Assembly (NCBI GenBank): GCA_963716725.1
Contig: CAVQUB010000032.1
Location: 192,001 to 256,000, forward strand
Length of the DNA stretch: 64,000 nt
Source: an uncultured delta proteobacterium
GTDB taxonomy: Bacteria > Myxococcota_A > Polyangia > Polyangiales > Polyangiaceae
Reading direction: 5' to 3'
Shown: piece by piece, positions 1 through 64,000 of the stretch
How the letters are laid out: the number at the start of each line of letters is the position of its first letter
Position numbering within the stretch: the stretch's first letter is position 1
Position numbers and translations under genes: made by a program
Notes under the pieces: model-generated
What the model was told of the DNA's origin: nothing
The model's input: only the letters and a program-made list of their open reading frames with translations
Databases searched by the model: none

Positions 1-2
1 GT

Positions 3-824
3 GTCGCGAGCCCCAGCACCGAGACCGAGTCGGGGCGCGCCATCTTGGCGGCGGATCCCAACAGCCCGGGCAGCCTCGGCATCGCCATCAGCGAGGCGGT
101 GGAGGTCGCTGCGAAGAACGACGATACGAAGTACGCCCTCGGCAGCGTGCTCAACCACGTGCTCTTGCACCAGACCGTCATCGGTCTCGAGGCGCTGAAG
201 CAGATGGAGGTCGCCGGGGACTACCCGGACATCGTGATCGGCTGTGCCGGTGGCGGCTCGAACTTCGCGGGCCTGGTGTTTCCCTTCATCGGTGAGCAGC
301 TCCGCGGCGGCAAGAAGGTCCGGGCCATCGCCAGCGAGCCCTCCGCGTGCCCCACGCTCACTCGGGGCAAGTTCGCCTACGATTTCGGCGACACCGGTCA
401 CCTGACGCCGCTGGTCAAGATGCACACCCTCGGCTCCACCTTCGTCCCGCCGGCGTTCCATGCAGGCGGCCTGCGCTATCACGGGATGGCGCCCTTGGTC
501 AGCCACCTGAAAGACCTCGGTTTGATCGAGGCCAAGGCGTACCACCAGCGGCCGTGCTTCGAGGCGGCGATCCAGTTCGCCAAGGCCGAAGGCATCATCC
601 CAGCGCCCGAGTCGAGCCACGCGGTGCGCGCCGCCATCGACGAGGCGCTGCGCTGCAAGGAAGAGGGCGTGTCCCGCGTGATCCTGTTCAACCTGTCGGG
701 ACACGGCCACTTCGACATGGGCGCGTACACGGAGTTCTTGAGCGGGAACCTCGAAGATCGCGACTACGACGAGAAGGCGCTGACCGCCGCGCTGGCCGCG
801 CTGCCGGCGGTCGCAGCGGGCTGA
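3..824 (+). CDS. trpB2: TrpB2-type tryptophan synthase beta chain (PLP enzyme), 5'-truncated by window edge
   Basis: Motifs [54 protein letters not shown] typical of TrpB2; frame open from window start. Confidence 0.92.
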
Positions 825-909
825 CGGCTGACCCGGTGTCGGGGCCCGATCGCGTTGGCGCGTGGGGCCCCGGCTTCGCCAAGTTCCGAGGGCGTGCGCT
901 GGTTGCCCG

Positions 910-1791
910 TCAGTCGCTCGACTCGCCAGCGCGCTGGCCCAGGAGGACCTTGCGCGGGCCGTCTTTGATCACGTCGGCCAGGAGCTCACGCTGCGCCGGG
1001 GTGAACACTCCGAGCACCGTCTCGGTGCGGCGACTCGCGCGGGCGACGTGCTTGCGCAGCACGCCGGCCTTCTTTTCTTGAAAGGAGGTCAACGCCGTTT
1101 CGAAGTCGTCGGTTTCGAAGGCGCTCACGAGCGCGAGCAGCTGTTCGCGGCTGGGTCGTAGGCGCTCCTTGTCGTCGAGCAGCTCCTTCTTGATGGCCTT
1201 CAGCTGATCGATCTGCAGCGTCGAGAGCATCAGGTGAGAGGCGAGACGGTTGAAGCCGTGGCGCTGGCGCTGCTCGGCCCGCGCGCGGAACTTCTCGTCG
1301 ATCCGCCGCCGGAGCTCGACCGCCACCGCGGCACGCTGTTCGGGCTCGAGAACGGCGTGCACTTCGCCGAGGGCGTCCGCGCCTCGCCGCATGCGGCCTT
1401 CGATGCTGCTCGCCGCCTGACTGACCGCTCGATCGACCTCGGTGGGGTCGGCGCGGCCGGCCCGCACGACGGCGATGGCGGTGCTGCGGAGCTCCTCCCG
1501 GACCTGCCGGTGGCTTCCGGAGTCCGCCGCCAGATCCTCCGAGATCACCCCCAGGGTTTGCTCTTGGGCGGCGCTCAGGTTCCCGTGGGTTCGCGCGACG
1601 TCAATCACCACGCCCACGGGTCCCAGCGGCTGTCGGTGGCCTTGGGAGACCAGCTCCGACTCGGATTGCTCGTCGTTCGGGGCTTCCTCACGAACTGTCG
1701 CGGCGCAGGCCGCGGCCCCGAGGACGGCGACGGTTCCCACCACGGCCGCCAGTCGGCGGAGCCGGGTTCGTTCCTGGGCTTGGTTCTTCAT
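910..1791 (-). CDS. Putative lipoprotein with tandem Spy/CpxP-like (LTxxQ) helical domains
   Basis: Lipobox-like GAAAC; four LTxxQ-like motifs (LSAAQ, LEPEQR, LSTLQ, FTPAQR). Confidence 0.6.
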   Translation of the reverse strand: MKNQAQERTRLRRLAAVVGTVAVLGAAACAATVREEAPNDEQSESELVSQGHRQPLGPVGVVIDVARTHGNLSAAQEQTLGVISEDLAADSGSHRQVREELRSTAIAVVRAGRADPTEVDRAVSQAASSIEGRMRRGADALGEVHAVLEPEQRAAVAVELRRRIDEKFRARAEQRQRHGFNRLASHLMLSTLQIDQLKAIKKELLDDKERLRPSREQLLALVSAFETDDFETALTSFQEKKAGVLRKHVARASRRTETVLGVFTPAQRELLADVIKDGPRKVLLGQRAGESSD

Positions 1792-1862
1792 GGCATCCAG
1801 TCTAGGGCGTCAAGGCCAAAGCGCACGCCCCCGGGCGCATTCGACACAATTCTTCACACATC

Positions 1863-2750
1863 ATGAACCACGCCCAGAGCCTCCGCCTCGTCGCCACCTT
1901 CGACCTGCTCGAGTCGCTCAGGTCGCGTAAAGCCATGGTGCTCCTGCTGCTCTATTCCATGGGGGCGCTTGGCGCGTCCGGCATCTTCATTCGGATCTTG
2001 GTCGCCATCCGGGAGCGTCTCGAAGAGGAACTCGGACAAGCGGTGGACATGAAGCAGCTGATGGAGAGCCCGGCCATGGCTCGAATCGTGGGCGGGCTCA
2101 CTGGCGACTCTGACGTTGCGAACGCCATCGTCGCCATTCCGCCCATGGCCCTCTTCTACGGTTGGATCGCCATGAACTTCGTCCCGCTGCTGGTGCTGTT
2201 CACGTCTTCGGACGCCATCTCCGGAGACCTGAGCAGCGGTGCCGTCCGCTATTCGCTCTTCCGCACCGATCGTCTCAGCTGGGCGCTGGGCAAGCTGGTG
2301 GGGCAGACCGCGCTGATGGCCCTCGGGGTGCTGGTGGGCGCGGTCGTGTGTTGGGGCACGGGCATGATCTGGCTCGATAAGATGCCCGCGGGTGCGACGG
2401 CGTACTGGCTCTTGCGGATCTCTGGCCGAGCCATTGTCTACAGCTTCGCGTATCTCGGAATGGCGATGTGCGCCTCGCAGCTCACGCGCACCCGCGCTCG
2501 GGCCGGCGCCCTGGCCCTCGTCATCATGTTCTTGGCGTCGGTCGGCGGCAGCGTCGTGCAGTTCAAGCCGATCGTGGAGCAGGCGCCTGCGGTCTTCCCG
2601 GTAGTCGCCAAGCTGTTCCCGAGCGGGCACCACCTGGGGATTTGGCATCCCGGTATCGCCCAGAGCGTGACGGCGATGTTGGGTCTGGTCGTCATCGGTC
2701 TCGCCTTCTTTGCGCTGGGCTACTGGCGCTTCTCGAGGAGGGACGCATGA
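1863..2750 (+). CDS. ABC-2 type transporter permease
   Basis: Multi-TM protein with SDAISGDLSSGAVRYSL motif; ATGA overlap with downstream ATPase. Confidence 0.85.
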   Translation: MNHAQSLRLVATFDLLESLRSRKAMVLLLLYSMGALGASGIFIRILVAIRERLEEELGQAVDMKQLMESPAMARIVGGLTGDSDVANAIVAIPPMALFYGWIAMNFVPLLVLFTSSDAISGDLSSGAVRYSLFRTDRLSWALGKLVGQTALMALGVLVGAVVCWGTGMIWLDKMPAGATAYWLLRISGRAIVYSFAYLGMAMCASQLTRTRARAGALALVIMFLASVGGSVVQFKPIVEQAPAVFPVVAKLFPSGHHLGIWHPGIAQSVTAMLGLVVIGLAFFALGYWRFSRRDA

Positions 2751-3670
2751 CCGCCGCGTTGAAAATCCGGGGGCTTCGGAAAAGCTACGGTCGCACCGTG
2801 GCGCTCGACGGTCTCGACGTGACCGTGCCCAAAGGCGTGATCTGTGGCTTTGTCGGCCCCAACGGAGCCGGCAAGACGACGACCTTCGGCGTCGTCGGCG
2901 GTCTCATCCGTCCCGACGCCGGCGAGGTCGACATCTTGGGCAAGGGCCCGCTCGCGCCCCGGCAGAACCCCGGGCTCTTCACCATGTTGCCGCAGGACTG
3001 CGAGCTCAGCCCCCATGTCTCGCTGCGCCAGCTCCTGATGCACTACGGCCGCCTCCAAGGCCTGACCCTCGCCGAGGCCGAGCGAGAGGTCGCCGCGCGG
3101 CTGGACGAGGTGGCGCTCACCGATCGCGCTGAGGCACGCATCAAGACGCTGTCGCACGGCATGCGCCGGCGCGTGGCCATCGCCCAGGCCCTGCTCGGCT
3201 CGCCGCGCCTGGTCTTGCTCGACGAACCCACCAGTGGCCTGGATCCGGAGTTGGTGTTGCGCATGCGCGATGTCTTTGCTTCGCATCGTGGCAAACGCAC
3301 CCTGGTCGTGAGTTCCCACAACCTCCTCGAGCTCGAGGCGCTGTGCGATCACGTCATCTTCATTCACGGTGGGCGCTGCACGCGCAGCGGTTCGATGGCT
3401 GAAGTGACGGAACAAGGTTTGATCATGCGCTACGCGGTCGAGAGAAGCGTAGACGTCGCGCAACTCGAGCAGGCCCAGGCTGGCCTCGAAATGGCCTGGG
3501 AAGGTTCGACCCTCATCGTTCGCGGCTCCGGGAGCTGGACCGCCCCTACCATCAACGCGGCCGTGGTGCCCTTCTTGCTCCACCTCGAAGCGGGGCTGCT
3601 CGAGATCCGCCGCGGCAAGTCCCTCGAGGACGCCTACCGGCAGATCCACGGCGAAGCCGGCGGCTCCTGA
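2747..3670 (+). CDS. ABC transporter ATP-binding protein
   Basis: Walker A GPNGAGKTT, signature LSHGM, Walker B LVLLDEP, SSH switch; ATG at 2747 overlaps permease stop. Confidence 0.93.
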   Translation: MTAALKIRGLRKSYGRTVALDGLDVTVPKGVICGFVGPNGAGKTTTFGVVGGLIRPDAGEVDILGKGPLAPRQNPGLFTMLPQDCELSPHVSLRQLLMHYGRLQGLTLAEAEREVAARLDEVALTDRAEARIKTLSHGMRRRVAIAQALLGSPRLVLLDEPTSGLDPELVLRMRDVFASHRGKRTLVVSSHNLLELEALCDHVIFIHGGRCTRSGSMAEVTEQGLIMRYAVERSVDVAQLEQAQAGLEMAWEGSTLIVRGSGSWTAPTINAAVVPFLLHLEAGLLEIRRGKSLEDAYRQIHGEAGGS

Positions 3671-3715
3671 GCACGGCCTTGTTGCCGTGTCGTTCCGGGA
3701 CCATGTAGACGGCCG

Positions 3716-4960
3716 ATGGCCAACCCCGCCCCCGCCGACTCGAGCGGCACGACTGCGGTGAGCGCCATCTCCGAGCGCAAGCTCTTGGTCGTGCTGGCGC
3801 TCGTTCAGTTCGTGAACGTGCTCGACTTCATGATGGTCATGCCGCTCGGTCCGGACTTCGTCGAAGGTCTGGGCATTTCGAGTTCACGGCTCGGCTGGAT
3901 AGCCGGGAGCTACACCGCGTCGGCAGCCGCCTCGGGCTTGGTCGGTATGCTCTTTCTCGACCGCTTCGACAGGCGCCAGGCCCTGGTGGTCGCCCTGGCG
4001 GGGCTCTCGCTCGGGACCATCGCGGGCGGATTTGCCACCGGGCTCGGCTCGTTGATGCTCGCGCGAGTGCTGGCGGGTGCCTTCGGTGGACCGGCGACCG
4101 CGCTCGGCCTCGCGATCATCGCGGACGCCATCGAGCCCAAGCGGCGCGGTCGGGCCCTCGGTGCGGTGATGGGCGCGTTCTCGGTCGCCTCGGTGCTGGG
4201 GGTGCCGGCGGGGCTCGAGCTGGCGCGGATCGGCGGCTGGCGCATGCCCTTCTTCGCGGTCGGTGGCGTGTGCGCGGTGGTCGCCGTGGCCACTGCACGA
4301 TCGCTGCCACGACTGACCCTCCACTTGGCGGCCGCCAAGAGCGACCCGCCGGTCGGTGCCTGGCAGGTCATTCGGCGTCCCGTCGTGTTGATCGCGATGG
4401 CTGCGAGCGGCGTCACCATGCTCAGCGTCTTCTTGATCGTGCCCAACATCACCAGCTACCTGCAGTTCAACCTCGATTTTCCCCGGACTCAGCTCGGCCT
4501 GCTCTACTTGGTCGGCGGGGCTTTCAGCTTCTTCACGATGCGGGTATCGGGTCGCGTCGCCGACCGCTACGGCGCCGGGGTCGTGGTCACCATTGGCACG
4601 GCGTTGTTCATCGGAGCGACGGTGGCCGGCTTCGTGTTCGACCACGCGCTGTTGCCCATCATGGCTGTGTTTGTGGTCTTCATGGTCTCGGGCAGCTTCC
4701 GCATGGTGCCGATGAACGCCCTGGCCACGCGGGTGCCGCGGCCGACCGAGCGTGCGCGCTACATGAGCATCCAATCGACGGTTCAACACGTCGGTGCAGC
4801 CCTGGGAGCTTCGGGGGCAGCCTTCATCTTGGTCGAAGAACCCGGCGGGCGACTGCTTCACATGCGGGAAGTGGCGCTGGTGTCCATCGCACTGGCGATG
4901 CTCCTTCCGGTTCTGATTTTCGGCGTGGAGTCTCGGGTTCGTGCGGCCGAGGGTCCGTGA
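3716..4960 (+). CDS. MFS transporter (DHA1/AraJ-like)
   Basis: About 12 hydrophobic segments; MFS motif A variants LDRFDRR and ADRYG. Confidence 0.9.
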   Translation: MANPAPADSSGTTAVSAISERKLLVVLALVQFVNVLDFMMVMPLGPDFVEGLGISSSRLGWIAGSYTASAAASGLVGMLFLDRFDRRQALVVALAGLSLGTIAGGFATGLGSLMLARVLAGAFGGPATALGLAIIADAIEPKRRGRALGAVMGAFSVASVLGVPAGLELARIGGWRMPFFAVGGVCAVVAVATARSLPRLTLHLAAAKSDPPVGAWQVIRRPVVLIAMAASGVTMLSVFLIVPNITSYLQFNLDFPRTQLGLLYLVGGAFSFFTMRVSGRVADRYGAGVVVTIGTALFIGATVAGFVFDHALLPIMAVFVVFMVSGSFRMVPMNALATRVPRPTERARYMSIQSTVQHVGAALGASGAAFILVEEPGGRLLHMREVALVSIALAMLLPVLIFGVESRVRAAEGP

Positions 4961-4985
4961 GCGAGGCTTCTGCTAGCCTGGAGCA

Positions 4986-5626
4986 ATGCGTCTGGTTGCG
5001 GTTTTTGCCTCGGGGTTACTGGCCATGGCCGCGGGCTGCGACGACGGCGGCGGCGACTCCGGCACCGACGGCGTTGGCGGGAGCAGCGGCGGTTCCGGTG
5101 GCAGCGGAGGCAAACCGGTCGGGCCCGTGCCGCTGGATCCGACCGCGTTCACCTACGCGCTCGAAGAGGGCACGTCAGCGTTGCCGACCTGAAGGTCGGC
5201 TGGGACGCCTACGACGCGAAGAAGGGCTACGGATGGAGCGGGGAGAACATCGGCAAGGCGTCGATTGCGCTCTTTGGCTACGACGACGTCGGAGGTTTTT
5301 CCGAGGTGCAGCGGAGCTACGTCTACGACGACTATGGCCGACCGAACCTCTTCGAGTTCGCCCTCGATCCAGGCAAGTACAAAGTCACGGTCGGGGTCGG
5401 CCGGCCCGCAAAGGGCTACCCGAACGACCCGCACAACGTGAGCATCGAGGGCGTCAAGATCGTCGATGACCAAGTGACCACCAGCGGCGCACCGCTGATC
5501 ACCAAGACCACCAACGTGGACGTGACTGACGGGAGTCTGTCGCTGGTTGTCGGCGGAAAATCGGCCACCACCGGCGATTTTGCCTACACCTTCTTCGCGT
5601 ATCTGGAGATCGAGCCGGCGAGCTGA
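4986..5626 (+). CDS. Lipoprotein with beta-sandwich (carbohydrate-binding-like) domain; one frameshift near 5165-5190
   Basis: Lipobox AAGC and Gly linker in ORF 4986-5192; coding-like sequence (VSVADLKVGWDAYDAKKGYGW...) continues in the frame of ORF 5306-5626. Confidence 0.65.
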
Positions 5627-5630
5627 GGGA

Positions 5631-7256
5631 TCAGGGCGTGAGCACGCGTTCGCCGAGCACTCTCGAGTTGCCGTCGGTGTCGACGGCGACCACGCGCAGC
5701 AGATGCGGGCAACTCGATAGTCCGCTCACCGGGACCTTGCCCGCATAGCCGACGGCCGGACAGCCGCTATACATGGGGTAGACGGCGCACACGTCGGGGC
5801 GGGGGACGTTCACGGGGAAGCTAGCGACCTCTTGGCCGTCAATCTGCGCTTTGACGCTCACGACGTGCTGCGTGTCGAGCGCCCAACCGGAGACGTCGAG
5901 GGTCGAGCTCGTGCCGAGCTTCACATCCGTCGCCGGTGCGTCGATGACCCCGAAAGGAGCGCGCTTCTTCAAGACGCCCTCGAGCTCGGACTTCACGGCC
6001 GCGAAGCCACCGAGCGCCAGATACGATAGTCCGCGCACCGTGCCACCGGCAGGTAGCCCGAAGGTCATCTGGGCTCGCACGTTGTGGAAGTAGGGCGCGC
6101 TGGGCGGACCACCGCGCCAACCTTGGAAGTTCTTGACGCCCTGATCCATCGCGATGCCCACCCCGTAGTTCTTCGCCGAGTCTTGCCAGCTGACCCAAGG
6201 CGCGGGTGAGCTGAAGTTGTCGTAGAAGAATCCATCGTTGGCTGGCGTCGAAAGGGTGACGGTCTTCCCCGACGAGTCCAGGAGCAGCGGCAGGTCGGGT
6301 CCGCCCTTCCCGTTGGAGACGTAGAGGGTCGGCAGCTCCTGTCCCGTCGCCGGATGGGAGAACGACTCCTGGCTCTTGACCTCGTGTTCGACTTCGACCA
6401 CGTGCTCCGTGACGAAGCGGAAGCGGCTCTTGTAGACAACTTGCACCGGGACGCCCGGCCCGTTGCAGGAGCTCTTCTTGCAATCTTTGGCGTCCCAATC
6501 GGGATTCCACTGCAGCGGTTGGATCACCACTTCGAGGGCGTCAGCCGACTGCCCCTGCGAGATCAGCTTCGCCCCCCGGTTGCACTCGTCGCCTCCCTGC
6601 ACCGGGTTCCAGCCCAAGAAGGTGATCGAGTTGCCGCAGGACGTCGTCGACGAGAGGCACGAGGCGTTCCAAGCGCAGGGCTGACGGGATCGGCTCGGAT
6701 CGTAGATGGCGACTTGCAGCTCGCGGCCCGTGTCATTGGCATCGATGACATTGGAGCCCGGATTGGAGCTGAGCCCGAAGAAGACCACGGTTCCGCCCCA
6801 GTTCAGCCGCGCGCCGATGCGCGTGAGGTTCGTGGGGCTCTTGAGGAAGACGTCGGTGTGCCCTCCAGTGGTCTTGGTCTCGATGCCCCCGAAGCCCGCG
6901 CTCGGCAGGCGCATCGCCCAGGGATCGACGTGGGGCGCAGCGACGATGTTGGGACAGGCGTCACTCCCACCGCTGCCGGCGCTCGCGTCCGAGGCGCCGC
7001 CGCTGCCGCTGGTGCCTCCCGACGCACCGCCGCTGCCGCTGGTGCCTCCAGAGGCGCCACCGCTGCCACCGGTCGCGCCACCGCTGCCGCCGCTGGGCGA
7101 CCCCGCGCCGCCGCCGGCGTTGCCCGCTCCGCCTGGGCTCGAACCACCGCTGGTCGAACCGCCGGAACTGCTCTTGGGATCCCCGGGACTCGATGTGTCG
7201 TCACAGCTGGCCAGCGCGACGATTGCCGCGCCGGTGATGATGGCGAAAGACCTCAT
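5631..7256 (-). CDS. Secreted lipoprotein, Gly/Ser linker, beta-rich core and C-terminal Ig-like domain
   Basis: Lipobox LASC; GGSGG repeats; C-terminal PFGVIDAP...VSGWALD...RPDVC motif typical of bacterial Ig-like modules. Confidence 0.7.
   Translation of the reverse strand: MRSFAIITGAAIVALASCDDTSSPGDPKSSSGGSTSGGSSPGGAGNAGGGAGSPSGGSGGATGGSGGASGGTSGSGGASGGTSGSGGASDASAGSGGSDACPNIVAAPHVDPWAMRLPSAGFGGIETKTTGGHTDVFLKSPTNLTRIGARLNWGGTVVFFGLSSNPGSNVIDANDTGRELQVAIYDPSRSRQPCAWNASCLSSTTSCGNSITFLGWNPVQGGDECNRGAKLISQGQSADALEVVIQPLQWNPDWDAKDCKKSSCNGPGVPVQVVYKSRFRFVTEHVVEVEHEVKSQESFSHPATGQELPTLYVSNGKGGPDLPLLLDSSGKTVTLSTPANDGFFYDNFSSPAPWVSWQDSAKNYGVGIAMDQGVKNFQGWRGGPPSAPYFHNVRAQMTFGLPAGGTVRGLSYLALGGFAAVKSELEGVLKKRAPFGVIDAPATDVKLGTSSTLDVSGWALDTQHVVSVKAQIDGQEVASFPVNVPRPDVCAVYPMYSGCPAVGYAGKVPVSGLSSCPHLLRVVAVDTDGNSRVLGERVLTP
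6965..7165 (-). repeat. Imperfect tandem repeats encoding a Gly/Ser linker (GGASGGTSGS)
   Basis: cgctgccgctggtgcctcc at 7001 and 7031 (30-bp period). Confidence 0.7.
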
Positions 7257-7470
7257 AGAGCGAGTGTACGCCAGGGCTCCACCGCCGGCGATCGTGGAGA
7301 GAGACGGCGCGTATCGGCGGAGTTCGAGCGCCCGGATCTGCTGGGGAGGTCTCGGGGTGTCGCCTCCTGGGCTGGGGTTGGACTTACTGAAGCGTGGCGC
7401 CGTCGCCGCCCGGGTTCTCGAAGACTGGTCCGCTTTGGCCCCCTAGGGGGACAATCGCGAGACGCGCATC

Positions 7471-8808
7471 GTGCATCGCCCTTTCTCCAAGCGTCGTCGT
7501 CGGCTTCCACTCCGGCAGTTGCTGCTGCTGGGCAGCGCCGCGTCTTTGGTGTGGGCCGGCTGCCGGGTGCGGCGGGACGCGCCGGAAGGCCCTGCTGCGG
7601 GCTTGATCGTGGCGCCCGTCGCCAGCTTCCTTCAGCGCGAGCAGATCGCCGTTCGGGACGCGGGGCCCGACGGTGACCCCCTGGTCGACGCCGGTGATCC
7701 GCCGGAAGGCTCGTTCGTATTGGTCTTCGGCGGTCTCGACTCGGCACCGGAGCGTCCCCAGTCGGAGCACAGGGCAGTGCGTATCGCGCTGGCGGCGCTC
7801 GCGCAGGGGAAATCGCCGGTGGACGCGGCCGTGGAAGGCGTCGCAGTGCTCGAGGACGATCCGGAGCGGAACGCGGGCTTGGGCTCGTCGATCCGCATCG
7901 ATGGCGTGACGGTTCAGATGGACGCGGCCGTGATGACCGAGGACGGGCGCTTTGGTGCCGTCGCGGCTTTGTCTCGAGTTCGAAACCCGGTGCGAGTGGC
8001 CCGCGGCGTATTCGACACCGATCAGCGAGTGCTCACGGGGCTCGGCGCGCAGCAGTTTGCTCGTGGACTCGGGTACGCGGACTTCGATCCGGTCACGGCC
8101 CAAGCAAAGTCGACCTACCAGGCACTGCTCGCGGCCGAGCTGGCGAGGGACGCGGGCTCGTCGTCGCTCTTGCCCAAGGGCTGGCAGATGTGGGTCGATG
8201 CATCTGCCTGGCTCGCGGACGGTGGGGCGGAGGTCGCCGAAGCGGACGCCGCGGCGGACGCCGCGCTCGCGGTGGATGACCCAGCGGATGCAGCGCCGGA
8301 GGCGGCGGCAACCCCGCCCCCAGCGCCGCCCAAACCGCCGCCCAAGATGCCGGGACCGAAGGCGCCTGCTTTCGCAGGCGATGCCTCGGTGCCCTCGGCG
8401 CCCGGGGGACACGACACGGTGGCCGCGCTGGTCCGGTCCGCCGCGGGCGGATTCGCGGGTGCCGTCAGCTCCGGCGGGCCGCCGCTGACCCTGCCCGGAC
8501 GGGTCGGGGATGTGCCGACGCCTGGGGCCGCCCTCTGGGTCGGCAAGCGAGGCGCCGTCGCGATCACGGGACCGGGCGAGCGCATCGTGGATCTCGGTCT
8601 CGCCCGCGCCGTGTACGAGAGGCTCGTGGCGCTGCGCTCGACGAAGCTAGCGGCGGCGTGGGGCGCCAAGCAGTTGCCGGCAGGAGCAGCCGTTTCCGTC
8701 GCGGTCGTCGACGGTCGAAGCTTCGCGGTGGAACCCGCCGATGCCATGGCCTGGGTGGGCTCGGAAGGCGACAAGACTTCCGAGAGCGCGACGGAGCGCA
8801 AGCCGTGA
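7471..8808 (+). CDS. Isoaspartyl peptidase/L-asparaginase (Ntn hydrolase, plant-type) with lipoprotein-like signal
   Basis: LEDDPERNAGLGS, QMDAAVM, VRNPVRVAR, nucleophile HDTV, PGRVGD; N-terminal KRRRR...LVWAGC. Confidence 0.85.
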   Translation: MHRPFSKRRRRLPLRQLLLLGSAASLVWAGCRVRRDAPEGPAAGLIVAPVASFLQREQIAVRDAGPDGDPLVDAGDPPEGSFVLVFGGLDSAPERPQSEHRAVRIALAALAQGKSPVDAAVEGVAVLEDDPERNAGLGSSIRIDGVTVQMDAAVMTEDGRFGAVAALSRVRNPVRVARGVFDTDQRVLTGLGAQQFARGLGYADFDPVTAQAKSTYQALLAAELARDAGSSSLLPKGWQMWVDASAWLADGGAEVAEADAAADAALAVDDPADAAPEAAATPPPAPPKPPPKMPGPKAPAFAGDASVPSAPGGHDTVAALVRSAAGGFAGAVSSGGPPLTLPGRVGDVPTPGAALWVGKRGAVAITGPGERIVDLGLARAVYERLVALRSTKLAAAWGAKQLPAGAAVSVAVVDGRSFAVEPADAMAWVGSEGDKTSESATERKP

Positions 8809-10097
8809 ACCTCACCGTCGTGCTCGTGCTGGTGGTGATCTTCAGCTTCGGCATCGGTCATCTGCTGACCCGCTACGCGTCGCGCTTCGTCACGCTGAGC
8901 GGCGCGGAGTACATCCTGGTGGGCGTGCTGATCGGGCCTCACTTCCCCTGGAAGCTCGTGAGCGAGCAAGCCCTCGTCCAGCTCTCGCCGCTGATCTCGC
9001 TCCTGCTCGGTCTGGTTGGATTCGTCATCGGGTTGCGCGGTCGGAGCGGTCCTCGTCGTTTGGACGTGACCCTGGTCGGCTGGGTGTCCGCGCTCCTGGT
9101 GTTGATGACGGTTGCGGCGGCGGTGATCCCTGTTCTGCGTTGGCTCGTGCCGGTGAATGAGGTCGACGCCGACTTCGTCGTCAACCAGTTGGTGTATCGC
9201 GGGTTTGGCTACCTGATCGAGGTCCACTTTGCGAGCACGCACCTGTGGGTAGCGCTCGGCATTGGCGCCTCCGCCGCGGTTGCCTCGCCGCTGCTGCTCG
9301 AGTCGATGACCCGGCTCACCGGGTCGAAGGGCCGCGTCAGCATGATGCTGGAGTCGACCGCTGCGGCCAGCCAGGTGGTGGCCGTGCTGGTCCTGGGTGG
9401 CGTGCTCGCCACCGCTCGCGCCACCGAGGCGGCGGGGCGCTTCTCGATGACGGTTGCCGAGTGGGAACTCGCGGCGATTGGCGTTGGCGTGGTCAGCGGA
9501 CTCCTATTCGGGCTCTTCATCGGAAAAGAGAGCGAGCCCTCTCGCATATTCCTGGCCACCGTCGGGCTGGTGACATTTGCTTCGGGAGTCGGGGCGGCAC
9601 TGAGCATCTCGCCGCTCTTCGTCACCATGCTCGCGGCGGTCACCGTGAGCGTGACGTCCAGCCACGCCGAGCGCGTCCGGGTGCACGTCGGGCGCTTGCA
9701 GCACGCGCTCTTCGTACTGCTGATGATCTTCGCTGGTGCACTGTGGAACCCCGTGAGCGGATGGGCGTGGCTTCTGCCCGTCTTCTACGTGCTCGTCCGT
9801 TTCGCGGCGAGGCGGGTCGGGACGGCACTGTGCGCCAAGCTCATCCTCGATCCGCCCTTGCTCGCCCGTCGCCTGGGCAACGGGCTCCTGTCGCAGGGAA
9901 CCTTGGCCGTGGCCGTCGGCGTGAACTTCGCGCAGAGATTCCCCGAGTTCGCCTCGTTGATCCTGACCACGGTGTTGATTGGGACGCTGCTCAGTGACCT
10001 GTTCAGCACTCGCATGCTGCGCTCGCTGCTCGCGGACGCTGGGGAGCTCGGGGACGAGCTCGAGGGCGAAACCACAAGAGCGGAGGCCTCCACATGA
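8805..10097 (+). CDS. Cation:proton antiporter (CPA/Kef-like membrane domain)
   Basis: YILVGVLIGP TM motif, about 12 TM segments, LLSQGTLAVAV; GTGA overlap with upstream stop. Confidence 0.75.
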   Translation: MNLTVVLVLVVIFSFGIGHLLTRYASRFVTLSGAEYILVGVLIGPHFPWKLVSEQALVQLSPLISLLLGLVGFVIGLRGRSGPRRLDVTLVGWVSALLVLMTVAAAVIPVLRWLVPVNEVDADFVVNQLVYRGFGYLIEVHFASTHLWVALGIGASAAVASPLLLESMTRLTGSKGRVSMMLESTAAASQVVAVLVLGGVLATARATEAAGRFSMTVAEWELAAIGVGVVSGLLFGLFIGKESEPSRIFLATVGLVTFASGVGAALSISPLFVTMLAAVTVSVTSSHAERVRVHVGRLQHALFVLLMIFAGALWNPVSGWAWLLPVFYVLVRFAARRVGTALCAKLILDPPLLARRLGNGLLSQGTLAVAVGVNFAQRFPEFASLILTTVLIGTLLSDLFSTRMLRSLLADAGELGDELEGETTRAEAST

Positions 10098-11437
10098 GAG
10101 TCGTCGTTCTCGGTGCTGGCGAGGTCGGCACGCACGTCGGGCGAGAGCTTTCCCAGGAAGGCAACGACGTCGTCTTGGTCGATCGCCGGGCTGATGCCTT
10201 GAGCCGCGCCGAGGAGTCACTCGACGCGCTGGCTCTGGCCGGAGACGCGACGCATTGGGCCGTGCTCGAGGCCGCGGAGGTTGGTCGCGCTGACTTGGTC
10301 GTGGCAGTCACCGGTTCGGACGAGGTAAACGTGGTCGCCGCCGCGCTCTCCGCGAAGCTGGGAGCACGTCGGACCGTGGCTCGAGTCGATGCTCCGAGCT
10401 TCTACCGCACCGGCGGGGGTGTCGAGCGCGGCGTGCTCGGCATTCACTCGCTCCTGTGTGCATCCCGACTCGTGAGCGAGGAACTCTTGCGTCTGGTCGA
10501 GCAGCTGGACGCGCGCTACGTTGGCAACTTCTGCGGCAACGCCCTGCAAGTGGCGCTGATGCCAGTGCTGGACGGCAGCCAAGCCTTGGGTCGGTCGCCG
10601 CAGGAGCTCAAGCTCCCGAAGGGCGTGACCGTTGCCGGCCTCGTGCGCGACTCTGCGTGGCGGCCGGTAGCCGATCTGAACCGAATCGAGATCGACGACG
10701 CCCTGGTCCTCTCCGGCACTCCGATCTCGGTCGCCTCCGCGGTGCAGTACGTCCGGGCGTCGCGGGAGGGGCAGCGGGCGGTCGTCGTCGGAGGAGGAGA
10801 CGTCGGATATCAGCTGTGCCGGATGCTCAGCAGCGGCGATAGGCGCGTGCAGGTCATCGAACGCGACCGATCGCGGTGCGAAGTGCTCTCGGAGTCCCTG
10901 CGCGGGGTCGATGTCATTCATGGCGACGGCACGAGCATTTCGCGTCTCCGCGATGAGCACGTCGAGAGCGCTGACTACCTCGCAGCGGTCACTCGAGCCG
11001 ACGAAGTCAACCTGATGGTGTCGCTCTTGGCTCACGACATCGGGGTGCCCCGGGCCTTCGCGCTGGTCCACCGCCCAGGCTACGCCGACGTCTATGCCCA
11101 CCTGGGTGTTCGAGGCACCGCCGGTACCCACGACGTGATCGCCAAGATGGTGCGCTGGCTTCGCCCGCAGCGCGGAGCGCTCGCGACCGTTCCATTGCCC
11201 GGGACGGGGCATCACCTCTTCGAGTTTCAAATCAGCGAGAATCTGCCCAAGCCGCTCGCGCTGGAGGAGCTCGGACTTCCGCCCGAGGCCGCCGTCGTCG
11301 GCTTGGCGCGTGACGGCGCGAACGCGGGGCTGGCGAGCGGAAGGGTGCAAGCGCTTGACAACCTCGTCATCGCTGCGCCGGTCACGGCGGCGCGCCAGCT
11401 CGAGAAGCGGATGTCGCGCGTCGGGGGCAAATCGTGA
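10094..11437 (+). CDS. trkA: Trk system K+ uptake regulatory protein TrkA
   Basis: Two RCK_N domains (LGAGEVG; VGGGDVG), GDAT and GDGT, DEVN motifs; 447 aa. Confidence 0.92.
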   Translation: MRVVVLGAGEVGTHVGRELSQEGNDVVLVDRRADALSRAEESLDALALAGDATHWAVLEAAEVGRADLVVAVTGSDEVNVVAAALSAKLGARRTVARVDAPSFYRTGGGVERGVLGIHSLLCASRLVSEELLRLVEQLDARYVGNFCGNALQVALMPVLDGSQALGRSPQELKLPKGVTVAGLVRDSAWRPVADLNRIEIDDALVLSGTPISVASAVQYVRASREGQRAVVVGGGDVGYQLCRMLSSGDRRVQVIERDRSRCEVLSESLRGVDVIHGDGTSISRLRDEHVESADYLAAVTRADEVNLMVSLLAHDIGVPRAFALVHRPGYADVYAHLGVRGTAGTHDVIAKMVRWLRPQRGALATVPLPGTGHHLFEFQISENLPKPLALEELGLPPEAAVVGLARDGANAGLASGRVQALDNLVIAAPVTAARQLEKRMSRVGGKS

Positions 11438-12879
11438 ACAAACGCGTCGTCGCGCTGCTCACATCGAACCTGCTCTTCCTCGTCGCGCTGCCGATGCTGT
11501 TTCCGTTCATCCTGGGCATCGTCGACCGCCAGCCGCGCTCGGCGATCGCATACGGAGTTTCCGCCGTGGTCACTGCGATTGCCGCGGCGGGCCTGCGCTA
11601 CGCGGGGCGAGGCGCTCCCGACGTCTTGCACCGCAAAGATGCCATTGGCGTGGTTGCCCTGACCTGGATCTGCCTGGGCATATTCGGAGCCGTCCCCTTT
11701 CTCGTCGAAGGCTCCATCCGTCATCCTGCGTCGGCGCTGTTCGAAGCCGTCAGCGGGTTCACGACGACCGGCGCGACGGTGGTCAGTGACGTGGACGGGC
11801 TCAGCCGCGCCACGAACCTGTGGCGGTGTCTGATCCATTGGCTGGGGGGCATGGGCATCGTCGTGCTCTTCGTCGCGGTCTTCCCTCAGCTCGGCGTGGG
11901 CGCGAAGCACCTGTTTCGGGCGGAAGTTCCGGGCCCCATCACCGAGGGATTGCGCCCAAAGATCAAGCAGACGGCGCTCGCGCTGTGGTGGATCTATTCG
12001 GCCCTCACCGTGGCCGCGGCGGCCCTCCTCGTCTTCGCGGGCATGCCCGTCTACGATGCCATCTGTCACGCTTTCTCGACCCTGGGCACGGGTGGATTCT
12101 CGACGAAGACCGCGAGCGTGGGCGCGTTCCAGAGCCCCGCGATCGACTGGATCATCACCGCGTTCATGCTGATCGCGGGCTTGAATTTTGGCCTGTTCTA
12201 CTCGGCGCTGAACGGGCAAGTGCGCGGGCTCTTCACCAACTACGAGCTGCGCTTCTATCTGCTGGTCAACGCGCTCGTGATCGGTGTGGTGTTTCTTTGC
12301 ATTCGCGGGCGCCATCCGGACTTGCTGACCGCATTGCGCTTTGCTTCGTTCCAAACCGCAGCGGTCACGACGACGACCGGCTTCATGACGGAGGACTTCG
12401 ACAAATACCCGGATGTCGCCCGCTTTGCGCTGTTCCTCTGCATGTTCATGGGTGGGTGTGCGGGTTCGACCGCCGGAGGCATCAAGGCCTCGCGCGTATA
12501 TGCCCTGCTGAAGCTCGCAACCAAGGAACTGCGTGCCATGGTTCACCCCAACGCCGTCGTCGCGATTCGACTGGGAACGAGCGCGGTGCAAGCCTCGGTG
12601 TTGAACGAGATCGCGGTCTACGTGACGACGTTCTTCCTGATTTTTGGCGCGGCTTCGCTGGTCATGGTCGCCCTCGGGTTGGATCTTCTGAGCGCCATGA
12701 GCGCGGTGGTCGCGTGCCTGTCCAGCGTCGGCCCGGGCCTCGGCTCGGTGGGGCCGAGCATGAACTTCGAGCCGGTCCCTCCCCTCGGCAAGCTGGTCCT
12801 GACGGTCTGCATGATCGCCGGTAGGCTCGAGATATTCGCGCTGCTCGCCATCTTCTCACCTGCGGTGTGGCGGAGATGA
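11434..12879 (+). CDS. trkH: Trk system K+ channel TrkH
   Basis: Selectivity loops FEAVSGFTTTGA, TLGTGGFS, TTTGF, SSVGPG; GGCAGSTAGGIK; GRLE. Confidence 0.95.
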   Translation: MNKRVVALLTSNLLFLVALPMLFPFILGIVDRQPRSAIAYGVSAVVTAIAAAGLRYAGRGAPDVLHRKDAIGVVALTWICLGIFGAVPFLVEGSIRHPASALFEAVSGFTTTGATVVSDVDGLSRATNLWRCLIHWLGGMGIVVLFVAVFPQLGVGAKHLFRAEVPGPITEGLRPKIKQTALALWWIYSALTVAAAALLVFAGMPVYDAICHAFSTLGTGGFSTKTASVGAFQSPAIDWIITAFMLIAGLNFGLFYSALNGQVRGLFTNYELRFYLLVNALVIGVVFLCIRGRHPDLLTALRFASFQTAAVTTTTGFMTEDFDKYPDVARFALFLCMFMGGCAGSTAGGIKASRVYALLKLATKELRAMVHPNAVVAIRLGTSAVQASVLNEIAVYVTTFFLIFGAASLVMVALGLDLLSAMSAVVACLSSVGPGLGSVGPSMNFEPVPPLGKLVLTVCMIAGRLEIFALLAIFSPAVWRR

Positions 12880-15800
12880 GGCGTCTGGTCGTTCTCGTGG
12901 TTCTGCTCGGCGTGATGTTCGGGCTCGATGCTCTGAAGATCGAAGCCGAGGGGCGGAAGCCGCTCACGCTGGCGGCCATCGGATTCGTGCTCTTGGCAGC
13001 TTTCACGGTGGCGGAGTTGGGCTCCAAGCTCACTCTGCCTCGAGTCACGGGCTACATCCTGAGTGGCGTCGTGCTGGGGCCATCGGTGTCGAACATCTTG
13101 TCTCGGGACGTGGTGACCGAGATGCGCATGTTCAACACTCTGGCCCTGGGGCTGATTGCCGTGGGGGCCGGGCTCGAGCTGGACGTCAAACAGATCGCCA
13201 AGATCTGGCGCACCTTGGTCAGCACCATCGCCGTCAAGGTCGTGCTGGTGGCGGGCATGATCGGCGCGACGCTGTTCGGATTTCAAGTGACCTTTGGCAG
13301 CCTCGACCTCGACGGTCGTGCGCAGATCCTCGCGCTCGCGCTGGTCTTCGCCGCGCTCTCCATCGGCACCTCCCCATCCATCGCTCTCGCGGTGATGAAC
13401 GAGACCCGCGCGCGTGGCCGGCTGATGGACCTGGTGCTCGGCGGGGCGGTCCTCAAGGACTTGGTCGTCGTGGTCTGCCTGGCGGTGGCCGTCGCCGTGT
13501 CCCGCTCGCTCCTGGGAACCAGCGGCAGCGAGCAGAGCGTGTTGGTGCTCGTGTCGCAGGAGCTGGGCTTCTCGATCCTGGCGGGCGCCATCCTCGGAGC
13601 GCTCTTGATCGGCTACATCCGCTTCGTCGGCGCCGAGATGCTGCTGTTTGTCGCGGCCATGATCTTGGTCGTGTCCGAGGTGGGCAAGGCTCTGCATTTG
13701 GAGCTGCTGCTCGTGTTCATCACGGCCGGCTTCGTCGTGCGAAACTTCTCGAAGCACGAGCACGACTTGATGGGCCCCGTACAGCTGGTTGCGCTGCCGG
13801 TGTTCGTCGTGTTCTTCACCAACGCCGGGGCAGGCATCGATTTGGGCACGACCTGGCGGGTGCTGCCCTTGGCACTGGCCCTGGTGGCGGTGCGCGCCGT
13901 GGGCTACGCGATTGCCTCGCGGCTCGGTGGGCGACTCGGCGGAGAGAGAGAGTACGTACGGAAGCAGGCTTGGCTGGGCTATCTGCCTCAAGCCGGCGTG
14001 ACCCTCGGCCTGGTCGGCTTGGCCGCGCATCAGCTGCCCGGATTGGCGCCGCACATCACCGCTCTGGGCATGGCGGTGGTCGCTCTGAACCTACTCGTGG
14101 GTCCCGTGACTCTCCGCAAGGCGCTGAAGGGGGCCGGAGAGATCCCACAGGTCAACGATGCGAGCAACGAAGCTCCGGTGGCGCTCCTACCGAGTGAATC
14201 GGAGGTCGAGGCAGCATTTCCTTCCGCGCCACCTCTGCCCGACGCGCGCACGCGTCTGGAAGCGATGTTCGAGCGCCTGCGAGCGCCTCGCCTCGAAGGC
14301 CTGTTGAGCGACCTCTTTGCGCAACTCGACGGCGTCACGCGGGCTTTTGCGGCGGAGCGACTGCTGCCGTGGACGCGCGCCTTCGGCCAGTCCCTCGATC
14401 CCATTAGCGCCGCCCCCAACGCTCGAAGGGTGATCGAGATCGAAAAGTGGGCCGCTCAGCCTCGCACGCTGGACGTGGACGAGCGGGTCGAGGCTTGCCG
14501 AACGCTCTATCGAGGTCTGCGCGAAACGCTCCGTCGATGTCCCGAGGAGGCTAGAGTGCCGCTGGAGGACCACAACCGGAGAGTCCAGGCCGGCGACGGC
14601 TTCACGTTGCGTTGGCGCAAGCGCAGCAGGGGCGTCCTGCGCGCACTCGCGTTCTGGCGTGGAGGCGCCGAGCGGCGGGTTCCGGCGCGCCTGATCCTGC
14701 GACGTGAACTCGAGCCGCGGATGGCGGCGCTTTCGGTCGCTCTCTTGGGCGCCTGGTGCCGAGCTCAGGCCGGCGTGGTCCACGAGCTGCGTACGCTCGC
14801 TTCCCAGGGGACGGACGCATCCGATGCTCGTAGCGCGGCTGAGCGTCGTCTCGCGCTCTTGCTGGAGCGCTTCGAGGTGGACGCGAAGGTGGCGATCCTG
14901 TCGGGGCTCGAGGCAGTGGCCGAGCCGCTCAGTCTCGTGGATGGGCCTGCGATGAGTCGCAAGAAGGTCCGCTACTCCGAGGTGGACCCCCAGGTGCGAG
15001 AGTTGCTGCGCTCCCTGGACACTCGTAGTGAAGCCTGGCGCCACGCGATGGACGCGGATCAGGGCTCGCTGAGGTTGAGCGTCGAGCTGGCCGTGATCGA
15101 AGCCGAGCTCTCGCGTTCGCTGGAAGAGAGCGTGCTCTCGCCGGCTGCCATCGCCTTCGACAACATCGAAGCCGTGGTTGCCGCGGTTCGACACGAACTC
15201 ACCAGCGTTCGCGACTCTCTGCCCGAAGACAGAGCGATCACCGCGGCAGAGCGGGACCCGCTCATCGCTCAGTGCACTCGCGCTTGCGACGACGAGACCG
15301 CCCGGTCCATCGAGCGGGGTGCGGCACGCCTGCGCGCGGCTGCGTCTGCGCACTTGGTCGCAGTGGAGGCTCGTGCGGTCATCGAGGACCTACCAGAATC
15401 GATTCTGCTTGCGCGGTCTGACACGCCAGTTCTGTTTGCGTCCGATCCGACGCTGGTCCGAACGCGGCGGGTGGCGCTGCGCCAGGCCGCAAACGTGCTG
15501 GTGATTGAGCGGCTCTTGCCGGGGATCGACGAGCAGATCCGCGACATGACCGCCACCGTGGCGAAGACTGCGGGGCTGATCCGGGAGTCTGCTGACATCG
15601 CGTCCCACGCGTTGGCGAGCACCGGGGAGGAGACCACGTCCGAGGACCGAGAGGCGGTCCGCGAGTCGTTCGAGCGCGCGCTGTCACGATTGGACGAGCA
15701 TCTGACGGCCTTGGACGCCGGCATCGCGCGGGCGAGTGCCGGCATTCGGCTCGGGGCAGATACGGCGCTCGACGACTTGGCTCGGTTGGCTGACGCAGGT

Positions 15801-17081
15801 GACGTCGTCGCGGCCGAGTCCGGAGGCGTGTTTGCTCGGTTGCTGCGCCGGGGCCGCATCGCGGTCGGCCCGATGTTCGACTCGGTTCGGGAACGGGTGC
15901 GTAGCGCCAACGCCCTCGTGCAGCGCATCGGTGGAAGCCAGATCTCGCAAGACGTCCTGCGGCACGTGGGCGAGTCAGAGGTCGCGGCGGCGGACATCCG
16001 GGAGCATGCCCAACGCTACCGCGCAGCCGAGGCAGCCCCCGCGGACTACCTGCGCCTCTTCAAGATCGAACCCGTGCGCGAGCACCGCCTCTTCACCGCC
16101 AATGAGGACGAGTTGCGGGAGATCATTCAGTGCGAGCGCAGTTGGTTGGCCGGAGCGACGGGCTCGGCGCTCTTGATCGGCGCCCACGGTTCCGGCAGGA
16201 CCAGCATGCTCAACCTCTGCGAGCTGGAGCTGTCGGCGCCGCGCTTGCTGAGGCCCCAACCCATCGAGTGGCGGCGCGAGATCGGCGTAGTCGACGCGGT
16301 GGCGATCGAGCTGGGCGTGCGCCCGCGCAGGCAAGCGGTCGTGCGTGCGCTGCAGGAGGCAAAGACCACCGTCCTCCTCGACGACCTGGAACAGTGGTTT
16401 GCACCTGATGTGCGCGGCCTGCGCGAGCTCGAGAGCTTCTTGGACTTGGTCATCGCGACCAAAGACTCGACCTTCTGGCTGGCCGCTGTCGCGAAAGACG
16501 CGTTGGCGCTCTTGGAGGAGAGCATCAACGTGCGGGAACCCTTTGCCCACCACGTCTCGCTGGAGCCGCTCAGGCCCGAGGCGCTGGCGAAGTCCATCGA
16601 AGGTCGTCACGCGCTCAGCGGTCGCCGGGTGCATTACCCGGCGACGTTTGCGTCGGGCGTATTGAGGCGCCTGCGCCAGACCGATGACCGCCTGCTGTAC
16701 TTCAGCGTCCTCTGCCGGGTGACGGAGGGCAACCTCTCGCGAGCGTTGCCGACCTGGCTCAAGTCCGTGCGAGTGGACGATGACGGTCACGTCACGCCGC
16801 AGATCCACAAGACATTCTCCCTGGGCTTGCCCTACCTGACGCGTTTCCCGGCCACCCTGGTGGGCATTTTAGTGCAGCTCGTTCGATTCGGACCGATGAA
16901 CGAGCAGGAGATCACCAAGACCCTGTGCCTTGGCGTCCCCGAGACGCGGCGACACATGCATTTCTTGGTCGCGGCGGGGCTCGTCGAGCCCATCGCGTCG
17001 AACAAACAGGCCCTGGGCATTCCCGCGGACTTGCGCCCGTTGGTGTTCCAGAGCTTGCGCGCGATGGGGGCCATCCAGTGA
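12876..17081 (+). CDS. Fusion: CPA antiporter domain + long helical region + P-loop ATPase-like domain + C-terminal winged helix
   Basis: N-terminal LPRVTGYILSGVVLGP...GYLPQAGV (CPA); GAHGSGRTS Walker A-like; VLLDDLE Walker B; C-terminal GPMNEQEITKTL...HFLVAAGLVE; ATGA overlap with trkH. Confidence 0.8.
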   Translation: MRRLVVLVVLLGVMFGLDALKIEAEGRKPLTLAAIGFVLLAAFTVAELGSKLTLPRVTGYILSGVVLGPSVSNILSRDVVTEMRMFNTLALGLIAVGAGLELDVKQIAKIWRTLVSTIAVKVVLVAGMIGATLFGFQVTFGSLDLDGRAQILALALVFAALSIGTSPSIALAVMNETRARGRLMDLVLGGAVLKDLVVVVCLAVAVAVSRSLLGTSGSEQSVLVLVSQELGFSILAGAILGALLIGYIRFVGAEMLLFVAAMILVVSEVGKALHLELLLVFITAGFVVRNFSKHEHDLMGPVQLVALPVFVVFFTNAGAGIDLGTTWRVLPLALALVAVRAVGYAIASRLGGRLGGEREYVRKQAWLGYLPQAGVTLGLVGLAAHQLPGLAPHITALGMAVVALNLLVGPVTLRKALKGAGEIPQVNDASNEAPVALLPSESEVEAAFPSAPPLPDARTRLEAMFERLRAPRLEGLLSDLFAQLDGVTRAFAAERLLPWTRAFGQSLDPISAAPNARRVIEIEKWAAQPRTLDVDERVEACRTLYRGLRETLRRCPEEARVPLEDHNRRVQAGDGFTLRWRKRSRGVLRALAFWRGGAERRVPARLILRRELEPRMAALSVALLGAWCRAQAGVVHELRTLASQGTDASDARSAAERRLALLLERFEVDAKVAILSGLEAVAEPLSLVDGPAMSRKKVRYSEVDPQVRELLRSLDTRSEAWRHAMDADQGSLRLSVELAVIEAELSRSLEESVLSPAAIAFDNIEAVVAAVRHELTSVRDSLPEDRAITAAERDPLIAQCTRACDDETARSIERGAARLRAAASAHLVAVEARAVIEDLPESILLARSDTPVLFASDPTLVRTRRVALRQAANVLVIERLLPGIDEQIRDMTATVAKTAGLIRESADIASHALASTGEETTSEDREAVRESFERALSRLDEHLTALDAGIARASAGIRLGADTALDDLARLADAGDVVAAESGGVFARLLRRGRIAVGPMFDSVRERVRSANALVQRIGGSQISQDVLRHVGESEVAAADIREHAQRYRAAEAAPADYLRLFKIEPVREHRLFTANEDELREIIQCERSWLAGATGSALLIGAHGSGRTSMLNLCELELSAPRLLRPQPIEWRREIGVVDAVAIELGVRPRRQAVVRALQEAKTTVLLDDLEQWFAPDVRGLRELESFLDLVIATKDSTFWLAAVAKDALALLEESINVREPFAHHVSLEPLRPEALAKSIEGRHALSGRRVHYPATFASGVLRRLRQTDDRLLYFSVLCRVTEGNLSRALPTWLKSVRVDDDGHVTPQIHKTFSLGLPYLTRFPATLVGILVQLVRFGPMNEQEITKTLCLGVPETRRHMHFLVAAGLVEPIASNKQALGIPADLRPLVFQSLRAMGAIQ

Positions 17082-17992
17082 CTGCCCAGCGCATCCGCTG
17101 GATCTTGGTGCCGGCCTTGGCGGTGGCCTGCAAGCCGAAGAGCGCTCAGCCGAACGCCTCGGGCGCGACCGGCGCGCCGCCCTCCACGCTGGGCGATCGC
17201 CTAGCGGGGGAGGCTGATGGGCTCGGCGCGCTCTTCCACCTCGACGTGATGCTGCAGTTGGCGGTGCTGGTCGTCGCGGCCCTGCTCTTGACCCGCGTCG
17301 CGAGCGCGCTGGTCCGCGTTGCCAGCCGCCTGGGCATCGACTCGCAACGGCGCTTCAATTGGTGGGAGGGTGGGTCCAGGGTCCTGGTCGGCGCACTGGT
17401 TCTGTACCTCGTTGGCAGCGCCGTCGCCAGGGCGGCGCCGCTGCTCTCGGCGTTCGGCGCGCTGGCGCTGGTCGTCGCCGGATCGTGGGTGTTCTCGGCG
17501 CATCTGCAGAATGCCGTCGGCGGCGTCGGACTCTTGCTCAGGCGCAAGCTGCGGACGGGGGATCGCATCCAGGTTGGCGCCCTAGACGGAGTCGTGCGTT
17601 CCGTGGGGCTGACCCAGTTGCAGTTGGTCAAGGCTGACGGCTCCACGGTTCTGGTGCCCAACAGGCTGCTCAACGAAGCCGCGCTGACCGTAGCGCGGGA
17701 GAAGAACAGCGTGCCGGTGAGAGTGCGCTTGCGTTTCGAGAACGAGCTGTCTAGCTCGATGCTGGAGCAAGCGCGGCGCACGGCGCTGCTCTCGCCGTAT
17801 CGTGCGCCGAAGTCATCGGTGGAGGTCAGTCGCGATGCCGCGGACGGGTGTGTTCTGGAGGTGGCGGTGCAGGTTTGGGCCGCTGCTGCTGCCCGTGCGG
17901 CAACGGACCATCTCGAGAGCAGTCTGCGCTTGGCGCTCCCGCAGGAAGCGCGGCCGCCGCCGGCCAAGGACAGCGTCTTGACTGCTGGCTGA
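17078..17992 (+). CDS. MscS-family mechanosensitive ion channel
   Basis: LQNAVGG...LRTGDRIQVGALDGVVRSVGLTQLQL...DGSTVLVPN; GTGA overlap with upstream stop. Confidence 0.88.
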   Translation: MTAQRIRWILVPALAVACKPKSAQPNASGATGAPPSTLGDRLAGEADGLGALFHLDVMLQLAVLVVAALLLTRVASALVRVASRLGIDSQRRFNWWEGGSRVLVGALVLYLVGSAVARAAPLLSAFGALALVVAGSWVFSAHLQNAVGGVGLLLRRKLRTGDRIQVGALDGVVRSVGLTQLQLVKADGSTVLVPNRLLNEAALTVAREKNSVPVRVRLRFENELSSSMLEQARRTALLSPYRAPKSSVEVSRDAADGCVLEVAVQVWAAAAARAATDHLESSLRLALPQEARPPPAKDSVLTAG

Positions 17993-18127
17993 AGCTGACG
18001 CGGTCGCCCACCACACCGACTCGACGCGAGACGGAAATACGTTGCGTCCGCTCCGGTGCCTTCTGCTAGAAGAGCGATACTTCGTGCGGTACGCGCCCGG
18101 CCCAACGGAATGGAAGAGATGAAATAC

Positions 18128-19258
18128 ATGACGAATCGCTCGGTGATCTATGCGAGTGGGCTCATTGCCTTGGCCCTGCTGGCCTGCAAGAAGGAAGAGA
18201 CCGGCGGCGCGAGCGCCTCGGCGAAGCCCGCGGCGAGCGCGGCACCAACGGCCTCCGCGAGCGCAGCGCCGAAGGCTTCGTTCGAGGAACTGGCGGCGAA
18301 GAGCCAGCCCCTCGTCTTGACGCCTGCCGCGCAGAGCGTGGCCGGGAAGAAGGTCGAGGCCGTGCAGTGCAAGCTGCCGGGAGCGGGCCTGCTGGCGCCG
18401 AGTTCTTCCAGTGTCATCCGTGCCATCGAGTCCGTGGGGGACCGGATGTTGATCGCCGATCACGACGGGGTGATTCACGGCTTCAAGGTGTCGACGGCCG
18501 CTGGCTGCGAACTCAGCGTGGATGCGTCGTTCGGCGACGGCGGCAAGATGAAGCTCCCGAACAAGATCGAACACCTCTCCAAGTCGTCGGCAGGCCTGGT
18601 GATGGCGGCGTCGGGCATCTTCGACACCTACGCCATTGTCGACGGCAAGAAGCTCTTCGACTGCAAGGCCACGGGGCACTTCGAGGTCGAGCCCGGGGGC
18701 AAGTGGGGTGTCGCTCCTTGGGTCAACTCGACCGTCGAGATCGCGGATCTCAGCTCGGATTCGTGCCAGCGCAAGGACTGGGTTCTTCAGAACCTCAGCG
18801 ACGATGCCAAGCGAAAGGGGGCGTTCAAGATGGTGAACACCTCCGCTGTCATCGGCGGCAAGATCTTCATCGGCGGCATTCCGGCCGAGAAGGTCGACGG
18901 TCGGGAGGTCCGTATCGTGGCGATCTTCGACAAAGCAGGGAAGGAGCTGGGACGCTTCGGCTCGACCGGCAAGGACTTCGGCGACGACTCGTTCGGCTGG
19001 GTCCACGGCCTGAGCGCCTGTGGCCCGAACGTGTGCGCGATCGACTCGAACTTCCGCCGCCTGAGCGTCTGGAGCCTCGACGGCAAAAAGTTCATTGGGG
19101 CCGTGAGCCTGACCAAGCTGTTCGGCGCTGCCAGCGGCGCGGCCTGGATCAACGACATCTCACAGGCCAAGGACGGTTCCATCTGGCTCTCGCTCGGCCA
19201 GAACCGCGCCGGCGGCGGGGTCGCCGAGGGCGCTGTATTCCGTGTGACCGGGCTCTGA
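18128..19258 (+). CDS. Lipoprotein, probable beta-propeller
   Basis: Lipobox LLAC, Ala/Ser/Pro linker, repeated beta-strand blades. Confidence 0.65.
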   Translation: MTNRSVIYASGLIALALLACKKEETGGASASAKPAASAAPTASASAAPKASFEELAAKSQPLVLTPAAQSVAGKKVEAVQCKLPGAGLLAPSSSSVIRAIESVGDRMLIADHDGVIHGFKVSTAAGCELSVDASFGDGGKMKLPNKIEHLSKSSAGLVMAASGIFDTYAIVDGKKLFDCKATGHFEVEPGGKWGVAPWVNSTVEIADLSSDSCQRKDWVLQNLSDDAKRKGAFKMVNTSAVIGGKIFIGGIPAEKVDGREVRIVAIFDKAGKELGRFGSTGKDFGDDSFGWVHGLSACGPNVCAIDSNFRRLSVWSLDGKKFIGAVSLTKLFGAASGAAWINDISQAKDGSIWLSLGQNRAGGGVAEGAVFRVTGL

Positions 19259-19361
19259 GCCCGGTTCCGCGGGGCTCCCCGCGGGTTCGGCAGTCGCACG
19301 CTTTCGCTGGGCCTCGGGCGCCGCTCGCCGCGGGGCTCGGGGCCGAGTAGTCTCAACGCCA

Positions 19362-19775
19362 ATGAGCAAGGAAGTTCTGGTAGCCGCCGTCAAGGACATC
19401 GTCACCCGCGCGCGCGGCGGCGACGCCGAAGGCTCGTTCGACGGATACAAGGCGCTCTTCGAGCGGCCCGAGTTCATCGACAACCGACCCGAGGATCAGC
19501 GGCAGGCGCTGAAGCTCCTGGTTCTCGCCAAGCACACGGGTCCGAAGAGCGAGAAGTTGATCGAGGCGCACCGTTCCGCCATCGCGCCGTTGACGGAGCT
19601 GGTGTCTAAGTACAACGAGCCCGCGGACTACGAGATGCTCGGTGTCTGTCACGTGCGCATCGGAAACGCGGAGGCGGCAGCGAACATGTTTCGTGAAGGG
19701 CTCACGCTCGAGCGCGCCAAGAACTCCGGCTCCGACCTCTGCGGTCGCCTGATGACGCGCATCTCGGGGTTGTGA
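19362..19775 (+). CDS. Hypothetical helical (TPR-like) protein
   Basis: DYEMLGVCHVRIGNAEAAANMFREGL TPR-like helix pair; typical codon usage. Confidence 0.6.
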   Translation: MSKEVLVAAVKDIVTRARGGDAEGSFDGYKALFERPEFIDNRPEDQRQALKLLVLAKHTGPKSEKLIEAHRSAIAPLTELVSKYNEPADYEMLGVCHVRIGNAEAAANMFREGLTLERAKNSGSDLCGRLMTRISGL

Positions 19776-19814
19776 GCCGAGCGCAGCTCTCGAAGTGGCG
19801 GCACGGGGGGCTCG

Positions 19815-20255
19815 TCACTCGAGCGGGAGTGCTTCGGTGACGTCTTCGAGCGTGGCGTCGCTGTCGGCGTCAACTTCGTAGATGCGGGCCCGACCCTGGG
19901 AAAACACCGGCCGGTAGACCTTGCCGGCCCGAGCCAGAAACGACGCCCCGCTCGGGAAGCCTCCTGGCTGCGACAGATCACGCACGCGCATGGCGTGCCT
20001 GCCGGGCAGCACCTCGACGTGGATCCTGGAGTCCTTGGTTGCGCGCACGCCCACTGATTCGCCGTCGAGGGAGTCGAGGCCAACCGGCTCGCTGCCGTTG
20101 ATCCGAATCACGGCGATGGTCTCCGCCGAGCGGACGGGGCCGTCGTATTGCTGGACGATATAGGTCGGCCCCGCGCAGCCGGCGGCCAAGACCGTGAGCA
20201 GCAGCCCTCCGCCGCGAGAGAGCCGGCTCCGGACGGCGCTCGAGGTTTGCCGCAT
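19815..20255 (-). CDS. Hypothetical lipoprotein
   Basis: Lipobox LAAGC then QQYDGP...VEVLPGRH...AGKVY beta domain; start codon uncertain. Confidence 0.6.
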   Translation of the reverse strand: MRQTSSAVRSRLSRGGGLLLTVLAAGCAGPTYIVQQYDGPVRSAETIAVIRINGSEPVGLDSLDGESVGVRATKDSRIHVEVLPGRHAMRVRDLSQPGGFPSGASFLARAGKVYRPVFSQGRARIYEVDADSDATLEDVTEALPLE

Positions 20256-20264
20256 TGGACGACC

Positions 20265-21194
20265 TCAGCCGTCCTGGTTGATGAGCTCGATCAGCTCGTC
20301 GAGGACCGCCGCCGCCTTGTCGTTTTCGACCTGACAGGTGCCGGCTGCGACGTGCCCGCCGCCGCCGAAGGTCAGCATCAGCTCGCCGATGTCGGTGCGC
20401 GAGCTGCGGTCGAGGATCGACTTTCCGACGGCGAACACGGTGTTCTGCTTCTGCTTGCCCCAGAGCACGTGGATCGAGATGTTCGTCTTGGGATAGAGCG
20501 CGTAGATCATGAAGCGATTGCCGGCGTAGATTGGGTCTTCGTCCCGCAAGTCGAGGACCACCAAGTTGTCGTGCACCGTCGAGCAGCGGCGAAGCTGCTC
20601 GGTGAACTTTGCCTCGTGCTCTCGGTACAGGTCAACGCGCTCCTTGACGTCGGGGAGCTCGAGGATCTCGGCGATGGTGCGCTGCCGGCAGGCCTCGATC
20701 AGCTCCATCATCAGCTGGTAGTTCGAGATGCGGAAGTCGCGGAAGCGGCCGAGACCGGTGCGTGCGTCCATCAAGAAATTGAGCAGGGCCCAACCCTCGG
20801 GGTGCAGGACTTCTTGCTCGCTGTACTGCGCCGAGTCGCCCTGGTCGACCGCCGCCATGATGTCGTCGGCGACCTGGGGCAGCTTGGCCTTCCCGCCGAA
20901 GTGGTCGTAGACCACCCGCGCTGCGGACGCCGCCTTCGGATCACAGATGTGATTGTCCCGCTTGCCGACTCGGAGGATCTCACTGTGGTGGTGATCGAAG
21001 GACAAGTACACGCCCTCGACGTAAGGCAGGTTGGTCGAGATGTCGCGAGCGGTCACCTCGACCTTGCCGTCCTGCATGTCCTTGGGGTGGACGAACAAGA
21101 TGTCGTCGATCATGTCGAGCTCGCGCAGCAGGACGGCGCAGACCAGGCCGTCGAAATCGCTGCGGGTGACCAGGCGGTACTTCTCGGTGCTCAT
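20265..21194 (-). CDS. DHH-family phosphoesterase (nanoRNase/pAp phosphatase-like)
   Basis: TRSDFDG, FDHH, C-terminal GGGGHVAAG. Confidence 0.88.
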   Translation of the reverse strand: MSTEKYRLVTRSDFDGLVCAVLLRELDMIDDILFVHPKDMQDGKVEVTARDISTNLPYVEGVYLSFDHHHSEILRVGKRDNHICDPKAASAARVVYDHFGGKAKLPQVADDIMAAVDQGDSAQYSEQEVLHPEGWALLNFLMDARTGLGRFRDFRISNYQLMMELIEACRQRTIAEILELPDVKERVDLYREHEAKFTEQLRRCSTVHDNLVVLDLRDEDPIYAGNRFMIYALYPKTNISIHVLWGKQKQNTVFAVGKSILDRSSRTDIGELMLTFGGGGHVAAGTCQVENDKAAAVLDELIELINQDG

Positions 21195-21269
21195 GCCTCG
21201 CTTCTGGCACGCCGGGCCTCGGGCGAAAATGGGCAAACGCTGCCGTGCGCAGTCCCGCCGCGAGTGTGG

Positions 21270-22460
21270 CTACTTGCCCATCTTCATGACCGCTGTGTCC
21301 AGCGGACCGTTACCGGTCGAGCCCGCGTTCACCCAGTAGACGGAGGAGGCGTCCAGCGCGATGTCGAGCGGCCGCGGCTGGGCAGTTGCCAGCGTCGCTA
21401 TCTTGCCGGACACCAGGTTCAGTCGCCCGATAGAGCCATCGGCGAACTCCATCTCCTTCGTCCCGGCGCTGGCGAAGTACAGATGGGTGTCGTCGACTGC
21501 CAGCGCGGTCACGTTGATCAGGACGGTCGAGGAGAGCTCCTGCGGCGCAGCCGACGCCTTCAAGCTGCGGTAGAGCTTGCTCGTGATTGGGGACGTCCCG
21601 TTGCTGGTGGCAAAGTAGACGTGAGTCGAAGACAGGGCGAGTCCCCAGGTCTGCATGGTGGCTGCGGTCCAGGGGGCGGCGACCGTCGCCCCCGAACTGA
21701 GCGGCACCTTCGGCAGACGGTAGACCCCGCCGCCGTCGTAGTCGGTGGTCCACACATAGTCTTCATCTACGAGCATGTCTGCCGGGCAGGGCACCGCCAT
21801 ACCGATCTCCGTGGGGGTCACCTGCTTCGGGGCCATCTTCAGGACGGACTTCATCACGCAATCGTCGAAGAACAGCTCTGTCCCATCGGTGACCACCCAA
21901 TACGGGCCGCTCGGGGACACGTCGAAGGTCTTGAAGTTGAACTGATCGAAAGGCCCATGAACGATCTTCATGCCTTCGCTGTCCGCTCCGTAGACCTCTG
22001 CTCCGATGACCGCTAGGCCCTGCGGCGTGCCGGACATGTCTTGCACCGGGATCGCAGAACCGCCGGTCTTCAGCACGCTCCCGATGAATTTCCCCTTGTT
22101 GCTCGAGAAGATCACGCGGTCGGTCGAGAGCGCGAGTCGAGTGATCTGCTGCGTCACCTTGGGCTGCTTGGACGCGTCGACGAGCGCCACCGGCGGGCCA
22201 CCCGCGGAGCCTCCAGCCCCGGAGGAGCCTCCCGTGCTTCCGGTTCCGCCCCCACCGCTCGCGCCTCCTCCACCACTCGCGCCACCGCTCGCCGCGCCTC
22301 CTCCACCGCTCGCGCCTCCTCCACCGCTCGCGCCTCCGCTCGCCGCGCCGCCGGTGCCGGCGGGAATCGTCGAGGTACTCGAGCACCCAGCCAGCAGAGC
22401 AGAGCAGATCAATCCTACGCAGATCGACGGCGCGCGGGCAGCGCTGTGGAGCGGCTTCAT
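21270..22460 (-). CDS. Lipoprotein with Gly-rich linker and beta-propeller
   Basis: LLAGC lipobox; repeats LAVDDTHLYF, IALDASSVYW; ATG at 22460 (the longer listed ORF is a shadow extension). Confidence 0.75.
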   Translation of the reverse strand: MKPLHSAARAPSICVGLICSALLAGCSSTSTIPAGTGGAASGGASGGGGASGGGGAASGGASGGGGASGGGGTGSTGGSSGAGGSAGGPPVALVDASKQPKVTQQITRLALSTDRVIFSSNKGKFIGSVLKTGGSAIPVQDMSGTPQGLAVIGAEVYGADSEGMKIVHGPFDQFNFKTFDVSPSGPYWVVTDGTELFFDDCVMKSVLKMAPKQVTPTEIGMAVPCPADMLVDEDYVWTTDYDGGGVYRLPKVPLSSGATVAAPWTAATMQTWGLALSSTHVYFATSNGTSPITSKLYRSLKASAAPQELSSTVLINVTALAVDDTHLYFASAGTKEMEFADGSIGRLNLVSGKIATLATAQPRPLDIALDASSVYWVNAGSTGNGPLDTAVMKMGK

Positions 22461-22531
22461 TGCCGAGTATCGTTCCAGGAAACGGGCTCTCGGTCCAGGC
22501 GGGCAGCGGAAGGTCGGCCGCGCGGGCCCGC

Positions 22532-23725
22532 TCAGCTGACCTTCACCACCAACGCCATGGCGGTATCGCCCGCGGCGCAGCCGCTGAACAGGCCGTAGCC
22601 GCCGCCCGCGGCGACCAGCTCCTCGATCAGCTCGATGGAGAGGCGCATGCCGGTCGGGCCTTGGGGGTGTCCGTAGACCAAGGGCGATCCGAAGTTGTTG
22701 ATCGATTTCAGATCGAGGCCGAACTCTTTGCAGAAGTAGAGATCGTTCACCGCAAACGGGTTGTGCGTCTTGATGGCCTTCAGGTCGCCGATGGCGATGC
22801 CCGCCTTGGCCAGCACGGCGCGAGCGGCCGGCACGACGGCCTTGGGCATGAATCCCTTCTCGACGCGAGCCTCCGCGGCGGCGACGACGCGCACGCGCAC
22901 TTCGGGCTTGGCGGACAGCTCGCGGGCGCGGCCTTCGCTCGTGATCACCAGGCCGGCGTTGCCGTCGGCCGGATGAGTCTGCGATCCGAAGCTGACGCTG
23001 CCGCCCGGCACCACCGGCGCCAGCTTGGCGAGGCCTTCCTGGGTGGTCGGATGGATGCCCTCGTCGGCTTCGACTTTGCCGATCTCCTTCTTGCCGCGCC
23101 GAAGCGTGATCGGCGCCATGTAGCGCCTCTGAAAGGCGCGATCGTCGGCCAGGGCGGCCTGGTACTGCTGGTAGCGAAGCAGCGCGACCTCGTCTTGCTG
23201 CTCTTTGGTGAAGCCGGCTTCCTTGGCCACGTTCTCGGCGGTCTCGATCATGGCGTTCTTCGCCCACGGGTCGCGGTTGAAGGCGTCGAGCACCGCGTTC
23301 TCGGAGGCGCCCGTCCCGCCCGGGGCGGTGGGATCCGGGTAGTAGAGGTGGGGCCCGTTGCTGGTGCGATCGCAGGCCACGGCCAGCACTGCCGCGGCGT
23401 CGCCCAGCTCGACCGCGGCGGCCGCGGAGGCGATGACCCGCGCGCTGGTGGCGCAGGCTTGAGCGAAGGTCGGGCCCGTGGCGTGGCTCGCGCCGATCAG
23501 CGCCGCGAGCCAGGGCGCGCCGTAGAACGACGAGCGTTGGATCACGGTCATGCCGAGCATCACCGAGTCGAAGGCTTTGGCGTCGACCTTCTTGGCCGCG
23601 AGCACTTCGCCGGCGACCTGCGCGGCAAGCTCGAGGGAGTGCGCGTTGGCGAGGGCGCCCTGCCAGCGGCAGAACGGGGTGGACCAATACAGGCCGTAGG
23701 GGATGAAGGTCTTTTCGAAGGGCAT
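22532..23725 (-). CDS. Thiolase (acetyl-CoA C-acyltransferase)
   Basis: QACATS catalytic Cys, HPADGNAG, HNPF, GHPQGPTG, GCAAG. Confidence 0.9.
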   Translation of the reverse strand: MPFEKTFIPYGLYWSTPFCRWQGALANAHSLELAAQVAGEVLAAKKVDAKAFDSVMLGMTVIQRSSFYGAPWLAALIGASHATGPTFAQACATSARVIASAAAAVELGDAAAVLAVACDRTSNGPHLYYPDPTAPGGTGASENAVLDAFNRDPWAKNAMIETAENVAKEAGFTKEQQDEVALLRYQQYQAALADDRAFQRRYMAPITLRRGKKEIGKVEADEGIHPTTQEGLAKLAPVVPGGSVSFGSQTHPADGNAGLVITSEGRARELSAKPEVRVRVVAAAEARVEKGFMPKAVVPAARAVLAKAGIAIGDLKAIKTHNPFAVNDLYFCKEFGLDLKSINNFGSPLVYGHPQGPTGMRLSIELIEELVAAGGGYGLFSGCAAGDTAMALVVKVS

Positions 23726-23727
23726 GG

Positions 23728-26146
23728 TCAGGCCTTTGTCTTCGCTTTCTCTTTCAACGCCATCACGATCTTCTCGGGCGTGATGGGCAGATCGCGGATG
23801 CGGACGCCGATGGCGTCGTAGATGGCGTTGGCGATCGCCGGCGCCGTCGGCACGAGGCCAGGCTCACCGACGCCCTTGGCACCGAAGGGACCCGCCGGGT
23901 CGTCGGTCTCGACGAAGACGAGGTCGATCGGGAACGCCATCTCGTGCGCCGTGGGGATCTTGTAGTCGGTGAAGCTCGGGTTCAGGATCGCGCCCTTCGT
24001 GCGTCTTCACCTCCTCGTAGAGCGCGTAGCCGATGCCCTGGGCGAGCCCGCCCTGTACCTGTCCCAGGAGCGTCTGCTGGTTCAGCACGCGGCCCGACGT
24101 CGTGGGCCGAGACCGCCTTCAGGATCTTCACGTCGCCGGTCTCGTCGTCGACCTCGACCTCGACGCCCTGCACGCCGTAGGCGTAGGTCGCGCACATGTT
24201 GCCGACGCCCTTGGCCCAGTCGGGCAGCGCGCTCGGCGGCTCGTAGAACGCCTCTTCGATGATCATCTGCCCGGCCGCCGCGGAAGTGCAGCGCGCGCAG
24301 CAGCCTGCCGAGCTCGATGCGGAGCCACGGCTCGTCGGGGGCGTCCTTCGGGAACAAGAACGCCAGCCTGGAGCTCGAGGTTGTCGGCTCGGGCTGCGGC
24401 GGCAAAGTCGAAGGCCGGCGGCTGATACGACGGGTCCTTCTTCTGGTGCGCAGCGAGGCTCTTCGTCGGCCTCGGCGGCGAAGACTCCTCGGCGCCAGCG
24501 CGAAGATCTTCTTGCGCGCCTTGTCGGCGGCGCGGATGGCGGCGTTGCAGCGCCATGAAGGCGCCGCGGCTGGCGTGGGTGCCCACGTCCCAGGGGCAGG
24601 TCGCGGTGTCGGTCGGGTTGATGATGACCTTGTCGGGCAGCACGCCGAGCGCCTCGGCCACCGCCGAGGGTCAGCGCCGAGTGCAGGCCCTGGCCCATCT
24701 CGACGCCGCCGTAGGAGACGTTGACGTTGCCGAAGTCGTCGAGCTTCAGGATGACGCCGCCGCCGTCGGAGCGGTAGATGCGACCCGAGCCGCCGACGTG
24801 GATCAGCGAGGCCACGCCGACGCCGCGGCGCTTGCTCGCGCTGCTTGCCGCGCTTCTCGGTCCAGTCGAGGCTCTTCTCGGCGAACTCGAGGCACTCGCC
24901 CAGGCCGCAGGTGGTGATCTCGAGCCCCATCGGCGTCGTCTCGCCGGGCTGCGTTGCAGTTGAGCAGCCGCAGCTCGAGCGGGTCGATGCCGGCCTCCTC
25001 CGCCAGCTCGTCGAGGTGCTCTCGATGGCCCAGGTCACCTCGGGGTTGCCGTAGCCGCGCATGGCCTGGCAGTAGGTGTTGTTGGTGTAGACCAGCTGCG
25101 CGTCGAAGCAGACGTTCGGCACCCGGTAGAGCGAGGTGGCCGGGATCAGCATCACGGTCGGGTAGGTCGCGCCCCACGAGGTGTAGGCGCCGTTGTCCTG
25201 CAGCACCTCGACGCGGCGGAAGGTGAGCCGCCCGCTCGGCGTCGCAGCCCTGCACGATGCGGGTCCTCGCGCACTGGCGCGGCGAGAGGTAGGCGAACTC
25301 CTCGCTCGCGGTCGTAGAGGATCTTCACCGGGCGGCCGGTGCGGTGCGCGAGCAGGATGGCGATGTACTCGTAGGCGTGGGTGTCGAGCCCGGTGCCGAA
25401 GCCGCCGCCCAGCGTCGGCACGATCACCCGGGCGTTGCGGCCGCCGAGGCCCATGGCCTCGAGCGCGCGCATGAAGTCCGCTGGGCCAGGAACGGGATCT
25501 GCGTCTTGGCCCAGATGGTCAGGTTGCCGCGCATGTCGAACTCGGCGATGCAGCCCGCGGTGCCCATGCAGGTCTGCTGGATGAGCGGCGTCGAGAACTG
25601 CCCCTCGACGACGTACTTGCGAGGCGCGCTCGCCCCGCGTCGAGGTCGCCCGACTCGTGGTGGACCCGCACGCGGCAGCAGGTTCGTGCTGAGCGGGCCG
25701 GCCGCGCGGCGTCGCGCTCGTGCACCAGCGGCGCGCCCTCCGCCAGGGCCTCCTCGGGGGTGAAGACCGCCGGCAGCGGCTCGTACTCGACGCGGATCAG
25801 CTCGACGGCCTCGGCGGCGATGTCCGGATCGATGGCGGCGACCGCGGCGACCTCGTCGCGGAACTGCCGCACCTTGTCCCTTCTTCAGCGCGAAGTTGTC
25901 GCGCAGGAAGCCGATGCGCATCTCCGGCGTGTTGTAGGCGGTGATGACCGCGCGCACGCCCGGCAGGCGCTCGGCCCGGGAGGTGTCGATGTGCTTGATG
26001 CGCGCGTGGGCGTGCTCGCTGAACTTGATCTTGCCGTAGAGCATGCCCGGCCGGCTGAGGTCGTGGATGTAGAGCGCCCGCCCCGCGGCCTTGTCGGCGG
26101 CGTCGGGGCGCGGCGCGTCGTTGCCGATGTAGCGGAACTCACTCAT
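23728..26146 (-). CDS. Xanthine dehydrogenase-family molybdopterin-binding subunit (many frameshifts)
   Basis: Fragments in order: [62 protein letters not shown]. Confidence 0.88.
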
Positions 26147-26635
26147 GGTCGGCTCCCTTCTTGGCGCGCCGCGTCGAGGCGGCGTGCTGCACCGAGTCGA
26201 CGATCTGCACGTAGCCCGTGCAGCGGCAGAGGTTGCCGATCAGCGCGTCGCGGATCTCGTCGTCCGTGGGGCTCGGGTTCCGCTCGAGCAGCGCGTGGGC
26301 GCTCATGACCATGCCGGGCGTGCAGAAGCCGCACTGGACTGCCGCCCTTGTCGACGAAGGCCTGCTGCAGCGGCGAGAGCTCGCCGCCGGGTCCGACCAG
26401 GCCCTCGATGGTGGTGACCTTGCGGCCCTCGACCTCGAGGGCGGGAAACAGGCAGGAGATGACCGGGCGGCCGTCGACCAGCACCGTGCAGGCGCCGCAC
26501 TCGCCGTCGCCGCAGCCTTCCTTGGTGCCGGTCAGGCCCAGCGGGCCGCGCAGCACGTCGATCAGCCGCGCGGTGGGGCTCGACCGACAGGCGAGCGGGC
26601 TCGCCGTTGACCTCGAACGAGAGAGTGACGCTCAT
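26143..26635 (-). CDS. XDH-family 2x[2Fe-2S] subunit (CoxS-like), frameshifted
   Basis: [36 protein letters not shown] overlap with Mo subunit. Confidence 0.9.
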
Positions 26636-27500
26636 GAGTCTCGCTCCAGTCATCAGCGTGCGGATGGCCCGCTCGACGCAGCGCGCCCGGCCAGGTGTCG
26701 CCGATAGTCGGCGCCCGCGCGCACGTCGCTGATCGGGCGAACGTCGCGCTCGGCGGCCTCGCGCGCTCGCGCAATGGTCGCGTCGTCGAGCGTGTTGCCC
26801 GTCGAGGAGCGGTCTCGGTCTCGCGTGAGGCGCATGGGGCAGGGGCCGACCGAGCCGGCGGCGACCCGCGCCTCGGTGCAGCTGCTGCCCGTCGATCTCG
26901 AGCAGAACGGCGACGCTGGCGAGCGCGATGTCCATGCGCACGCGGCCCTTCTTCAGGAAGATCGCGCGCGCGTCTTCGGCGCGGGAGGATCGACGACCAC
27001 GGCCGAGAGCATCTCGCCGGGCGCGAGCACGCTGGCGCGCGGACCGACGAAGAAACTCGTCGAGCGGAAGCTCGCGCGTGCCCTCCGGAGCGACGATTCG
27101 CACGCGCGCCTCGTGCACCAGGAGCGGCGGGGCGAGGTCGGCGCAGGGCGAGGCGTTGCAGAGGTTGCCGCCGACGGTGGCGACGTTGCGGATCTGCACG
27201 CTGCCGAGCGTGGCAGCGGCCGCACCAGGACCGGCAGCGACTCGACCGATGCCCGAGTGAGCCTGCGAGCGTCGGCGACCGCGAGCGCCGGCGCCGATGC
27301 ACGATGGTCGGCCCCATGGCTCGACGCGCGCCAGCTCCGGGATTCGGCGCGAGCGAGATCAGAGCGCTCGGAGCGATCTTGCCCTCGCGGATCCGCACCA
27401 TGACGTCGGTGCCGCCCGCGACGAAGCGCGCTTCGGGATCCGCGGCCGCGAGCTGCCGGGCTTCTTCGAGGGTCGAGGGCCGGTGATACGAGAAAGGCAT
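26632..27500 (-). CDS. XDH-family FAD-binding subunit (CoxM-like), frameshifted
   Basis: YHRPSTLEEA, VAGGTD, QIRNVATVGGNLCNASPCAD, PISDVRAGADYR. Confidence 0.9.
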
Positions 27501-27548
27501 GGCGGGACTCACATCACGAGTTTGGGGTCTGGGTCGGGTTTCCGCATC

Positions 27549-28785
27549 TCACGCGATCACTCCTCGCTCGCGCAAGCGACGGAAACCTCTGCGGACGAGT
27601 ACCGACTTCGTCCAGCACGCCGTCGGTGTGCTCGCCGTACGCGGGTGCGAAGGCAAGCTCGCCGGCGCTGCGCCTCGAGAAAGTCGGTGCGTCACCGCCG
27701 GCGGCGGCAGGCGGACGCTGCGACCGTCGGGGGTCGTGGTCGAGAGCAGGCAGCCCTGCACGAACGTCGCAGGTCCATCACCCCCTCGATGGGCGTGATG
27801 GGAGCGTGGGGGATCTGCGCGGCGCGCGAGCGCGCGCGGCGACCTCGCTCGGCGGGGTGCTTCGCGGTGAGCGGCGCCGATGGCGGCGTGCAGCGCGGTC
27901 TTGTCCGCGGCGCCGGCCCTCGTTGGTGGCGAGCGTCCGGTCGATCGAGTGCCGCGAACAGCGGCTCCTCGGCGACCAGCCGCTGCCACTGCACGTCGCT
28001 GCCGACGGCCATGTAGATGAAGCCGTCGCGCGGTCGGGTAGGCGTTGACCGGGATGAACTGCCGGTGCTCGTTGCCCGAGCGCTGCAGCTCCTCCGGCGG
28101 GCTGCCCATGTCGAGCATGGGCAGGAAGGTGTGCAGCCAGCGAGCGGCGACCTGCGCCATCGAGACGTCGATGCGCTTGCCCGCTGCCGGTCTCGGCGCG
28201 CTCGAGCAGCGCGAGCAGCACCTGCGCGAAGGCCTCGTCGCCGGCCTTCAGGTCGATGAGGGGCGGGCCGCACTGCATCGGCGGCCCGTCGGCGGTCGCC
28301 GGTGAGGTCCATGTAGCCGCACAGCGCCTGGAGCACCGGGTCGTAGCCGGGCACGTTCGGGATGCGCGAGCCCCATGGCCGAGATGCAGCACCAGATCAG
28401 CTCGGTCGCGCGCGCGCGCAGCGTCTCGTAGTCGATGCCCAGGGCCGCGTGGCGCGCGGGCATGGTGTTGGTGCAGAACACGTCGACGTCGAAGCTCGCG
28501 GATCAGGCGGCGCGAGCAGCGCCGCCCGTCGGCGCTCCTTCAGGTTCGAGCGCGATGGCCTCCTTGCCGACGTTGGGCGCGACGAAGTAGCTGTGCCGAT
28601 CCTCGCCGGCGACCGGGCGGCCGATGTAGCGGTTCGGATCGCCCTCGGGTCTGCGGCTCCGGCGTGGGCGTCGGCTCGACGCGGATCACGCGCCAGCCCA
28701 GGTGCACGAAGCGCAGCGTCGCGTACGACATGCTGAGCGCCTGCTCGACGCTCAGGACGACGGGCGACGCGCGCTCGTCCGCCAC
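27549..28785 (-). CDS. Family III CoA-transferase (CaiB/BaiF-like), frameshifted
   Basis: [45 protein letters not shown]...PVNAYPT. Confidence 0.82.
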
Positions 28786-30409
28786 TCAGAACCTCACCGG
28801 CTCCCGGTAGGTCCCGAACACCTGCCTTGAGCGCGCCGCAGACCTCGCCGACCGTGGCGTAGGCCTCCACGGCGTCGATGACCGCGGGCATCACGTTCTG
28901 CGCCGCCCGCGGCGGCCGCGCGCACGCGCCTCGAGGGTCGCGCTCGACGCGCGGCCGCGTCGCGCTCGGCGCGCACCTGCGCCGAGGCGCGCGATCTGCT
29001 TGCTCGGCCTCCTCCTCGCGGTAGGGGTGGAACTCGACCTCGCGGCTCCTCCTCCTCCTCGACGAAGCAGTTGACGCCGACCTTCTTGACCTCGCCGCGC
29101 TGCGACGCGCCGCTCGCGCTCGTAGGCCTGGCGGTTCACCTCGGCCTGCACGCGGCCCTCGGCGACGGCCTGCACGATGCCGCCCTCGCGCGTCGAGCTC
29201 GCTCCATGATCGCGACGATGCGCTGCTCCATCTCGTTGGTCGTGCGTCTCGACGAAGTAGGAGCCGGCCAGCGGGATCGACCGTGTCGCACAGCGCCGAT
29301 CTCGTGCATCAGGATCTGCATCGTGCGCAGCGAGAGCTGCGCCGCCTGCTCGCTGGGGATGGTGTAGGCCTCGTCGTAGGAGCAGAGCGCCATCGTCTGC
29401 GTGCCGCGACGAGCGCGCTGGCCAGGGCGTAGTAGGCGCCGCGCACGATGTTGTTCTCGGGCTGCTCGATGGTGAGGCCGCCGCCGCCGCCGCCGGCGAT
29501 CATGCGCAGCTGCATCGAGCGCGGGTTCTTCGCGCCGTAGCTGCTCCTTGAGGATCTGCGCCCACAGCCGGCGCCCGGCGCGGAACTTCGCGACCTGCTC
29601 CCAGAGGTTGCCGTGGATGTCGAAGTTGAAGGAGAGCCCGCGCGCGAACGTCGTCGACGTCGAGCCCGCGCGCGAGCACGTGGTCGATGTAGGCGCAGGC
29701 GATGGCGAGGCCGTAGGCCATCTCCTGGGCCGGCGTCGCCCCGCGACTCGCGGATGTGGTAGCCGCAGACGCTGACCGGGCTGTACTTCGGCGACGTTCG
29801 CGCGCGCAGAACTCGATGGTGTCGCCGACCAGGCGCACGCGACGGCTCGACCGGGAAGATCCAGGTGCCGCGGCCGACGAACTCCTTGAGGATGTCGTTC
29901 TGGGCCGTGCCGCGCAGCGTCGCGAGGTCGAAGCCGCGCTTTCGCGCCATCGCGAAGTACATGGCCATGATCGGCGACGGCCGCGCCGTTGATCGTGAGC
30001 GAGACGGTGATCTCGTTGAGGTCGATGCCGTCGAAGGCCTCCTCCATGTCGGCGAGCGTGTCGACCGCCATGCCGACGCGCCCGACCTCGCCCTCGGCCA
30101 TGGGATCGTCGGAGTCGAGGCCGCACTGGGTCGGCAGGTCGAAGGCGACGTTGAGCCCGGTCTGGCCGTGCTCGATCAGGTAGAGGAAGCGCTCGTGGGT
30201 CTCGGCGGCCGTGCCGAAGCCCGAGTACTGGCGCATGGTCCAGGGGCGCTTGCGGTACATGAGCGGGTGGATGCCGCGGGTGAAGGGGTACTCGCCCGGC
30301 TCGCCGATCGCCTCGCGCCGCCGCTCGCTCCACGTCCTCCGGGCCGTAGACCGGCTCGACCTCGATGCCCGACTTCCCAGATCGACCGGGGGTCGCTCGT
30401 CGTGCTCAC
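28786..30409 (-). CDS. Adenosylcobalamin-dependent acyl-CoA mutase, large (substrate-binding) subunit, frameshifted
   Basis: [59 protein letters not shown]. Confidence 0.9.
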
Positions 30410-30818
30410 CGCTCCACGCGCTCCCGCGAACGCAGCTCGACGATCTCGTCGAGCCGGCGTGCCGGTCGGGAAGACGCCGCCGCGACGCCGAGCTCCTGCA
30501 AGCGCGGCGCGGTCGCGCGTCGGGATGTTGCCGCCCACGACCAGCAGCGCGTCGTCGACGCCGGCGCCGCGCAGCGCCTGCCACCACCTTCTGCGCGAGC
30601 GGCAGGTGCGCGCCCGAGAGGATCGAGAGCCCGACCACGTCGACGTCCTCCTCGCGCGCGGCCGCGCGCGATCGCCTCCGGCGACTGCCGCAGGCCCGTG
30701 TAGATGACCTCCATGCCCGCGTCCATCAGGGCGCGGCAGACGAGCTTGGCGCCGACGTCGTGGCCGTCGAGGCCGGGCTTGGCGATCAGGACGCGGATGG
30801 GCGGGTGCGTCCGGTCAT
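30406..30818 (-). CDS. Acyl-CoA mutase small (cobalamin-binding) subunit, frameshifted
   Basis: [11 protein letters not shown] (DxHxxG), [19 protein letters not shown]. Confidence 0.9.
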
Positions 30819-31955
30819 CGAGCCCCCTCGCGATGTTGACGCGCAGGATCTCGGAGGTGCCGCCGCCGATCAGCGTGAAGCGCACGTCGCGCAGGTAGCG
30901 CTCGACCGGGTACTCCGTCGCGAAGCCGTAGCTCGCCAGGACCCGCGCGGCGCGGTCGCAGACGCGGCAGCGCCGCCTCCGAGGCGAAGAGCTTGGCCAT
31001 GCTCGCCTCGCGTGTCGTTCGGGCAGCCCCTGCTCGCTGCGCCAGGCGGCCCAGTGCGGTCAGCCGGCGCGCGGCCTCGAGGTCCGTGCGCCATCTCGGC
31101 CAGGTGGGCCTGCACCGCCTGGAAGCGCGTCGATGGGCTTGCCGAACTGCTGCGCGCTCGCGCGGCGTAGGCGCAGGGCGTCCTCGTAGGCGGCGCGCGC
31201 CACGCCCAGCGCGAGCGCCGCGGTCATCGACGCGGATCTCGGCGAGGATCTCCCGCAGGTAGCTCGGTGCCCTCGCCGCGGCTCGCCGAGCAGTGCACGT
31301 GGCGGGCGACGTCGTCGAAGAGACCTCGCGAGGTGAGCGACGCGCGGACGCCCATCTTCTCGATGGCGCGGCCGACCTCGAGGCCCGTCGGCGCCCCGCT
31401 CGACCAGGAAGACGCTCGAGCGTCCTTCGTCGCCCGTGCGCGCGAAGACCGTGAAGAAGTCGGCGACCGGCGCCGAGGTGATCCAGGTCTTCGGCCCGTG
31501 ATGCAGCCAGCGCCCGTCCTGCTCCTCGGCGCGCGTGGCGATCGCGAAGCAGGTCGCTGCCCGCGTCCGGCTCGGTCATGCAGATCGTGCCGATCGCCTC
31601 GCCGCGCGAGCGCCGGGCGCGAGCAGCCGCTCGCGCACCTCGCCCGCGGCGAAGCGGTGCACGAAGTACGTGCCCATCAGCGACTGCATGGTGCAGGCGG
31701 CGGCGACCGACGAGGCTGCCCCAGGCCAGCTCCTCGACGGCGAGCAGGTAGCGAGAGCACGTCGGCGCCGCTGCCCTCGGGCTCCGGGTAGCGCATGCCG
31801 AAGAAGCCGAGCTCGCCGGCGCTTGCGCGAAGAGCTCGCGCGGGAACCGCGGGTTCTCGTCGAGCTCGCGCGCGCGCGGCCGGATCTCGCGCTCCGCGAA
31901 GTCGCGGAAGGTCGTCGCGGATCGCCTGCTGCTCGTCGGTCAGGGCGAAGTCCAT
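30815..31955 (-). CDS. Acyl-CoA dehydrogenase, frameshifted
   Basis: [42 protein letters not shown]. Confidence 0.88.
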
Positions 31956-31958
31956 CGC

Positions 31959-33726
31959 TCAGGCCGCTCCGCCGCGCAGGCGCGCGGTCTCCGCCGCGTC
32001 GAGCTCGAAGCGTCTCGGGTCGACGCGCGACGCCGTAGACGCTCGCGCGCCGCCTCGACGCGAGACGATCCCGTCGCGCACCTCGCGCGCACCTTCTCGG
32101 CCGGCCGCTCGTGCGGGTCGCCGTAGCCGCCGCCGCCGCCGGCCTCCTGCACGTAGAGCGTGCCCGGCCGGGACGCCCTGCGACGAGGTCCTTGCTCGTC
32201 GGCGCGGTAGCGCGTGCCGTCCGGGTAGTCGCAGCTCGATCTTGTTGAGCGTGCCGTCGCCGCCGCCGAAGAGCCCGAAGGCCGGCTCGACGTCGCCGTC
32301 GCCGAAGGTGACGATCTGCGTGTCGTCGCCGCCGACGACGGTAGCGCGTCTCGACGCCGAGCCCGCCGCGGTGCTTGCCCGGCGCCCGCCGAGTCGCGGC
32401 AGGTACTCGTGCGTCGAGCAGGCGGTGCGGCGTCTGCTGCTCGAACATCTCGTAGTCCTGATCGAGCACGCCGCCCGAGGCGTCGATCATGCCGATGTGG
32501 TCGTAGCCGTCGCAGTCGCGCAGTCGCCCCCGAGCCGCCCTTGAGCCCCATGAAGAGGATGTCGACGTAGGTGTCGTCGCTTGCGCGGATCCCGGCCCGT
32601 CGACAGCGAGCAGAGCAGCTGGTTCCAGCCCGCGGTCACGCGCTCCGGGATCGACCGGCGCGAGCGCGCGGATGATGGCGTCGGCGTTCGGCGGGCAGAG
32701 GTGGTTGCCGAAGGTGGTCGCCGCCGGGTAGGCGGCGTTCAGGATCGTGCCCTCGGGGATGACGATCTCGATCGGCTGCGACCATCCCGTGGTTGTGCGG
32801 GATGTCGCGGGTTGACCATCTGCAGGAAGGTGAGGAGCGTCGCCGACGCGCTCGAGGTGTAGGTGCCGTTGACGAAGCCCGTTGGTCTGCGCGTCGGTGT
32901 CCGAGTAGTCGAAGCGTGATGTGCTCGTCCTCGACCGTGATCGTGACGCGGATCGTGTACGTCGAGCCCGGGTGTCTTGCCGTCGAAGTAGACCGTGGCT
33001 CTCGCCGCGGTAGACCCCGTTCGGGATGGCGCGGATCTCCGCCTCCATCATCTTGCGGGTCGACTCGAAGAGGGCCTGCTTGTGCGCCTCGAAGCGCTCG
33101 AGCCCGTACTTCTCGATCGAGCGCCGCGAGCCGCCGCTCGCCGACCGTGCAGCTGCCGATCTCGGCGCGCATGTCCTCCTGGACGATGGGCAGGCGGATG
33201 TTGGCGAAGATGAGGTCCCAGACGTCCTGGCGCAGCTTGCCGCGCTCGAAGACCTTCACCGCCGGGATGCGCAGCGCCTCCTGCCAGACCTCGGTGGCGT
33301 TCGGGTTGTAGCCGCCGCGCACGGCGCCGCCGATGTCGGCCTGGTGGCCCTTGGCGGCCGACCAGCCGACCAGCGTGTCGCCGACGAAGATGGGCTTGAA
33401 GGCCGCGACGTCGTTGTTCTGGTTGCCGAGCGAGAAGACGTCGTTGTGGAAGAAGACGTCGCCCGGGATAGACGTCGCCCGCGAACTTCTCGGCGATGTG
33501 CTGGCAGACCGGGCTCAGCGAGAAGCTGAGGATCGGCAGGTTCTCGGTCTGCTCGAGCATCCGCCCCTCGGCGTCGTAGAGGCCGGTGACGAAGTCGTGC
33601 GCCTCGCACAGGATCGGCGAGCGCGTGCGTCTTCTCCATGCTGATGCTCATCTCGTCGGTGATCGCCTTGAGCGCCCGGCCGATGATGGAGACGAGGACC
33701 TTGTCGATCGTCGATGCTGCGCTCAT
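31959..33726 (-). CDS. Hydantoinase B/oxoprolinase-family subunit, frameshifted
   Basis: AITDEM, GGYNPNATEVWQEALRIP, DYSDTD, PEGTILNAAYPAAT, GGGGGYGDP. Confidence 0.88.
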
Positions 33727-35869
33727 GTCGCGCCTCCCGTCGCGTCACGACGACAGCGTGCCGTAGCTCGTCGACCCGCGCCGTCGTAGCGCGGCGCTGA
33801 CGAAGATCGTCGTGTCGGTCCGCTCGATCAGCGCCGGGCCCGGGATCGCGTTGCCGGCCCGCAGCGCGTGGCCGTCGTAGACCGGGCACCTCCTCGAAGC
33901 GCGTCGCGCTCGGGCACGAAGGCGCGCCGCTGCGCCCTTGCGCGCGCGCTCGCGGCTCGGCGCCGCCCGCGCGCGAGCGTCGGCAGCGCCGGCTTCTCGA
34001 TCGCGGCCGACCGACCGCACGCGGACGTTGATCAGCTCGAGCGTCGGTGCCCTCGGCCGCGAGGTCGTAGCCGTAGAGCCGGTCGTGCTCGCGCGTGGAA
34101 GGCGCGCGGCGATCGCGGCGAGGTCGCCGCGCTCGATCGCGCTCGCGCGGCACCGGCACGCGTGACCTCGTGGTACTGCTTCACGTAGCGCAGGTCGAGG
34201 CGCGACCTCGTGGTCGCATGCGCTCGGCGGGCACGCCCTCGCGCGTCGCAGCTGCGCGTCGCCCTCGCGCGACCATCTCGTCGACGAGCGCGCGCGAGCC
34301 GCGCCGGGTCGAGGTCGCCGAAGCGGCGCGATGTAGGAGCGCACGAAGTCGTGCTGCAGGTCGCTCAGCAGCATGCCGGCGGCGCAGAGCACCGAGGCCG
34401 TCGGCGGGACGAGCAGCGACGGGGATCTCGAGCTCGCTGCGCGATCATGCAGGCGTGCAGCGCGCCCGCGCCGCCGGCCACGACCATCGGGAACTCGCGC
34501 GGGTCGAGGCCGCGCTTGACGGTGATCTCGCGCACGCCGTGCGCCATGTTGGCGTTGATCACGCGGTACATGCCCGCCGCCGCCGCCTCGACGTCGAGGC
34601 CCGAGCGGCTCGGCGACGTGCGTCTCGATGGCCGCGCGCGCGCGCGTCGGCGTCGAGCGCGCAGCTCGCCGCCGGCGAAGTAGCGCCGGGTCGAGGTAGC
34701 CGAGCACGAGGTTGGCGTCGGTGCAGGTCGGCCGCTCGCCGCCGCGGCCGTAGCAGGCCGGGCCCGGGATCGCGCCGGCCGACTGCGGGCCCATGCGCAG
34801 CAGCCCGCCCTCGTCGATCCAGCCGATGCTGCCGCCGCCCGCGCCGATCGTCGCGATGTCGAGCATCGGCAGCGCGATGCGCAGCCGGTCGATCTCGCCC
34901 TCGGCTTGCCAGCGCCGCCTGCGCCGCCGCGCACCAGCGAGGCGTCGAAGCTCGTGCCGCCCATGTCGACGACGATGCAGTCGTCGTCGCCGTGCGGCCC
35001 GGCGTACGCGACGGCCGCGCGCGGGCCCGCCGGCCGGGCCGCTGAGCAGAGCGTGCGTCGCCGGGCGCCGCGCGGTCGACCTCGGGCAGCGCGACGCCGC
35101 CGTTCGACTGCATGATGAGCAGCACGCCGCCGAAGCCCGGCCTCGGCGAGCTGCGCGGTCAGGCTGCGCGAGGTAGTCGCGCGAGCACCGGGCCGACGTA
35201 GGCGTTCGAGCACCGTCGTCGAGACGCGGTTGTAGAAGCGGACCGTCGGCAGCACCTCGCGACGAGACGCTCAGGAAGGCGTCCGGCAGCTCGCCGCGCA
35301 CGAGCTCGGCCGCCGCGCGCTCGTGCGCGGGGTTGGCGAAGGCGTTCATGAAGCAGATCGGCGACGGCCTCGACGCCCTCCGCGCGGAAGCAGCGCCGCG
35401 GCCTCGCGCACGTCGTCGAGCGTCGAGCGGCTCGAGCTCGGCGCCCCGCGTAGTCGAGGCGCCCGCGCACCGGCCGCCGCAGGTAGCGCGGCACGAGCGG
35501 CACGACGTTCTGGAAGCGGTTGTCGTACTGCTCCTCGCGGATGCCCGCGCCGCATCTCGAGCGCGTCGCGCACGCCCGTCGGTGGTGAGCGAGCCCGGTC
35601 TTGGCGCCGCGGCGCGTCAGCGTCGGCGTTCGTCGTGACGGTCGTGCCGTGCACGATGCGTGGTCGAGCCGCGCGCGAGCTCGGCGCTGCGACAGGCTCG
35701 AGCGCCTTGGCGACGGCGCCGAGCCCGTCGAGCACGCCGATGCACGGATCCTCGGGCGTCGACAGCACCTTGAAGCTCTGCACCTCGCCCGCGCTGGACC
35801 ACAGGAAGAGATCCGTGAAGGTGCCGCCGACGTCGATGCCGATCTTGTAGGTTTCGTGCGGTGCGTCAT
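33723..35869 (-). CDS. Hydantoinase A/oxoprolinase-family ATP-binding subunit, frameshifted
   Basis: [54 protein letters not shown]. Confidence 0.9.
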
Positions 35870-36501
35870 TGAACCGTCGCCTCTCTGGCGCTCGGGTGGG
35901 CTCGGCGGCGAACGCGTCGCGACCGAGGAGGAACGCCTTGCGGTTGAGCGTGGGCGAACTTCGTCCGCAGCGCTCGGCGATGGCTTCGAGCAGGGCGCCT
36001 TCGCCGACCGGCAAGAGCCCGAGTCCCGCTCGCAGCACCGAGCATCAGCACGTTGAGCGTGCGCGTCTCGCCGACCGCGCCGACGAGCGCCGGCGCGTCG
36101 AGCACGTGACACCTGACCTGCGACGCCTTGCAGCGTGCGCGACGATCGCGCTTCGGGTCCGGGGATGTCGCGTGTTCTCGAGGACGGCCTGGAATGGCAG
36201 CATGACGTGGCGGTTGGTCACCACCCGGGTGCGCCGGTCCCATCTCCGGGACGCGCGCGCAGCGCCTCGAGCGGCTCGAACGCAACCACCACGTCGACCT
36301 CGGGCCCCGCCGTGTGGGAGCTCTCGGCGCCGCCGAAGATCGCGGTGCAACGCACGCTGCCGCCGCGCTGGCTCATGCCGTGGAGCTGCCCGACGACCAC
36401 GGGCTTGCCCTCGGCGTGGGCCGCCATGCGCCGAGAATCTGCGCCGCGGCGAGCACGCCCTGCCCGCCGACGCCGACCAGCATGACCTGAAAGCGGGTCA
36501 C
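35866..36501 (-). CDS. iorB: Indolepyruvate:ferredoxin oxidoreductase beta subunit, frameshifted
   Basis: LVGVGGQGVL, HGMSQRGGSV, AFEPLEALR, LNVLMLGA, LNRKAF; GTGA and ATGA overlaps at both ends. Confidence 0.85.
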
Positions 36502-39500
36502 GGACACGAAGTCCCCTTCACCGTCGAGAGCGCCGGTTCGAGCATACGTCCGCGCAAACGCCGCAGCCGATGCACCACACGGGATCGATCACGACGTGCT
36601 CGCGGGTCGGGTCCATCACGATGGCCGGGCAGCCGAGGGCCTCGATGCAGGCGCGGCAGTTGCCGCACAGACCGCACTGCAGGCAGCGACGCGCTTCGGC
36701 ACGAGCGTCGGCAGCGGATAGCCCCTGCACGACCTCGTCCATGCTGCGAACCGCTCGCTCGCGGGCGAGCTCCTTCGGCGTGAGCCGGGGGGTCGGCGGC
36801 GCCTTGGCCGTCACCAGCGGGCGTTGCTTCGGCAGGGACGGCGGCGGACGACGATCGGCTGCGGTCGAACCGCGCAGCTCGCTGTCGATGCCCCACGCGG
36901 CGCGCAAGCCCCACGCGATGGCGCCCGTCACAGTGCGATCGCCCGCGACCAGATCGCCGCCCGCAAACACGCCCGCGCGCGAGGTGCGCCCCGTGAGCGG
37001 ATGCGCTCTGACGAGCCCGGCCTCGTCGACTTCGAGCCCCGTCGCGGCCAGCACTCTCGCATCCGGCTCCTGGCCGATGGCAACGATGACCAGATCACAG
37101 GCGAGCCGGAGCTCGCTGCCGTCCGCGAGGCCGGTGACGATCAGTGCGCCGTCGTCGAAGCGAAGGGGACGCACGCCGGTGCGAAGCGTGATGCCTTCGT
37201 GCTCGGCGGCGGTGATCTCGTCGCGCAGCGCCGGCATTGCGTTCAGCTCTTCGAGGCACGCGATGGTGACGCCTGTTGCGCCTCGACGCAGCGCGGTGCG
37301 CGCCGCGTCGACTGCGGCGTTGCCGCCGCCGATCACGACGACCTGTCGGCCCGCAGGCGCATCGGCGTCGAGGCGAATGGCGCGCAGATAACCCAGGGCA
37401 TCGATGCTGCGCGGGGCAGCGTCGCGATCGCTGCCCGGCAGCGCCAGGGTCTTGCTGCGATGGGCGCCGATGGCCAGAAACACGGCTCGGAAGTCCGCGC
37501 TCGAGATCGTCCAGGGAGATCTCGCGACCGAGGCGTTTTCCACCTTCGAAGCGGACTCCGAGGCGGAGCACGCGCTCGATGTCACGTGCGGACTGTGCCG
37601 CGGGCAGGCGGTACTCGGGGATGCCGTGGGTCAGGAGGCCGCCCGGCCGCGCCTCGGCGTCGAAGAGCGTGACGCTGTAGCCGCGCACCGCGAGCTCGTG
37701 GGCGGCGGACAGGCCCGCGACGCCCGGCGCCGATGATGGCGACCGCTGTTCCATGCGCCGGCTCCCTCGGCGTCTCGAGAAGGTCCGGGCGTTCGCGCTC
37801 GGCCCAGTCCACGACGAAGCGCTTCAGATCGTTGATCGCGACGGGCTCGTCGAGGCCGCGGCGGACGCAGCCGTCTTCGCAGGGTCGGTCGCAGACGCGA
37901 CACACCGAGCTCGGGCAGCGGCGTGCGCGCCATCACGTGCTGCAAGGCCTCGGCGTTTTCGCCAGCCGCGATGTGGCCCGCGTAGCCCTGAATGCACAGC
38001 GACAGCGGGCAGCGCTCGGCGCAAGGCGCGACGGATGACTCGAGATCGAGCGCGCCGCGCTGGCTGGCCACGCGCGCGAGGTTTCGCTCGAAGCCTTCGG
38101 TGATGGGCACGTCGCAGCGCAGGTGGTGCTCGGCGCGACCGCAGGTACGGCAGCGATCGGCGTCGGCAACGTAGGCCGGCGGCCGAGCGGCGGAGCCGGT
38201 GCGATCGCGACTCGGCCACCGGACAGGCGCGCCGCACCACGATCACGCTGGTGCCCTGGGCGCCGCGGGCGCGCCGAAAGGCCGCGCTCGAGGCCTCGAG
38301 CTGGTAGGGGTCGATGGTCTCGACGTGGCGGGCGCCGAGGGCGCGCGCCACGTCCTCGATGCGCTGCTCGCGGGTCGGGGCTCTCCTGGAAGCCCGTCAT
38401 CGCGGTGATCTCGTTGTCGAGCACGACCGCGACGACGTTGGCGTTCTCCTTGACCGCGTCGAGCAGCGCCGGCATGCCGGCGTGGAAGAAGGTCGAGTCG
38501 CCCATGAAGCCCACGGTGCGCTTGCCGGTGACCTTGGCGACGCCGGCGGCCAGAGTGAAGCCCGCGCCCATGCAGAGCAGCGCGTCGGCGGTGCTGAGCG
38601 GCGGCGCGTAGCCCAGCGTGTAGCAGCCGATGTCGTTGATGTAGAGCTGGTCTTCGTCGAACGCCGCGCGCGCCGCGACGAAGGCTGCGCGGTGCGGACA
38701 GCCTGGGCAGAGCGATGGCGCACGCACGGGGACCACCGGGCAGGGCTGGCTTCTTGCGTGGAAGCTCGCCGATGCCGGAAGCACCTCGAAGAGCGCGCGC
38801 TGGATGACCTCGGCGCTCGTACTCGAACTCCTCGGGCAGGTGCCCGGAGCGCTTGCCGAGGATCTTCGATGAGAGGCCGATGGCGCGCGCTGAGGGCGAG
38901 GAGCGCGTTCTCGAGGAACGGCGACAGCTCCTCGACGACCAGGACACGCTCGACTCCGCGCAGCGCGGTCGACGAGCTCGCGCTTCGGGCAGCGGATGCA
39001 CGGTGCCGAGCCGCCAGAGCGGCGACTCGGTCAGTCGCGCCGGCCAGCTCCAGCAGATCCGCGACTGGTCGCGGCCGGCGCGCCGGACGCGAGCACGACG
39101 TCAGGGCTCTGGCCCTCGGATGCGGAAGAAGCCCGACTCCGCCATCCACGCGCGGGCGATCTCGATGCGCTCCTTGAGCTCGAGGCGCATGCGCCGCGCG
39201 TTGGCCGGAACGGGCACGTAGCCGCGCCGGGTCGCGCACGAAGCCCGCCGACCTGACGCGGCGCGGAGCCGGTCCCAGCTCCACCGGGCCGCGCGTGTGC
39301 GCCACTCGCGTGGTGGTGCGAATCAGGACGGGCAAGCGACTCGCTTCGCACAGCTCGAAGGCCGCGCGGGTCATCGCATGGGCTTCGGCGGGCGTGCTCG
39401 GATCGAGGATCGGCAGGTGCAGCATCGGACCGAGGTGGCGCTGGTCGGCCTCGTTGGGGCTGGTGTGGCACGACGGATCGCCCGCGCTGATGATGACCAT

Positions 39501-39867
39501 GCCCGCCTCGACGCCGACGTACGGAATGGTCGAGATGCGGGTCACCGGCCACCATCAGGCCCAGGTGCTTCATCGCGGTCAGCGAGCGAGCACCGGCCAG
39601 GGCGGCGGCGAAGGCGAGCTCGAGGGCGATCTTCTCGTTGACCGAGTACTCGAAGGCGATCTCGCGCGCTTTCGCGATGCGCGCGAAGCCATCGGTGATC
39701 TCCGACGACGGCGTGCCGGGATAGCCCGCCACGAACACCACGCCGGCTTCTAGTGCGCCGCGCACGATGGCGTCGTTGCCGAGCAGGTGCACGACTCCAT
39801 CGGCACGGTCGTCCAGGAGTGGATCGCTTCGACCGGAGCTGCGAGCAACTGTGCTGTCTCGGTCCAC
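36498..39867 (-). CDS. iorA: IorA (indolepyruvate oxidoreductase alpha) with internal GltD-like FAD/NAD(P)/Fe-S module, frameshifted
   Basis: GYPGTPSSE, NEKIALE, MKHLG, LCPGCPHR, DIGCYTL, GDSTFFH, TAMTG; then APCAERCP, CRVCDRPCEDGC, IIGAG, GGGNAAVD, FAGGD; ends CLQCGLCGNCRAC...GCPAI...CIGCGVCADVC. Confidence 0.8.
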
Positions 39868-39901
39868 TCGACAGTCGTTCCACGCATCCGGGGGGACCTA
39901 C

Positions 39902-41431
39902 ATGACCCCGGTCATGTCGAGATTGACGCGGTGCATTGCGCCCGGGGTGGTAGCGTCTCTCTGGGTCGACGTGGCTTCGGTTTACCTGGGCGGGGTGCTG
40001 ACTGCTTGGTGCGTGACGCAACTGGCGTTGGGCGTGTTCTTCGCGCTCGTGCACCTCGTCGCTCGGCGTGAGCGCGACTTGCTCATCTACGGGGCCATGT
40101 GCTTGGCGCTGGCGTACCACAGCGCGAGCAGCGCCCGCGCGCACTTCGCCCTGACGGTCGCCGAGCGCTTCGACGCGGTCACCGGCGTGGTGCAGGCGGC
40201 GCTGATCACGGCCGCGTTGAACCTCCACTTCGTCGCGGCCTTCGTCGGGTGGCCGGGCCGTCGGCGCTGGCTCGTTGGCCTCTATGCCGCGGCGATTGGC
40301 TTCGAGGTCGCGGTCGCGCTCGGCCATTGGTGGCACCTCGACACCGCGGTCTTGTCCGAGGCTCGGCTCTTCGGATGGGAGTTCAGCCACTGGCGCGCCG
40401 AGCCGACCCCAGTGGCGAAGCTCGGCTTCGCCTGGGTGGGGATCCAGCTCGTGATTGCGCAAGCGGGGCTCTGTCGCGCCGCGATGAGCGGTCAACGCGA
40501 AGCGTACTTCGCCTTCGCAGGGGGCCTGACGGTCGTCGCGGCGGCGACGAATGACGTGCTGCTCAGCACCGGCGTGGTGAAGCACTCCCTCTACTTCGCG
40601 CCCCATGCGTTCATGCTGTACGCCTTCAGCGTCGCCAGCACCGTCGTGTTCCGCTATCGGAGGACCATCACCGAGCTGACCCGGACAGAGCGTGAGCTGC
40701 GCGCGGCGACCGACCAGTTGTCGGTGTCGCACCAGGAGCTCCGGGAGGTCCAAGACGAGCTCACCAAGAAAGAACAGCTCGCGGCGGTGGGCGAGCTCGC
40801 CGCGGCCATCGCCCACGAGGTGCGCAACCCCTTGGCGGTCATCAGCAACGCCGTCGCCGGGCTGAGGCGCCCCGCTGCCGTGGCCGCCGACCGAGAGGTG
40901 CTGCTCGACATCGTGAGCGAAGAGGCCAATCGACTGAACCATCTGGTGACCGACCTGCTCAGATTTGCCCGCCCGAGCTCCCTGAAGCGCTCGCGCATCG
41001 ATCTGGTCGAGCTGATCGAGCACACTCAGGTGCCGCTCGGTGAGCAGCACTCACTCGAAGTGCGCGCCGACGACAGCGCGCGCTTCGTCGAGGCCGATCA
41101 GAATCTCCTGCGGGCGGCCTTCGACAACGTGATCCTGAACGCAGCGCAGGCCACGCCGAAGGGTGGGACCATCGACGTCGAGGTCGAAGATGTCCAAGCG
41201 AATCGCGCGCCGGGCGTCTTGGTCACGCTCAGAGACTCCGGCGCCGGCATGGACGCCGCGACGGTGGCCCGGGCGCTCGACCCCTTCTTCACGACGCGCC
41301 CGAGCGGCACCGGTCTCGGTTTGCCCATCGTGCAGCGCGTCGTCCAGGCCCACGGCGGCCACTTGGAGCTCGAGAGCGAGAATGGCCGTGGCACGACGGT
41401 TCGCATCTGGTTGCCACGCACCGCGCCGTGA
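39902..41431 (+). CDS. Membrane sensor histidine kinase (multi-TM N-terminus)
   Basis: About 7 TM segments; H-box IAHEVRNPL; N-box NAAQA; DSGAGM, PFFTT, GTGLGL; start approximate. Confidence 0.92.
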   Translation: MTPVMSRLTRCIAPGVVASLWVDVASVYLGGVLTAWCVTQLALGVFFALVHLVARRERDLLIYGAMCLALAYHSASSARAHFALTVAERFDAVTGVVQAALITAALNLHFVAAFVGWPGRRRWLVGLYAAAIGFEVAVALGHWWHLDTAVLSEARLFGWEFSHWRAEPTPVAKLGFAWVGIQLVIAQAGLCRAAMSGQREAYFAFAGGLTVVAAATNDVLLSTGVVKHSLYFAPHAFMLYAFSVASTVVFRYRRTITELTRTERELRAATDQLSVSHQELREVQDELTKKEQLAAVGELAAAIAHEVRNPLAVISNAVAGLRRPAAVAADREVLLDIVSEEANRLNHLVTDLLRFARPSSLKRSRIDLVELIEHTQVPLGEQHSLEVRADDSARFVEADQNLLRAAFDNVILNAAQATPKGGTIDVEVEDVQANRAPGVLVTLRDSGAGMDAATVARALDPFFTTRPSGTGLGLPIVQRVVQAHGGHLELESENGRGTTVRIWLPRTAP

Positions 41432-41447
41432 TAGAAATCGGATCGCC

Positions 41448-41996
41448 ATGCTGGGACCCAAGCTCGCTGGACTGTGCAAGGATGACTTCGCCGACGGGGC
41501 GATTGTTCACTGGGCGAGGAGCCTCGCCACCGGCGCCGAGCTGACCCCGGAAGAGTGGGCTGTCGCCTCGGAGGTCGAGGCGGTCTTCGAGTGCATGTAC
41601 CTGATGGCTGCCGCGGACGGCGATCTCGGCAAAGACGAGCTGCTGCTGCTCTCGCAGACCCTGGAGGCGATCATTTCGAGCAGCGAGCGCGCGGGCGGAT
41701 CACGCTTCGAGTTGACGCTGCCGCTCTTGAAGCTGGGCGAGACGCTGGACCGGTTCTCGGGACTGCTGGCCGAGCAGGGCCTGCCGCGGCGCATCGAGAG
41801 CGTGGCGCGGCGGCTGGTGTCGGCCAAGAGCCGGGCGCTGGCGCTCAGCTTGGCCGCCGGCGTGGCGTTTGTGGACGACTTCGTCGCCGAGGGGGAGATG
41901 GAGTCCCTCGACGGGCTGGCTCGCGCGCTGGGCTTCGACCACGGCGACGCGCTCCGCGTGCTGCGCGAAGCTCACACCGCGCTCGCGTCCTCTTGA
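41448..41996 (+). CDS. TerB-like (tellurite resistance family) protein
   Basis: Paired motifs MAAADGDLGKDE and VAFVDDFVAEGE...LARALG. Confidence 0.7.
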   Translation: MLGPKLAGLCKDDFADGAIVHWARSLATGAELTPEEWAVASEVEAVFECMYLMAAADGDLGKDELLLLSQTLEAIISSSERAGGSRFELTLPLLKLGETLDRFSGLLAEQGLPRRIESVARRLVSAKSRALALSLAAGVAFVDDFVAEGEMESLDGLARALGFDHGDALRVLREAHTALASS

Positions 41997-42000
41997 CGAT

Positions 42001-42969
42001 TCAGGCCCGCAAGATGGCTTCGTTCGTGCCCTCTTCGCCGAAGCCGATGGCGGCTGAGGCCAAGCGCTGGTCTGCATCCGGCGCGTCGTAGGCGGCCCGC
42101 CCCACCTGAGTCGTGCCGAGGGACGGGACCAACGCGGCCACGAAGTACTGCTTGATGAAGTACCACCACATGCTCTCGTGCAGCAGGCGCGGATCGATGC
42201 GTTCGACGAACCTCGCGTGGATCTCCGGCAATTTCGTCCAGTGGGCTCCGGCGTTCTCATGGTGTGCTCCATGCAGGCCGTTGTTGAACAAGAAGAAGTT
42301 GGTGAGCCTGCCGACGAAGCTTCGAGAGTGATTGTGATCCGACCAGGGATCGGTGTGGATGTGCTGCACGTAGTTGAAGACCATGATGGTCCAGAGCGCG
42401 AAGACCGCCGGGACCAGGCAGACCAGCGACCACAAGATCAGGCCTTGCCGCGCGCCGTGCAGCCAGATGGCGAGGGCCAGCAGCGTCGCGTGGGTGCCGA
42501 GCCAGACGACGTATTGGATCTGGATGCGCCGGTAGAGCTTCGGGTTTTTGACCTTGGCCTGGCGGATGAAGGAGGCAGTGGGCTCGGACTGAAAGTAGGC
42601 CGAGATGATCGGGTAGGTCACCAACACCAGGAGGGTGTTCTTTTTCGAGTGGCGCCAGGTGATGGTGGCGTCTCCCGCACGGTTCACGAACTTGTGGTGG
42701 TTCAGGTTGTGAGTCGGGATCCAGGCGAAGGTCGGGTAGCCATAGAAGACCGAGATCACGTGGCCGAAGAGCTCGTTCGCGCGCTTGCTCTTGAAGGTCG
42801 GGCAGTGGTTGTGGTTGTGGGCAATGACGCCGCAGGCCAGCGCGAAGTACGCGCTCAGCCAGAACAGATAGGGCGCCCACTCCGGGCGCGCGAACTGCAA
42901 GGCGACGAGTGCGATGGTCAGGCCGACCCACAAGAGCGTACGGACGTCGGCGGCGAAGCGGAGACCCAT
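42001..42969 (-). CDS. Membrane fatty acid desaturase family protein
   Basis: His boxes HNHNH, HNLNHH, HGAHH. Confidence 0.88.
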   Translation of the reverse strand: MGLRFAADVRTLLWVGLTIALVALQFARPEWAPYLFWLSAYFALACGVIAHNHNHCPTFKSKRANELFGHVISVFYGYPTFAWIPTHNLNHHKFVNRAGDATITWRHSKKNTLLVLVTYPIISAYFQSEPTASFIRQAKVKNPKLYRRIQIQYVVWLGTHATLLALAIWLHGARQGLILWSLVCLVPAVFALWTIMVFNYVQHIHTDPWSDHNHSRSFVGRLTNFFLFNNGLHGAHHENAGAHWTKLPEIHARFVERIDPRLLHESMWWYFIKQYFVAALVPSLGTTQVGRAAYDAPDADQRLASAAIGFGEEGTNEAILRA

Positions 42970-43128
42970 GGCTGGCGGAAGTTCGCACAGCTTTCGGGGT
43001 CAGTCCAGCTCGAGATGTTCCCAACGGGGTCACGTCACCCGCCCCCTGCTCGCCTGCGAGCGCCGGCGTAGCCGGGCCGCTGCCGTTCGGGTGTTGCCCG
43101 TGAGTGCCGGGGTCGACCGGGCCGCGGT

Positions 43129-45204
43129 CTACTTCGCAACCAAGATGCGGGAGCTGCGGGCCGGGACGGTGACGGAGGGCCCGGCGACCGGCGTGCTGGT
43201 CAGCAGGTCGTCGTAGCTGCCGTTGGGCACGCCGCTCACCTGCTGGGCGCCGTCGCCGCGGTTGATCAGCACGTACAGCGTGTCGGCGTTGTGTTGCATC
43301 TTGTACGCGAGCGTCTCGGCAGTCGCGGAGATTGCCGTGCGCGAGCCCCGACGGAGAGCCGGGTGGGCCGCCCGAATCGCCGTGAGCTTCTTGACGTGCG
43401 CGAGCAGCGCGCTCTGCCCGCTCGACAGACTCGTCCACTGCATCGGACGCCGGTTGTCGGGATCGCCGCCGCCCGGCATGCCGATCTCGTCGCCGTAGTA
43501 CAGCAGCGGAACGCCGCGCAACGTGAAGATCAGTGTGTAGGCGTTGGCCAGGCGCTCGAAGGCGCTCTGTCCCGCAGGCAGGCTCGGCAGGTTGCTCCAG
43601 GCCTTGTCCTTGCCGTCGGCCCACTCGTCCCCCCAAATGGGCGAGTCTGCGGCGAAGTGGATCGAGCGGGGCACGTCGTGGTTGCCGATGAAGGTGCTCA
43701 TGATGCCGGCCCCGTAGTAGGTCTCGTTGGAGGCCAAGAAGCCCTCGAGATCGGACATCGGCGTGCTGCGGGTCAAGATGGACGACACCGCCTTGGCGCG
43801 CAGCGGGAAGTCGAACTGGCCGTCGAGCATGGTGCTCGGATCGACGTAGTACTTGATGGTGGCCCGGTCGCCGGTGAAGGTCTCGCCCACCATGTAGAAG
43901 TGCTCGCCGCTCGTCACTTCGATCTCCGACTTCACGCGGGCGCGCAGCTCGGTCACCCATGCGTCTTCGATGTGCTTGACCGCGTCGAGACGGTATCCGT
44001 CGATGCCCGTGTCTTTGATCCACCCGATGGCGTTGTCGATGCTGAACTTGCGGGCGGCCGGCTGGGTGAAGTCGAAGTCGGGCAGGTAGTCCCGGAACCA
44101 GCAGCGCTTGCCGTCGGGGCCCTCCCAGCCGCAGCCCTCGCCGCACACACACTTCTTGCCCCCGAAATCCAGCGGCCAGAACCACTCGGGGTGCTGACTG
44201 AAGACCGGCGATGAGCTGTGCACGTGGTTCATCGCGTAGTCGAGGATGACCCGCATGCCCTTGGCGTGGGCCTCGGACACCAGCGCTTTGAGATCGGCCA
44301 GCGTGCCGAAGTGTTCCTCGACCTTGTCGAGATGCTGGGGCCAGTAGCCGTGGTACGCGCTGTATTGGTGGCCATCCGTGCCCCACCCGGCCTGGTTCGG
44401 GTTGTCCATGGGCGCCGTGAGCCAGAGCACGTTGACGCCGATCTCCGTGAAGTAGCCGTCCTGGATCTTCTGGCGCACGCCGGCGTAGTCGCCGCCGTGG
44501 TAGGCCGCGGGTGGATCCACGCCCGCGATCGGGCTGCCGTTGTTCGCGGTGTCGCCGTCCGAGAAGCGATCCACGAAGACGAAGTACAGGACCGCGTCGC
44601 GCCAGTCGAAGGTGCCCGTCACGGGGGGCACGCAGGTGAAGGTCGCGCACTTCTCGGCGGCTAGCACTGAGTTCTCGCCGCCGACGCCGTCGGGGATCTT
44701 GGTCGGGTTCCCGGGATCAGTCACCCAGCTCGTTCCGTCGATGACGAACTTGTATTGGACCTCGGCGTCGTAGGGGATTTCCACGTTGGCCGTCCAGGTG
44801 CTGCCGGACTTCGTTAGCGGTACGCCGACCGTCCAGCCGTCCGTCGCGAAGCTGCCGCGGAGCTCGACGCTCGTTTCGTTGCCCGCGGCGTAGGCGAACT
44901 CGTGCTGACAGCGCTTGAACGCGTCGTCACACTGCGGCGCGCCGCCGGTGCCGGCTGCGCCGCCGGTGCAATTGCCCGAGCTCGCGCCGGCTCCCGTCGA
45001 GGCCCCTTGGCCGCTGGAAGCACCGTCGCCACCCGATGCCCCGTGCCCCGCCGCGGCACAGCCGCCGACTCCTCCGCCGTCCGCGCCAGAGATGCCGGCG
45101 GTTCCCCCGGTGCCGGGGCCCTGCTTGCGGGGCGCCTCGGCCGTCGCGCAAGCGGCCGCTGCCAGCAACGCCACAACCCCAGCGCCCACCATTGTGCGAA
45201 TCAC
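43129..45204 (-). CDS. GH13 alpha-amylase family lipoprotein with glycogen-binding (CBM48-like) domain
   Basis: YKFVIDGTSWVTDP, FVDRFSDGD, YHGYW, RLDAVKH, VGE, GNHD, LYYGDEIG. Confidence 0.92.
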   Translation of the reverse strand: MIRTMVGAGVVALLAAAACATAEAPRKQGPGTGGTAGISGADGGGVGGCAAAGHGASGGDGASSGQGASTGAGASSGNCTGGAAGTGGAPQCDDAFKRCQHEFAYAAGNETSVELRGSFATDGWTVGVPLTKSGSTWTANVEIPYDAEVQYKFVIDGTSWVTDPGNPTKIPDGVGGENSVLAAEKCATFTCVPPVTGTFDWRDAVLYFVFVDRFSDGDTANNGSPIAGVDPPAAYHGGDYAGVRQKIQDGYFTEIGVNVLWLTAPMDNPNQAGWGTDGHQYSAYHGYWPQHLDKVEEHFGTLADLKALVSEAHAKGMRVILDYAMNHVHSSSPVFSQHPEWFWPLDFGGKKCVCGEGCGWEGPDGKRCWFRDYLPDFDFTQPAARKFSIDNAIGWIKDTGIDGYRLDAVKHIEDAWVTELRARVKSEIEVTSGEHFYMVGETFTGDRATIKYYVDPSTMLDGQFDFPLRAKAVSSILTRSTPMSDLEGFLASNETYYGAGIMSTFIGNHDVPRSIHFAADSPIWGDEWADGKDKAWSNLPSLPAGQSAFERLANAYTLIFTLRGVPLLYYGDEIGMPGGGDPDNRRPMQWTSLSSGQSALLAHVKKLTAIRAAHPALRRGSRTAISATAETLAYKMQHNADTLYVLINRGDGAQQVSGVPNGSYDDLLTSTPVAGPSVTVPARSSRILVAK

Positions 45205-45308
45205 GCCCGAGGCCTAGCGTTCGGCGCCTGCTGGCGCAAGCGCGGGCGCCAACGCCAGCGCCAACGCCGATGCAGAGCTGGTGCCAGCGTCGGTCACCGC
45301 GCTGACGC

Positions 45309-45767
45309 TCAGAAGGGCTTGAAGGTCATCAGATAGAGGATCACCAGGATCCCAACGGTCTCGACCCAGGCCAGCACCAGACCCCGGGGTGATCGCAGCA
45401 GGGCTGTGAGCTCGGCTCGATCCGGGGGGTCGCTCTCGGCCGCTCGTCGCAGCGCCTTGAAGTAGGGCACGGCGATGGGAAAAGCCGCGGCAAAGAGCAC
45501 CACGAACAACACGAGCGAGGTCCAGATCCAACCGCTGGACCACCACTTTCCGTGAAAACCTGCGCCGATGCCCCCGAGCAGCAGCAACGTGAACGAACCG
45601 TGCATCACGCCGCGGGTGGAGCGGGACAGATCCAGGTAGGCACGGACGCGGGAGGGGTCGGTCTCCTTGCGGAGCTTGAAGGTGATTGCAGCCGTGGCTC
45701 CGTGCGCTCCGACGAAGCCGAAGGCCCCGAGCAAATGCACGAATCGCTCGATCAAGTACGCGTTCAT
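45309..45767 (-). CDS. Small 4-TM membrane protein (DUF2269-like)
   Basis: FVHLLGAFGFVG N-terminus, C-terminal YLMTFKPF. Confidence 0.7.
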   Translation of the reverse strand: MNAYLIERFVHLLGAFGFVGAHGATAAITFKLRKETDPSRVRAYLDLSRSTRGVMHGSFTLLLLGGIGAGFHGKWWSSGWIWTSLVLFVVLFAAAFPIAVPYFKALRRAAESDPPDRAELTALLRSPRGLVLAWVETVGILVILYLMTFKPF

Positions 45768-46105
45768 CGCGCGGCGGAGCCTAGGGCAAGGGGACCCTCA
45801 CCGGAAGTGCGTCGCTGGCAAGCTCGGTGGGGAAGGTGAGGGCCACTCGGGCGTAGGACCCGCCGTGAATTCGGCCAACGCGATGGTATTGGTCGGCGCC
45901 GGGCTGGTGGCGCCGGCCGCCGGTGCGCTCTGGATCCGCACCGCGGGCGATGCTGCGGCCGCGCTTTCGGCAGCGCTACTCTCGGGCCTCGCGGTGCTCC
46001 TGCTCGGTGGTTGGCTCAGCGCCCGGCGGGTCCAGGCCTGAAGCGCGCCCCGCGAAGGCGCCCTCGACCCTGGCATTTGCGCGAGTGCCTCGTATGCTGC
46101 GCCGC

Positions 46106-47698
46106 ATGCGACGTGCGGTGTGGGTCCTGGGGATAGCGCTGTCTTCCGTTCAGCTCGCGGTCGCTTGCGGGGGCTCTTCGGACGACGACGGGGGCAGCGG
46201 CGGCAAGGCGACCGGCGGCGCGGCGGGGAGCGGCGGCAGCGCCACGAGCGGGGGAGGCGTGGGCGGCGGAAGCGGCGGAACGAGCCCCAGCGGCGGCGCA
46301 AGCGGCGCGGCCGGTAACGGCGGTTCAGCCGGAGTCGACGCCAGCAGTGGCGGCAGCGACGCGGGCACCGACGCCTCGCCAGACAGCTCGATCGACGCGC
46401 CCGTCGACGCGGTGTCCGACGCCACGGCCACCGAGATCGACTTCGACCCCACGACCATCACAGAGAGCGCGAGCGCCTTCCCCTCGGGGATCCAGGCCGG
46501 AGACGTCACTTGGGGTGGAGCGATGATCTGGACCTACTACGCGGGTACGTCGCCGCTCGTGCTGAGGATCTACAAGGCCGGCACCGCGGGCAAGGTGTCG
46601 CTCTATCATGAGAGCACGGTCACGCCGTCGGCCGACGGTTACGTTCACGTCGACGTGCCGGCGTTGCCGCCGCACAGCGAGCTCTTCTACGTCTTCCTCC
46701 AAGGCGCCGCGCCGGCGTTCAGCGGCCGCAGCGCCGTCGGCCGCCTCGTGACAGCGCCCATGCCGGGCCAGAAACCCATCGCGCGCTTCGGCGGCACCTC
46801 GTGTGCCGACAACTCCAAGGCACCCTTCCCGGCCCTCGAGAAGGCCGGCGCCGAGAAGTTCGACTTCTTCATCCTGGCGGGAGACACGACCTACAACGAC
46901 TCCGCCACCACCCTCAGTCAGTACCGCGCGAAATGGCTGGGTCAGGTCGGGCAATCGACGTATCGCTCGCTGCTGTCGAGCACGGGCAACTTCGCGACCT
47001 GGGACGACCACGAGGTCGCCAACGACTGGAACCCCGAGACCATCGACAAGACGCGCCTCGCCAACGCGACCCAGGCGTTCTTCGAACATCTGCCGGTCCG
47101 AAGGCATACGAGCGAGGCCAATCGGATCTGGCGCAGCGCTTCGTGGGGCGACACGCTGGAGATCTTCGTGCTCGACTCGAGGAGCGAGCGCAAGCCGTCG
47201 ACCGCTTCGGGACCCAACGCGCAGTACCTGTCACCAGCGCAGCTGAGCTGGCTCCAGAGCGGGCTCGTCGCCAGCACGGCGACGTTCAAGATCATCGTCA
47301 CGTCGGTGCCAATCACCAACATGCCGGCGCTCTGGGATCTCTACGCAGCCGATCGCTGGGAGGGCTATCCCGCGCAGCGCAAGAAGCTCCTTGATCACAT
47401 CACCAGCCAGAACATCAAGGGCGTGCTGTTCGTCTCTGGTGACTTTCACCTGGGTGCCTCCGCGGCCGTGGAGCCGAGCGGTCCAGGATCCGCGCTGCGC
47501 GAAGTGTTGATGGGGCCCGCAGGTCAGTCCGGGAACCCCCTCGTCGCCACGCTGCCGGCGTCGCAGTTCGAGTTCAAGACGGGTACCAACAACTACGTGT
47601 CCTTCGTCGCCGATCCCAACGCGTCCCCGCCGACGATCCAGGTGACCTTCATCGACGGGGATGCGAAGAAGCTCTTCGAGAAGACCTACGCGTTCTAG
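46106..47698 (+). CDS. phoD: Alkaline phosphatase D (PhoD) family lipoprotein
   Basis: FPSGIQAGD, GDTTYND, WDDHE, LDSRSER, DRWEGY, SGDFH; lipobox AVAC. Confidence 0.88.
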   Translation: MRRAVWVLGIALSSVQLAVACGGSSDDDGGSGGKATGGAAGSGGSATSGGGVGGGSGGTSPSGGASGAAGNGGSAGVDASSGGSDAGTDASPDSSIDAPVDAVSDATATEIDFDPTTITESASAFPSGIQAGDVTWGGAMIWTYYAGTSPLVLRIYKAGTAGKVSLYHESTVTPSADGYVHVDVPALPPHSELFYVFLQGAAPAFSGRSAVGRLVTAPMPGQKPIARFGGTSCADNSKAPFPALEKAGAEKFDFFILAGDTTYNDSATTLSQYRAKWLGQVGQSTYRSLLSSTGNFATWDDHEVANDWNPETIDKTRLANATQAFFEHLPVRRHTSEANRIWRSASWGDTLEIFVLDSRSERKPSTASGPNAQYLSPAQLSWLQSGLVASTATFKIIVTSVPITNMPALWDLYAADRWEGYPAQRKKLLDHITSQNIKGVLFVSGDFHLGASAAVEPSGPGSALREVLMGPAGQSGNPLVATLPASQFEFKTGTNNYVSFVADPNASPPTIQVTFIDGDAKKLFEKTYAF

Positions 47699-47924
47699 CT
47701 GAGCTCAGCGCAGCGGCCGGCCCGCGGAGAAAGTCGAATCCGTGGCCAAGATCGTGATGCCGTCGATCAGCGGCCAGAAGAGGGCCCGTAGCCCGGAGCT
47801 CCTTGTGGCGGACCGTACCCGCCCGGTGGTTGGCCTTGCACCTCCGCAGCCTATCCGAGCGCATGACTGGCGACCCGGACCTTTTTCGGTGACACCGCGC
47901 CTGGTCGAGACGAACCTCCGTCGT

Positions 47925-48542
47925 ATGGCATCCGGGCTGCACCTCGCTCGCCTGCGTTGCACTGCCTGCGGTGAGTGCTGCCGCGTGGTGCATGTTCCGC
48001 TCACCTTCGCTGATCTGTCGCGGCTGTGTCAGGCGCGCGCGCTCGACCCCAACACGGTCATCGAATGGGCCAGCCTCGAAGAGGTGGACTTCAGCGGCGA
48101 GCCGAGCAATCTGGTGCTCTTGCCCCAGGGCTACCGCGTGATGTTCTTGCGTCGGGTAGAAGGCGCGTGTCGCTTCTTGGACCCTGCGTCCCGATGCGCG
48201 GTGCACGAGGCGCGCCCCGCCGCGTGTCGCGCCTACCCGCTGCATGCGAGCTTCTCCAAGCGGGGCGGGCTGGTGCGACTGCGGCTCCTGCGAGGCGTCG
48301 ATTGTCCCTACCAGATGGAGGCGGAGTCGGCGCTCTCGCGGGTGCGTCACGACCACGCCCAGCTCGCACGAGAGCTGCACCAACACTACGCCGCGGTGGC
48401 CACCTGGAATCGGAGCCAGGGGCACCGGCGGCGCCTGGGCAAGCCGCTGGCCTCCGCGACTCAGCTCTTCGCGCGGGTGCTCGGCGCTCCGCCGCAGCCG
48501 CTGGGGACGAACCGCGTCCGAGCCCCGCACCCCGAACCGTAG
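47925..48542 (+). CDS. YkgJ-family cysteine-cluster protein
   Basis: CTACGECC...CRFL...CAVHEARPAACRAYP. Confidence 0.85.
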   Translation: MASGLHLARLRCTACGECCRVVHVPLTFADLSRLCQARALDPNTVIEWASLEEVDFSGEPSNLVLLPQGYRVMFLRRVEGACRFLDPASRCAVHEARPAACRAYPLHASFSKRGGLVRLRLLRGVDCPYQMEAESALSRVRHDHAQLARELHQHYAAVATWNRSQGHRRRLGKPLASATQLFARVLGAPPQPLGTNRVRAPHPEP

Positions 48543-48590
48543 GCGGTTCTCGTTTTGTCAGCCCCCGGCGGCGTGGCAGGCTCGAGGGCC

Positions 48591-49226
48591 ATGTCCGTCG
48601 CAGCCGTCATCGACCGTATCCGACGCCATCGCGCGGTGGCGATCTTGCGAACCAGCGATGAAACGCGGGTGCGGCCCGCGATCGACGCCGCGCGGCGCGG
48701 TGGCTTTTGCAGCATCGAGATCACCCTGAACACGCCGGGGGCCCTCGATGCGATCGCTCGACTTGCCGAAGATCCCGAGGTCTTGGTGGGCGCTGGCACG
48801 GTGCTCGAGGTGGACGACGCGCGACGCGCCGTCGATCATGGCGCGCGCTTCTTGGTGTCGCCGGTGGTCGACGTACAGGTGATCCGCGTGGCGAGCGAGC
48901 TCGGCGCGGTCATGATCCCCGGGGCGTTCACCCCCACCGAGATGCTCGCGGCGCATCGCGCTGGAGCGCCGTTGCAGAAGCTGTTCCCGGCTCCGCCCGA
49001 AGGGCCGGACTACGTTCGCGCTTGCCTCGGCCCGTTGCCCTTCTTGCGCATCATGCCCACCAGTGGCGTGACCCTGGAGAACGCCCGCGCGTTTTTGCAA
49101 GCGGGCGCCTTCGCGGTGGGGTTCGTGCGATCGCTGTTCGACCCCGCCGATCTCGAAGGGTCGCGGTTCGACCGGATCGAAGAGCGCGCCCGCGCCATCA
49201 CCGAGCACCTGCGCGAGGCCCCGTAG
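48591..49226 (+). CDS. eda: KDPG/KHG aldolase
   Basis: AILR, IEIT, VGAGTVL, GARFLVSP, TPTE, Schiff-base KLFP, MPTSGV. Confidence 0.88.
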   Translation: MSVAAVIDRIRRHRAVAILRTSDETRVRPAIDAARRGGFCSIEITLNTPGALDAIARLAEDPEVLVGAGTVLEVDDARRAVDHGARFLVSPVVDVQVIRVASELGAVMIPGAFTPTEMLAAHRAGAPLQKLFPAPPEGPDYVRACLGPLPFLRIMPTSGVTLENARAFLQAGAFAVGFVRSLFDPADLEGSRFDRIEERARAITEHLREAP

Positions 49227-50582
49227 TCAGGGTTTGTTCTTCAGAACCCCGCGCACGATCTGGTAGCCGATGCTGAGAGCCAGATCCGAGCCACCGGTCG
49301 GATCGCTCGGAATGTCGCGACTCACGCCCAGATGGGTGCCCGCGCCGGCTTCGCCGGCGCCAGCGTCGGTAGGCACGGCTCCAGCGTCCACCGGCCTGCT
49401 GCCGCTTCCGGGCGCCCCCTCCGCTGGCAGGTGGTTCTCGAGATCCGACTCGCGGATCACGCCGAAGGTCTTGTCGGCGACGTACGCGGCCTCGACCAAC
49501 ACGTCCGGCTCTACGCCTCGCGCCTGAATCGCGCGGCCGTTCGGCGTGTAGTAGCGCATCGTCGTGAGTCGGAGTCCCGCCCGGCCCGGCAGGTCGATCA
49601 GCGTCTGCACCGAGCCCTTGCCGAAGGTCTTGGCGCCGACGACGGTGCCGCGGCGGTTGTCTTGCAAGGCGCCGGCGACGAGCTCCGCGGCGCTCGCGCT
49701 GTATTCGTTGACCAGCACCACGAGGGGTCCCCGGCGCAGCACCCCGCCCGGGCCCGCCTTCACCTCGTCCACCACCCGCTCGCGGTGCCGAGTCGTGAAG
49801 ATGACGCCGTGAACCAGGAACTCGTCGGCGATCGCGGTCGCTTCGTCGACCAGTCCGCCCGGATTGTTGCGCAGGTCGAGGATCACGCCCGACAGTTCGG
49901 AGCCGTTTTCTTTACGCAGCTTCGCGGCGGCCTCGAGCAGCTCGTCGTGGGTGCCCGACTGAAACTGCTTCAAGCGCAGATAGCCGATGCCATCATCGAG
50001 AAGCCTGTGCGCGACGCTCGCCACCTCGATGATCTCGCGAGAGAGCGTGAAGTGCAGGACCGCGTCCTTGCCCGCACGCTTGATGGTGAGCACGACCTTG
50101 GAGCCCGGTGCCCCGCGCATGGTGCGGATGAGGTCGTCCGGACTGCGGTCGGCCACGCTCTTGTTGTCGATGGCTATGATGTGGTCACCGGAGCGGACGC
50201 CCGCGCGCTCCGCGGGTGAACCTTCGATGGGAGCGATCACCATCACGTAGTCGTCGCGGAAGTCGACTTCGACGCCCACCCCGCCGAATTTGCCCTCGGT
50301 GTCGGACTGGAAAATCGACCAGTCCTGCGGCGGCAGGTAGCCTGAATGAGGATCCAGCTCCCCCACCATGCCCTTGATCGCGCCTTCGACGAGGCGCCGT
50401 CGGTCCACGGGCTCGACGTATTCGTTCTCGATCAAGACCAACGCGCGCCCGAGTTGTTCGAGCATGTCGTAGGGGCTCTCGCGGGCGGGGGTGGCCGTCG
50501 CCAAATGAGCCGAGAGCGCGCCCCCGGCAAAGGCGGCGGCGGTCGTGAGCGCAAAGCGGAGCGCGGGTCGGGGCTGAGGCAT
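49227..50582 (-). CDS. ctpA: C-terminal processing protease, S41 family (PDZ)
   Basis: LDPHS, DLRNNPGG, SASAAE, TFGKGSVQ, YYTPNG. Confidence 0.93.
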   Translation of the reverse strand: MPQPRPALRFALTTAAAFAGGALSAHLATATPARESPYDMLEQLGRALVLIENEYVEPVDRRRLVEGAIKGMVGELDPHSGYLPPQDWSIFQSDTEGKFGGVGVEVDFRDDYVMVIAPIEGSPAERAGVRSGDHIIAIDNKSVADRSPDDLIRTMRGAPGSKVVLTIKRAGKDAVLHFTLSREIIEVASVAHRLLDDGIGYLRLKQFQSGTHDELLEAAAKLRKENGSELSGVILDLRNNPGGLVDEATAIADEFLVHGVIFTTRHRERVVDEVKAGPGGVLRRGPLVVLVNEYSASAAELVAGALQDNRRGTVVGAKTFGKGSVQTLIDLPGRAGLRLTTMRYYTPNGRAIQARGVEPDVLVEAAYVADKTFGVIRESDLENHLPAEGAPGSGSRPVDAGAVPTDAGAGEAGAGTHLGVSRDIPSDPTGGSDLALSIGYQIVRGVLKNKP

Positions 50583-50679
50583 GCCAGCGAGGATAGAGCC
50601 CGCGGATGAGGAAATGCCCTGGCCATCTCCTCGCGGCCGGCAGAAAGCGCGGTGCTTCGGCGCTACCCGTTCAAATTCG

Positions 50680-50709
50680 TTGATTTTATTCGGCTGTGGG
50701 TGCTACTCC
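50680..50709 (+). promoter_or_regulatory. Possible sigma70-type promoter in AT-rich intergenic patch
   Basis: TTGATT (50680) - 18 nt - TACTCC with TG extension, upstream of the TIGR04563-type gene. Confidence 0.3.
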
Positions 50710-50788
50710 CCTAGGAGCGTGCTTCTGGTGACACTCCCTTACAGGGCACCAGAGAGCGCGAGACGTTTTTCCCCTACGAGGTCCCAGC

Positions 50789-51001
50789 GTGGCTGACGAG
50801 AACAAGGGCGGCAGCGACAAGCGCAAACAAAGCCTCTATTTCCCCGAGGCGATGTTGCAGGAGATCAAAGACGAGGCCGCGCGGCTCGACCGCTCGCTCT
50901 CTTGGGTCGTCCAACGCGCGTGGAAAATGGCTCGCGTCGAGATCAAGAAGATCCCGAGTGTCAACGACATCGGGGACGAAGAAGACGCCGACGCCGGCTG
51001 A
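50789..51001 (+). CDS. Myxobacterial small ribbon-helix-helix protein (TIGR04563 family)
   Basis: SDKRKQSLYFPEAMLQEI...DRSLSWVVQRAWK...IPSVND. Confidence 0.88.
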   Translation: MADENKGGSDKRKQSLYFPEAMLQEIKDEAARLDRSLSWVVQRAWKMARVEIKKIPSVNDIGDEEDADAG

Positions 51002-51875
51002 GACTCGGGTCACCGAGTCCGCGGCGCTGGGTTCGGACGGAACGCGCCTGTACGTGCGTCGCCGTGGCGGCCCCGGAGCAACCACGTTGCTCCTGTCCGA
51101 CGGCATCTGCTGCGACGGTTTCATCTACAAATATCTCTGGGACGACCTGGCGCGAGTTGGGCCGGTCGCACATTGGAACTACCGGGGCCACGGGCGTAGC
51201 GCGAACCCAGCCGACTCCGAGCAGATCGGGGTCCGGGCTCACGTTGCGGATCTCGACGCAGTTCGCCGCCACCTCGGGGATCCGCCGGTGGTGCTCGTCG
51301 GGCACTCGTTCGGCACTCAGGTTTCGCTCGAAGCATACCGGCTCCGGCCGGAGGGCATCCGCGGCATAGTGCTGCTCTGCGGCAGCTATGGCCGAGTGAC
51401 GCACACGTTCAAGAACAGCGACGTGTTGGCCAATGTCTTGCCGAAGCTCTCGGAGCTCGCGACCAAGCACCCCCGCCTCACTCGAGCGCTCTGGTCACGG
51501 GTGCCGCCCAAGACCGCCTTGCGGGTCGCGCTCTTCACCGGCGACATCGATCCGCGCACCGTCAACCCAGCGGACGTCGAGCCCTATTTCCACCACGCCG
51601 CTCACGTGGATTTCCCCATGTTTGCGCGCATGCTCGCCGCAGCGGGCGAGCACTCCGCAGAAGATGTGCTGCCGACCGTTGACGTTCCGGTGCTGGTCAT
51701 CGCCGGCGATCGCGACTCCTTCACGCCGCCGGACCTTTCCCGCACCATGGTCGAGGCCATGCCGAGGGCCGAACTCGTCATGCTTTCCGGCGGCACACAC
51801 GTCGCGCCGCTCGAGCACCACGAGCTGGTGAGCCTGCGCATCGAGAAGTTCTTGACGGACCACGGACTGGCATGA
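50958..51875 (+). CDS. Alpha/beta-fold hydrolase
   Basis: WNYRGHGRS, GHSFG nucleophile elbow, GDRD, GGTH; start uncertain. Confidence 0.88.
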   Translation: MSTTSGTKKTPTPAETRVTESAALGSDGTRLYVRRRGGPGATTLLLSDGICCDGFIYKYLWDDLARVGPVAHWNYRGHGRSANPADSEQIGVRAHVADLDAVRRHLGDPPVVLVGHSFGTQVSLEAYRLRPEGIRGIVLLCGSYGRVTHTFKNSDVLANVLPKLSELATKHPRLTRALWSRVPPKTALRVALFTGDIDPRTVNPADVEPYFHHAAHVDFPMFARMLAAAGEHSAEDVLPTVDVPVLVIAGDRDSFTPPDLSRTMVEAMPRAELVMLSGGTHVAPLEHHELVSLRIEKFLTDHGLA

Positions 51876-52873
51876 GGGCGCTCGCCTGGGGTCTCCTGGC
51901 TGTGGGCGCAGTAGCCTGCAAGGGCCCCGCCCCCAGCGCTTCGGACAACAGCAGCGCCGCTGCGCCGCCGGAGCCGCCGTTGGCCAAGGCTTCGGCGAGC
52001 TCCCCAGCGCCAGTTGCGAGCGTCGAGACCGCGCCTGCTCCTCGACTTTCTCTGGAGGGGACCGTGGCGACGGGCAAGCTGCTGAAGCTCGCTCACGAGA
52101 GCGACGGCTGGGTCGGCGAGCTCGAGCGAAGGCCTCCGGCGCGAGTCTGGGTGTCGGTGGCGACCAAGCAGCAACCGCTAGTGCCACGCGGGCGTGCCGC
52201 GCACGCGCTCATCGCGGAAATCGTGGCTCCAGGGGTGGTGGCTCCGACAGCGCTGCGCGCCATGACGGTCGCGGAGCTGAGCCAGGCGTCGGACGCGGCG
52301 GCGAAGAAGCGACTCGAACGCGAGGCTCGAGTGCTGGCCAATGGCACGGTCGAGGTCACCTTGACCCTGGCGCCGGCCCCGGCGCTGACTCGCGTGGAGC
52401 TGACCTCGAACGACGAGGCATCGGTGGTTCGGACCTGGGAACGCCTGCTCGGTGCTCGAGAGACAATCCCCGACGGCGAACGCCTGGGGCTCGCGCAATA
52501 CCAAGCGCTGTTGGCCATCGATCACATTTCGGGCAATGCGGCTCGCGTCGGCGTGTTTCGGCACGACAAGACCGGACGCATCACCGCAGCGGAGGGCAAC
52601 GAGGCGTTCTCGCCGACGCCGCGCGAAGGGGCGCTGAACGAAGCGCTGGCTCGGCTCTCGCGTCACATGACCTACTCCAAGTCGCTGGACGACCGCCTGG
52701 CGAGGCTCGATCGCGAGAGCCTCGAACGAGCGCTTGGCTTCGGGAGCCCGCCGAGCCTGCTAGTCACGCCGAAGCAGCTGGAAGAGTGCCTCGATCGGGC
52801 CCAGAACATCCGACGCCTGATCGCCGAGCGGGTGAAGAAGCGCGGCGCGGACAAGGCGCTCGCGCTGCCTTGA
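51872..52873 (+). CDS. Lipoprotein with degenerate kinase-like fold (inferred)
   Basis: Lipobox AVAC; IDHISGNAAR and AAEGNEAF resemble DxLxGNxDR and IDN motifs of atypical kinases. Confidence 0.45.
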   Translation: MRALAWGLLAVGAVACKGPAPSASDNSSAAAPPEPPLAKASASSPAPVASVETAPAPRLSLEGTVATGKLLKLAHESDGWVGELERRPPARVWVSVATKQQPLVPRGRAAHALIAEIVAPGVVAPTALRAMTVAELSQASDAAAKKRLEREARVLANGTVEVTLTLAPAPALTRVELTSNDEASVVRTWERLLGARETIPDGERLGLAQYQALLAIDHISGNAARVGVFRHDKTGRITAAEGNEAFSPTPREGALNEALARLSRHMTYSKSLDDRLARLDRESLERALGFGSPPSLLVTPKQLEECLDRAQNIRRLIAERVKKRGADKALALP

Positions 52874-52883
52874 GCCGAGCGTT

Positions 52884-54104
52884 CTAGGGCTGAACGATCA
52901 CCACCGCGTCGGGGTCACGGTGCAAGAGCTTGCCGGTCTCTCCCGGGCAGCCCCAACAGGTGCTGAAGTGCAAGCGTGGCCGGATGTAGCCGCTGTACGC
53001 GAAGGCGACCGGTCCCGGTTCGTTCTTCATCACGAAGCTCGACGCGAGCAGGTACTCGTCCTTGCCCGCCACGTGAAAGGCCGCGACAAAGGAGGTGCTG
53101 TCGCCGGAACGGGCGCTGACGAGCAAGTACTGGGCTCCCGCCACCGGATTCCACAAGAGCGGGGCGACGGTGAAGAGGAAGCCCTTCTTGTCCTTGGTGC
53201 CGCGCTCGACCACCGCGTTGGCTGAGTCGGGCTCGCGAAAGAACTTCACGTCCTTGGCCAGGGACGCCGTGCGTGGATCTGCGGCGAGCAATTTCTCGAG
53301 GTCCTCGGCGCTGATCTTGGCCCGCTCGAAGGTCTGACCTAGAACCGCTTCCTTGATGACCGCGGCGTTGGGCGGACCGTGGCAACACCGAAAGCCCAGG
53401 TCCTCGCTGCTAGTGGCAGCGTCGATGCCGTTGCGGGCAGCGCAACGATGATCGTGCACCGGAGCTTTGGAGGCGGCGCCGCGAGTGGCCGCTCGACGGG
53501 TGGAGCCGTCGTCGGTTGGGACCACGTCGCTCGCCGTCCATTCGCGCAACGCTCCCATGCCGAGCGCATCGAATCCGGTCGCGCAGCTCCGCGCTTCTTC
53601 CTTGCAGCGAGGGTCCCAGGCGGCTCCCGTGGCAAAGCTCTCACTCGCCGGACCCTTGCAGGCGCGCTCCCATTCGAGTTCAGTGCAGAGCCGAGCGCCC
53701 TTCTGCGCGCACAGCCGCTTGGCCATGTCGCGCGAGACGCCGGTCTTCGGGGGCAGGGTCGGATCGTTGGGGTAGGGCAGCCGGTCGATCTCGAAGGGCC
53801 CCAGCTCCAGGTCGTGCAGGACCGGTTCCAGGTCGGGCCGCCGTCCGGGATCGCCGGGGCGGCTGCCCGCACGGAACACGCCGCCGGGGATCTTCGCGCG
53901 GGCGTCGGGCTTGGCTTCTTCCTTGGGTTTGCGAACGGAGGCCAGCGGCGGCGCGCTCGTCGCCGTCGCGCTCGGACCGGTGCTTGCGGCCGTGCCCTCG
54001 GCCGGCTTTGCGCAGCCGGTGGCCGCGCACACCACGACGACGCCGGACCGGACGATGCTCGCGATCGACGTGGCGGATCGCGGTCTCTGGGGGTAGATCC
54101 ACAT
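52884..54104 (-). CDS. SUMF1/FGE-sulfatase domain protein
   Basis: IPGGVFRAGS, FEIDRLPYPN, RLCTELEWERAC, REWT, LGFRCC; start approximate. Confidence 0.85.
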   Translation of the reverse strand: MWIYPQRPRSATSIASIVRSGVVVVCAATGCAKPAEGTAASTGPSATATSAPPLASVRKPKEEAKPDARAKIPGGVFRAGSRPGDPGRRPDLEPVLHDLELGPFEIDRLPYPNDPTLPPKTGVSRDMAKRLCAQKGARLCTELEWERACKGPASESFATGAAWDPRCKEEARSCATGFDALGMGALREWTASDVVPTDDGSTRRAATRGAASKAPVHDHRCAARNGIDAATSSEDLGFRCCHGPPNAAVIKEAVLGQTFERAKISAEDLEKLLAADPRTASLAKDVKFFREPDSANAVVERGTKDKKGFLFTVAPLLWNPVAGAQYLLVSARSGDSTSFVAAFHVAGKDEYLLASSFVMKNEPGPVAFAYSGYIRPRLHFSTCWGCPGETGKLLHRDPDAVVIVQP

Positions 54105-54168
54105 GGCCGGCTCCGGCGACCTTGACCAAGGACGCCCTCCTCTGCAACCCCTTTGCGCCTCGGACACC

Positions 54169-54426
54169 ATGACCCACCCGCTCGCCAGTCGCCTCGCTCC
54201 GCTCATGAGTCACGATCTCCAGGAGCTGCACGCCATCGTCGCGGAGTGGGTCATCGATTCGGGCGACGCGCTCGAGCGCGCGCGCTATCGCGTGTTCGGC
54301 TCGGAACTCGGCGCGGTGAAGCGACGCATTTCGGCCCGCAGCTCTCCGCCGACTCATGAAGAGATCGAGATCGCGCTCACCGCGGTGCTGGCGTTGTCTG
54401 CGCGCCGCGTCCGAGCTCGCGCGTGA
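54169..54426 (+). CDS. Small hypothetical protein
   Basis: Helical ORF with GTGA overlap into the downstream LarA-like gene. Confidence 0.55.
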   Translation: MTHPLASRLAPLMSHDLQELHAIVAEWVIDSGDALERARYRVFGSELGAVKRRISARSSPPTHEEIEIALTAVLALSARRVRARA

Positions 54427-55559
54427 GCTCTTTCGCGGAGCGAGCCCTTCGAGCTCTTCCGCCCGACCTCCTCACGCTGCGCACGCCCCGGGCCGCGGAT
54501 CAGCGGGCGTCCGTCGTCGACCTTTGTCGCGGCGCGTTGCTTTCACCCGTCGCGAGCCCGCCCCTGGACCGCCTGGCGCAAGGTGCTCGCCGCATCGCCG
54601 TGATCGTGAGTGACGAATCTCGCGACGAGCCTCGCTCCGACATGCTCAGGGCGTTGCGCGAAGTGCTGCCCTGGGATCGCGTGACTCTGGTCGTCGCATC
54701 GGGCACTCACGAGGCCAGCCATCGGGCCGTGCCGGACGAGCACCGCGATCGGCCCGTCGTCGTCCACGGGTCTGGGTCGACCGTGGTGGACCTGGGGCGG
54801 ACGACGAGGGGAACGCGCATCCGACTCCTCGACGTCGTGGCCGAGGCCGATCTCGTGGTCGCGACGGGTCGGGTCAGGCCCCACTACTTCGCGGGGCTCT
54901 CGGCGGGCGCCAAGGCCATCTTTCCGGGGGTGGCGCTGGCCGAAGACATCCTCGCCAACCACCTGCTCAAGAGCGAGCCCAGCGCCCGGCTCGGGCGCGT
55001 GCACGACAACGCCTGCCGCTTGGACATGGAAGAAGCCGCGAGAGCCCTGCCCGGCGTGGCGTTCTTGCTCAATCTGCTCTGCGACGTCGACGGAACGCCG
55101 ATTGCGGCTGCCGCCGGCGATCTGGTCGCGGCGCATCGGGCCCTGGTGGAGCCGGCACGTCGAACATTCACCGTCCAGGCTCCCCGATCGCCGGTGGTGA
55201 TCGTCGCGGACCAACCTCCGGTGTCCAGCAGCCTCTATCAAGCATCGAAGCTCCTGCCCCCCGCTGGCGCGCTGCTCGACGTTGGCGGCGTGGTGATCTT
55301 GGTCGCGGATCTCGCGCAGGGGATCGGCCCCGTCGAGCGGGTGAACCAAGGCATCTACCAGCTCGGTGTGCGGCCCCAGCTCCCAGCGCAGCACCGGGTG
55401 CTGCTGGTCAGCGAGCTCGCGGAAGAGATCGCCACCCGAAGCTACGCGGAGCCACGTCGCAGCCTTCGCGCGGCGCTGGACGAGGCGCTGGCTGCGACCG
55501 GCGCGACGCGCGCGGTGGCGCTCTGGCGCGCCGGCGAGCTGATCGCCGTGCCCGAATGA
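54423..55559 (+). CDS. LarA-family (nickel-pincer 2-hydroxy acid racemase/epimerase) protein
   Basis: SDESR, ASGTH, PHYFAGLSAGAK, NH, LYQASK. Confidence 0.8.
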   Translation: MSSFAERALRALPPDLLTLRTPRAADQRASVVDLCRGALLSPVASPPLDRLAQGARRIAVIVSDESRDEPRSDMLRALREVLPWDRVTLVVASGTHEASHRAVPDEHRDRPVVVHGSGSTVVDLGRTTRGTRIRLLDVVAEADLVVATGRVRPHYFAGLSAGAKAIFPGVALAEDILANHLLKSEPSARLGRVHDNACRLDMEEAARALPGVAFLLNLLCDVDGTPIAAAAGDLVAAHRALVEPARRTFTVQAPRSPVVIVADQPPVSSSLYQASKLLPPAGALLDVGGVVILVADLAQGIGPVERVNQGIYQLGVRPQLPAQHRVLLVSELAEEIATRSYAEPRRSLRAALDEALAATGATRAVALWRAGELIAVPE

Positions 55560-55679
55560 CGCGCTGCAAAAGCAGGCGTCCACGCCGAGATCCGCGCGGC
55601 TGGCCCGTCCACTGACCGCGGCGGTCACGCTGGGCCGAAAATGCGCTAGGTTCCCCGTCCCCGCCCGGAGGCGCCGTCG

Positions 55680-57643
55680 ATGAGTGAGCAACAGGTCCGG
55701 ATCACCGGACGCATCCTGTATCTGACTGAAGACCCAGACATCCTACGTAAGCAGCTCGCGGGGGAGAGCATCGCCTACGACGCCGGCAGAAAGCTGGTCG
55801 ACAACATCTCGACCGACGAGCTGACGCCCGGATGGGTTTGTTACTACTACGACGAGACCCTGGCGCGCTACTGCTTGGTCGGACTGCGCGGCAGTGTGAT
55901 CGAGAAAGACTCGATCAAGAGCGGCGGGTTCGGGGTGATCGTGAGCGGGCGCAGCAAGGGCTGCGGCTCGTCCCGCGAGACCGCGCCTTACTCCGAGTTG
56001 AAGGCCGGCGTGCAGCTGGTCATCGCGGAGAGCATCGAGAAGATCTACGGGCAGAACGCCCAGAACATCGGTCTGCTCACCTCGACCGACTTCTCTCTGA
56101 TCGATCGCATCGAGCGCGGCGAGGCCATCCCAATCTCCGAGTTCACCAAGGGTCTCGATCCGATCAGCGCGCAGATCGTCGAGTACGGGGGGCTGTTTGC
56201 ATACAACCGCAAGCGCGATGGCGGGGGAGATCGCGCCACCTCCGCTGGAGACCCAGCGCCGCCCCATGAACGTGTGCGAGAAGATCATCGCGTCACGCGC
56301 CATCGCCGACGCCCGCACCGGGGCGCTGGGCGTGGCCGCCGTGAAGCCCGGAGACGCGCTCTTCGTGCGCACCGACGTGCGCTTCAGCCACGAGTACGTG
56401 ACGCCGATGGCCGAGTCGTTGTTCCGCGCAGGCTTCGGCGAGGACGCGAAGGTGAGCGAGCCCGAGAGCGTGTTTGCGTTCCGCGATCACCTCACGTTCT
56501 TGGACCTCGTGATGCCCGAGGCCCACAAGAAGATGGGGCTCGACGACCAGGCGGCCTCGCTGGCGACGGTGCAGGAGTCCTTCTCCAAGCGCCAGGGCAT
56601 TCGCTTGTACGGCGAAGTCACCCGCGACGGTCGCACGGTGGGCAGCGAAGCCATCTGCCACAACAAGGTGATCGAGGAGCTGGCGCTGCCCGGCCAGGTC
56701 GTCGCCGGGACCGACTCGCACACCTGCATGGCGAGGAGCGCTCGGCTGCTTCGCGTTCGGAGTCGGCAGCACCGACATGGCCAACGCGTGGTTCACCCGC
56801 GACGTGCGGGTCAAGGTGCCGGAGACCGTGCGTTTCGTGCTGCAGCGGTGAGCTTCGCGCCGGCGTCTGTGCCAAGGACGTCATGCTGCACATCCTCTCG
56901 CTCGATCACTTCAAGTCCGGCAGCGGCATCGGCAAGGTGCTCGAGTTCTCGGGCGATGGCGTCGAGAACCTGCTCGCTGGACGAGCGCGCCACCCTCACC
57001 AACATGGCGGTCGAGGCCGGCGGCTTCACCGGCATCATCGAGGCCGACGAGGTCGTGGTGGAGTACCTGGTCGAGATGCGCGGGCTTCCCGCCGACGAAG
57101 TACGCGCAGAAGATCGTGCGCGCCGACCCAGACGCAAGCTATGCGGCGACCTTCGAGATCGACCTGGGCAAGGTGGTTCCGATGGTGGCGACCCCGGGCG
57201 ATCCGCGCAACGGCGTACCGCTGACCAGTCTCGACGACGTGAAGATCGACATCGCCTACGGCGGCTCGTGCACCGGCGGCAAGAAGGCTGACATGGACAT
57301 GTACGCCGCGGTCCTCGAGCGCGCGCTCGCCCAAGGGCGCCGCGTTGCCGACGGCGTGCAGCTCTACATCCAGTTCGGTTCGCAGCACATCCGGCAGTAC
57401 GCTGAGCAGAAGGGCTACATCCAGATCTTCCAGCGCGCCGGCGCCAACCTCGTCGACCCCTCCTGCGGCGCCTGCATCAGGGCGGGTCCCGGCGTCTCGT
57501 TCACGTCGGACGAGGTGACGGTCAGCGCCATCAACCGCAACTTCCCAGGACGGAGCGGCCCCGGAAAGGTGTACCTCGCGAGCCCGCTGGTGGTGGCGGC
57601 GAGCGCCATCGCCGGCAAGATCGTGGCGCCCGACGCGATCTGA
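55680..57643 (+). CDS. Aconitase-family hydro-lyase, fused LeuD-like (N) + LeuC-like (C); about five frameshifts
   Basis: DNISTDE, GCGSSRETAP, ICHN, GTDSHT, NMAVEAG, GGSCTGG, PSCGACI, NRNFPGRSG, YLASP. Confidence 0.85.
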
Positions 57644-57683
57644 CTCCGTCTGAGCGTCTTGGCACGATCAAATCAGGGTCGGC

Positions 57684-58295
57684 ATGAGCAGCAAGAAACG
57701 ACGAAAGGGACCGGCGAACGCGGGCCCTGCCGACCCGCCCCCGGGAGCGGGCGCGAATCCTCACGCCTACCAGGTCGGTCCGGAGGTCGTGGTGACGCTC
57801 ACCTACGAGGTGTTCGACAGCGACGGCGAGCTCGTGGGCGGCAGCGAGGGTCCGCGCTCGATCTTGTTCGGGTTCGGGGAGATATTGCCGCAGGTGGAGC
57901 GGGCGCTCGAGGGCGCGCTGCCCGGGGAGGCGCGCAGCGTCCAGGTGAAGGCGAAGGAAGCGTTCGGCGAACGTGATCCCAAAGCGCTGCTCGAGGTCGA
58001 CCCCGCGGACTTCCCTGCCGACGTGGCGCCCGGCGACAGCTTCGAAGCCGAGGGCAGCGAGGGCGAAGTGATCGTGCTGCGCGTCCTCGACGTGACGCCC
58101 GACGCGGTGATCGTGGACCAGAATCATCCGCTGGCCGGTCGTTCCCTTCGGGTCGAGCTGAGCGTGCTGGATACGCGCCCGGCCACCCCGGAAGAGGTCG
58201 ACGCGGCGGCCCGAGGGCTCGACGCACCCGTCCAGACCGCCGAGACACAGCTGATTGTGGCTGAGCGCTTGCTTCGTGGGCCCACCCAGCGCTAG
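57684..58295 (+). CDS. slyD: FKBP-type peptidyl-prolyl isomerase (SlyD-like)
   Basis: VVTLTY, EAFGERD, VDQNHPLAG, RPATPEE. Confidence 0.85.
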   Translation: MSSKKRRKGPANAGPADPPPGAGANPHAYQVGPEVVVTLTYEVFDSDGELVGGSEGPRSILFGFGEILPQVERALEGALPGEARSVQVKAKEAFGERDPKALLEVDPADFPADVAPGDSFEAEGSEGEVIVLRVLDVTPDAVIVDQNHPLAGRSLRVELSVLDTRPATPEEVDAAARGLDAPVQTAETQLIVAERLLRGPTQR

Positions 58296-58358
58296 GAAAC
58301 GCTCGCGCAACCGTCGAAGGGCCGTCCGGTCCTGGGCGAGGGCACGGAGACGACGAAG

Positions 58359-58568
58359 ATGAACGATTCTGACTTCTTCAAGCACGACATTCGGATCCGC
58401 GAGCGCATGTTGCGCCGGGGTTTCGTGACCGAGTCCGAAGTTGCCCGCCACCTCGAGGGCCTGGTGGACGCCGAGTCCAAGAGCGAGACGCTCGATCACC
58501 ACCAGCCAGCGCTGGGCTACGGCGATGAGGACGACGAGGACGACGACGACGACGAGGCGACATCGTGA
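58359..58568 (+). CDS. Small acidic-tailed hypothetical protein
   Basis: DIRIRERMLRRG...HLEGLVD, poly-Asp tail; GTGA overlap with next gene. Confidence 0.65.
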   Translation: MNDSDFFKHDIRIRERMLRRGFVTESEVARHLEGLVDAESKSETLDHHQPALGYGDEDDEDDDDDEATS

Positions 58569-58915
58569 CTCCGGAGGGGGTGGACGGGCCGAGCAGCGGG
58601 CAGCAGCGTGACGCCCTGGAGGCGTTCGAGGCTGCCAATCAAGACAGCGCTCGCGAACGGGAGCAAATGCCCCCTGTCGACTTCGCGACCTTCGTGCTCT
58701 CGCTCTACCACTCCGCCCGCATGCACCTTGGTGACGCACCCAACCCCGAAGGCGCCGCGCTGCCCGAGTTGCCGCTCGCCCGACAGACCATCAATCTCAT
58801 CGGGCTCGTCCAGGACAAGACCCGAGGCAATTTGACCGGTGAGGAAGAGCGCATCTTGGAGCAAGCGCTCTATGATCTCCGCATGCGCTACGTCGAGGTC
58901 ACGAAGTCGAAGTGA
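58565..58915 (+). CDS. DUF1844 domain protein
   Basis: DFATFVLSL, HLG, ARQTI, KTRGNLT.EE..L...LYDLRMRYV. Confidence 0.88.
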   Translation: MTPEGVDGPSSGQQRDALEAFEAANQDSAREREQMPPVDFATFVLSLYHSARMHLGDAPNPEGAALPELPLARQTINLIGLVQDKTRGNLTGEEERILEQALYDLRMRYVEVTKSK

Positions 58916-60078
58916 CGCGAGCCTGTGTTCTCGTTCTCGCTGCGCTGGCGCTGCTGGGATGTCGGCGCTCGAGCCCCGGCGGAGCAGACGCCGGACCGCC
59001 CGGATCAGCGACCGCAGCGCCGGTCGTCTCCCCGACGGTCGCGCTCCCGCTCGCGCCTCCCCTCGACGCGCCTCGGAGCTTTGCGGACCTGGCCGCGAAG
59101 GCTGATCCGGCGGTGGCCTTCGTCAGGACGACCCAGGAGCAACAGGGCCGTACCGGTCGACGCCGCGTGATCGGTGAGGGACTCGGCAGCGCTTTCGTCT
59201 ACGATCCGAGCGGGCTCGTTCTCACCAACAATCACGTCATCAAAGGCGCGACCGACATTCGGGTCTTGATCCAGAAGAAGGAGTTCAAGGCCAAGGTGGT
59301 CGGTCGCGACGGGCCGACGGACATCGCGGTATTGCGCGTCGAGTCCAAGGATTTGGCTCACCTGCCCTTGGGAGACTCCGATGGGACGCGGGTCGGTGAC
59401 TGGGTGGTTGCCATCGGCAATCCCTTCGGCCTGGCTCACACCGTCTCGGCGGGCATCGTGTCGGCCAAGGGGCGAACTGGCTCCGACGTGCGCGGTTTGG
59501 GCGACGGAACCGGTTACTACAACTTCCTCCAGACCGACGCCGCCATCAATCAGGGCAACAGCGGCGGACCGCTCTTGGACCTCGGCGGTCGGGTGGTGGG
59601 CATCAATACGGCGATTCGCGCCAACGCCAACAGCATTGGCTTCGCCATCCCCATCAACATGGTCAAGGAGTTGCTCCCTCGCTTGATCAAGGACGGAAAG
59701 GTCATCCGCAGCGCGATCGGGATCCGAGTGTCGTCGCTGGTCACCGAGGACAGCACGCGCCTCGGGCTTGGAGACGCCACCGGCGCCCTCGTACGTTCCG
59801 TGCTGCCCGCGGGCCCAGCGGACAAGGCCGGCGTACAGATCGACGACGTGATCACCGCCTTCGAGGGCGAGCCTGTGCCCGGTCCCGAGAAGCTGCGCTG
59901 GGTCGCGAGCCTCGCCGGCGTCGGAAAAGCCGTGACGCTGCGCATCACTCGGGGCAAGAGGACGCTCGAGCTCAAGGTCGTCTTGAACGAGCTGCCCGAC
60001 CAAGAGAATTCGGCCGAAGAGCCCGACCCCGACCCCGACCCCGCGCCGGCGCCCGGGCTGCCGCCGGGGCACCCCTGA
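58912..60078 (+). CDS. HtrA/DegP-family serine protease with one PDZ domain
   Basis: TNNHV, TDIAV, QTDAAINQGNSGGP, PDZ; lipobox LLGC. Confidence 0.93.
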   Translation: MTRACVLVLAALALLGCRRSSPGGADAGPPGSATAAPVVSPTVALPLAPPLDAPRSFADLAAKADPAVAFVRTTQEQQGRTGRRRVIGEGLGSAFVYDPSGLVLTNNHVIKGATDIRVLIQKKEFKAKVVGRDGPTDIAVLRVESKDLAHLPLGDSDGTRVGDWVVAIGNPFGLAHTVSAGIVSAKGRTGSDVRGLGDGTGYYNFLQTDAAINQGNSGGPLLDLGGRVVGINTAIRANANSIGFAIPINMVKELLPRLIKDGKVIRSAIGIRVSSLVTEDSTRLGLGDATGALVRSVLPAGPADKAGVQIDDVITAFEGEPVPGPEKLRWVASLAGVGKAVTLRITRGKRTLELKVVLNELPDQENSAEEPDPDPDPAPAPGLPPGHP

Positions 60079-60138
60079 ACCGCGGCCTGGTTCACCGGGC
60101 AGGGGCACCCGACTTGCATCGGGCGTAGAGTGACCGCG

Positions 60139-60951
60139 ATGACCGAAGGGCAGAGGCCGGGCGCAGCCCCCCCGCCCCGGGCCGTAAGCCCGGTAGCAGG
60201 GTCGCGTTCTGCATCCGTGAAAGGAAACGGGGCACCTGAGCCCACCCGGCCCGAGCTCGCGCCCCGGCCTGACACCGCTGTCGCGGCCAACGTGAATAGC
60301 GGTGCGCGGGCGGCGTCCAACCGACTGGTAAGACAGGCAGAAGCCGAGGAAGACCGTGCTCTCATCGACCGCGCCCGAACCGGCGACAAACTCGCGTTCC
60401 GTCAGCTGGTGGACAGGCATCAGCGGCGAGCCTTTGCCATCGCGCTTTCGTTGGTTCGCGACGAGAACGACGCCCGTGAGGTCGTCCAAGAAGCCTTCAT
60501 CAGGGTCTTCCGAGGCATCGACTCCTTCCACGGCGGTTCGAGCTTTTTCACCTGGCTCTACCGCATCGTCACGAATCTCTCCATCGACCTCATGCGGAAA
60601 CCAGCTCGCCGCGACCAAGAGCTCGACGAGTCGCGCGAGATCAAGGACGAGTTCGACATCCCGCTGCTCGCGCGCCTCGACGGTGCTGATCCCGCCGACG
60701 TCGTGCGTCGCGGTGAGATCCGCCAGAAGATCCAGAGCGCGCTGGACGCGCTCCCGCCCTATCACCGTGGCGTCATCGTCATGCGAGAGGTTGAGGGGAT
60801 GAGCTACGAAGAGATGGCGCAGGCGATGGGCGTATCGAAGGGCACCATCATGAGCCGACTGTTTCATGCTCGGCAGAAGCTCCAACGAGCGCTGGCCGAC
60901 TGCTATGCGGAGCAAATTGGCGCGCATCCGCGTGCCGCGGAGGAGTCGTGA
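60139..60951 (+). CDS. ECF sigma factor (RpoE-like) with N-terminal extension
   Basis: EVVQEAFIRV, FFTWLYRI, GMSYEEMA, GTIMSRLFHAR. Confidence 0.92.
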   Translation: MTEGQRPGAAPPPRAVSPVAGSRSASVKGNGAPEPTRPELAPRPDTAVAANVNSGARAASNRLVRQAEAEEDRALIDRARTGDKLAFRQLVDRHQRRAFAIALSLVRDENDAREVVQEAFIRVFRGIDSFHGGSSFFTWLYRIVTNLSIDLMRKPARRDQELDESREIKDEFDIPLLARLDGADPADVVRRGEIRQKIQSALDALPPYHRGVIVMREVEGMSYEEMAQAMGVSKGTIMSRLFHARQKLQRALADCYAEQIGAHPRAAEES

Positions 60952-61553
60952 GTCGTCATCTCGACCTGATGCGCCTGCATGACGGCGAGTTCGGCCCCGA
61001 GGAGGCGTCGGAGCTCGAGCGCAGTCTCTCGCCGGAGGACCGCCGCGTCCTGGCCGGGCTCGAGCAGATAGGCGATGTCATTCGCGCCTACGAGCCCGAG
61101 GCGCTCGATCGCTTCGACGGGGTCGCGGACCAGGTGATGGCCTCGCTCGGCCGCGTCGACAACGTGGTTGCCCTTGGCCCCAGAGTCGAGATCGCGACGG
61201 AGACCCTGGGGCCCCGGCGGGCGCGAGCGCGGAGCGGGCCAGTGGTCGCGATCGGGCTCGCACTCGCAGCTGCGGCCGCCGCGGCGCTGTGGATGACGAC
61301 GCCCGGGGGGCCCTCGCCGGCCAGCACCGCGTCGGTGGCACCCTTGCTGGCTCCTGCGCCTCAGACTCCCGTCGCGGACCCGTCGTCGCCTCCCGCGGCG
61401 ACGGACGACGACGCGGATCTTGCCGCCACGATCGAGGCGGTGGATTTCGGCAATCGAGCTGGGACCATCTTCATGGTTCCCGCCGGTGACCAGAGCACTC
61501 CAGTCGTCTGGTTGGTGGACGAGGCGCCGAGCGGTAGAATGGAGCCGCTATGA
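60948..61553 (+). CDS. Putative anti-sigma factor
   Basis: Coupled to ECF gene; LMRLHDGE N-terminus, single TM, C-terminal TPVVWL. Confidence 0.7.
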   Translation: MSRHLDLMRLHDGEFGPEEASELERSLSPEDRRVLAGLEQIGDVIRAYEPEALDRFDGVADQVMASLGRVDNVVALGPRVEIATETLGPRRARARSGPVVAIGLALAAAAAAALWMTTPGGPSPASTASVAPLLAPAPQTPVADPSSPPAATDDDADLAATIEAVDFGNRAGTIFMVPAGDQSTPVVWLVDEAPSGRMEPL

Positions 61554-62080
61554 AAGCTCGCTGCCTGCTCTTGCTCGCGCCAGCCCTCTTGTTGGCTGTC
61601 CCCGCCATCGCCGACGACCAAGCCGGTAGGACTCCGCCGGCCAAGGCTGACAAGCCGAAGGACCCGAAGGCCAGAGAAAACAAGAAGCCCGCCGAGCCCG
61701 AGCTGGGCACCGAGGTGATGGTCCTGCACGCGACGAACTCGGGCAAGGGCATCGACTCCCGCATCGGCAACATGCCCGAGCTGAAGAAGCCCCCGTTCTC
61801 GTCGTACGACAGCTACGAGTTCGTCTCCAAGACGCGCTTGCAGCTCTCGAAAGACGACAAGACGATGACCCTGCCCAATGGCAGGGTTCTGAAGACCAAG
61901 CTGCTGGAGGTGATGCCGGACAAGCAGCACCTGCGCATCAGCGCGAGCATCAACCAGCCGAGGGGCAAGACCTTCCTGCCGCTCTTGGAGGTGAAGGCCA
62001 AGGTCGGCCAGACCTTCATCGTCGCCGGCCAGAGTTACAAAGGCGGGATCTTGGTGCTCGTGATCCGTGTGGTGAAGTGA
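61550..62080 (+). CDS. Secreted hypothetical protein
   Basis: Signal peptide; C-terminal FIVAGQSYKGGILVLVI; coupled to anti-sigma gene. Confidence 0.65.
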   Translation: MKARCLLLLAPALLLAVPAIADDQAGRTPPAKADKPKDPKARENKKPAEPELGTEVMVLHATNSGKGIDSRIGNMPELKKPPFSSYDSYEFVSKTRLQLSKDDKTMTLPNGRVLKTKLLEVMPDKQHLRISASINQPRGKTFLPLLEVKAKVGQTFIVAGQSYKGGILVLVIRVVK

Positions 62081-62085
62081 ACCGG

Positions 62086-63357
62086 TCAGCCGCGTGTTGG
62101 AGGTGGCTTCGTCGAGCCTCTCCGGGCGGCCGCCGGTAACTCGAGCACGAACGTCGTCCCCATATCCAGCGTGCTCGTGACGGACACCGTCCCGCCGTGG
62201 GCGATGACGATGTCGCGCACGATCGACAGTCCGAGCCCCGTCCCGCGGCCTTCGGTCTTGGTCGTGAAGAAAGGCTCAAACACCTGGTCGATATGGCCGG
62301 GGTCGATGCCGGCACCTTCGTCGTCGACTCTTATTTGGATACGGTTCGACGCAGGCTCGACCTCGGTCGTGATCACGAGTCGGCCGCCACGTCCCGTCAT
62401 GGAGTGGGAGGCGTTGGTGAAGACGTTGACAAAAACCTGCGTCAGCTGTCCGCCCAGGCCCAGCACTGCGGGCAGCCCCGGTTTCCAGTGGCGTTCCACC
62501 TTGACCTCCGACTTCTCGAGTTCGTGCTCACAGAAGACCAGGGCCTTGTCGATGACCTCGTGGATCTGCACGGGTGCGGGCACGTCCGCCGAGGGGCGCG
62601 CGTAGGCCACCAGGTCCCGGGAGAACCTCAAGATCCGCTGCGCTGCCTCGCCGATGCGTCGCGCTCGTTCGACGTCGTCGCTCGAGTCGTCGCGGGTCTC
62701 GAGCCGACGCTTCAGGTAGTCGGCATAAGCGACGATGGAGGTGAGCGGATTGTTGAGTTCGTGCACGACGCCAGCCACGATCTGACCCAGCGAGGCGAGC
62801 TTCTCGGTCTGAATCACCTGCGCTTGCAGGCGCTTCATGGCGGTAGCGCTCAGGGCCTTGCGTTCGAGAGAGCGCGCGCGGCGGATGCTCGCCTCGAGCA
62901 ATGGCACCGCGCGAGTCAGCACCGGCTCGTTCATGGCGCTCAGACGTGCGCGGTCGTCGGTGCCGATGTGGAAGGTGGAGCCGGTCAGCGCCTCGGACAA
63001 CTGCGAGACCTGCTCGTAGGCCAGCCCGGGAAAAAGCCGACTGGGATCGTGACCCCTGCCCGCCTCGACCCCGTCGGGTAGGCGCACCTCCACCAGTTGC
63101 TCGCCCCGGGCCGCGTCCACCACGCAGACGCCGAGGGCGAGATCGGGCAGGAGGGGGCCCAGGCGATCGAGAAAGAGCTGCACTACGGCGTGCGGTCCTT
63201 CCTCCACGGGCAGGTCGATGGCCAGGTAATAAAGCTGATCGAGCGTGGCGCCGTCGATGGGAGCGCGCAGGCCCGAAGGCGTGGGCGCGAGCTCTCGCAG
63301 ATCGGACGCTTCGGTGCGCGGGGGCTCGGTGGAGCGGTCGTCGTCGCGGGCGGTCAT
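62086..63357 (-). CDS. Cytoplasmic sensor histidine kinase
   Basis: H-box VVHELNNPL, NVFTNASHS, DEGAGI, PFFTTK, GTGLGL. Confidence 0.92.
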   Translation of the reverse strand: MTARDDDRSTEPPRTEASDLRELAPTPSGLRAPIDGATLDQLYYLAIDLPVEEGPHAVVQLFLDRLGPLLPDLALGVCVVDAARGEQLVEVRLPDGVEAGRGHDPSRLFPGLAYEQVSQLSEALTGSTFHIGTDDRARLSAMNEPVLTRAVPLLEASIRRARSLERKALSATAMKRLQAQVIQTEKLASLGQIVAGVVHELNNPLTSIVAYADYLKRRLETRDDSSDDVERARRIGEAAQRILRFSRDLVAYARPSADVPAPVQIHEVIDKALVFCEHELEKSEVKVERHWKPGLPAVLGLGGQLTQVFVNVFTNASHSMTGRGGRLVITTEVEPASNRIQIRVDDEGAGIDPGHIDQVFEPFFTTKTEGRGTGLGLSIVRDIVIAHGGTVSVTSTLDMGTTFVLELPAAARRGSTKPPPTRG

Positions 63358-64000
63358 CGGCCGGCCCTCCCTCCCCCGGAGTCGTCTGCCGCCTTCTCGA
63401 GGTCGAGGATCTTGGCGCTACCGACGTAGTTCTTCGTCTCGTACTTGGTGATCTTGCCGATCTTCCGCACGATCTCTGCCATGCGCTCGGCCTCGGAGAT
63501 GATCACCTCGGCCGCCTTGCCGTGGCTGGAACCCGACCCCAGGCCACGGCGCAAGAGCTCGGCGTAGCCAATCACACTGGTGAGCGGTTGGTTCAGCTCG
63601 TGAGCGGCGGCGCCGGCGAGCTCTGCCACGAAGGCGGTCTTCTCCCGGGCCCGCAGCTCGTCCTGGGCCCGATTCAGTCGAGCTTCCATCCGCAAGCGGT
63701 CGCGAATGTCCGTGAATACGCCTACGGAGCCCACGGGCTTACCCTCTTCGACGATCAGCGCGGCGGACAGCGTGACCGGAATCAACTCTCCGGTCGCGCT
63801 GATCATGTCCACCCGGCAATCCTCGAGGCGCCCCGGTCCGCTGAAGTTCGGGTCGCGGATCTTGTTCATGATCTCCCGGGCCACGCCCGGTGGGTAGAGC
63901 GACTCCACGTTCCTCCTGCCCACCACTTCTCCCGGAGCAAAACCGAAAATGCGGGACGCGGCTCGGTTGAAGAGCAGCAGCGTGCCTTTCATGTCCGCCG
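63354..64000 (-). CDS. PAS + HisKA protein lacking an ATPase (CA) domain; 5'-truncated by window edge
   Basis: FNRAASRIFG...SVGVFTDI PAS; AAHELNQPL H-box; stop about 75 aa later with no N/G boxes. Confidence 0.8.
   Translation of the reverse strand, partial: ADMKGTLLLFNRAASRIFGFAPGEVVGRRNVESLYPPGVAREIMNKIRDPNFSGPGRLEDCRVDMISATGELIPVTLSAALIVEEGKPVGSVGVFTDIRDRLRMEARLNRAQDELRAREKTAFVAELAGAAAHELNQPLTSVIGYAELLRRGLGSGSSHGKAAEVIISEAERMAEIVRKIGKITKYETKNYVGSAKILDLEKAADDSGGGRAGR

Follow-up and report, generated by a model that had tools for sequence, protein, structure and literature searches.

A conserved twelve-gene iaa-type operon with a putative indolepyruvate oxidoreductase in place of the CoA ligase in a myxobacterial genus

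Within the window analysed here, a stretch of 64,000 nucleotides from an uncultured myxobacterium (genome G000), twelve genes form an operon predicted to break down the indole ring without oxygen; it is real and conserved across this myxobacterial genus. The pathway itself is known, being of the iaa type, and what differs is an indolepyruvate oxidoreductase (IOR) in place of the CoA ligase, which is the predicted entry enzyme. The operon is probably functional in the living organism, garbled here by a 16-kb unpolished consensus, and would encode a route of the iaa type that leads, independently of O2, from the indole side chain to 2-aminobenzoyl-CoA.

The twelve co-oriented, tightly joined genes proposed by the sequence-only reading are borne out, in the stated order, by Pfam searches over 82 minus-strand fragments, each running from stop to stop, and by junction mapping (positions 22532-39867, minus strand; Table 1). 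Starting at 39.9 kb and ending at 22.5 kb, the families are successively: POR_N, TPP_enzyme_C, Fer4_20 and Pyr_redox_2 (IorA with a GltD-like part); POR (IorB); Hydant_A_N, Hydantoinase_A and Hydantoinase_B; Acyl-CoA_dh N/M/C; B12-binding; MM_CoA_mutase; CoA_transf_3; FAD_binding_5 and CO_deh_flav_C; Fer2 and Fer2_2; Ald_Xan_dh_C and MoCoBD_1/2; and Thiolase_N/C. In the window and two congeners alike, neighbouring genes either overlap (ATGA, TGATG or ATG..TGA) or stand a few bases apart, and IorB is joined to IorA by a GTGA overlap. The 17-kb block recurs at 79-85% nucleotide identity in five of six congeners and in a single genome from a different family, and is intact, with full-length domain matches, in the congener G002 (a comparator together with G003); the arrangement is therefore far beyond chance. 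The locus, initially read as that of a probable myxobacterium, lies in a conserved genomic context, and near-identical proteins are labelled "Myxococcales bacterium" and "Polyangiaceae bacterium" at NCBI. Domain scans of G002 and the window revealed no aminotransferase, transporter, enoyl-CoA hydratase, 3-hydroxyacyl-CoA dehydrogenase or ETF gene in the cluster. A histidine kinase gene, which adjoins the cluster in G002 too, may encode its regulator.

Table 1. Features of the operon region, in window coordinates
Feature	Position	Strand	Evidence
IorA-like TPP subunit fused to NfnB/GltD-like module	36501..39867	-	POR_N, TPP_enzyme_C, Fer4_20, Pyr_redox_2; frameshifted
IorB-like subunit, POR gamma-type domain	35872..36504	-	POR fragment; frameshifted
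Hydantoinase A-type subunit, IaaC orthologue	33728..35870	-	Pfam; 57% identical to A. buckelii; frameshifted
Hydantoinase B-type subunit, IaaE orthologue	31958..33730	-	Pfam; 67% identical to A. buckelii; frameshifted
IaaF-type acyl-CoA dehydrogenase (ACAD), GGG replacing YEG	30813..31957	-	Reciprocal best hit and motif; frameshifted
B12-binding small mutase subunit, IaaG-like	30403..30815	-	B12-binding fragment; 47% identical to A. buckelii; frameshifted
Acyl-CoA mutase large subunit, IaaH-like	28789..30400	-	Pfam; 63% identical to A. buckelii; frameshifted
Family III CoA-transferase, IaaL-like phenylsuccinyl-CoA transferase	27552..28788	-	Pfam; 57% identical to A. buckelii; frameshifted
FAD subunit, XDH-family enzyme	26635..27502	-	FAD_binding_5, CO_deh_flav_C; 42% identical to A. 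buckelii; frameshifted
2x[2Fe-2S] subunit, XDH-family enzyme	26142..26638	-	Fer2, Fer2_2; 46% identical to A. buckelii; frameshifted
Molybdopterin subunit, XDH-family enzyme	23731..26150	-	Ald_Xan_dh_C, MoCoBD_1/2; 42% identical to A. buckelii; frameshifted
Thiolase	22532..23725	-	397 aa; 52-55% identical to A. buckelii iaa-locus thiolase
Divergently transcribed histidine kinase	39725..41428	+	HisKA, HATPase_c in window and G002; flank synteny
Low-quality consensus patch, ~190 private one-/two-base insertions, 3-20 per kb	23800..39600	.	Three-way and pairwise alignments

The cluster was compared with the iaa cluster of Aromatoleum aromaticum EbN1, the strain of the pathway studies, and A. evansii KB740 by way of the Aromatoleum buckelii U120 locus, which was anchored by the published iaaF primer. 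Orthologues of IaaC/E, IaaF and IaaG/H, the XDH-family trio, the CoA-transferase IaaL and the thiolase are common to both systems (the letters I, J and K for the XDH genes and A for the thiolase are presumed from gene order). In contrast to Aromatoleum, the myxobacterial cluster lacks the IaaB ligase, the IaaM binding protein and the GntR/TetR regulators and carries IorA-GltD and IorB at its 5' end; the CoA-transferase gene precedes the XDH genes instead of following them, and the thiolase gene is last rather than first. The G002 proteins are 42-67% identical to those of the A. buckelii locus (Table 1 gives the values by gene; the ACAD reaches 59%). The core order HydA-HydB-ACAD-B12-mutase is common to G002 and A. 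buckelii. The ACAD, a homologue of the decarboxylating (2-aminobenzyl)malonyl-CoA dehydrogenase, has the motif LIGGGTSEI in G002, in A. buckelii and in the window's own frame; a passage of PMC8360864 gives the GGG motif as the hallmark of the IaaF subclass.

Searched in reverse, all five proteins tested had their best match in the cluster: IaaF (429 bits, next 268), the large mutase subunit (738 bits, nearest paralogue 494.5), HydB (887.9 bits, next 132.5), the Mo subunit (435+155 bits, paralogue 422) and the CoA-transferase (480.5 bits, no second match). These margins set the proteins apart from 5-oxoprolinase, canonical methylmalonyl-CoA mutase and the other XDH paralogue, a grouping with unrelated clades having been named at the outset as the outcome that would speak against iaa orthology; the iaa-type reading of the cluster is thus supported. 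That a 5-oxoprolinase or caprolactamase, a methylmalonyl-CoA mutase and a xanthine dehydrogenase became neighbours by chance has a negligible probability. It is true that the best NCBIfam names are caprolactamase, methylmalonyl-CoA mutase domain models, xanthine dehydrogenase and 4-hydroxybenzoyl-CoA reductase, but all these matches fall under the equivalog cut-offs. The IaaC orthologue, large subunit of the predicted ATP-dependent lactam hydrolase, matches caprolactamase alpha best (694.8 bits, cut-off 1000); CapB reaches 365 bits, and among the caprolactamase CapAB and the ATP-dependent hydantoinase/oxoprolinase lactamases these are the best curated models, whereas HydAB is much closer to the Aromatoleum Iaa proteins (57-69% identity). 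Table 1 of PMC8453981 lists IaaCE as a homologue. The Mo subunit lies nearest to 4-hydroxybenzoyl-CoA reductase alpha (524 bits, cut-off 995), and the small mutase subunit of G002 scores 127.3 bits against TIGR00640. An accidental neighbourhood is contradicted by the A. buckelii matches and the wide reciprocal margins, by a gene order kept across phyla and by the GGG motif.

In this assembly the thiolase gene is the only intact open reading frame of the cluster, the other eleven genes each being split over several frames. GC3 phase changes number 13-20 per 4-kb bin in the cluster (genome median 4, 99th percentile 14). Compared to G002, 169 one-base and 21 two-base stretches are extra and 9 and 1, respectively, are missing, whereas no such indel occurs across 6.3 kb made up of flank and thiolase. 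Few insertions adjoin the same base (28 of 168 one-base insertions), and they are therefore not homopolymer slips. The same insertion signature is found in rpoC (27 insertions), rpoB (45) and tuf (5) of G000. Contigs from four environmental runs lack the inserted bases at 11 of the 12 "left out 1" sites listed. The frameshift repair that the sequence-only reading had called for was achieved by dropping the extra bases in a projection onto G002 coordinates, after which 2 stops remained across ~5,640 codons. The frameshifts are assembly errors, because the signature recurs in rpoB, rpoC and tuf, the cluster is intact in G002 and few stops remain after correction. A truly decaying pseudogene array in this strain is very improbable, even though 11 of 12 genes are out of frame, the affected patch nearly matches the operon in extent, and no sequencing run containing this organism was found (best share of words 0.16). 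Furthermore, with the extra bases dropped, the non-synonymous/synonymous ratio against G002 is 0.7-1.5 for G000 and 0.34-0.77 for G003, which could reflect relaxed selection; the raised ratio follows insertion density, does not show in the thiolase and has a counterpart in rpoB and tuf. Bacterial mutation has a deletion bias, the opposite of the insertion excess of about 19:1 found here, with random inserted bases outside homopolymers. Decay is also at odds with the essential genes bearing an identical signature, with the two projected stops and with the fragmentation of NarG, NosZ, BcrB and Oah in G000 as well. A binning or assembly chimera, by which the locus would belong to another organism, is scarcely credible: the GC content (70-74% in the cluster, ~67-68% in the flanks and genome) and the consensus quality both shift at the cluster, the latter at its borders, but G001 and G002 have the cluster and right flank in one contiguous, syntenic block, the cluster occurs in five of six congeners, and the intact thiolase gene passes without a break into the clean flank.

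The place of the IaaB ligase is occupied by a fused IorA-NfnB/GltD protein together with IorB. No IaaB-like ligase was found in or near the cluster, and across the whole of G000 the A. buckelii IaaB sequence has its best match at 33% identity. The ligase is absent from all 13 Myxococcota loci examined, 12 of which, from at least nine families, carry IOR genes inside the cluster. Upstream IOR genes occur as well in 4 of 17 informative metagenome loci, where the ACADs show 66-91% identity to that of G002 and at most 59% to that of A. buckelii; among the 13 metagenome loci classed as either, IOR-type and ligase-type clusters are mutually exclusive. IorA and IorB share POR_N, TPP_enzyme_C and POR-gamma domains with the two-subunit indolepyruvate:ferredoxin oxidoreductase (TIGR03336/TIGR03334), and the IOR models are their best NCBIfam matches. 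In contrast to IorAB, the alpha subunit (~1090 aa when intact, full length in G002) has a C-terminal extension of ~500 aa of NfnB/GltD type, a module type binding 2x[4Fe-4S], FAD and NAD(P)H. The C-terminal 538 aa resemble the PDB Nfn and GltD chains (E-values 1e-74 to 1e-41), and the Fer4_20 and Pyr_redox_2 architecture is common to NfnB, GltD and dihydropyrimidine dehydrogenase N-terminal modules (1e-74 to 1e-32; 4ylf_B, 5jca_L, 2vdc_G, 1h7x_A, and the fused forms 9bov_A and 8oh5_C). Unlike those modules, the one described here is fused to a 2-oxoacid oxidoreductase, and its electrons would flow to NAD(P)+. MAGs frequently encode this fusion (4189 proteins at E<=1e-50 among 8000 scored candidates), with no name beyond "FAD-dependent oxidoreductase" or "IOR alpha".

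Since 2-oxoacids do not occur among the intermediates of the iaa route, entry is left as the only obvious role for IorAB. It is conceivable, though unlikely, that in an iaa-like cluster IorAB does not admit tryptophan; it might act on other arylpyruvates, work anabolically by reductive carboxylation of arylacetyl-CoA, or accompany a different true substrate, be it free IAA or some other N-heterocyclic acid, whose activation would fall to an unlinked ligase or to the CoA-transferase. Such a role would agree with scores under the equivalog cut-offs (617.8 against 650.9 bits for the G002 IorA with TIGR03336; 148-155 against 206-238 for its IorB with the IOR_beta models, POR scoring 106.8), with several AMP-binding ligases of G000 that are 28-33% identical to IaaB, and with two published descriptions: in a passage of PMC6737245, IOR and arylacetate ligase of methanogens are given an anabolic role, and one in PMC8360864 ascribes to IaaL an intermolecular CoA-transferase activity with succinyl-CoA. 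Against it stand the translational coupling of IorAB to HydA, the retention of IorAB exactly where the ligase is missing and the exclusivity of the two cluster types. Tryptophan entry through IOR is the preferred assignment. For Ferroglobus placidus, Aklujkar et al. reportedly proposed in 2014 that tryptophan enters an iaa-like route in this manner; the host there is an archaeon, here a myxobacterium. A predicted iaa operon of F. placidus is mentioned in a portion of PMC8360864.

All steps of the predicted route, with its putative substrates, electron path and physiology, were assigned by orthology. Tryptophan would be transaminated to indolepyruvate by an enzyme encoded elsewhere in the genome, and IorAB would convert indolepyruvate to indoleacetyl-CoA by oxidative decarboxylation, replacing the IaaB step and passing electrons through the fused module to NAD(P)+. 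The XDH-family enzyme, whose molybdopterin subunit is the proposed candidate hydroxylase of indoleacetyl-CoA, would then hydroxylate C2 with oxygen from water, and HydAB would open the lactam in an ATP-dependent manner to (2-aminophenyl)succinyl-CoA. Following CoA movement by the family III CoA-transferase, the B12 mutase would form (2-aminobenzyl)malonyl-CoA, which the IaaF-type dehydrogenase may oxidize and decarboxylate to 2-aminocinnamoyl-CoA. A housekeeping hydratase and dehydrogenase, and finally the cluster thiolase, would yield 2-aminobenzoyl-CoA and acetyl-CoA. In A. buckelii a fused hydratase/dehydrogenase adjoins the cluster; its matches in G000 are just 28-32% identical. When oxygen is absent the 2-aminobenzoyl-CoA is expected to enter the Bcr/Dch/Had/Oah pathway, and when it is present the Box pathway.

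The search for benzoyl-CoA reductase and anaerobic respiration genes suggested earlier was productive within the genus: BcrB exceeds the cut-off in all seven genomes, Oah in six, NosZ in six and NarG in four, and G002 carries had-oah-dch-bcrCBAD. The genus encodes BoxB of the aerobic benzoyl-CoA route too, and the organism therefore looks facultative rather than strictly anaerobic.

In silico analysis of 82 stop-to-stop fragments from the minus strand of the window (22.3-40.2 kb) against Pfam revealed the components of a twelve-gene cluster within the source assembly (G000; 7.9 Mb, 35 contigs, 68% GC), in which the window corresponds to C32:192001-256000. Read downwards from 39.9 kb, the domains follow in the order POR_N with TPP_enzyme_C, Fer4_20 with Pyr_redox_2, and POR; then Hydant_A_N with Hydantoinase_A, Hydantoinase_B, three acyl-CoA dehydrogenase (ACAD) domains, B12-binding, MM_CoA_mutase and CoA_transf_3; and finally FAD_binding_5 with CO_deh_flav_C, Fer2 with Fer2_2, Ald_Xan_dh_C with MoCoBD_1/2, and Thiolase_N/C. 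These are the families, in the succession, that had been named in the sequence-only reading, and the tight packing described there is seen at the junctions, where neighbouring genes either overlap (ATGA, TGATG or ATG..TGA) or lie a few bases apart. The first gene at the 5' end of the operon encodes an IorA-like protein extended by about 500 residues at its C-terminus, and the second encodes IorB (together IOR). The flanks carry a histidine kinase in place of the regulators of clusters of the iaa type (the anaerobic indoleacetate pathway of Aromatoleum), and no enoyl-CoA hydratase, dehydrogenase or ETF gene linked to the cluster was found in the window or in the locus of G002, a congener with an intact cluster. 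In G002 an ORF of 209 residues, with no Pfam or NCBIfam match, lies between the CoA-transferase and the FAD subunit gene of the XDH-family enzyme; at this junction it is absent from G000 and the congener G003, and in two other congeners (G001 and G005) the match coordinates point to a comparable spacer of about 0.6-0.8 kb.

Coordinates of the features described in the text
Feature	Source	Position
Twelve-gene cluster	G000, window	22532-39867
Thiolase gene	G000, window	22532-23725
ORF with partial Aconitase match	G000, window	56852-57640
Second patch (rpoC, rpoB, tuf)	G000	C3:8001-24000
Control patch	G000	C32:143001-153000
Repeated element of about 0.7 kb	G000	C32:148575-149331 (L046:5575-6331)
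Second XDH-family set (FAD, Mo, FeS)	G000	C21:359023-369089
BcrB/Oah-region copies	G000	C5:774214-779210
NarG, NosZ, BoxB (listed jointly)	G000	C5:593894-597498; C6:98922-100196; C32:3053-4417
had-oah-dch-TetR-bcrC-bcrB-bcrA-bcrD	G002	C2:418000-427000 (L075)
209-residue ORF	G002	L009:12008-12634
Fused-type IOR-family gene	A. buckelii	L043:3295-7071 and 7098-9961

The thiolase is the sole intact ORF of the cluster in G000, each of the remaining genes being spread over several frames. These frameshifts are an assembly artefact and not the result of gene decay. Alignment with G002 and G003 revealed 168 one-base and 19 two-base insertions and 7 one-base deletions private to G000, the insertions being spread between about 23.9 and 39.5 kb of the window at a density of 3-20 per kb; the inserted bases mirror the base composition, and an identical neighbouring base is present at 28 of the 168 one-base insertions. 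In pairwise comparison with G002, the extra stretches at window positions 23726-39900 number 169 of one base and 21 of two bases (9 and 1 missing); over the 1.2 kb of the thiolase and 5.15 kb of right flank, neither extra nor missing stretches of these lengths occur. The same signature marks a second large patch outside the window, identified as rpoC, rpoB and tuf by Pfam analysis of its G002 counterpart, with 99 one-base and 14 two-base extra stretches (16 and 5 missing) and private insertions of one or two bases relative to G002 numbering 27 in rpoC, 45 in rpoB and 5 in tuf. Since these essential genes cannot be pseudogenes, the insertion pattern stems from the assembly. Over the twelve genes, projection of G000 on G002 coordinates leaves 2 stops in about 5,640 codons, at 70-88% amino-acid identity. 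In short contigs from four public sequencing runs, which belong to relatives mostly 85-95% alike and say nothing on coverage or on the reads of this strain, all 12 sites listed of 80 have one base left out relative to G000, and 11 of these 12 lie at most 4 bases from insertion sites, where about 15% would be expected by chance (an estimate from 92 sites in 6 kb). The organism of G000 itself was not found in public sequencing runs, the best share being 0.16. The non-synonymous to synonymous ratio relative to G002 after projection points the other way, towards decay, being 0.7-1.5 for G000 and 0.34-0.77 for G003. However, the excess in G000 follows the insertion density, is absent in the thiolase and is present in rpoB and tuf too, and it is attributed to substitution errors and local misalignment.

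Divided into four 4-kb bins, the cluster shows 20, 19, 20 and 13 GC3 phase changes (genome median 4, 99th percentile 14). At least 10 changes were counted in 96 of the 1952 4-kb bins of G000, and such error patches therefore recur in the assembly. G000 alternates between clean sequence and unpolished consensus, and its gene calls, any pseudogene calls and the completeness of 84% are unreliable; as for the near-coincidence of the patch with the operon, our guess is a single long read spanning a gap. High GC content, through dropout of short-read polishing, was considered as the origin of the patches but is not supported, with a Spearman rho of 0.14 and bins of at least 0.71 GC not clearly worse. 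Cover by long high-GC3 ORFs was likewise set aside as a genome-wide metric, being confounded by local GC, and GC3 phase changes were used instead. A control patch, which contains a multi-copy element resembling an insertion sequence, was uninformative, giving 5 extra one-base stretches versus 2 missing over the one stretch of 2.66 kb that could be aligned. A segment of about 0.7 kb in this patch recurs at least 10 times across G002, at 75-78% identity, and is probably an insertion-sequence family. In the bins at 56-64 kb of the window, which show 7-8 phase changes, an ORF matches the Aconitase profile over no more than the final 129 positions; a truncated gene or a further, less severe patch of errors may lie here.

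The 17-kb block is conserved at 79-85% nucleotide identity in five of the six congeners (G001-G005) and in G022, a genome of another family of the same order; no long match was found in G006, which is 73% complete. In G002 (five contigs) every gene of the cluster is intact, with full-length domain matches. Synteny with G001 and G002 extends into the right flank (histidine kinase, desaturase, amylase) and counts against a chimera. The earlier assignment to a probable myxobacterium agrees with the near-identical proteins at NCBI, which are labelled "Myxococcales bacterium" or "Polyangiaceae bacterium".

According to the part of PMC8360864 consulted, IaaB activates indoleacetate to its CoA ester, and ring opening is followed by the CoA-transferase IaaL, the mutase IaaGH and the decarboxylating benzylmalonyl-CoA dehydrogenase IaaF, in all orthologues of which, all located in iaa operons, GGG replaces the YEG active-site motif. 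The hydantoinase-like hydrolase is IaaCE, as stated in the consulted part of PMC8453981. The comparator was chosen with the iaaF primer of PMC8360864, which matches the starts of 28 unrelated ACADs besides A. buckelii U120; the U120 locus was taken because the search did not return EbN1. The A. buckelii locus encodes successively a GntR regulator, a thiolase, an AMP-binding ligase, the hydantoinase-type subunits HydA and HydB, an ACAD, the B12 small subunit, the mutase, the FAD, FeS and Mo subunits, a CoA-transferase and a periplasmic binding protein, with a divergent hydratase/dehydrogenase fusion adjoining.

The proteins of G002 were compared with the 50-kb A. buckelii region, giving identities of 57% for HydA, 67% for HydB, 59% for the ACAD, 47% for the B12 small subunit, 63% for the mutase, 42%, 46% and 42% for the FAD, FeS and Mo subunits, 57% for the CoA-transferase and 52% for the thiolase. 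Against the whole A. buckelii genome, the ACAD matched the primer-anchored gene best (429 bits versus 243 for the next). Reverse searches were directed at the whole G002 genome, as frameshifts distort searches against G000, and covered IaaF, Mo, mutase, HydB and CoA-transferase; HydA, the B12 small subunit, FAD, FeS and thiolase were compared in the forward direction only. The cluster gene was the best match for all five proteins: IaaF 429 bits versus 268 for the next gene, mutase 738 versus 495, HydB 888 versus 133, Mo 435 plus 155 versus 422, and CoA-transferase 481 with no second match. The reverse matches thus favour the cluster genes for the hydantoinase, mutase and Mo subunits over membership in unrelated clades, and the indoleacetate-like degradation operon proposed from the sequence stands. 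The motif LIGGGTSEI is present in G002, A. buckelii IaaF, 7 homologues of other phyla and the window's own frame, and the core order HydA-HydB-ACAD-B12 small subunit-mutase is identical in both clusters. The matches that NCBIfam names as caprolactamase, xanthine dehydrogenase, 4-hydroxybenzoyl-CoA reductase and mutase domains all score under the equivalog cut-offs. A second, intact XDH-family set elsewhere in G000, 27-45% identical to the subunits of the A. buckelii iaa locus, is a paralogue rivalling the cluster Mo subunit in best-match tests.

However, there are differences between the two clusters. The XDH-type trio, CoA-transferase and thiolase are placed differently, and the IaaB ligase, the binding protein IaaM and the cluster regulator of A. 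buckelii are absent here. No match to IaaB was found in 13 Myxococcota loci (E<=1e-10, coverage >=0.4), its best match anywhere in G000 being 33% identical, and IaaM gave no match in G000 (E<=1e-6) or in the 13 loci. Aromatoleum has an IOR-like enzyme near its iaa cluster, whereas here IOR is encoded inside the cluster. The fused-type IOR-family gene of A. buckelii (POR with DUF6537) is separated from the iaa locus by about 10 kb and adjoins a TRAP transporter.

In G002 the top NCBIfam matches of IorA and IorB are the IOR models, at scores under their cut-offs (IOR_alpha 617.8 versus 650.9; IOR_beta 148.5 versus 205.8; PRK06853 variants 155 versus 238). The C-terminal extension of IorA contains Fer4_20 and Pyr_redox_2, and its nearest solved chains are of the Nfn/GltD type (4ylf_B, 5jca_L, 2vdc_G), with modules fused to Mo enzymes (9bov_A, 8oh5_C) also near. 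The fusion is widespread: of 8000 candidates scored, 4189 proteins reach E<=1e-50. These bear the names "FAD-dependent oxidoreductase" or "IOR alpha", and the fusion itself is unnamed. The IorA-NfnB/GltD fusion is a candidate ferredoxin-independent aryl-2-oxoacid:NAD(P)+ oxidoreductase.

Genome searches of the genus lend support to the anaerobic aromatic catabolism suggested earlier, with Bcr, NarG and NosZ genes identified. BcrB scores over the cut-off in all seven genomes and Oah in six; the G000 copies are split by frameshifts. The genes of a class I benzoyl-CoA reductase pathway form a single locus in G002, where four of the seven enzymes are over the cut-off (BcrC 435.6 versus 421; BcrB 706.5 versus 486.6; Had 409.8 versus 338.7; Oah 514.6 versus 464.5) and three are best-matching but under it (BcrA 527.7 versus 578; BcrD 301 versus 312.9; Dch 207.5 versus 292.5). 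NarG is over the cut-off and full-length in 4/7 genomes (five fragments in G000), clade-II-type NosZ (TIGR04246) is over it in 6/7 (truncated in G000, with one TGA), and BoxB in 6/7 (intact in G000, 732.7 bits). By its gene content the genus appears to be facultative, reducing nitrate and N2O and having one benzoyl-CoA route for anaerobic and one for aerobic conditions. Aromatoleum is likewise facultative and possesses both routes.

We infer all steps of the following pathway from orthology. Tryptophan would be converted to indolepyruvate by an unlinked aminotransferase, and IorAB, whose IOR scores are under the cut-off, may oxidize indolepyruvate to indoleacetyl-CoA, the fused module handing the electrons on to NAD(P)+. 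Hydroxylation of C2 by the Mo enzyme would follow, HydAB would open the lactam at the expense of ATP, and the CoA-transferase, mutase and IaaF-type dehydrogenase would lead to 2-aminocinnamoyl-CoA, from which an unlinked hydratase and dehydrogenase, with the cluster thiolase, would yield 2-aminobenzoyl-CoA. To our knowledge, the anaerobic fates of tryptophan are poorly mapped beyond the production of indole, skatole and indoleacetate, and a compact operon of this kind, leading from indolepyruvate to 2-aminobenzoyl-CoA, would give a mineralisation route under nitrate-reducing conditions. An IOR feeding an iaa-like tryptophan route was reportedly proposed for Ferroglobus placidus by Aklujkar et al. 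in 2014. The iaa pathway itself is already known, and the IOR-headed cluster is classed here as a variation on it. Predicted iaa operons of sulfate reducers and F. placidus appear in the consulted part of PMC8360864. No description of IOR genes inside iaa clusters, or of the IorA-GltD fusion there, was found in the literature searched, which did not reach Ebenau-Jehle 2012, Schuhle 2016 or Aklujkar 2014.

Of 401 genomes sampled evenly across the phylum, 15, from 14 of 254 genera, have a HydB orthologue (E<=1e-100); G000 scores nothing owing to its frameshifts. Thirteen of the 15 loci were examined, and IOR-like genes lie within the cluster in 12; the thirteenth, on a contig of 12 kb, has its genes in another order. 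When metagenomes were scanned with an IaaF alignment, 577 relatives were recovered, and the best 80 loci were taken; these are the closest to the query, so that proportions do not reflect natural frequencies. In 17 of the 80, the sequence upstream of HydA spans 2.5 kb or more; 4 of these loci are of the IOR type, 9 of the ligase type and 4 of neither, and none of the 17 has both IOR and ligase. The ACADs of IOR-type loci are 66-91% identical to that of G002 and at most 59% to that of A. buckelii, the reverse holding for ligase-type loci, and the two types also differ in the positions of CoA-transferase and thiolase. Several matches to the ACAD and to IorA-GltD occur in seemingly the same MAGs of Vicinamibacterales, Krumholzibacteriia and others; together with protein names, these shared MAGs suggest that the IOR-iaa linkage reaches beyond Myxococcota to Acidobacteriota, Planctomycetota and Krumholzibacteriia.

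Tentatively, and with slightly less than an even chance of being correct, the IOR-type iaa cluster may represent a separate, widespread lineage for an O2-independent, self-contained conversion of tryptophan to 2-aminobenzoyl-CoA without free auxin, entered through a new 2-oxoacid oxidoreductase that reduces NAD(P)+ directly via the fused NfnB/GltD module and, in sediment Myxococcota of the Polyangiaceae type, coupled to denitrification and ATP-dependent benzoyl-CoA reduction. If so, anaerobic tryptophan breakdown would be the more general pathway, and the "auxin degradation" of Aromatoleum a side branch of it that has the ligase. Across the cluster (22001-40000 of the window) the GC content is 0.69-0.74, versus 0.64-0.69 in the flanks, and this contrast, along with the patchy spread in the phylum, suggests horizontal acquisition of the cluster.

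Follow-up and report, generated by a model that had tools for sequence, protein, structure and literature searches.

The analysed window, a 64,000-nt stretch of a Polyangiaceae contig, carries on its minus strand (36498-39867) a gene for one protein of approximately 1,100 aa, in which a 2-oxoacid oxidoreductase subunit is fused to a NAD(P)-binding iron-sulfur flavoprotein. This fusion is genuine and conserved. An IorA-type core is followed by a Cys-rich linker, a GltD/NfnB-like FAD/NAD(P) module, and a C-terminal 2x[4Fe-4S] ferredoxin domain, and the Pfam domains on the open reading frame (ORF) fragments of the window were ordered POR_N, TPP_enzyme_C, Fer4_20, NAD_binding_8, Pyr_redox_2, and Fer4. 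The features of the gene and its operon are listed in Table 1.

Table 1. Features of the fused gene and of the operon in the window.
Feature	Position	Strand	Basis or remark
Fused iorA-like gene, ~1,100 aa, broken in the window	36498..39867	-	ORF fragments and intact orthologues
POR_N, P0001 residues 12-176	39264..39759	-	Pfam; coordinates from tblastn segments
TPP_enzyme_C, P0001 residues 382-514	38235..38634	-	Pfam
Cys-rich linker YVADADRCRTCG...LRC, invariant Cys 542, 545, 554	38030..38170	-	Conservation, alignment
Fer4_20 (PF14691), P0001 residues 579-661	37792..38041	-	Pfam; includes invariant Lys651
Pyr_redox_2 flavoprotein body, FAD and NAD(P) Rossmann folds	36920..37746	-	Pfam
NAD(P)-binding motif GGGNAAVD...VTIACLEE	37244..37330	-	Alignment
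EARRCLQCG, then complete 2x[4Fe-4S] ferredoxin domain	36498..36706	-	Pfam, conservation, IorA alignment
iorB-like beta subunit, POR domain, frameshifted	35877..36500	-	GTG start overlaps fused-gene stop (GTGA)
hyuA, caprolactamase-like, frameshifted	33757-35864	-	Hydantoinase/oxoprolinase family
hyuB, caprolactamase-like, frameshifted	31971-33708	-	Hydantoinase/oxoprolinase family
Acyl-CoA dehydrogenase	30826-31955	-	Operon
B12-binding mutase small subunit	about 30585-30810	-	Operon
MCM-like mutase large subunit	29016-30627	-	Operon
Family III CoA-transferase	27598-28764	-	Operon

Both junctions of the insert had been described as in-frame by the first-pass annotation, and both were found to be so: PPAYVADADRCRTCG runs on through APCAERCPLSLCIQGYAG in frame -1 (38200-37913), and the flavoprotein body runs through EARRCLQCGLCGNCRACIEALGCPAI...IDPVWCIGCGVCADVC in the same frame (37501-36533). 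The intact homologues of approximately 1100 aa that it expected exist as single ORFs of 1,090-1,127 aa with the expected domain set. No stop followed by a fresh start separates the TPP domain from the GltD module in this lineage, in which close relatives carry single ORFs. The AlphaFold2 model of the fused protein was confident, with a mean pLDDT of 86.4 and a pTM of 0.73, with a pLDDT of 79-87 in the linker stretch.

The window copy was compared with P0001, an intact, 96%-identical protein of 1090 aa. Ungapped tblastn divided the match into 14 segments across three frames; all 13 segment junctions carried a surplus of 1, 2, or 4 bases, and a further frame change lay near residue 1080. The indels that had been noted near the junctions are thus present but far more numerous than claimed, with at least 15 surplus single-base insertions. 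A total of 1001 of the 1040 aligned residues were equal to those of P0001, and all invariant Cys were retained. The rpoB gene of the same assembly was split into 12 matches in several frames. The locus is also covered by short-read contigs of four runs from four other studies, one of which (11,259 nt) spans 36400-39900. At each of the 12 indels listed (12 of 28), these contigs left out single bases; ten lay at or within frame-break sites (37505, 37722, 37912, 38202, 38376, 38741, 38774, 38782, 38818, and 38879), and the other two were at 36430 and 36767. Genomes of the same genus encode the protein in single open frames of 1125, 1127, and 1124 aa. Given that rpoB is equally broken and that the extra bases are missing from the short-read contigs, the frameshifts seen here are errors of the assembly, and the gene is intact in the organism. 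It is very improbable that the window copy is a decaying pseudogene encoding nothing functional, as the density of breaks in 3.3 kb and the broken neighboring genes might suggest, because the breaks consist solely of surplus bases, nonsense substitutions are absent, identity to P0001 is high, the essential rpoB is similarly affected, and independent contigs lack the extra bases at the break sites.

The fused architecture was found in 111 of the 120 best database matches, which belong to several phyla, and in 17 of the 301 sampled genomes of the window's phylum. All conservation counts given below (Cys, Lys651, and the NAD(P) motif) refer to these 111 members. A search of genome contigs yielded 80 kept loci, of which three were fused (L013, L014, and L020); the others were canonical IorA and served as the comparison set. 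A split form also exists, in which the IorA core and a flavoprotein-ferredoxin protein are encoded by adjoining genes of the same operon with a GTGA overlap; P0123, which appeared to stand alone, is such a case, its gene following immediately on that of an IorA core within one operon. An open frame of 1078 aa in G013 (locus L008) was considered as a distant fused copy and left uncounted, as only its flavoprotein part matched (35% identity). The fused proteins are currently annotated as "FAD-dependent oxidoreductase" or "IorA", and neither name fits. Literature searches retrieved no paper on an IorA/GltD-type or OFOR-NfnB fusion. The term "GltD" does not occur in a 2026 review of PFOR diversity (0 occurrences), and the fusions described in a review of Nfn distribution are NfnA-NfnB only.

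The core of the fused protein has the features of an indolepyruvate oxidoreductase (IOR) alpha subunit (POR_N, TPP_enzyme_C, the four Cys of the proximal cluster, and the 2x[4Fe-4S] domain), with the ferredoxin domain interrupted. As in IorAB, the gene immediately downstream encodes a separate IorB. Its POR domain occurs both in the window and in relatives, and iorB followed the fused gene in all eight contexts examined. Unlike in IorAB, an iron-sulfur flavoprotein of approximately 480 aa lies within the ferredoxin domain, and both subunits score below the equivalog cut-offs. TIGR03336 (IOR alpha) matched residues 2-554 in two stretches with 603.3 bits (cut-off 650.9), and the IOR beta models TIGR03334 and NF005323 gave 145.3 and 160.7 bits for the IorB of L013 (cut-offs 205.8 and 238). 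In the window's genome, the TIGR03336 match splits into positions 4-539 ahead of the insert and 551-591 on the tail. The proposed interruption of the canonical IorA ferredoxin domain was borne out, as IorA proteins and TIGR03336 align to the YxxDxxxCxxC start and to the C-terminal tail; the start of the linker resembles that of the canonical ferredoxin domain. The tail, which had been regarded as part of the interrupted ferredoxin, does align with IorA but has a complete 8-Cys motif of its own (Cys 1036, 1039, 1042, 1048, 1067, 1070, 1073, and 1077).

The inserted module had been called GltD-like. Its fold and Fer4_20 domain agree with that name, but it is nearer to the StnC/NfnABC type than to GltD proper. 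The nearest solved relatives were the GltD-like domains of 9bov_A, 9n5u_A, and 8oh5_C (E 1e-77 to 2e-65; Foldseek E 6e-39 to 4e-35), and NfnB, GltD, and DPD ranked behind them with weaker scores. With NfnB, GltD, and domains I-III of DPD, the module shares Fer4_20 with the Cys ligands of two [4Fe-4S] clusters and FAD and NAD(P)H Rossmann folds (GxGxxG and GGGxxAxD), of which G682/G684/G687 and G815/G816/G817/D822/R825 are invariant and present in the window. NfnB differs in its N-terminal RCLQC motif, in a Glu ligand where the fused family has Lys, and in its YRR motif. EARRCLQCG, which had been taken for the C-terminus of GltD, corresponds to a motif that is N-terminal in NfnB and GltD; here, it does stand after the flavoprotein body, as in StnC. 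The StnC/NfnABC "NfnA" proteins (8oh5_C, 9bov_A, and 9n5u_A) likewise have the domain inserted in an Fe-S protein, carry EAxRCLxCG C-terminal to the flavoprotein body, and place a Lys at the proximal cluster, while their host is a NuoG/FdhF-like scaffold in a transhydrogenase rather than a TPP enzyme. StnC is described in PMC10482914 as an Fe-S protein with an inserted GltD-like domain, NADPH:Fe-S electron transfer, and a non-bifurcating FAD, and the ligand of its FAD-proximal cluster is given there as K170 where NfnB has Glu. Residues 571-1083 also align with positions 36-561 of the 566-position profile NF009410 (PRK12771, NAD(P)-binding protein), with the same order of Fer4_20, Pyr_redox_2, and ferredoxin tail; their score of 421.3 bits falls below the cut-off of 516, which places them outside that family. 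Stand-alone homologues of approximately 570 aa (47-52% identity) have the same N-terminal Cys motif.

Across the 111 members, 24 Cys, Lys651, and Arg722 are invariant, and the window keeps all of them. The Cys are enough for six [4Fe-4S] cluster sites, among which all of them could be cleanly divided. Cys 357, 360, 385, and 518, which surround TPP_enzyme_C and, like the eight tail Cys, were found in 111/111 members, would bind the TPP-proximal cluster; the basis is the CxxC-x24-C...C pattern of 2-oxoacid oxidoreductases. Two sites are of the GltD/NfnB type, with Cys 585, 589, 628, 632, 636, 1030, and 1033 invariant and aligned with NfnB/StnC; Cys 1030 and 1033 of EARRCLQCG were assigned to the putative distal cluster. 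Lys651 (111/111) is aligned with the StnC cluster ligand K170 and with the Glu of NfnB. The linker residues Cys 542, 545, and 554 most likely join Cys625 in an additional [4Fe-4S] cluster; this site has no counterpart in StnC, in which a Gly is aligned to Cys625.

At the second Rossmann fold, the window reads VVVIGGGNAAVDAARTALRRGATGVTIACLEELNAMPA, in agreement with the earlier reading of GGGNAAVD followed by CLEE. The GGGNAAxD motif is conserved, and position 841 is acidic in 81/111 members, while 30/111 carry YRR; the replacement of the NADPH-type YRR by CLEE is a trait of whole clades. On the tree, the trait is clustered, with 5 changes versus 26 in shuffles. All five aligned NADPH-binding homologues in the PDB have YRR, as do the StnC/NfnABC-type proteins, whereas the window's clade has CLE; the window itself (ACLEE) belongs to the acidic class and lacks the YRR associated with NADPH specificity. 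As a general rule, NAD+ preference goes with an acidic residue where the second strand ends. We infer from these motifs that the acidic members, including the window, would use NAD+ as the acceptor, and the YRR members, approximately one quarter, NADP+.

An arylpyruvate substrate had been put forward as possible. It is not supported: both subunits score low against the equivalog models, and the conserved operon looks like lactam and acyl-CoA catabolism, unlike a context of aromatic amino-acid fermentation. With its caprolactamase-like enzyme, acyl-CoA dehydrogenase, B12 mutase, and CoA-transferase, the operon suggests that the 2-oxoacid may arise from the opening of a lactam ring and be handled afterwards as an acyl-CoA. 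The association is not universal, as locus L020 (41% identity) has iorB and lacks the hyuAB operon. A literature search for caprolactamase together with indolepyruvate found nothing.

The fused protein is probably the alpha subunit of an IorAB-type, ferredoxin-independent 2-oxoacid:NAD+ oxidoreductase, with a StnC/NfnB-like flavoprotein built into its ferredoxin domain. The enzyme would belong to the TPP-dependent, CoA-acylating ones, and the built-in module would supply two [4Fe-4S] clusters, FAD, and a NAD(P) site. Electrons would leave the TPP-bound intermediate singly via the TPP-proximal cluster and pass the two ferredoxin-domain clusters, the family-specific extra cluster, and the two GltD-type clusters to a non-bifurcating FAD, which would gather two electrons and transfer a hydride to NAD+ (or to NADP+ in YRR members). 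Such an internal electron wire to NAD(P)+ is the most economical reading. Free ferredoxin would be unnecessary, which would suit an oxygen-respiring bacterium; the genome encodes two haem-copper oxidase subunit I genes.

In this enzyme class, the C-terminal ferredoxin domain is the usual exit to external ferredoxin, and as it is fully kept here, external ferredoxin could still be used. It is nevertheless unlikely that ferredoxin or flavodoxin reduced at this domain is the principal acceptor, with the flavoprotein as a side branch that feeds in NAD(P)H electrons, protecting the clusters in an aerobe or driving the synthase direction. The complete 8-Cys domain, aligned with that of canonical IorA, and the oxygen reductases of the host are compatible with this arrangement, but NAD(P)H at -320 mV cannot by itself drive reductive carboxylation. 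A whole 480-aa module with invariant cofactor ligands across phyla, and a pyridine-nucleotide motif that switches between clades, would also be easier to reconcile with a main route of catalysis than with an accessory for protection.

Flavin-based bifurcation or confurcation, in which the NfnB-like FAD would couple 2-oxoacid oxidation to two acceptors, such as NAD(P)+ and ferredoxin at the C-terminal domain, appears improbable. NfnB, to which the module is homologous, has a bifurcating FAD, the three best structural matches of the module come from electron-bifurcating complexes, and Arg722, the equivalent of NfnB R201 as given in PMC10482914, is invariant; yet the same paper reports the GltD-like subunit of those complexes to be non-bifurcating. 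The proximal cluster has the StnC-type Lys in place of the Glu of bifurcating NfnB in 111/111 members, and the operons examined contain no NfnA-like or HydBC-like partner. Moreover, 2-oxoacid oxidation at approximately -500 mV can reduce NAD+ without bifurcation.

The proposed wire to NAD(P)+ can be set beside other designs. The 2-oxoacid:ferredoxin oxidoreductases are usually seen as enzymes of anaerobes that need a low-potential ferredoxin pool. Among designs that carry their own NAD(P)+ reductase, the best known is an unrelated eukaryotic enzyme, the pyruvate:NADP+ oxidoreductase of Euglena and Cryptosporidium, a single-chain PFOR with a cytochrome-P450-reductase-like FMN/FAD domain at its C-terminus as the NADP+ module. 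The two agree in concept, as a pyridine-nucleotide reductase is covalently attached to a 2-oxoacid oxidoreductase and free ferredoxin is unneeded, but that module is appended and unrelated to GltD/NfnB, whereas the module of the fused family is inserted. The phenylglyoxylate:NAD+ oxidoreductase PadEFGHI, said to have been described by Hirsch et al. in 1998, is reportedly a bacterial, NAD+-reducing enzyme with FAD, Fe-S clusters, and five subunits. It would be alike as a bacterial NAD+-reducing 2-oxoacid oxidoreductase and differs, by its description, in having five subunits and no fusion. The Euglena and Cryptosporidium enzyme is cited in PMC13768988, and phenylglyoxylate:NAD+ oxidoreductase receives a pathway mention in PMC5109826.

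More tentatively, and with some doubt, the family may form an undescribed class of six-cluster, FAD-containing, ferredoxin-independent 2-oxoacid:NAD+ oxidoreductases that would open TPP/Fe-S radical chemistry to oxygen-respiring soil and wastewater bacteria, and which would catalyze the decarboxylating step of an unrecognized lactam degradation and switch pyridine-nucleotide preference between YRR and CxE clades. In such a route, ATP-dependent ring opening by the caprolactamase-like enzyme would lead to the 2-oxoacid and then to an acyl-CoA, which would be processed by the acyl-CoA dehydrogenase and the B12 mutase. If true, a widespread bacterial form of the enzyme would account for aerobic use of this chemistry in the absence of a low-potential ferredoxin pool, and it would be the second natural case, after StnC, of a GltD-like module inserted in an Fe-S domain as a pyridine-nucleotide adaptor. 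The YRR/CxE dichotomy inside one family would provide a ready-made test of cofactor specificity, and the conserved operon directs attention to a catabolic pathway not yet charted.

The fused family is conserved. Of the 120 best matches to the C-terminal 355 aa, 111 were proteins of 1040–1260 aa combining PF01855, PF02775, PF14691, and PF07992, the intact homologues for which the first-pass annotation had proposed to search, and most of these also carried PF00037. Named sources among the 120 included Myxococcales, Polyangiaceae, Vicinamibacterales, Planctomycetes, Gemmatimonadetes, Acidimicrobiales, and "Deltaproteobacteria", the only product names were "FAD-dependent oxidoreductase" and "IorA", and no study of the fused family was found in the literature searched. 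In the window's phylum, a 221-aa probe spanning the junction aligned over its whole length with open frames of 1072–1374 aa in 16 of 301 sampled genomes, and in pieces with the window's own genome (17/301). Among the 150 best matches to the linker plus Fer4_20 in a library clustered at 50% identity, 15 contained the stretch at approximately residues 534–593, in proteins of 1090–1384 aa.

Insertion of the flavoprotein in the IorA ferredoxin domain was largely borne out, as canonical IorA aligned on both sides of it. Eight canonical IorA proteins from fetched loci aligned to the fused ones as far as YxxDxxxCxxC, then rejoined the alignment at C-x5-CPA and followed it through to its end; many canonical IorA genes matched residues up to ~545–590 plus 1036–1082 (tblastn), and the TIGR03336 profile gave the same two-part match, before the insert and at the tail, in the window's genome. 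However, the tail has a complete cluster motif of its own (CxxCxxC-x5-CP...CxxCxxCxxxC). Homologues of ~570 aa share both their start (F-x-I-D-x-x-R-C-x-x-C-G-R...L-R-C) and their tail end with the fused proteins, and at least one of them (P0123) is a split form, adjoined on its contig by an IorA core gene and followed by iorB, hyuA, and hyuB. The split form and these shared ends indicate that the Cys motif, flavoprotein, and ferredoxin form a predicted folding unit joined to the IorA core. On that metagenome contig (L093, 4313–7713), the IorA core ORF, which is 68% identical to residues 3–528 of the database protein P0001, ends in a TGA overlapping the GTG of the flavoprotein gene (GTGA); this split could be a single-base error in the contig. 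Separately, P0177, P0205, P0235, and ~40 other stand-alone GltD-like plus ferredoxin proteins of 542–544 aa (~37% identity) were found in Nitrospira and relatives. The N-terminal CxxC motif is absent from this group, one source names it "2-oxoacid:acceptor oxidoreductase delta subunit", and its members could serve multi-subunit 2-oxoacid oxidoreductases as NAD(P)-linked partners.

Across the 111 full-length members, 24 Cys residues were invariant, and all 24 were kept in the window copy. As judged from homology, the alpha subunit would hold six [4Fe-4S] clusters, FAD, and TPP. Residues 998–1033 aligned to the NfnB N-terminus including its RCLQC motif (HMMER), Cys594 aligned to StnC Cys114, and StnC has Gly where Cys625 of the family aligns. 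The AlphaFold2 model was confident, with a mean pLDDT of 86.4 and a pTM of 0.73, and the linker was ordered at 79–87. We consider that the fused enzyme is probably a ferredoxin-independent, CoA-acylating 2-oxoacid:NAD+ oxidoreductase, and that an enzyme reducing ferredoxin, with NAD(P)H serving an accessory branch, is unlikely.

The GltD-like domains of 9bov_A, 9n5u_A, and 8oh5_C (StnC) were the best matches by sequence and by fold, ranking above NfnB, GltD, and DPD. The StnC domain is described as being inserted in a NuoG-like Fe-S protein, where electrons pass from NADPH through a non-bifurcating FAD and two clusters to the Fe-S chain, and its proximal cluster is liganded by a Lys (K170), the NfnB counterpart being Glu (PMC10482914). 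As Lys651 of the family aligns to K170 and is invariant (111/111 members), a plain two-electron to one-electron conversion is favored over bifurcation, and flavin-based bifurcation appears improbable. YRR followed the second strand of the NAD(P) fold in five of five NADPH-binding structures among the matches listed. In the family, 30 of the 111 members have YRR, and 81 have an acidic residue at position 841 (CLE, CIE, CVE, and others). On a FastTree phylogeny of the 111 sequences, from which the motif columns were left out, this trait required 5 changes versus ~26 in shuffles, with at least 2 changes forced by well-supported branches. An acidic residue at the end of the second strand generally confers NAD+ preference on Rossmann folds, and the acidic form should by this rule prefer NAD+ over NADP+. 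The window copy reads GGGNAAVD...VTIACLEE, as first noticed, with CLE after the second strand, and together with the 81 acidic members this supports the initial hint at NAD+.

In the window, an ORF scan found overlapping fragments in a staircase, on which the Pfam order, 5′ to 3′, was POR_N, TPP_enzyme_C, Fer4_20, NAD_binding_8, Pyr_redox_2, and Fer4, with a POR domain of IorB type and a hydantoinase further downstream. Both junctions claimed in the first-pass annotation were each read in a single frame (see the table). The window copy is 96% identical to P0001 (1090 aa, a single ORF), with 1001 of 1040 aligned residues the same; ungapped tblastn split it into 14 segments using all three frames in rotation, with surplus bases (1, 2, or 4) at all 13 segment junctions and a deficit at none, and a further frame change lay near residue 1080. 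The essential rpoB gene on contig C3 of the assembly was broken into 12 matches in several frames, and two cytochrome oxidase genes (COX1) on contigs C6 and C10 were read through unbroken, and thus the error rate is uneven between contigs. Short-read contigs from four different studies covered the locus. One of 11,259 nt spanned 36400–39900 entirely and differed from it by 120 substitutions and 26 gaps. The 12 indels listed, with 16 further ones beyond the listing, were all single bases absent from the short-read contigs, and 10 of them fell at or within frame-break sites (37505, 37722, 37912, 38202, 38376, 38741, 38774, 38782, 38818, and 38879). The open frames of same-genus genomes were intact (1125, 1127, and 1124 aa). 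These observations show that the TPP domain and GltD module are not separated by a stop and a new start; the frame breaks are assembly errors, the gene is real and intact in vivo, and a pseudogene is highly improbable. Single-base insertions are frequent in the assembly, as rpoB and every gene of the operon (27598–39867) are frame-split, and the gene calls and the 84% completeness estimate of the genome are affected. At 36767, where the short-read contigs have one base fewer, the window reads ELARERAVRSM and P0001 ELPASERVRNM, which probably reflects two indel errors that compensate each other within the longest "intact" fragment.

Features of the fused gene and its operon (residues numbered as in P0001)
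Feature	Position	Strand	Basis or assignment
Fused gene	36498-39867	minus	ORF fragments
Upstream junction, PPAYVADADRCRTCG to APCAERCPLSLCIQGYAG	38200-37913	minus	one frame
Downstream junction, flavoprotein body to EARRCLQCG to ferredoxin tail	37501-36533	minus	one frame
TPP-proximal cluster	Cys 357/360/385/518		homology
Family-specific extra cluster	Cys 542/545/554/625		homology
FAD-proximal cluster	Cys 589/628/632 + Lys651		homology
Distal GltD-type cluster	Cys 585/636/1030/1033		homology
Two ferredoxin-domain clusters	Cys 1036/1039/1042/1048 and 1067/1070/1073/1077		homology
Rest of operon	27598-36500		
hyuA, hyuB			caprolactamase alpha and beta (NCBIfam best match, below cut-off)
Acyl-CoA dehydrogenase			acryloyl-CoA reductase or glutaryl-CoA dehydrogenase (NCBIfam best match, below cut-off)
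B12 mutase (split, MCM-like)			methylmalonyl-CoA mutase (NCBIfam best match, below cut-off)
CoA-transferase			succinate-glutarate CoA-transferase (NCBIfam best match, below cut-off)
Histidine kinase, 7TMR-DISM-type membrane domain	39968-41419	plus	

The arylpyruvate substrate first proposed could not be retained, as the alpha part fell short of the IOR_alpha cut-off (603.3 versus 650.9 bits) and IorB of locus L013 of its own (145.3 versus 205.8), so that a transfer of this specificity is not justified. The gene order (fused iorA, iorB, hyuA, hyuB, acyl-CoA dehydrogenase, B12 mutase small and large subunits, and family III CoA-transferase) was common in full to the window, the same-genus genome G002, L013 (an Acidobacteria MAG, 58% identity), and locus L014; it agreed in metagenome contigs L093, L094, and L095 as far as these reach and was absent from the more distant L020. 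All NCBIfam best matches of the operon genes were below the cut-offs, and from these the operon looks like one for lactam or dicarboxylate catabolism. The divergent histidine kinase gene upstream, 76% identical to and syntenic with its G002 counterpart, is a candidate sensor of the pathway substrate. Metagenomes of biofilters, wastewater, and groundwater, produced by four separate studies, contained contigs ~96–97% identical to 36400–39900, and thus the operon-carrying lineage is widespread in engineered and subsurface waters.

The fusion joins an IOR-type oxidoreductase to a StnC-type adaptor, on a principle familiar from pyruvate:NADP+ oxidoreductase. Its operon was found across phyla (the window, L009, L013, L014, and L093–L095) with fused proteins 52–58% identical, and suggests an undescribed catabolic pathway spreading by horizontal transfer.
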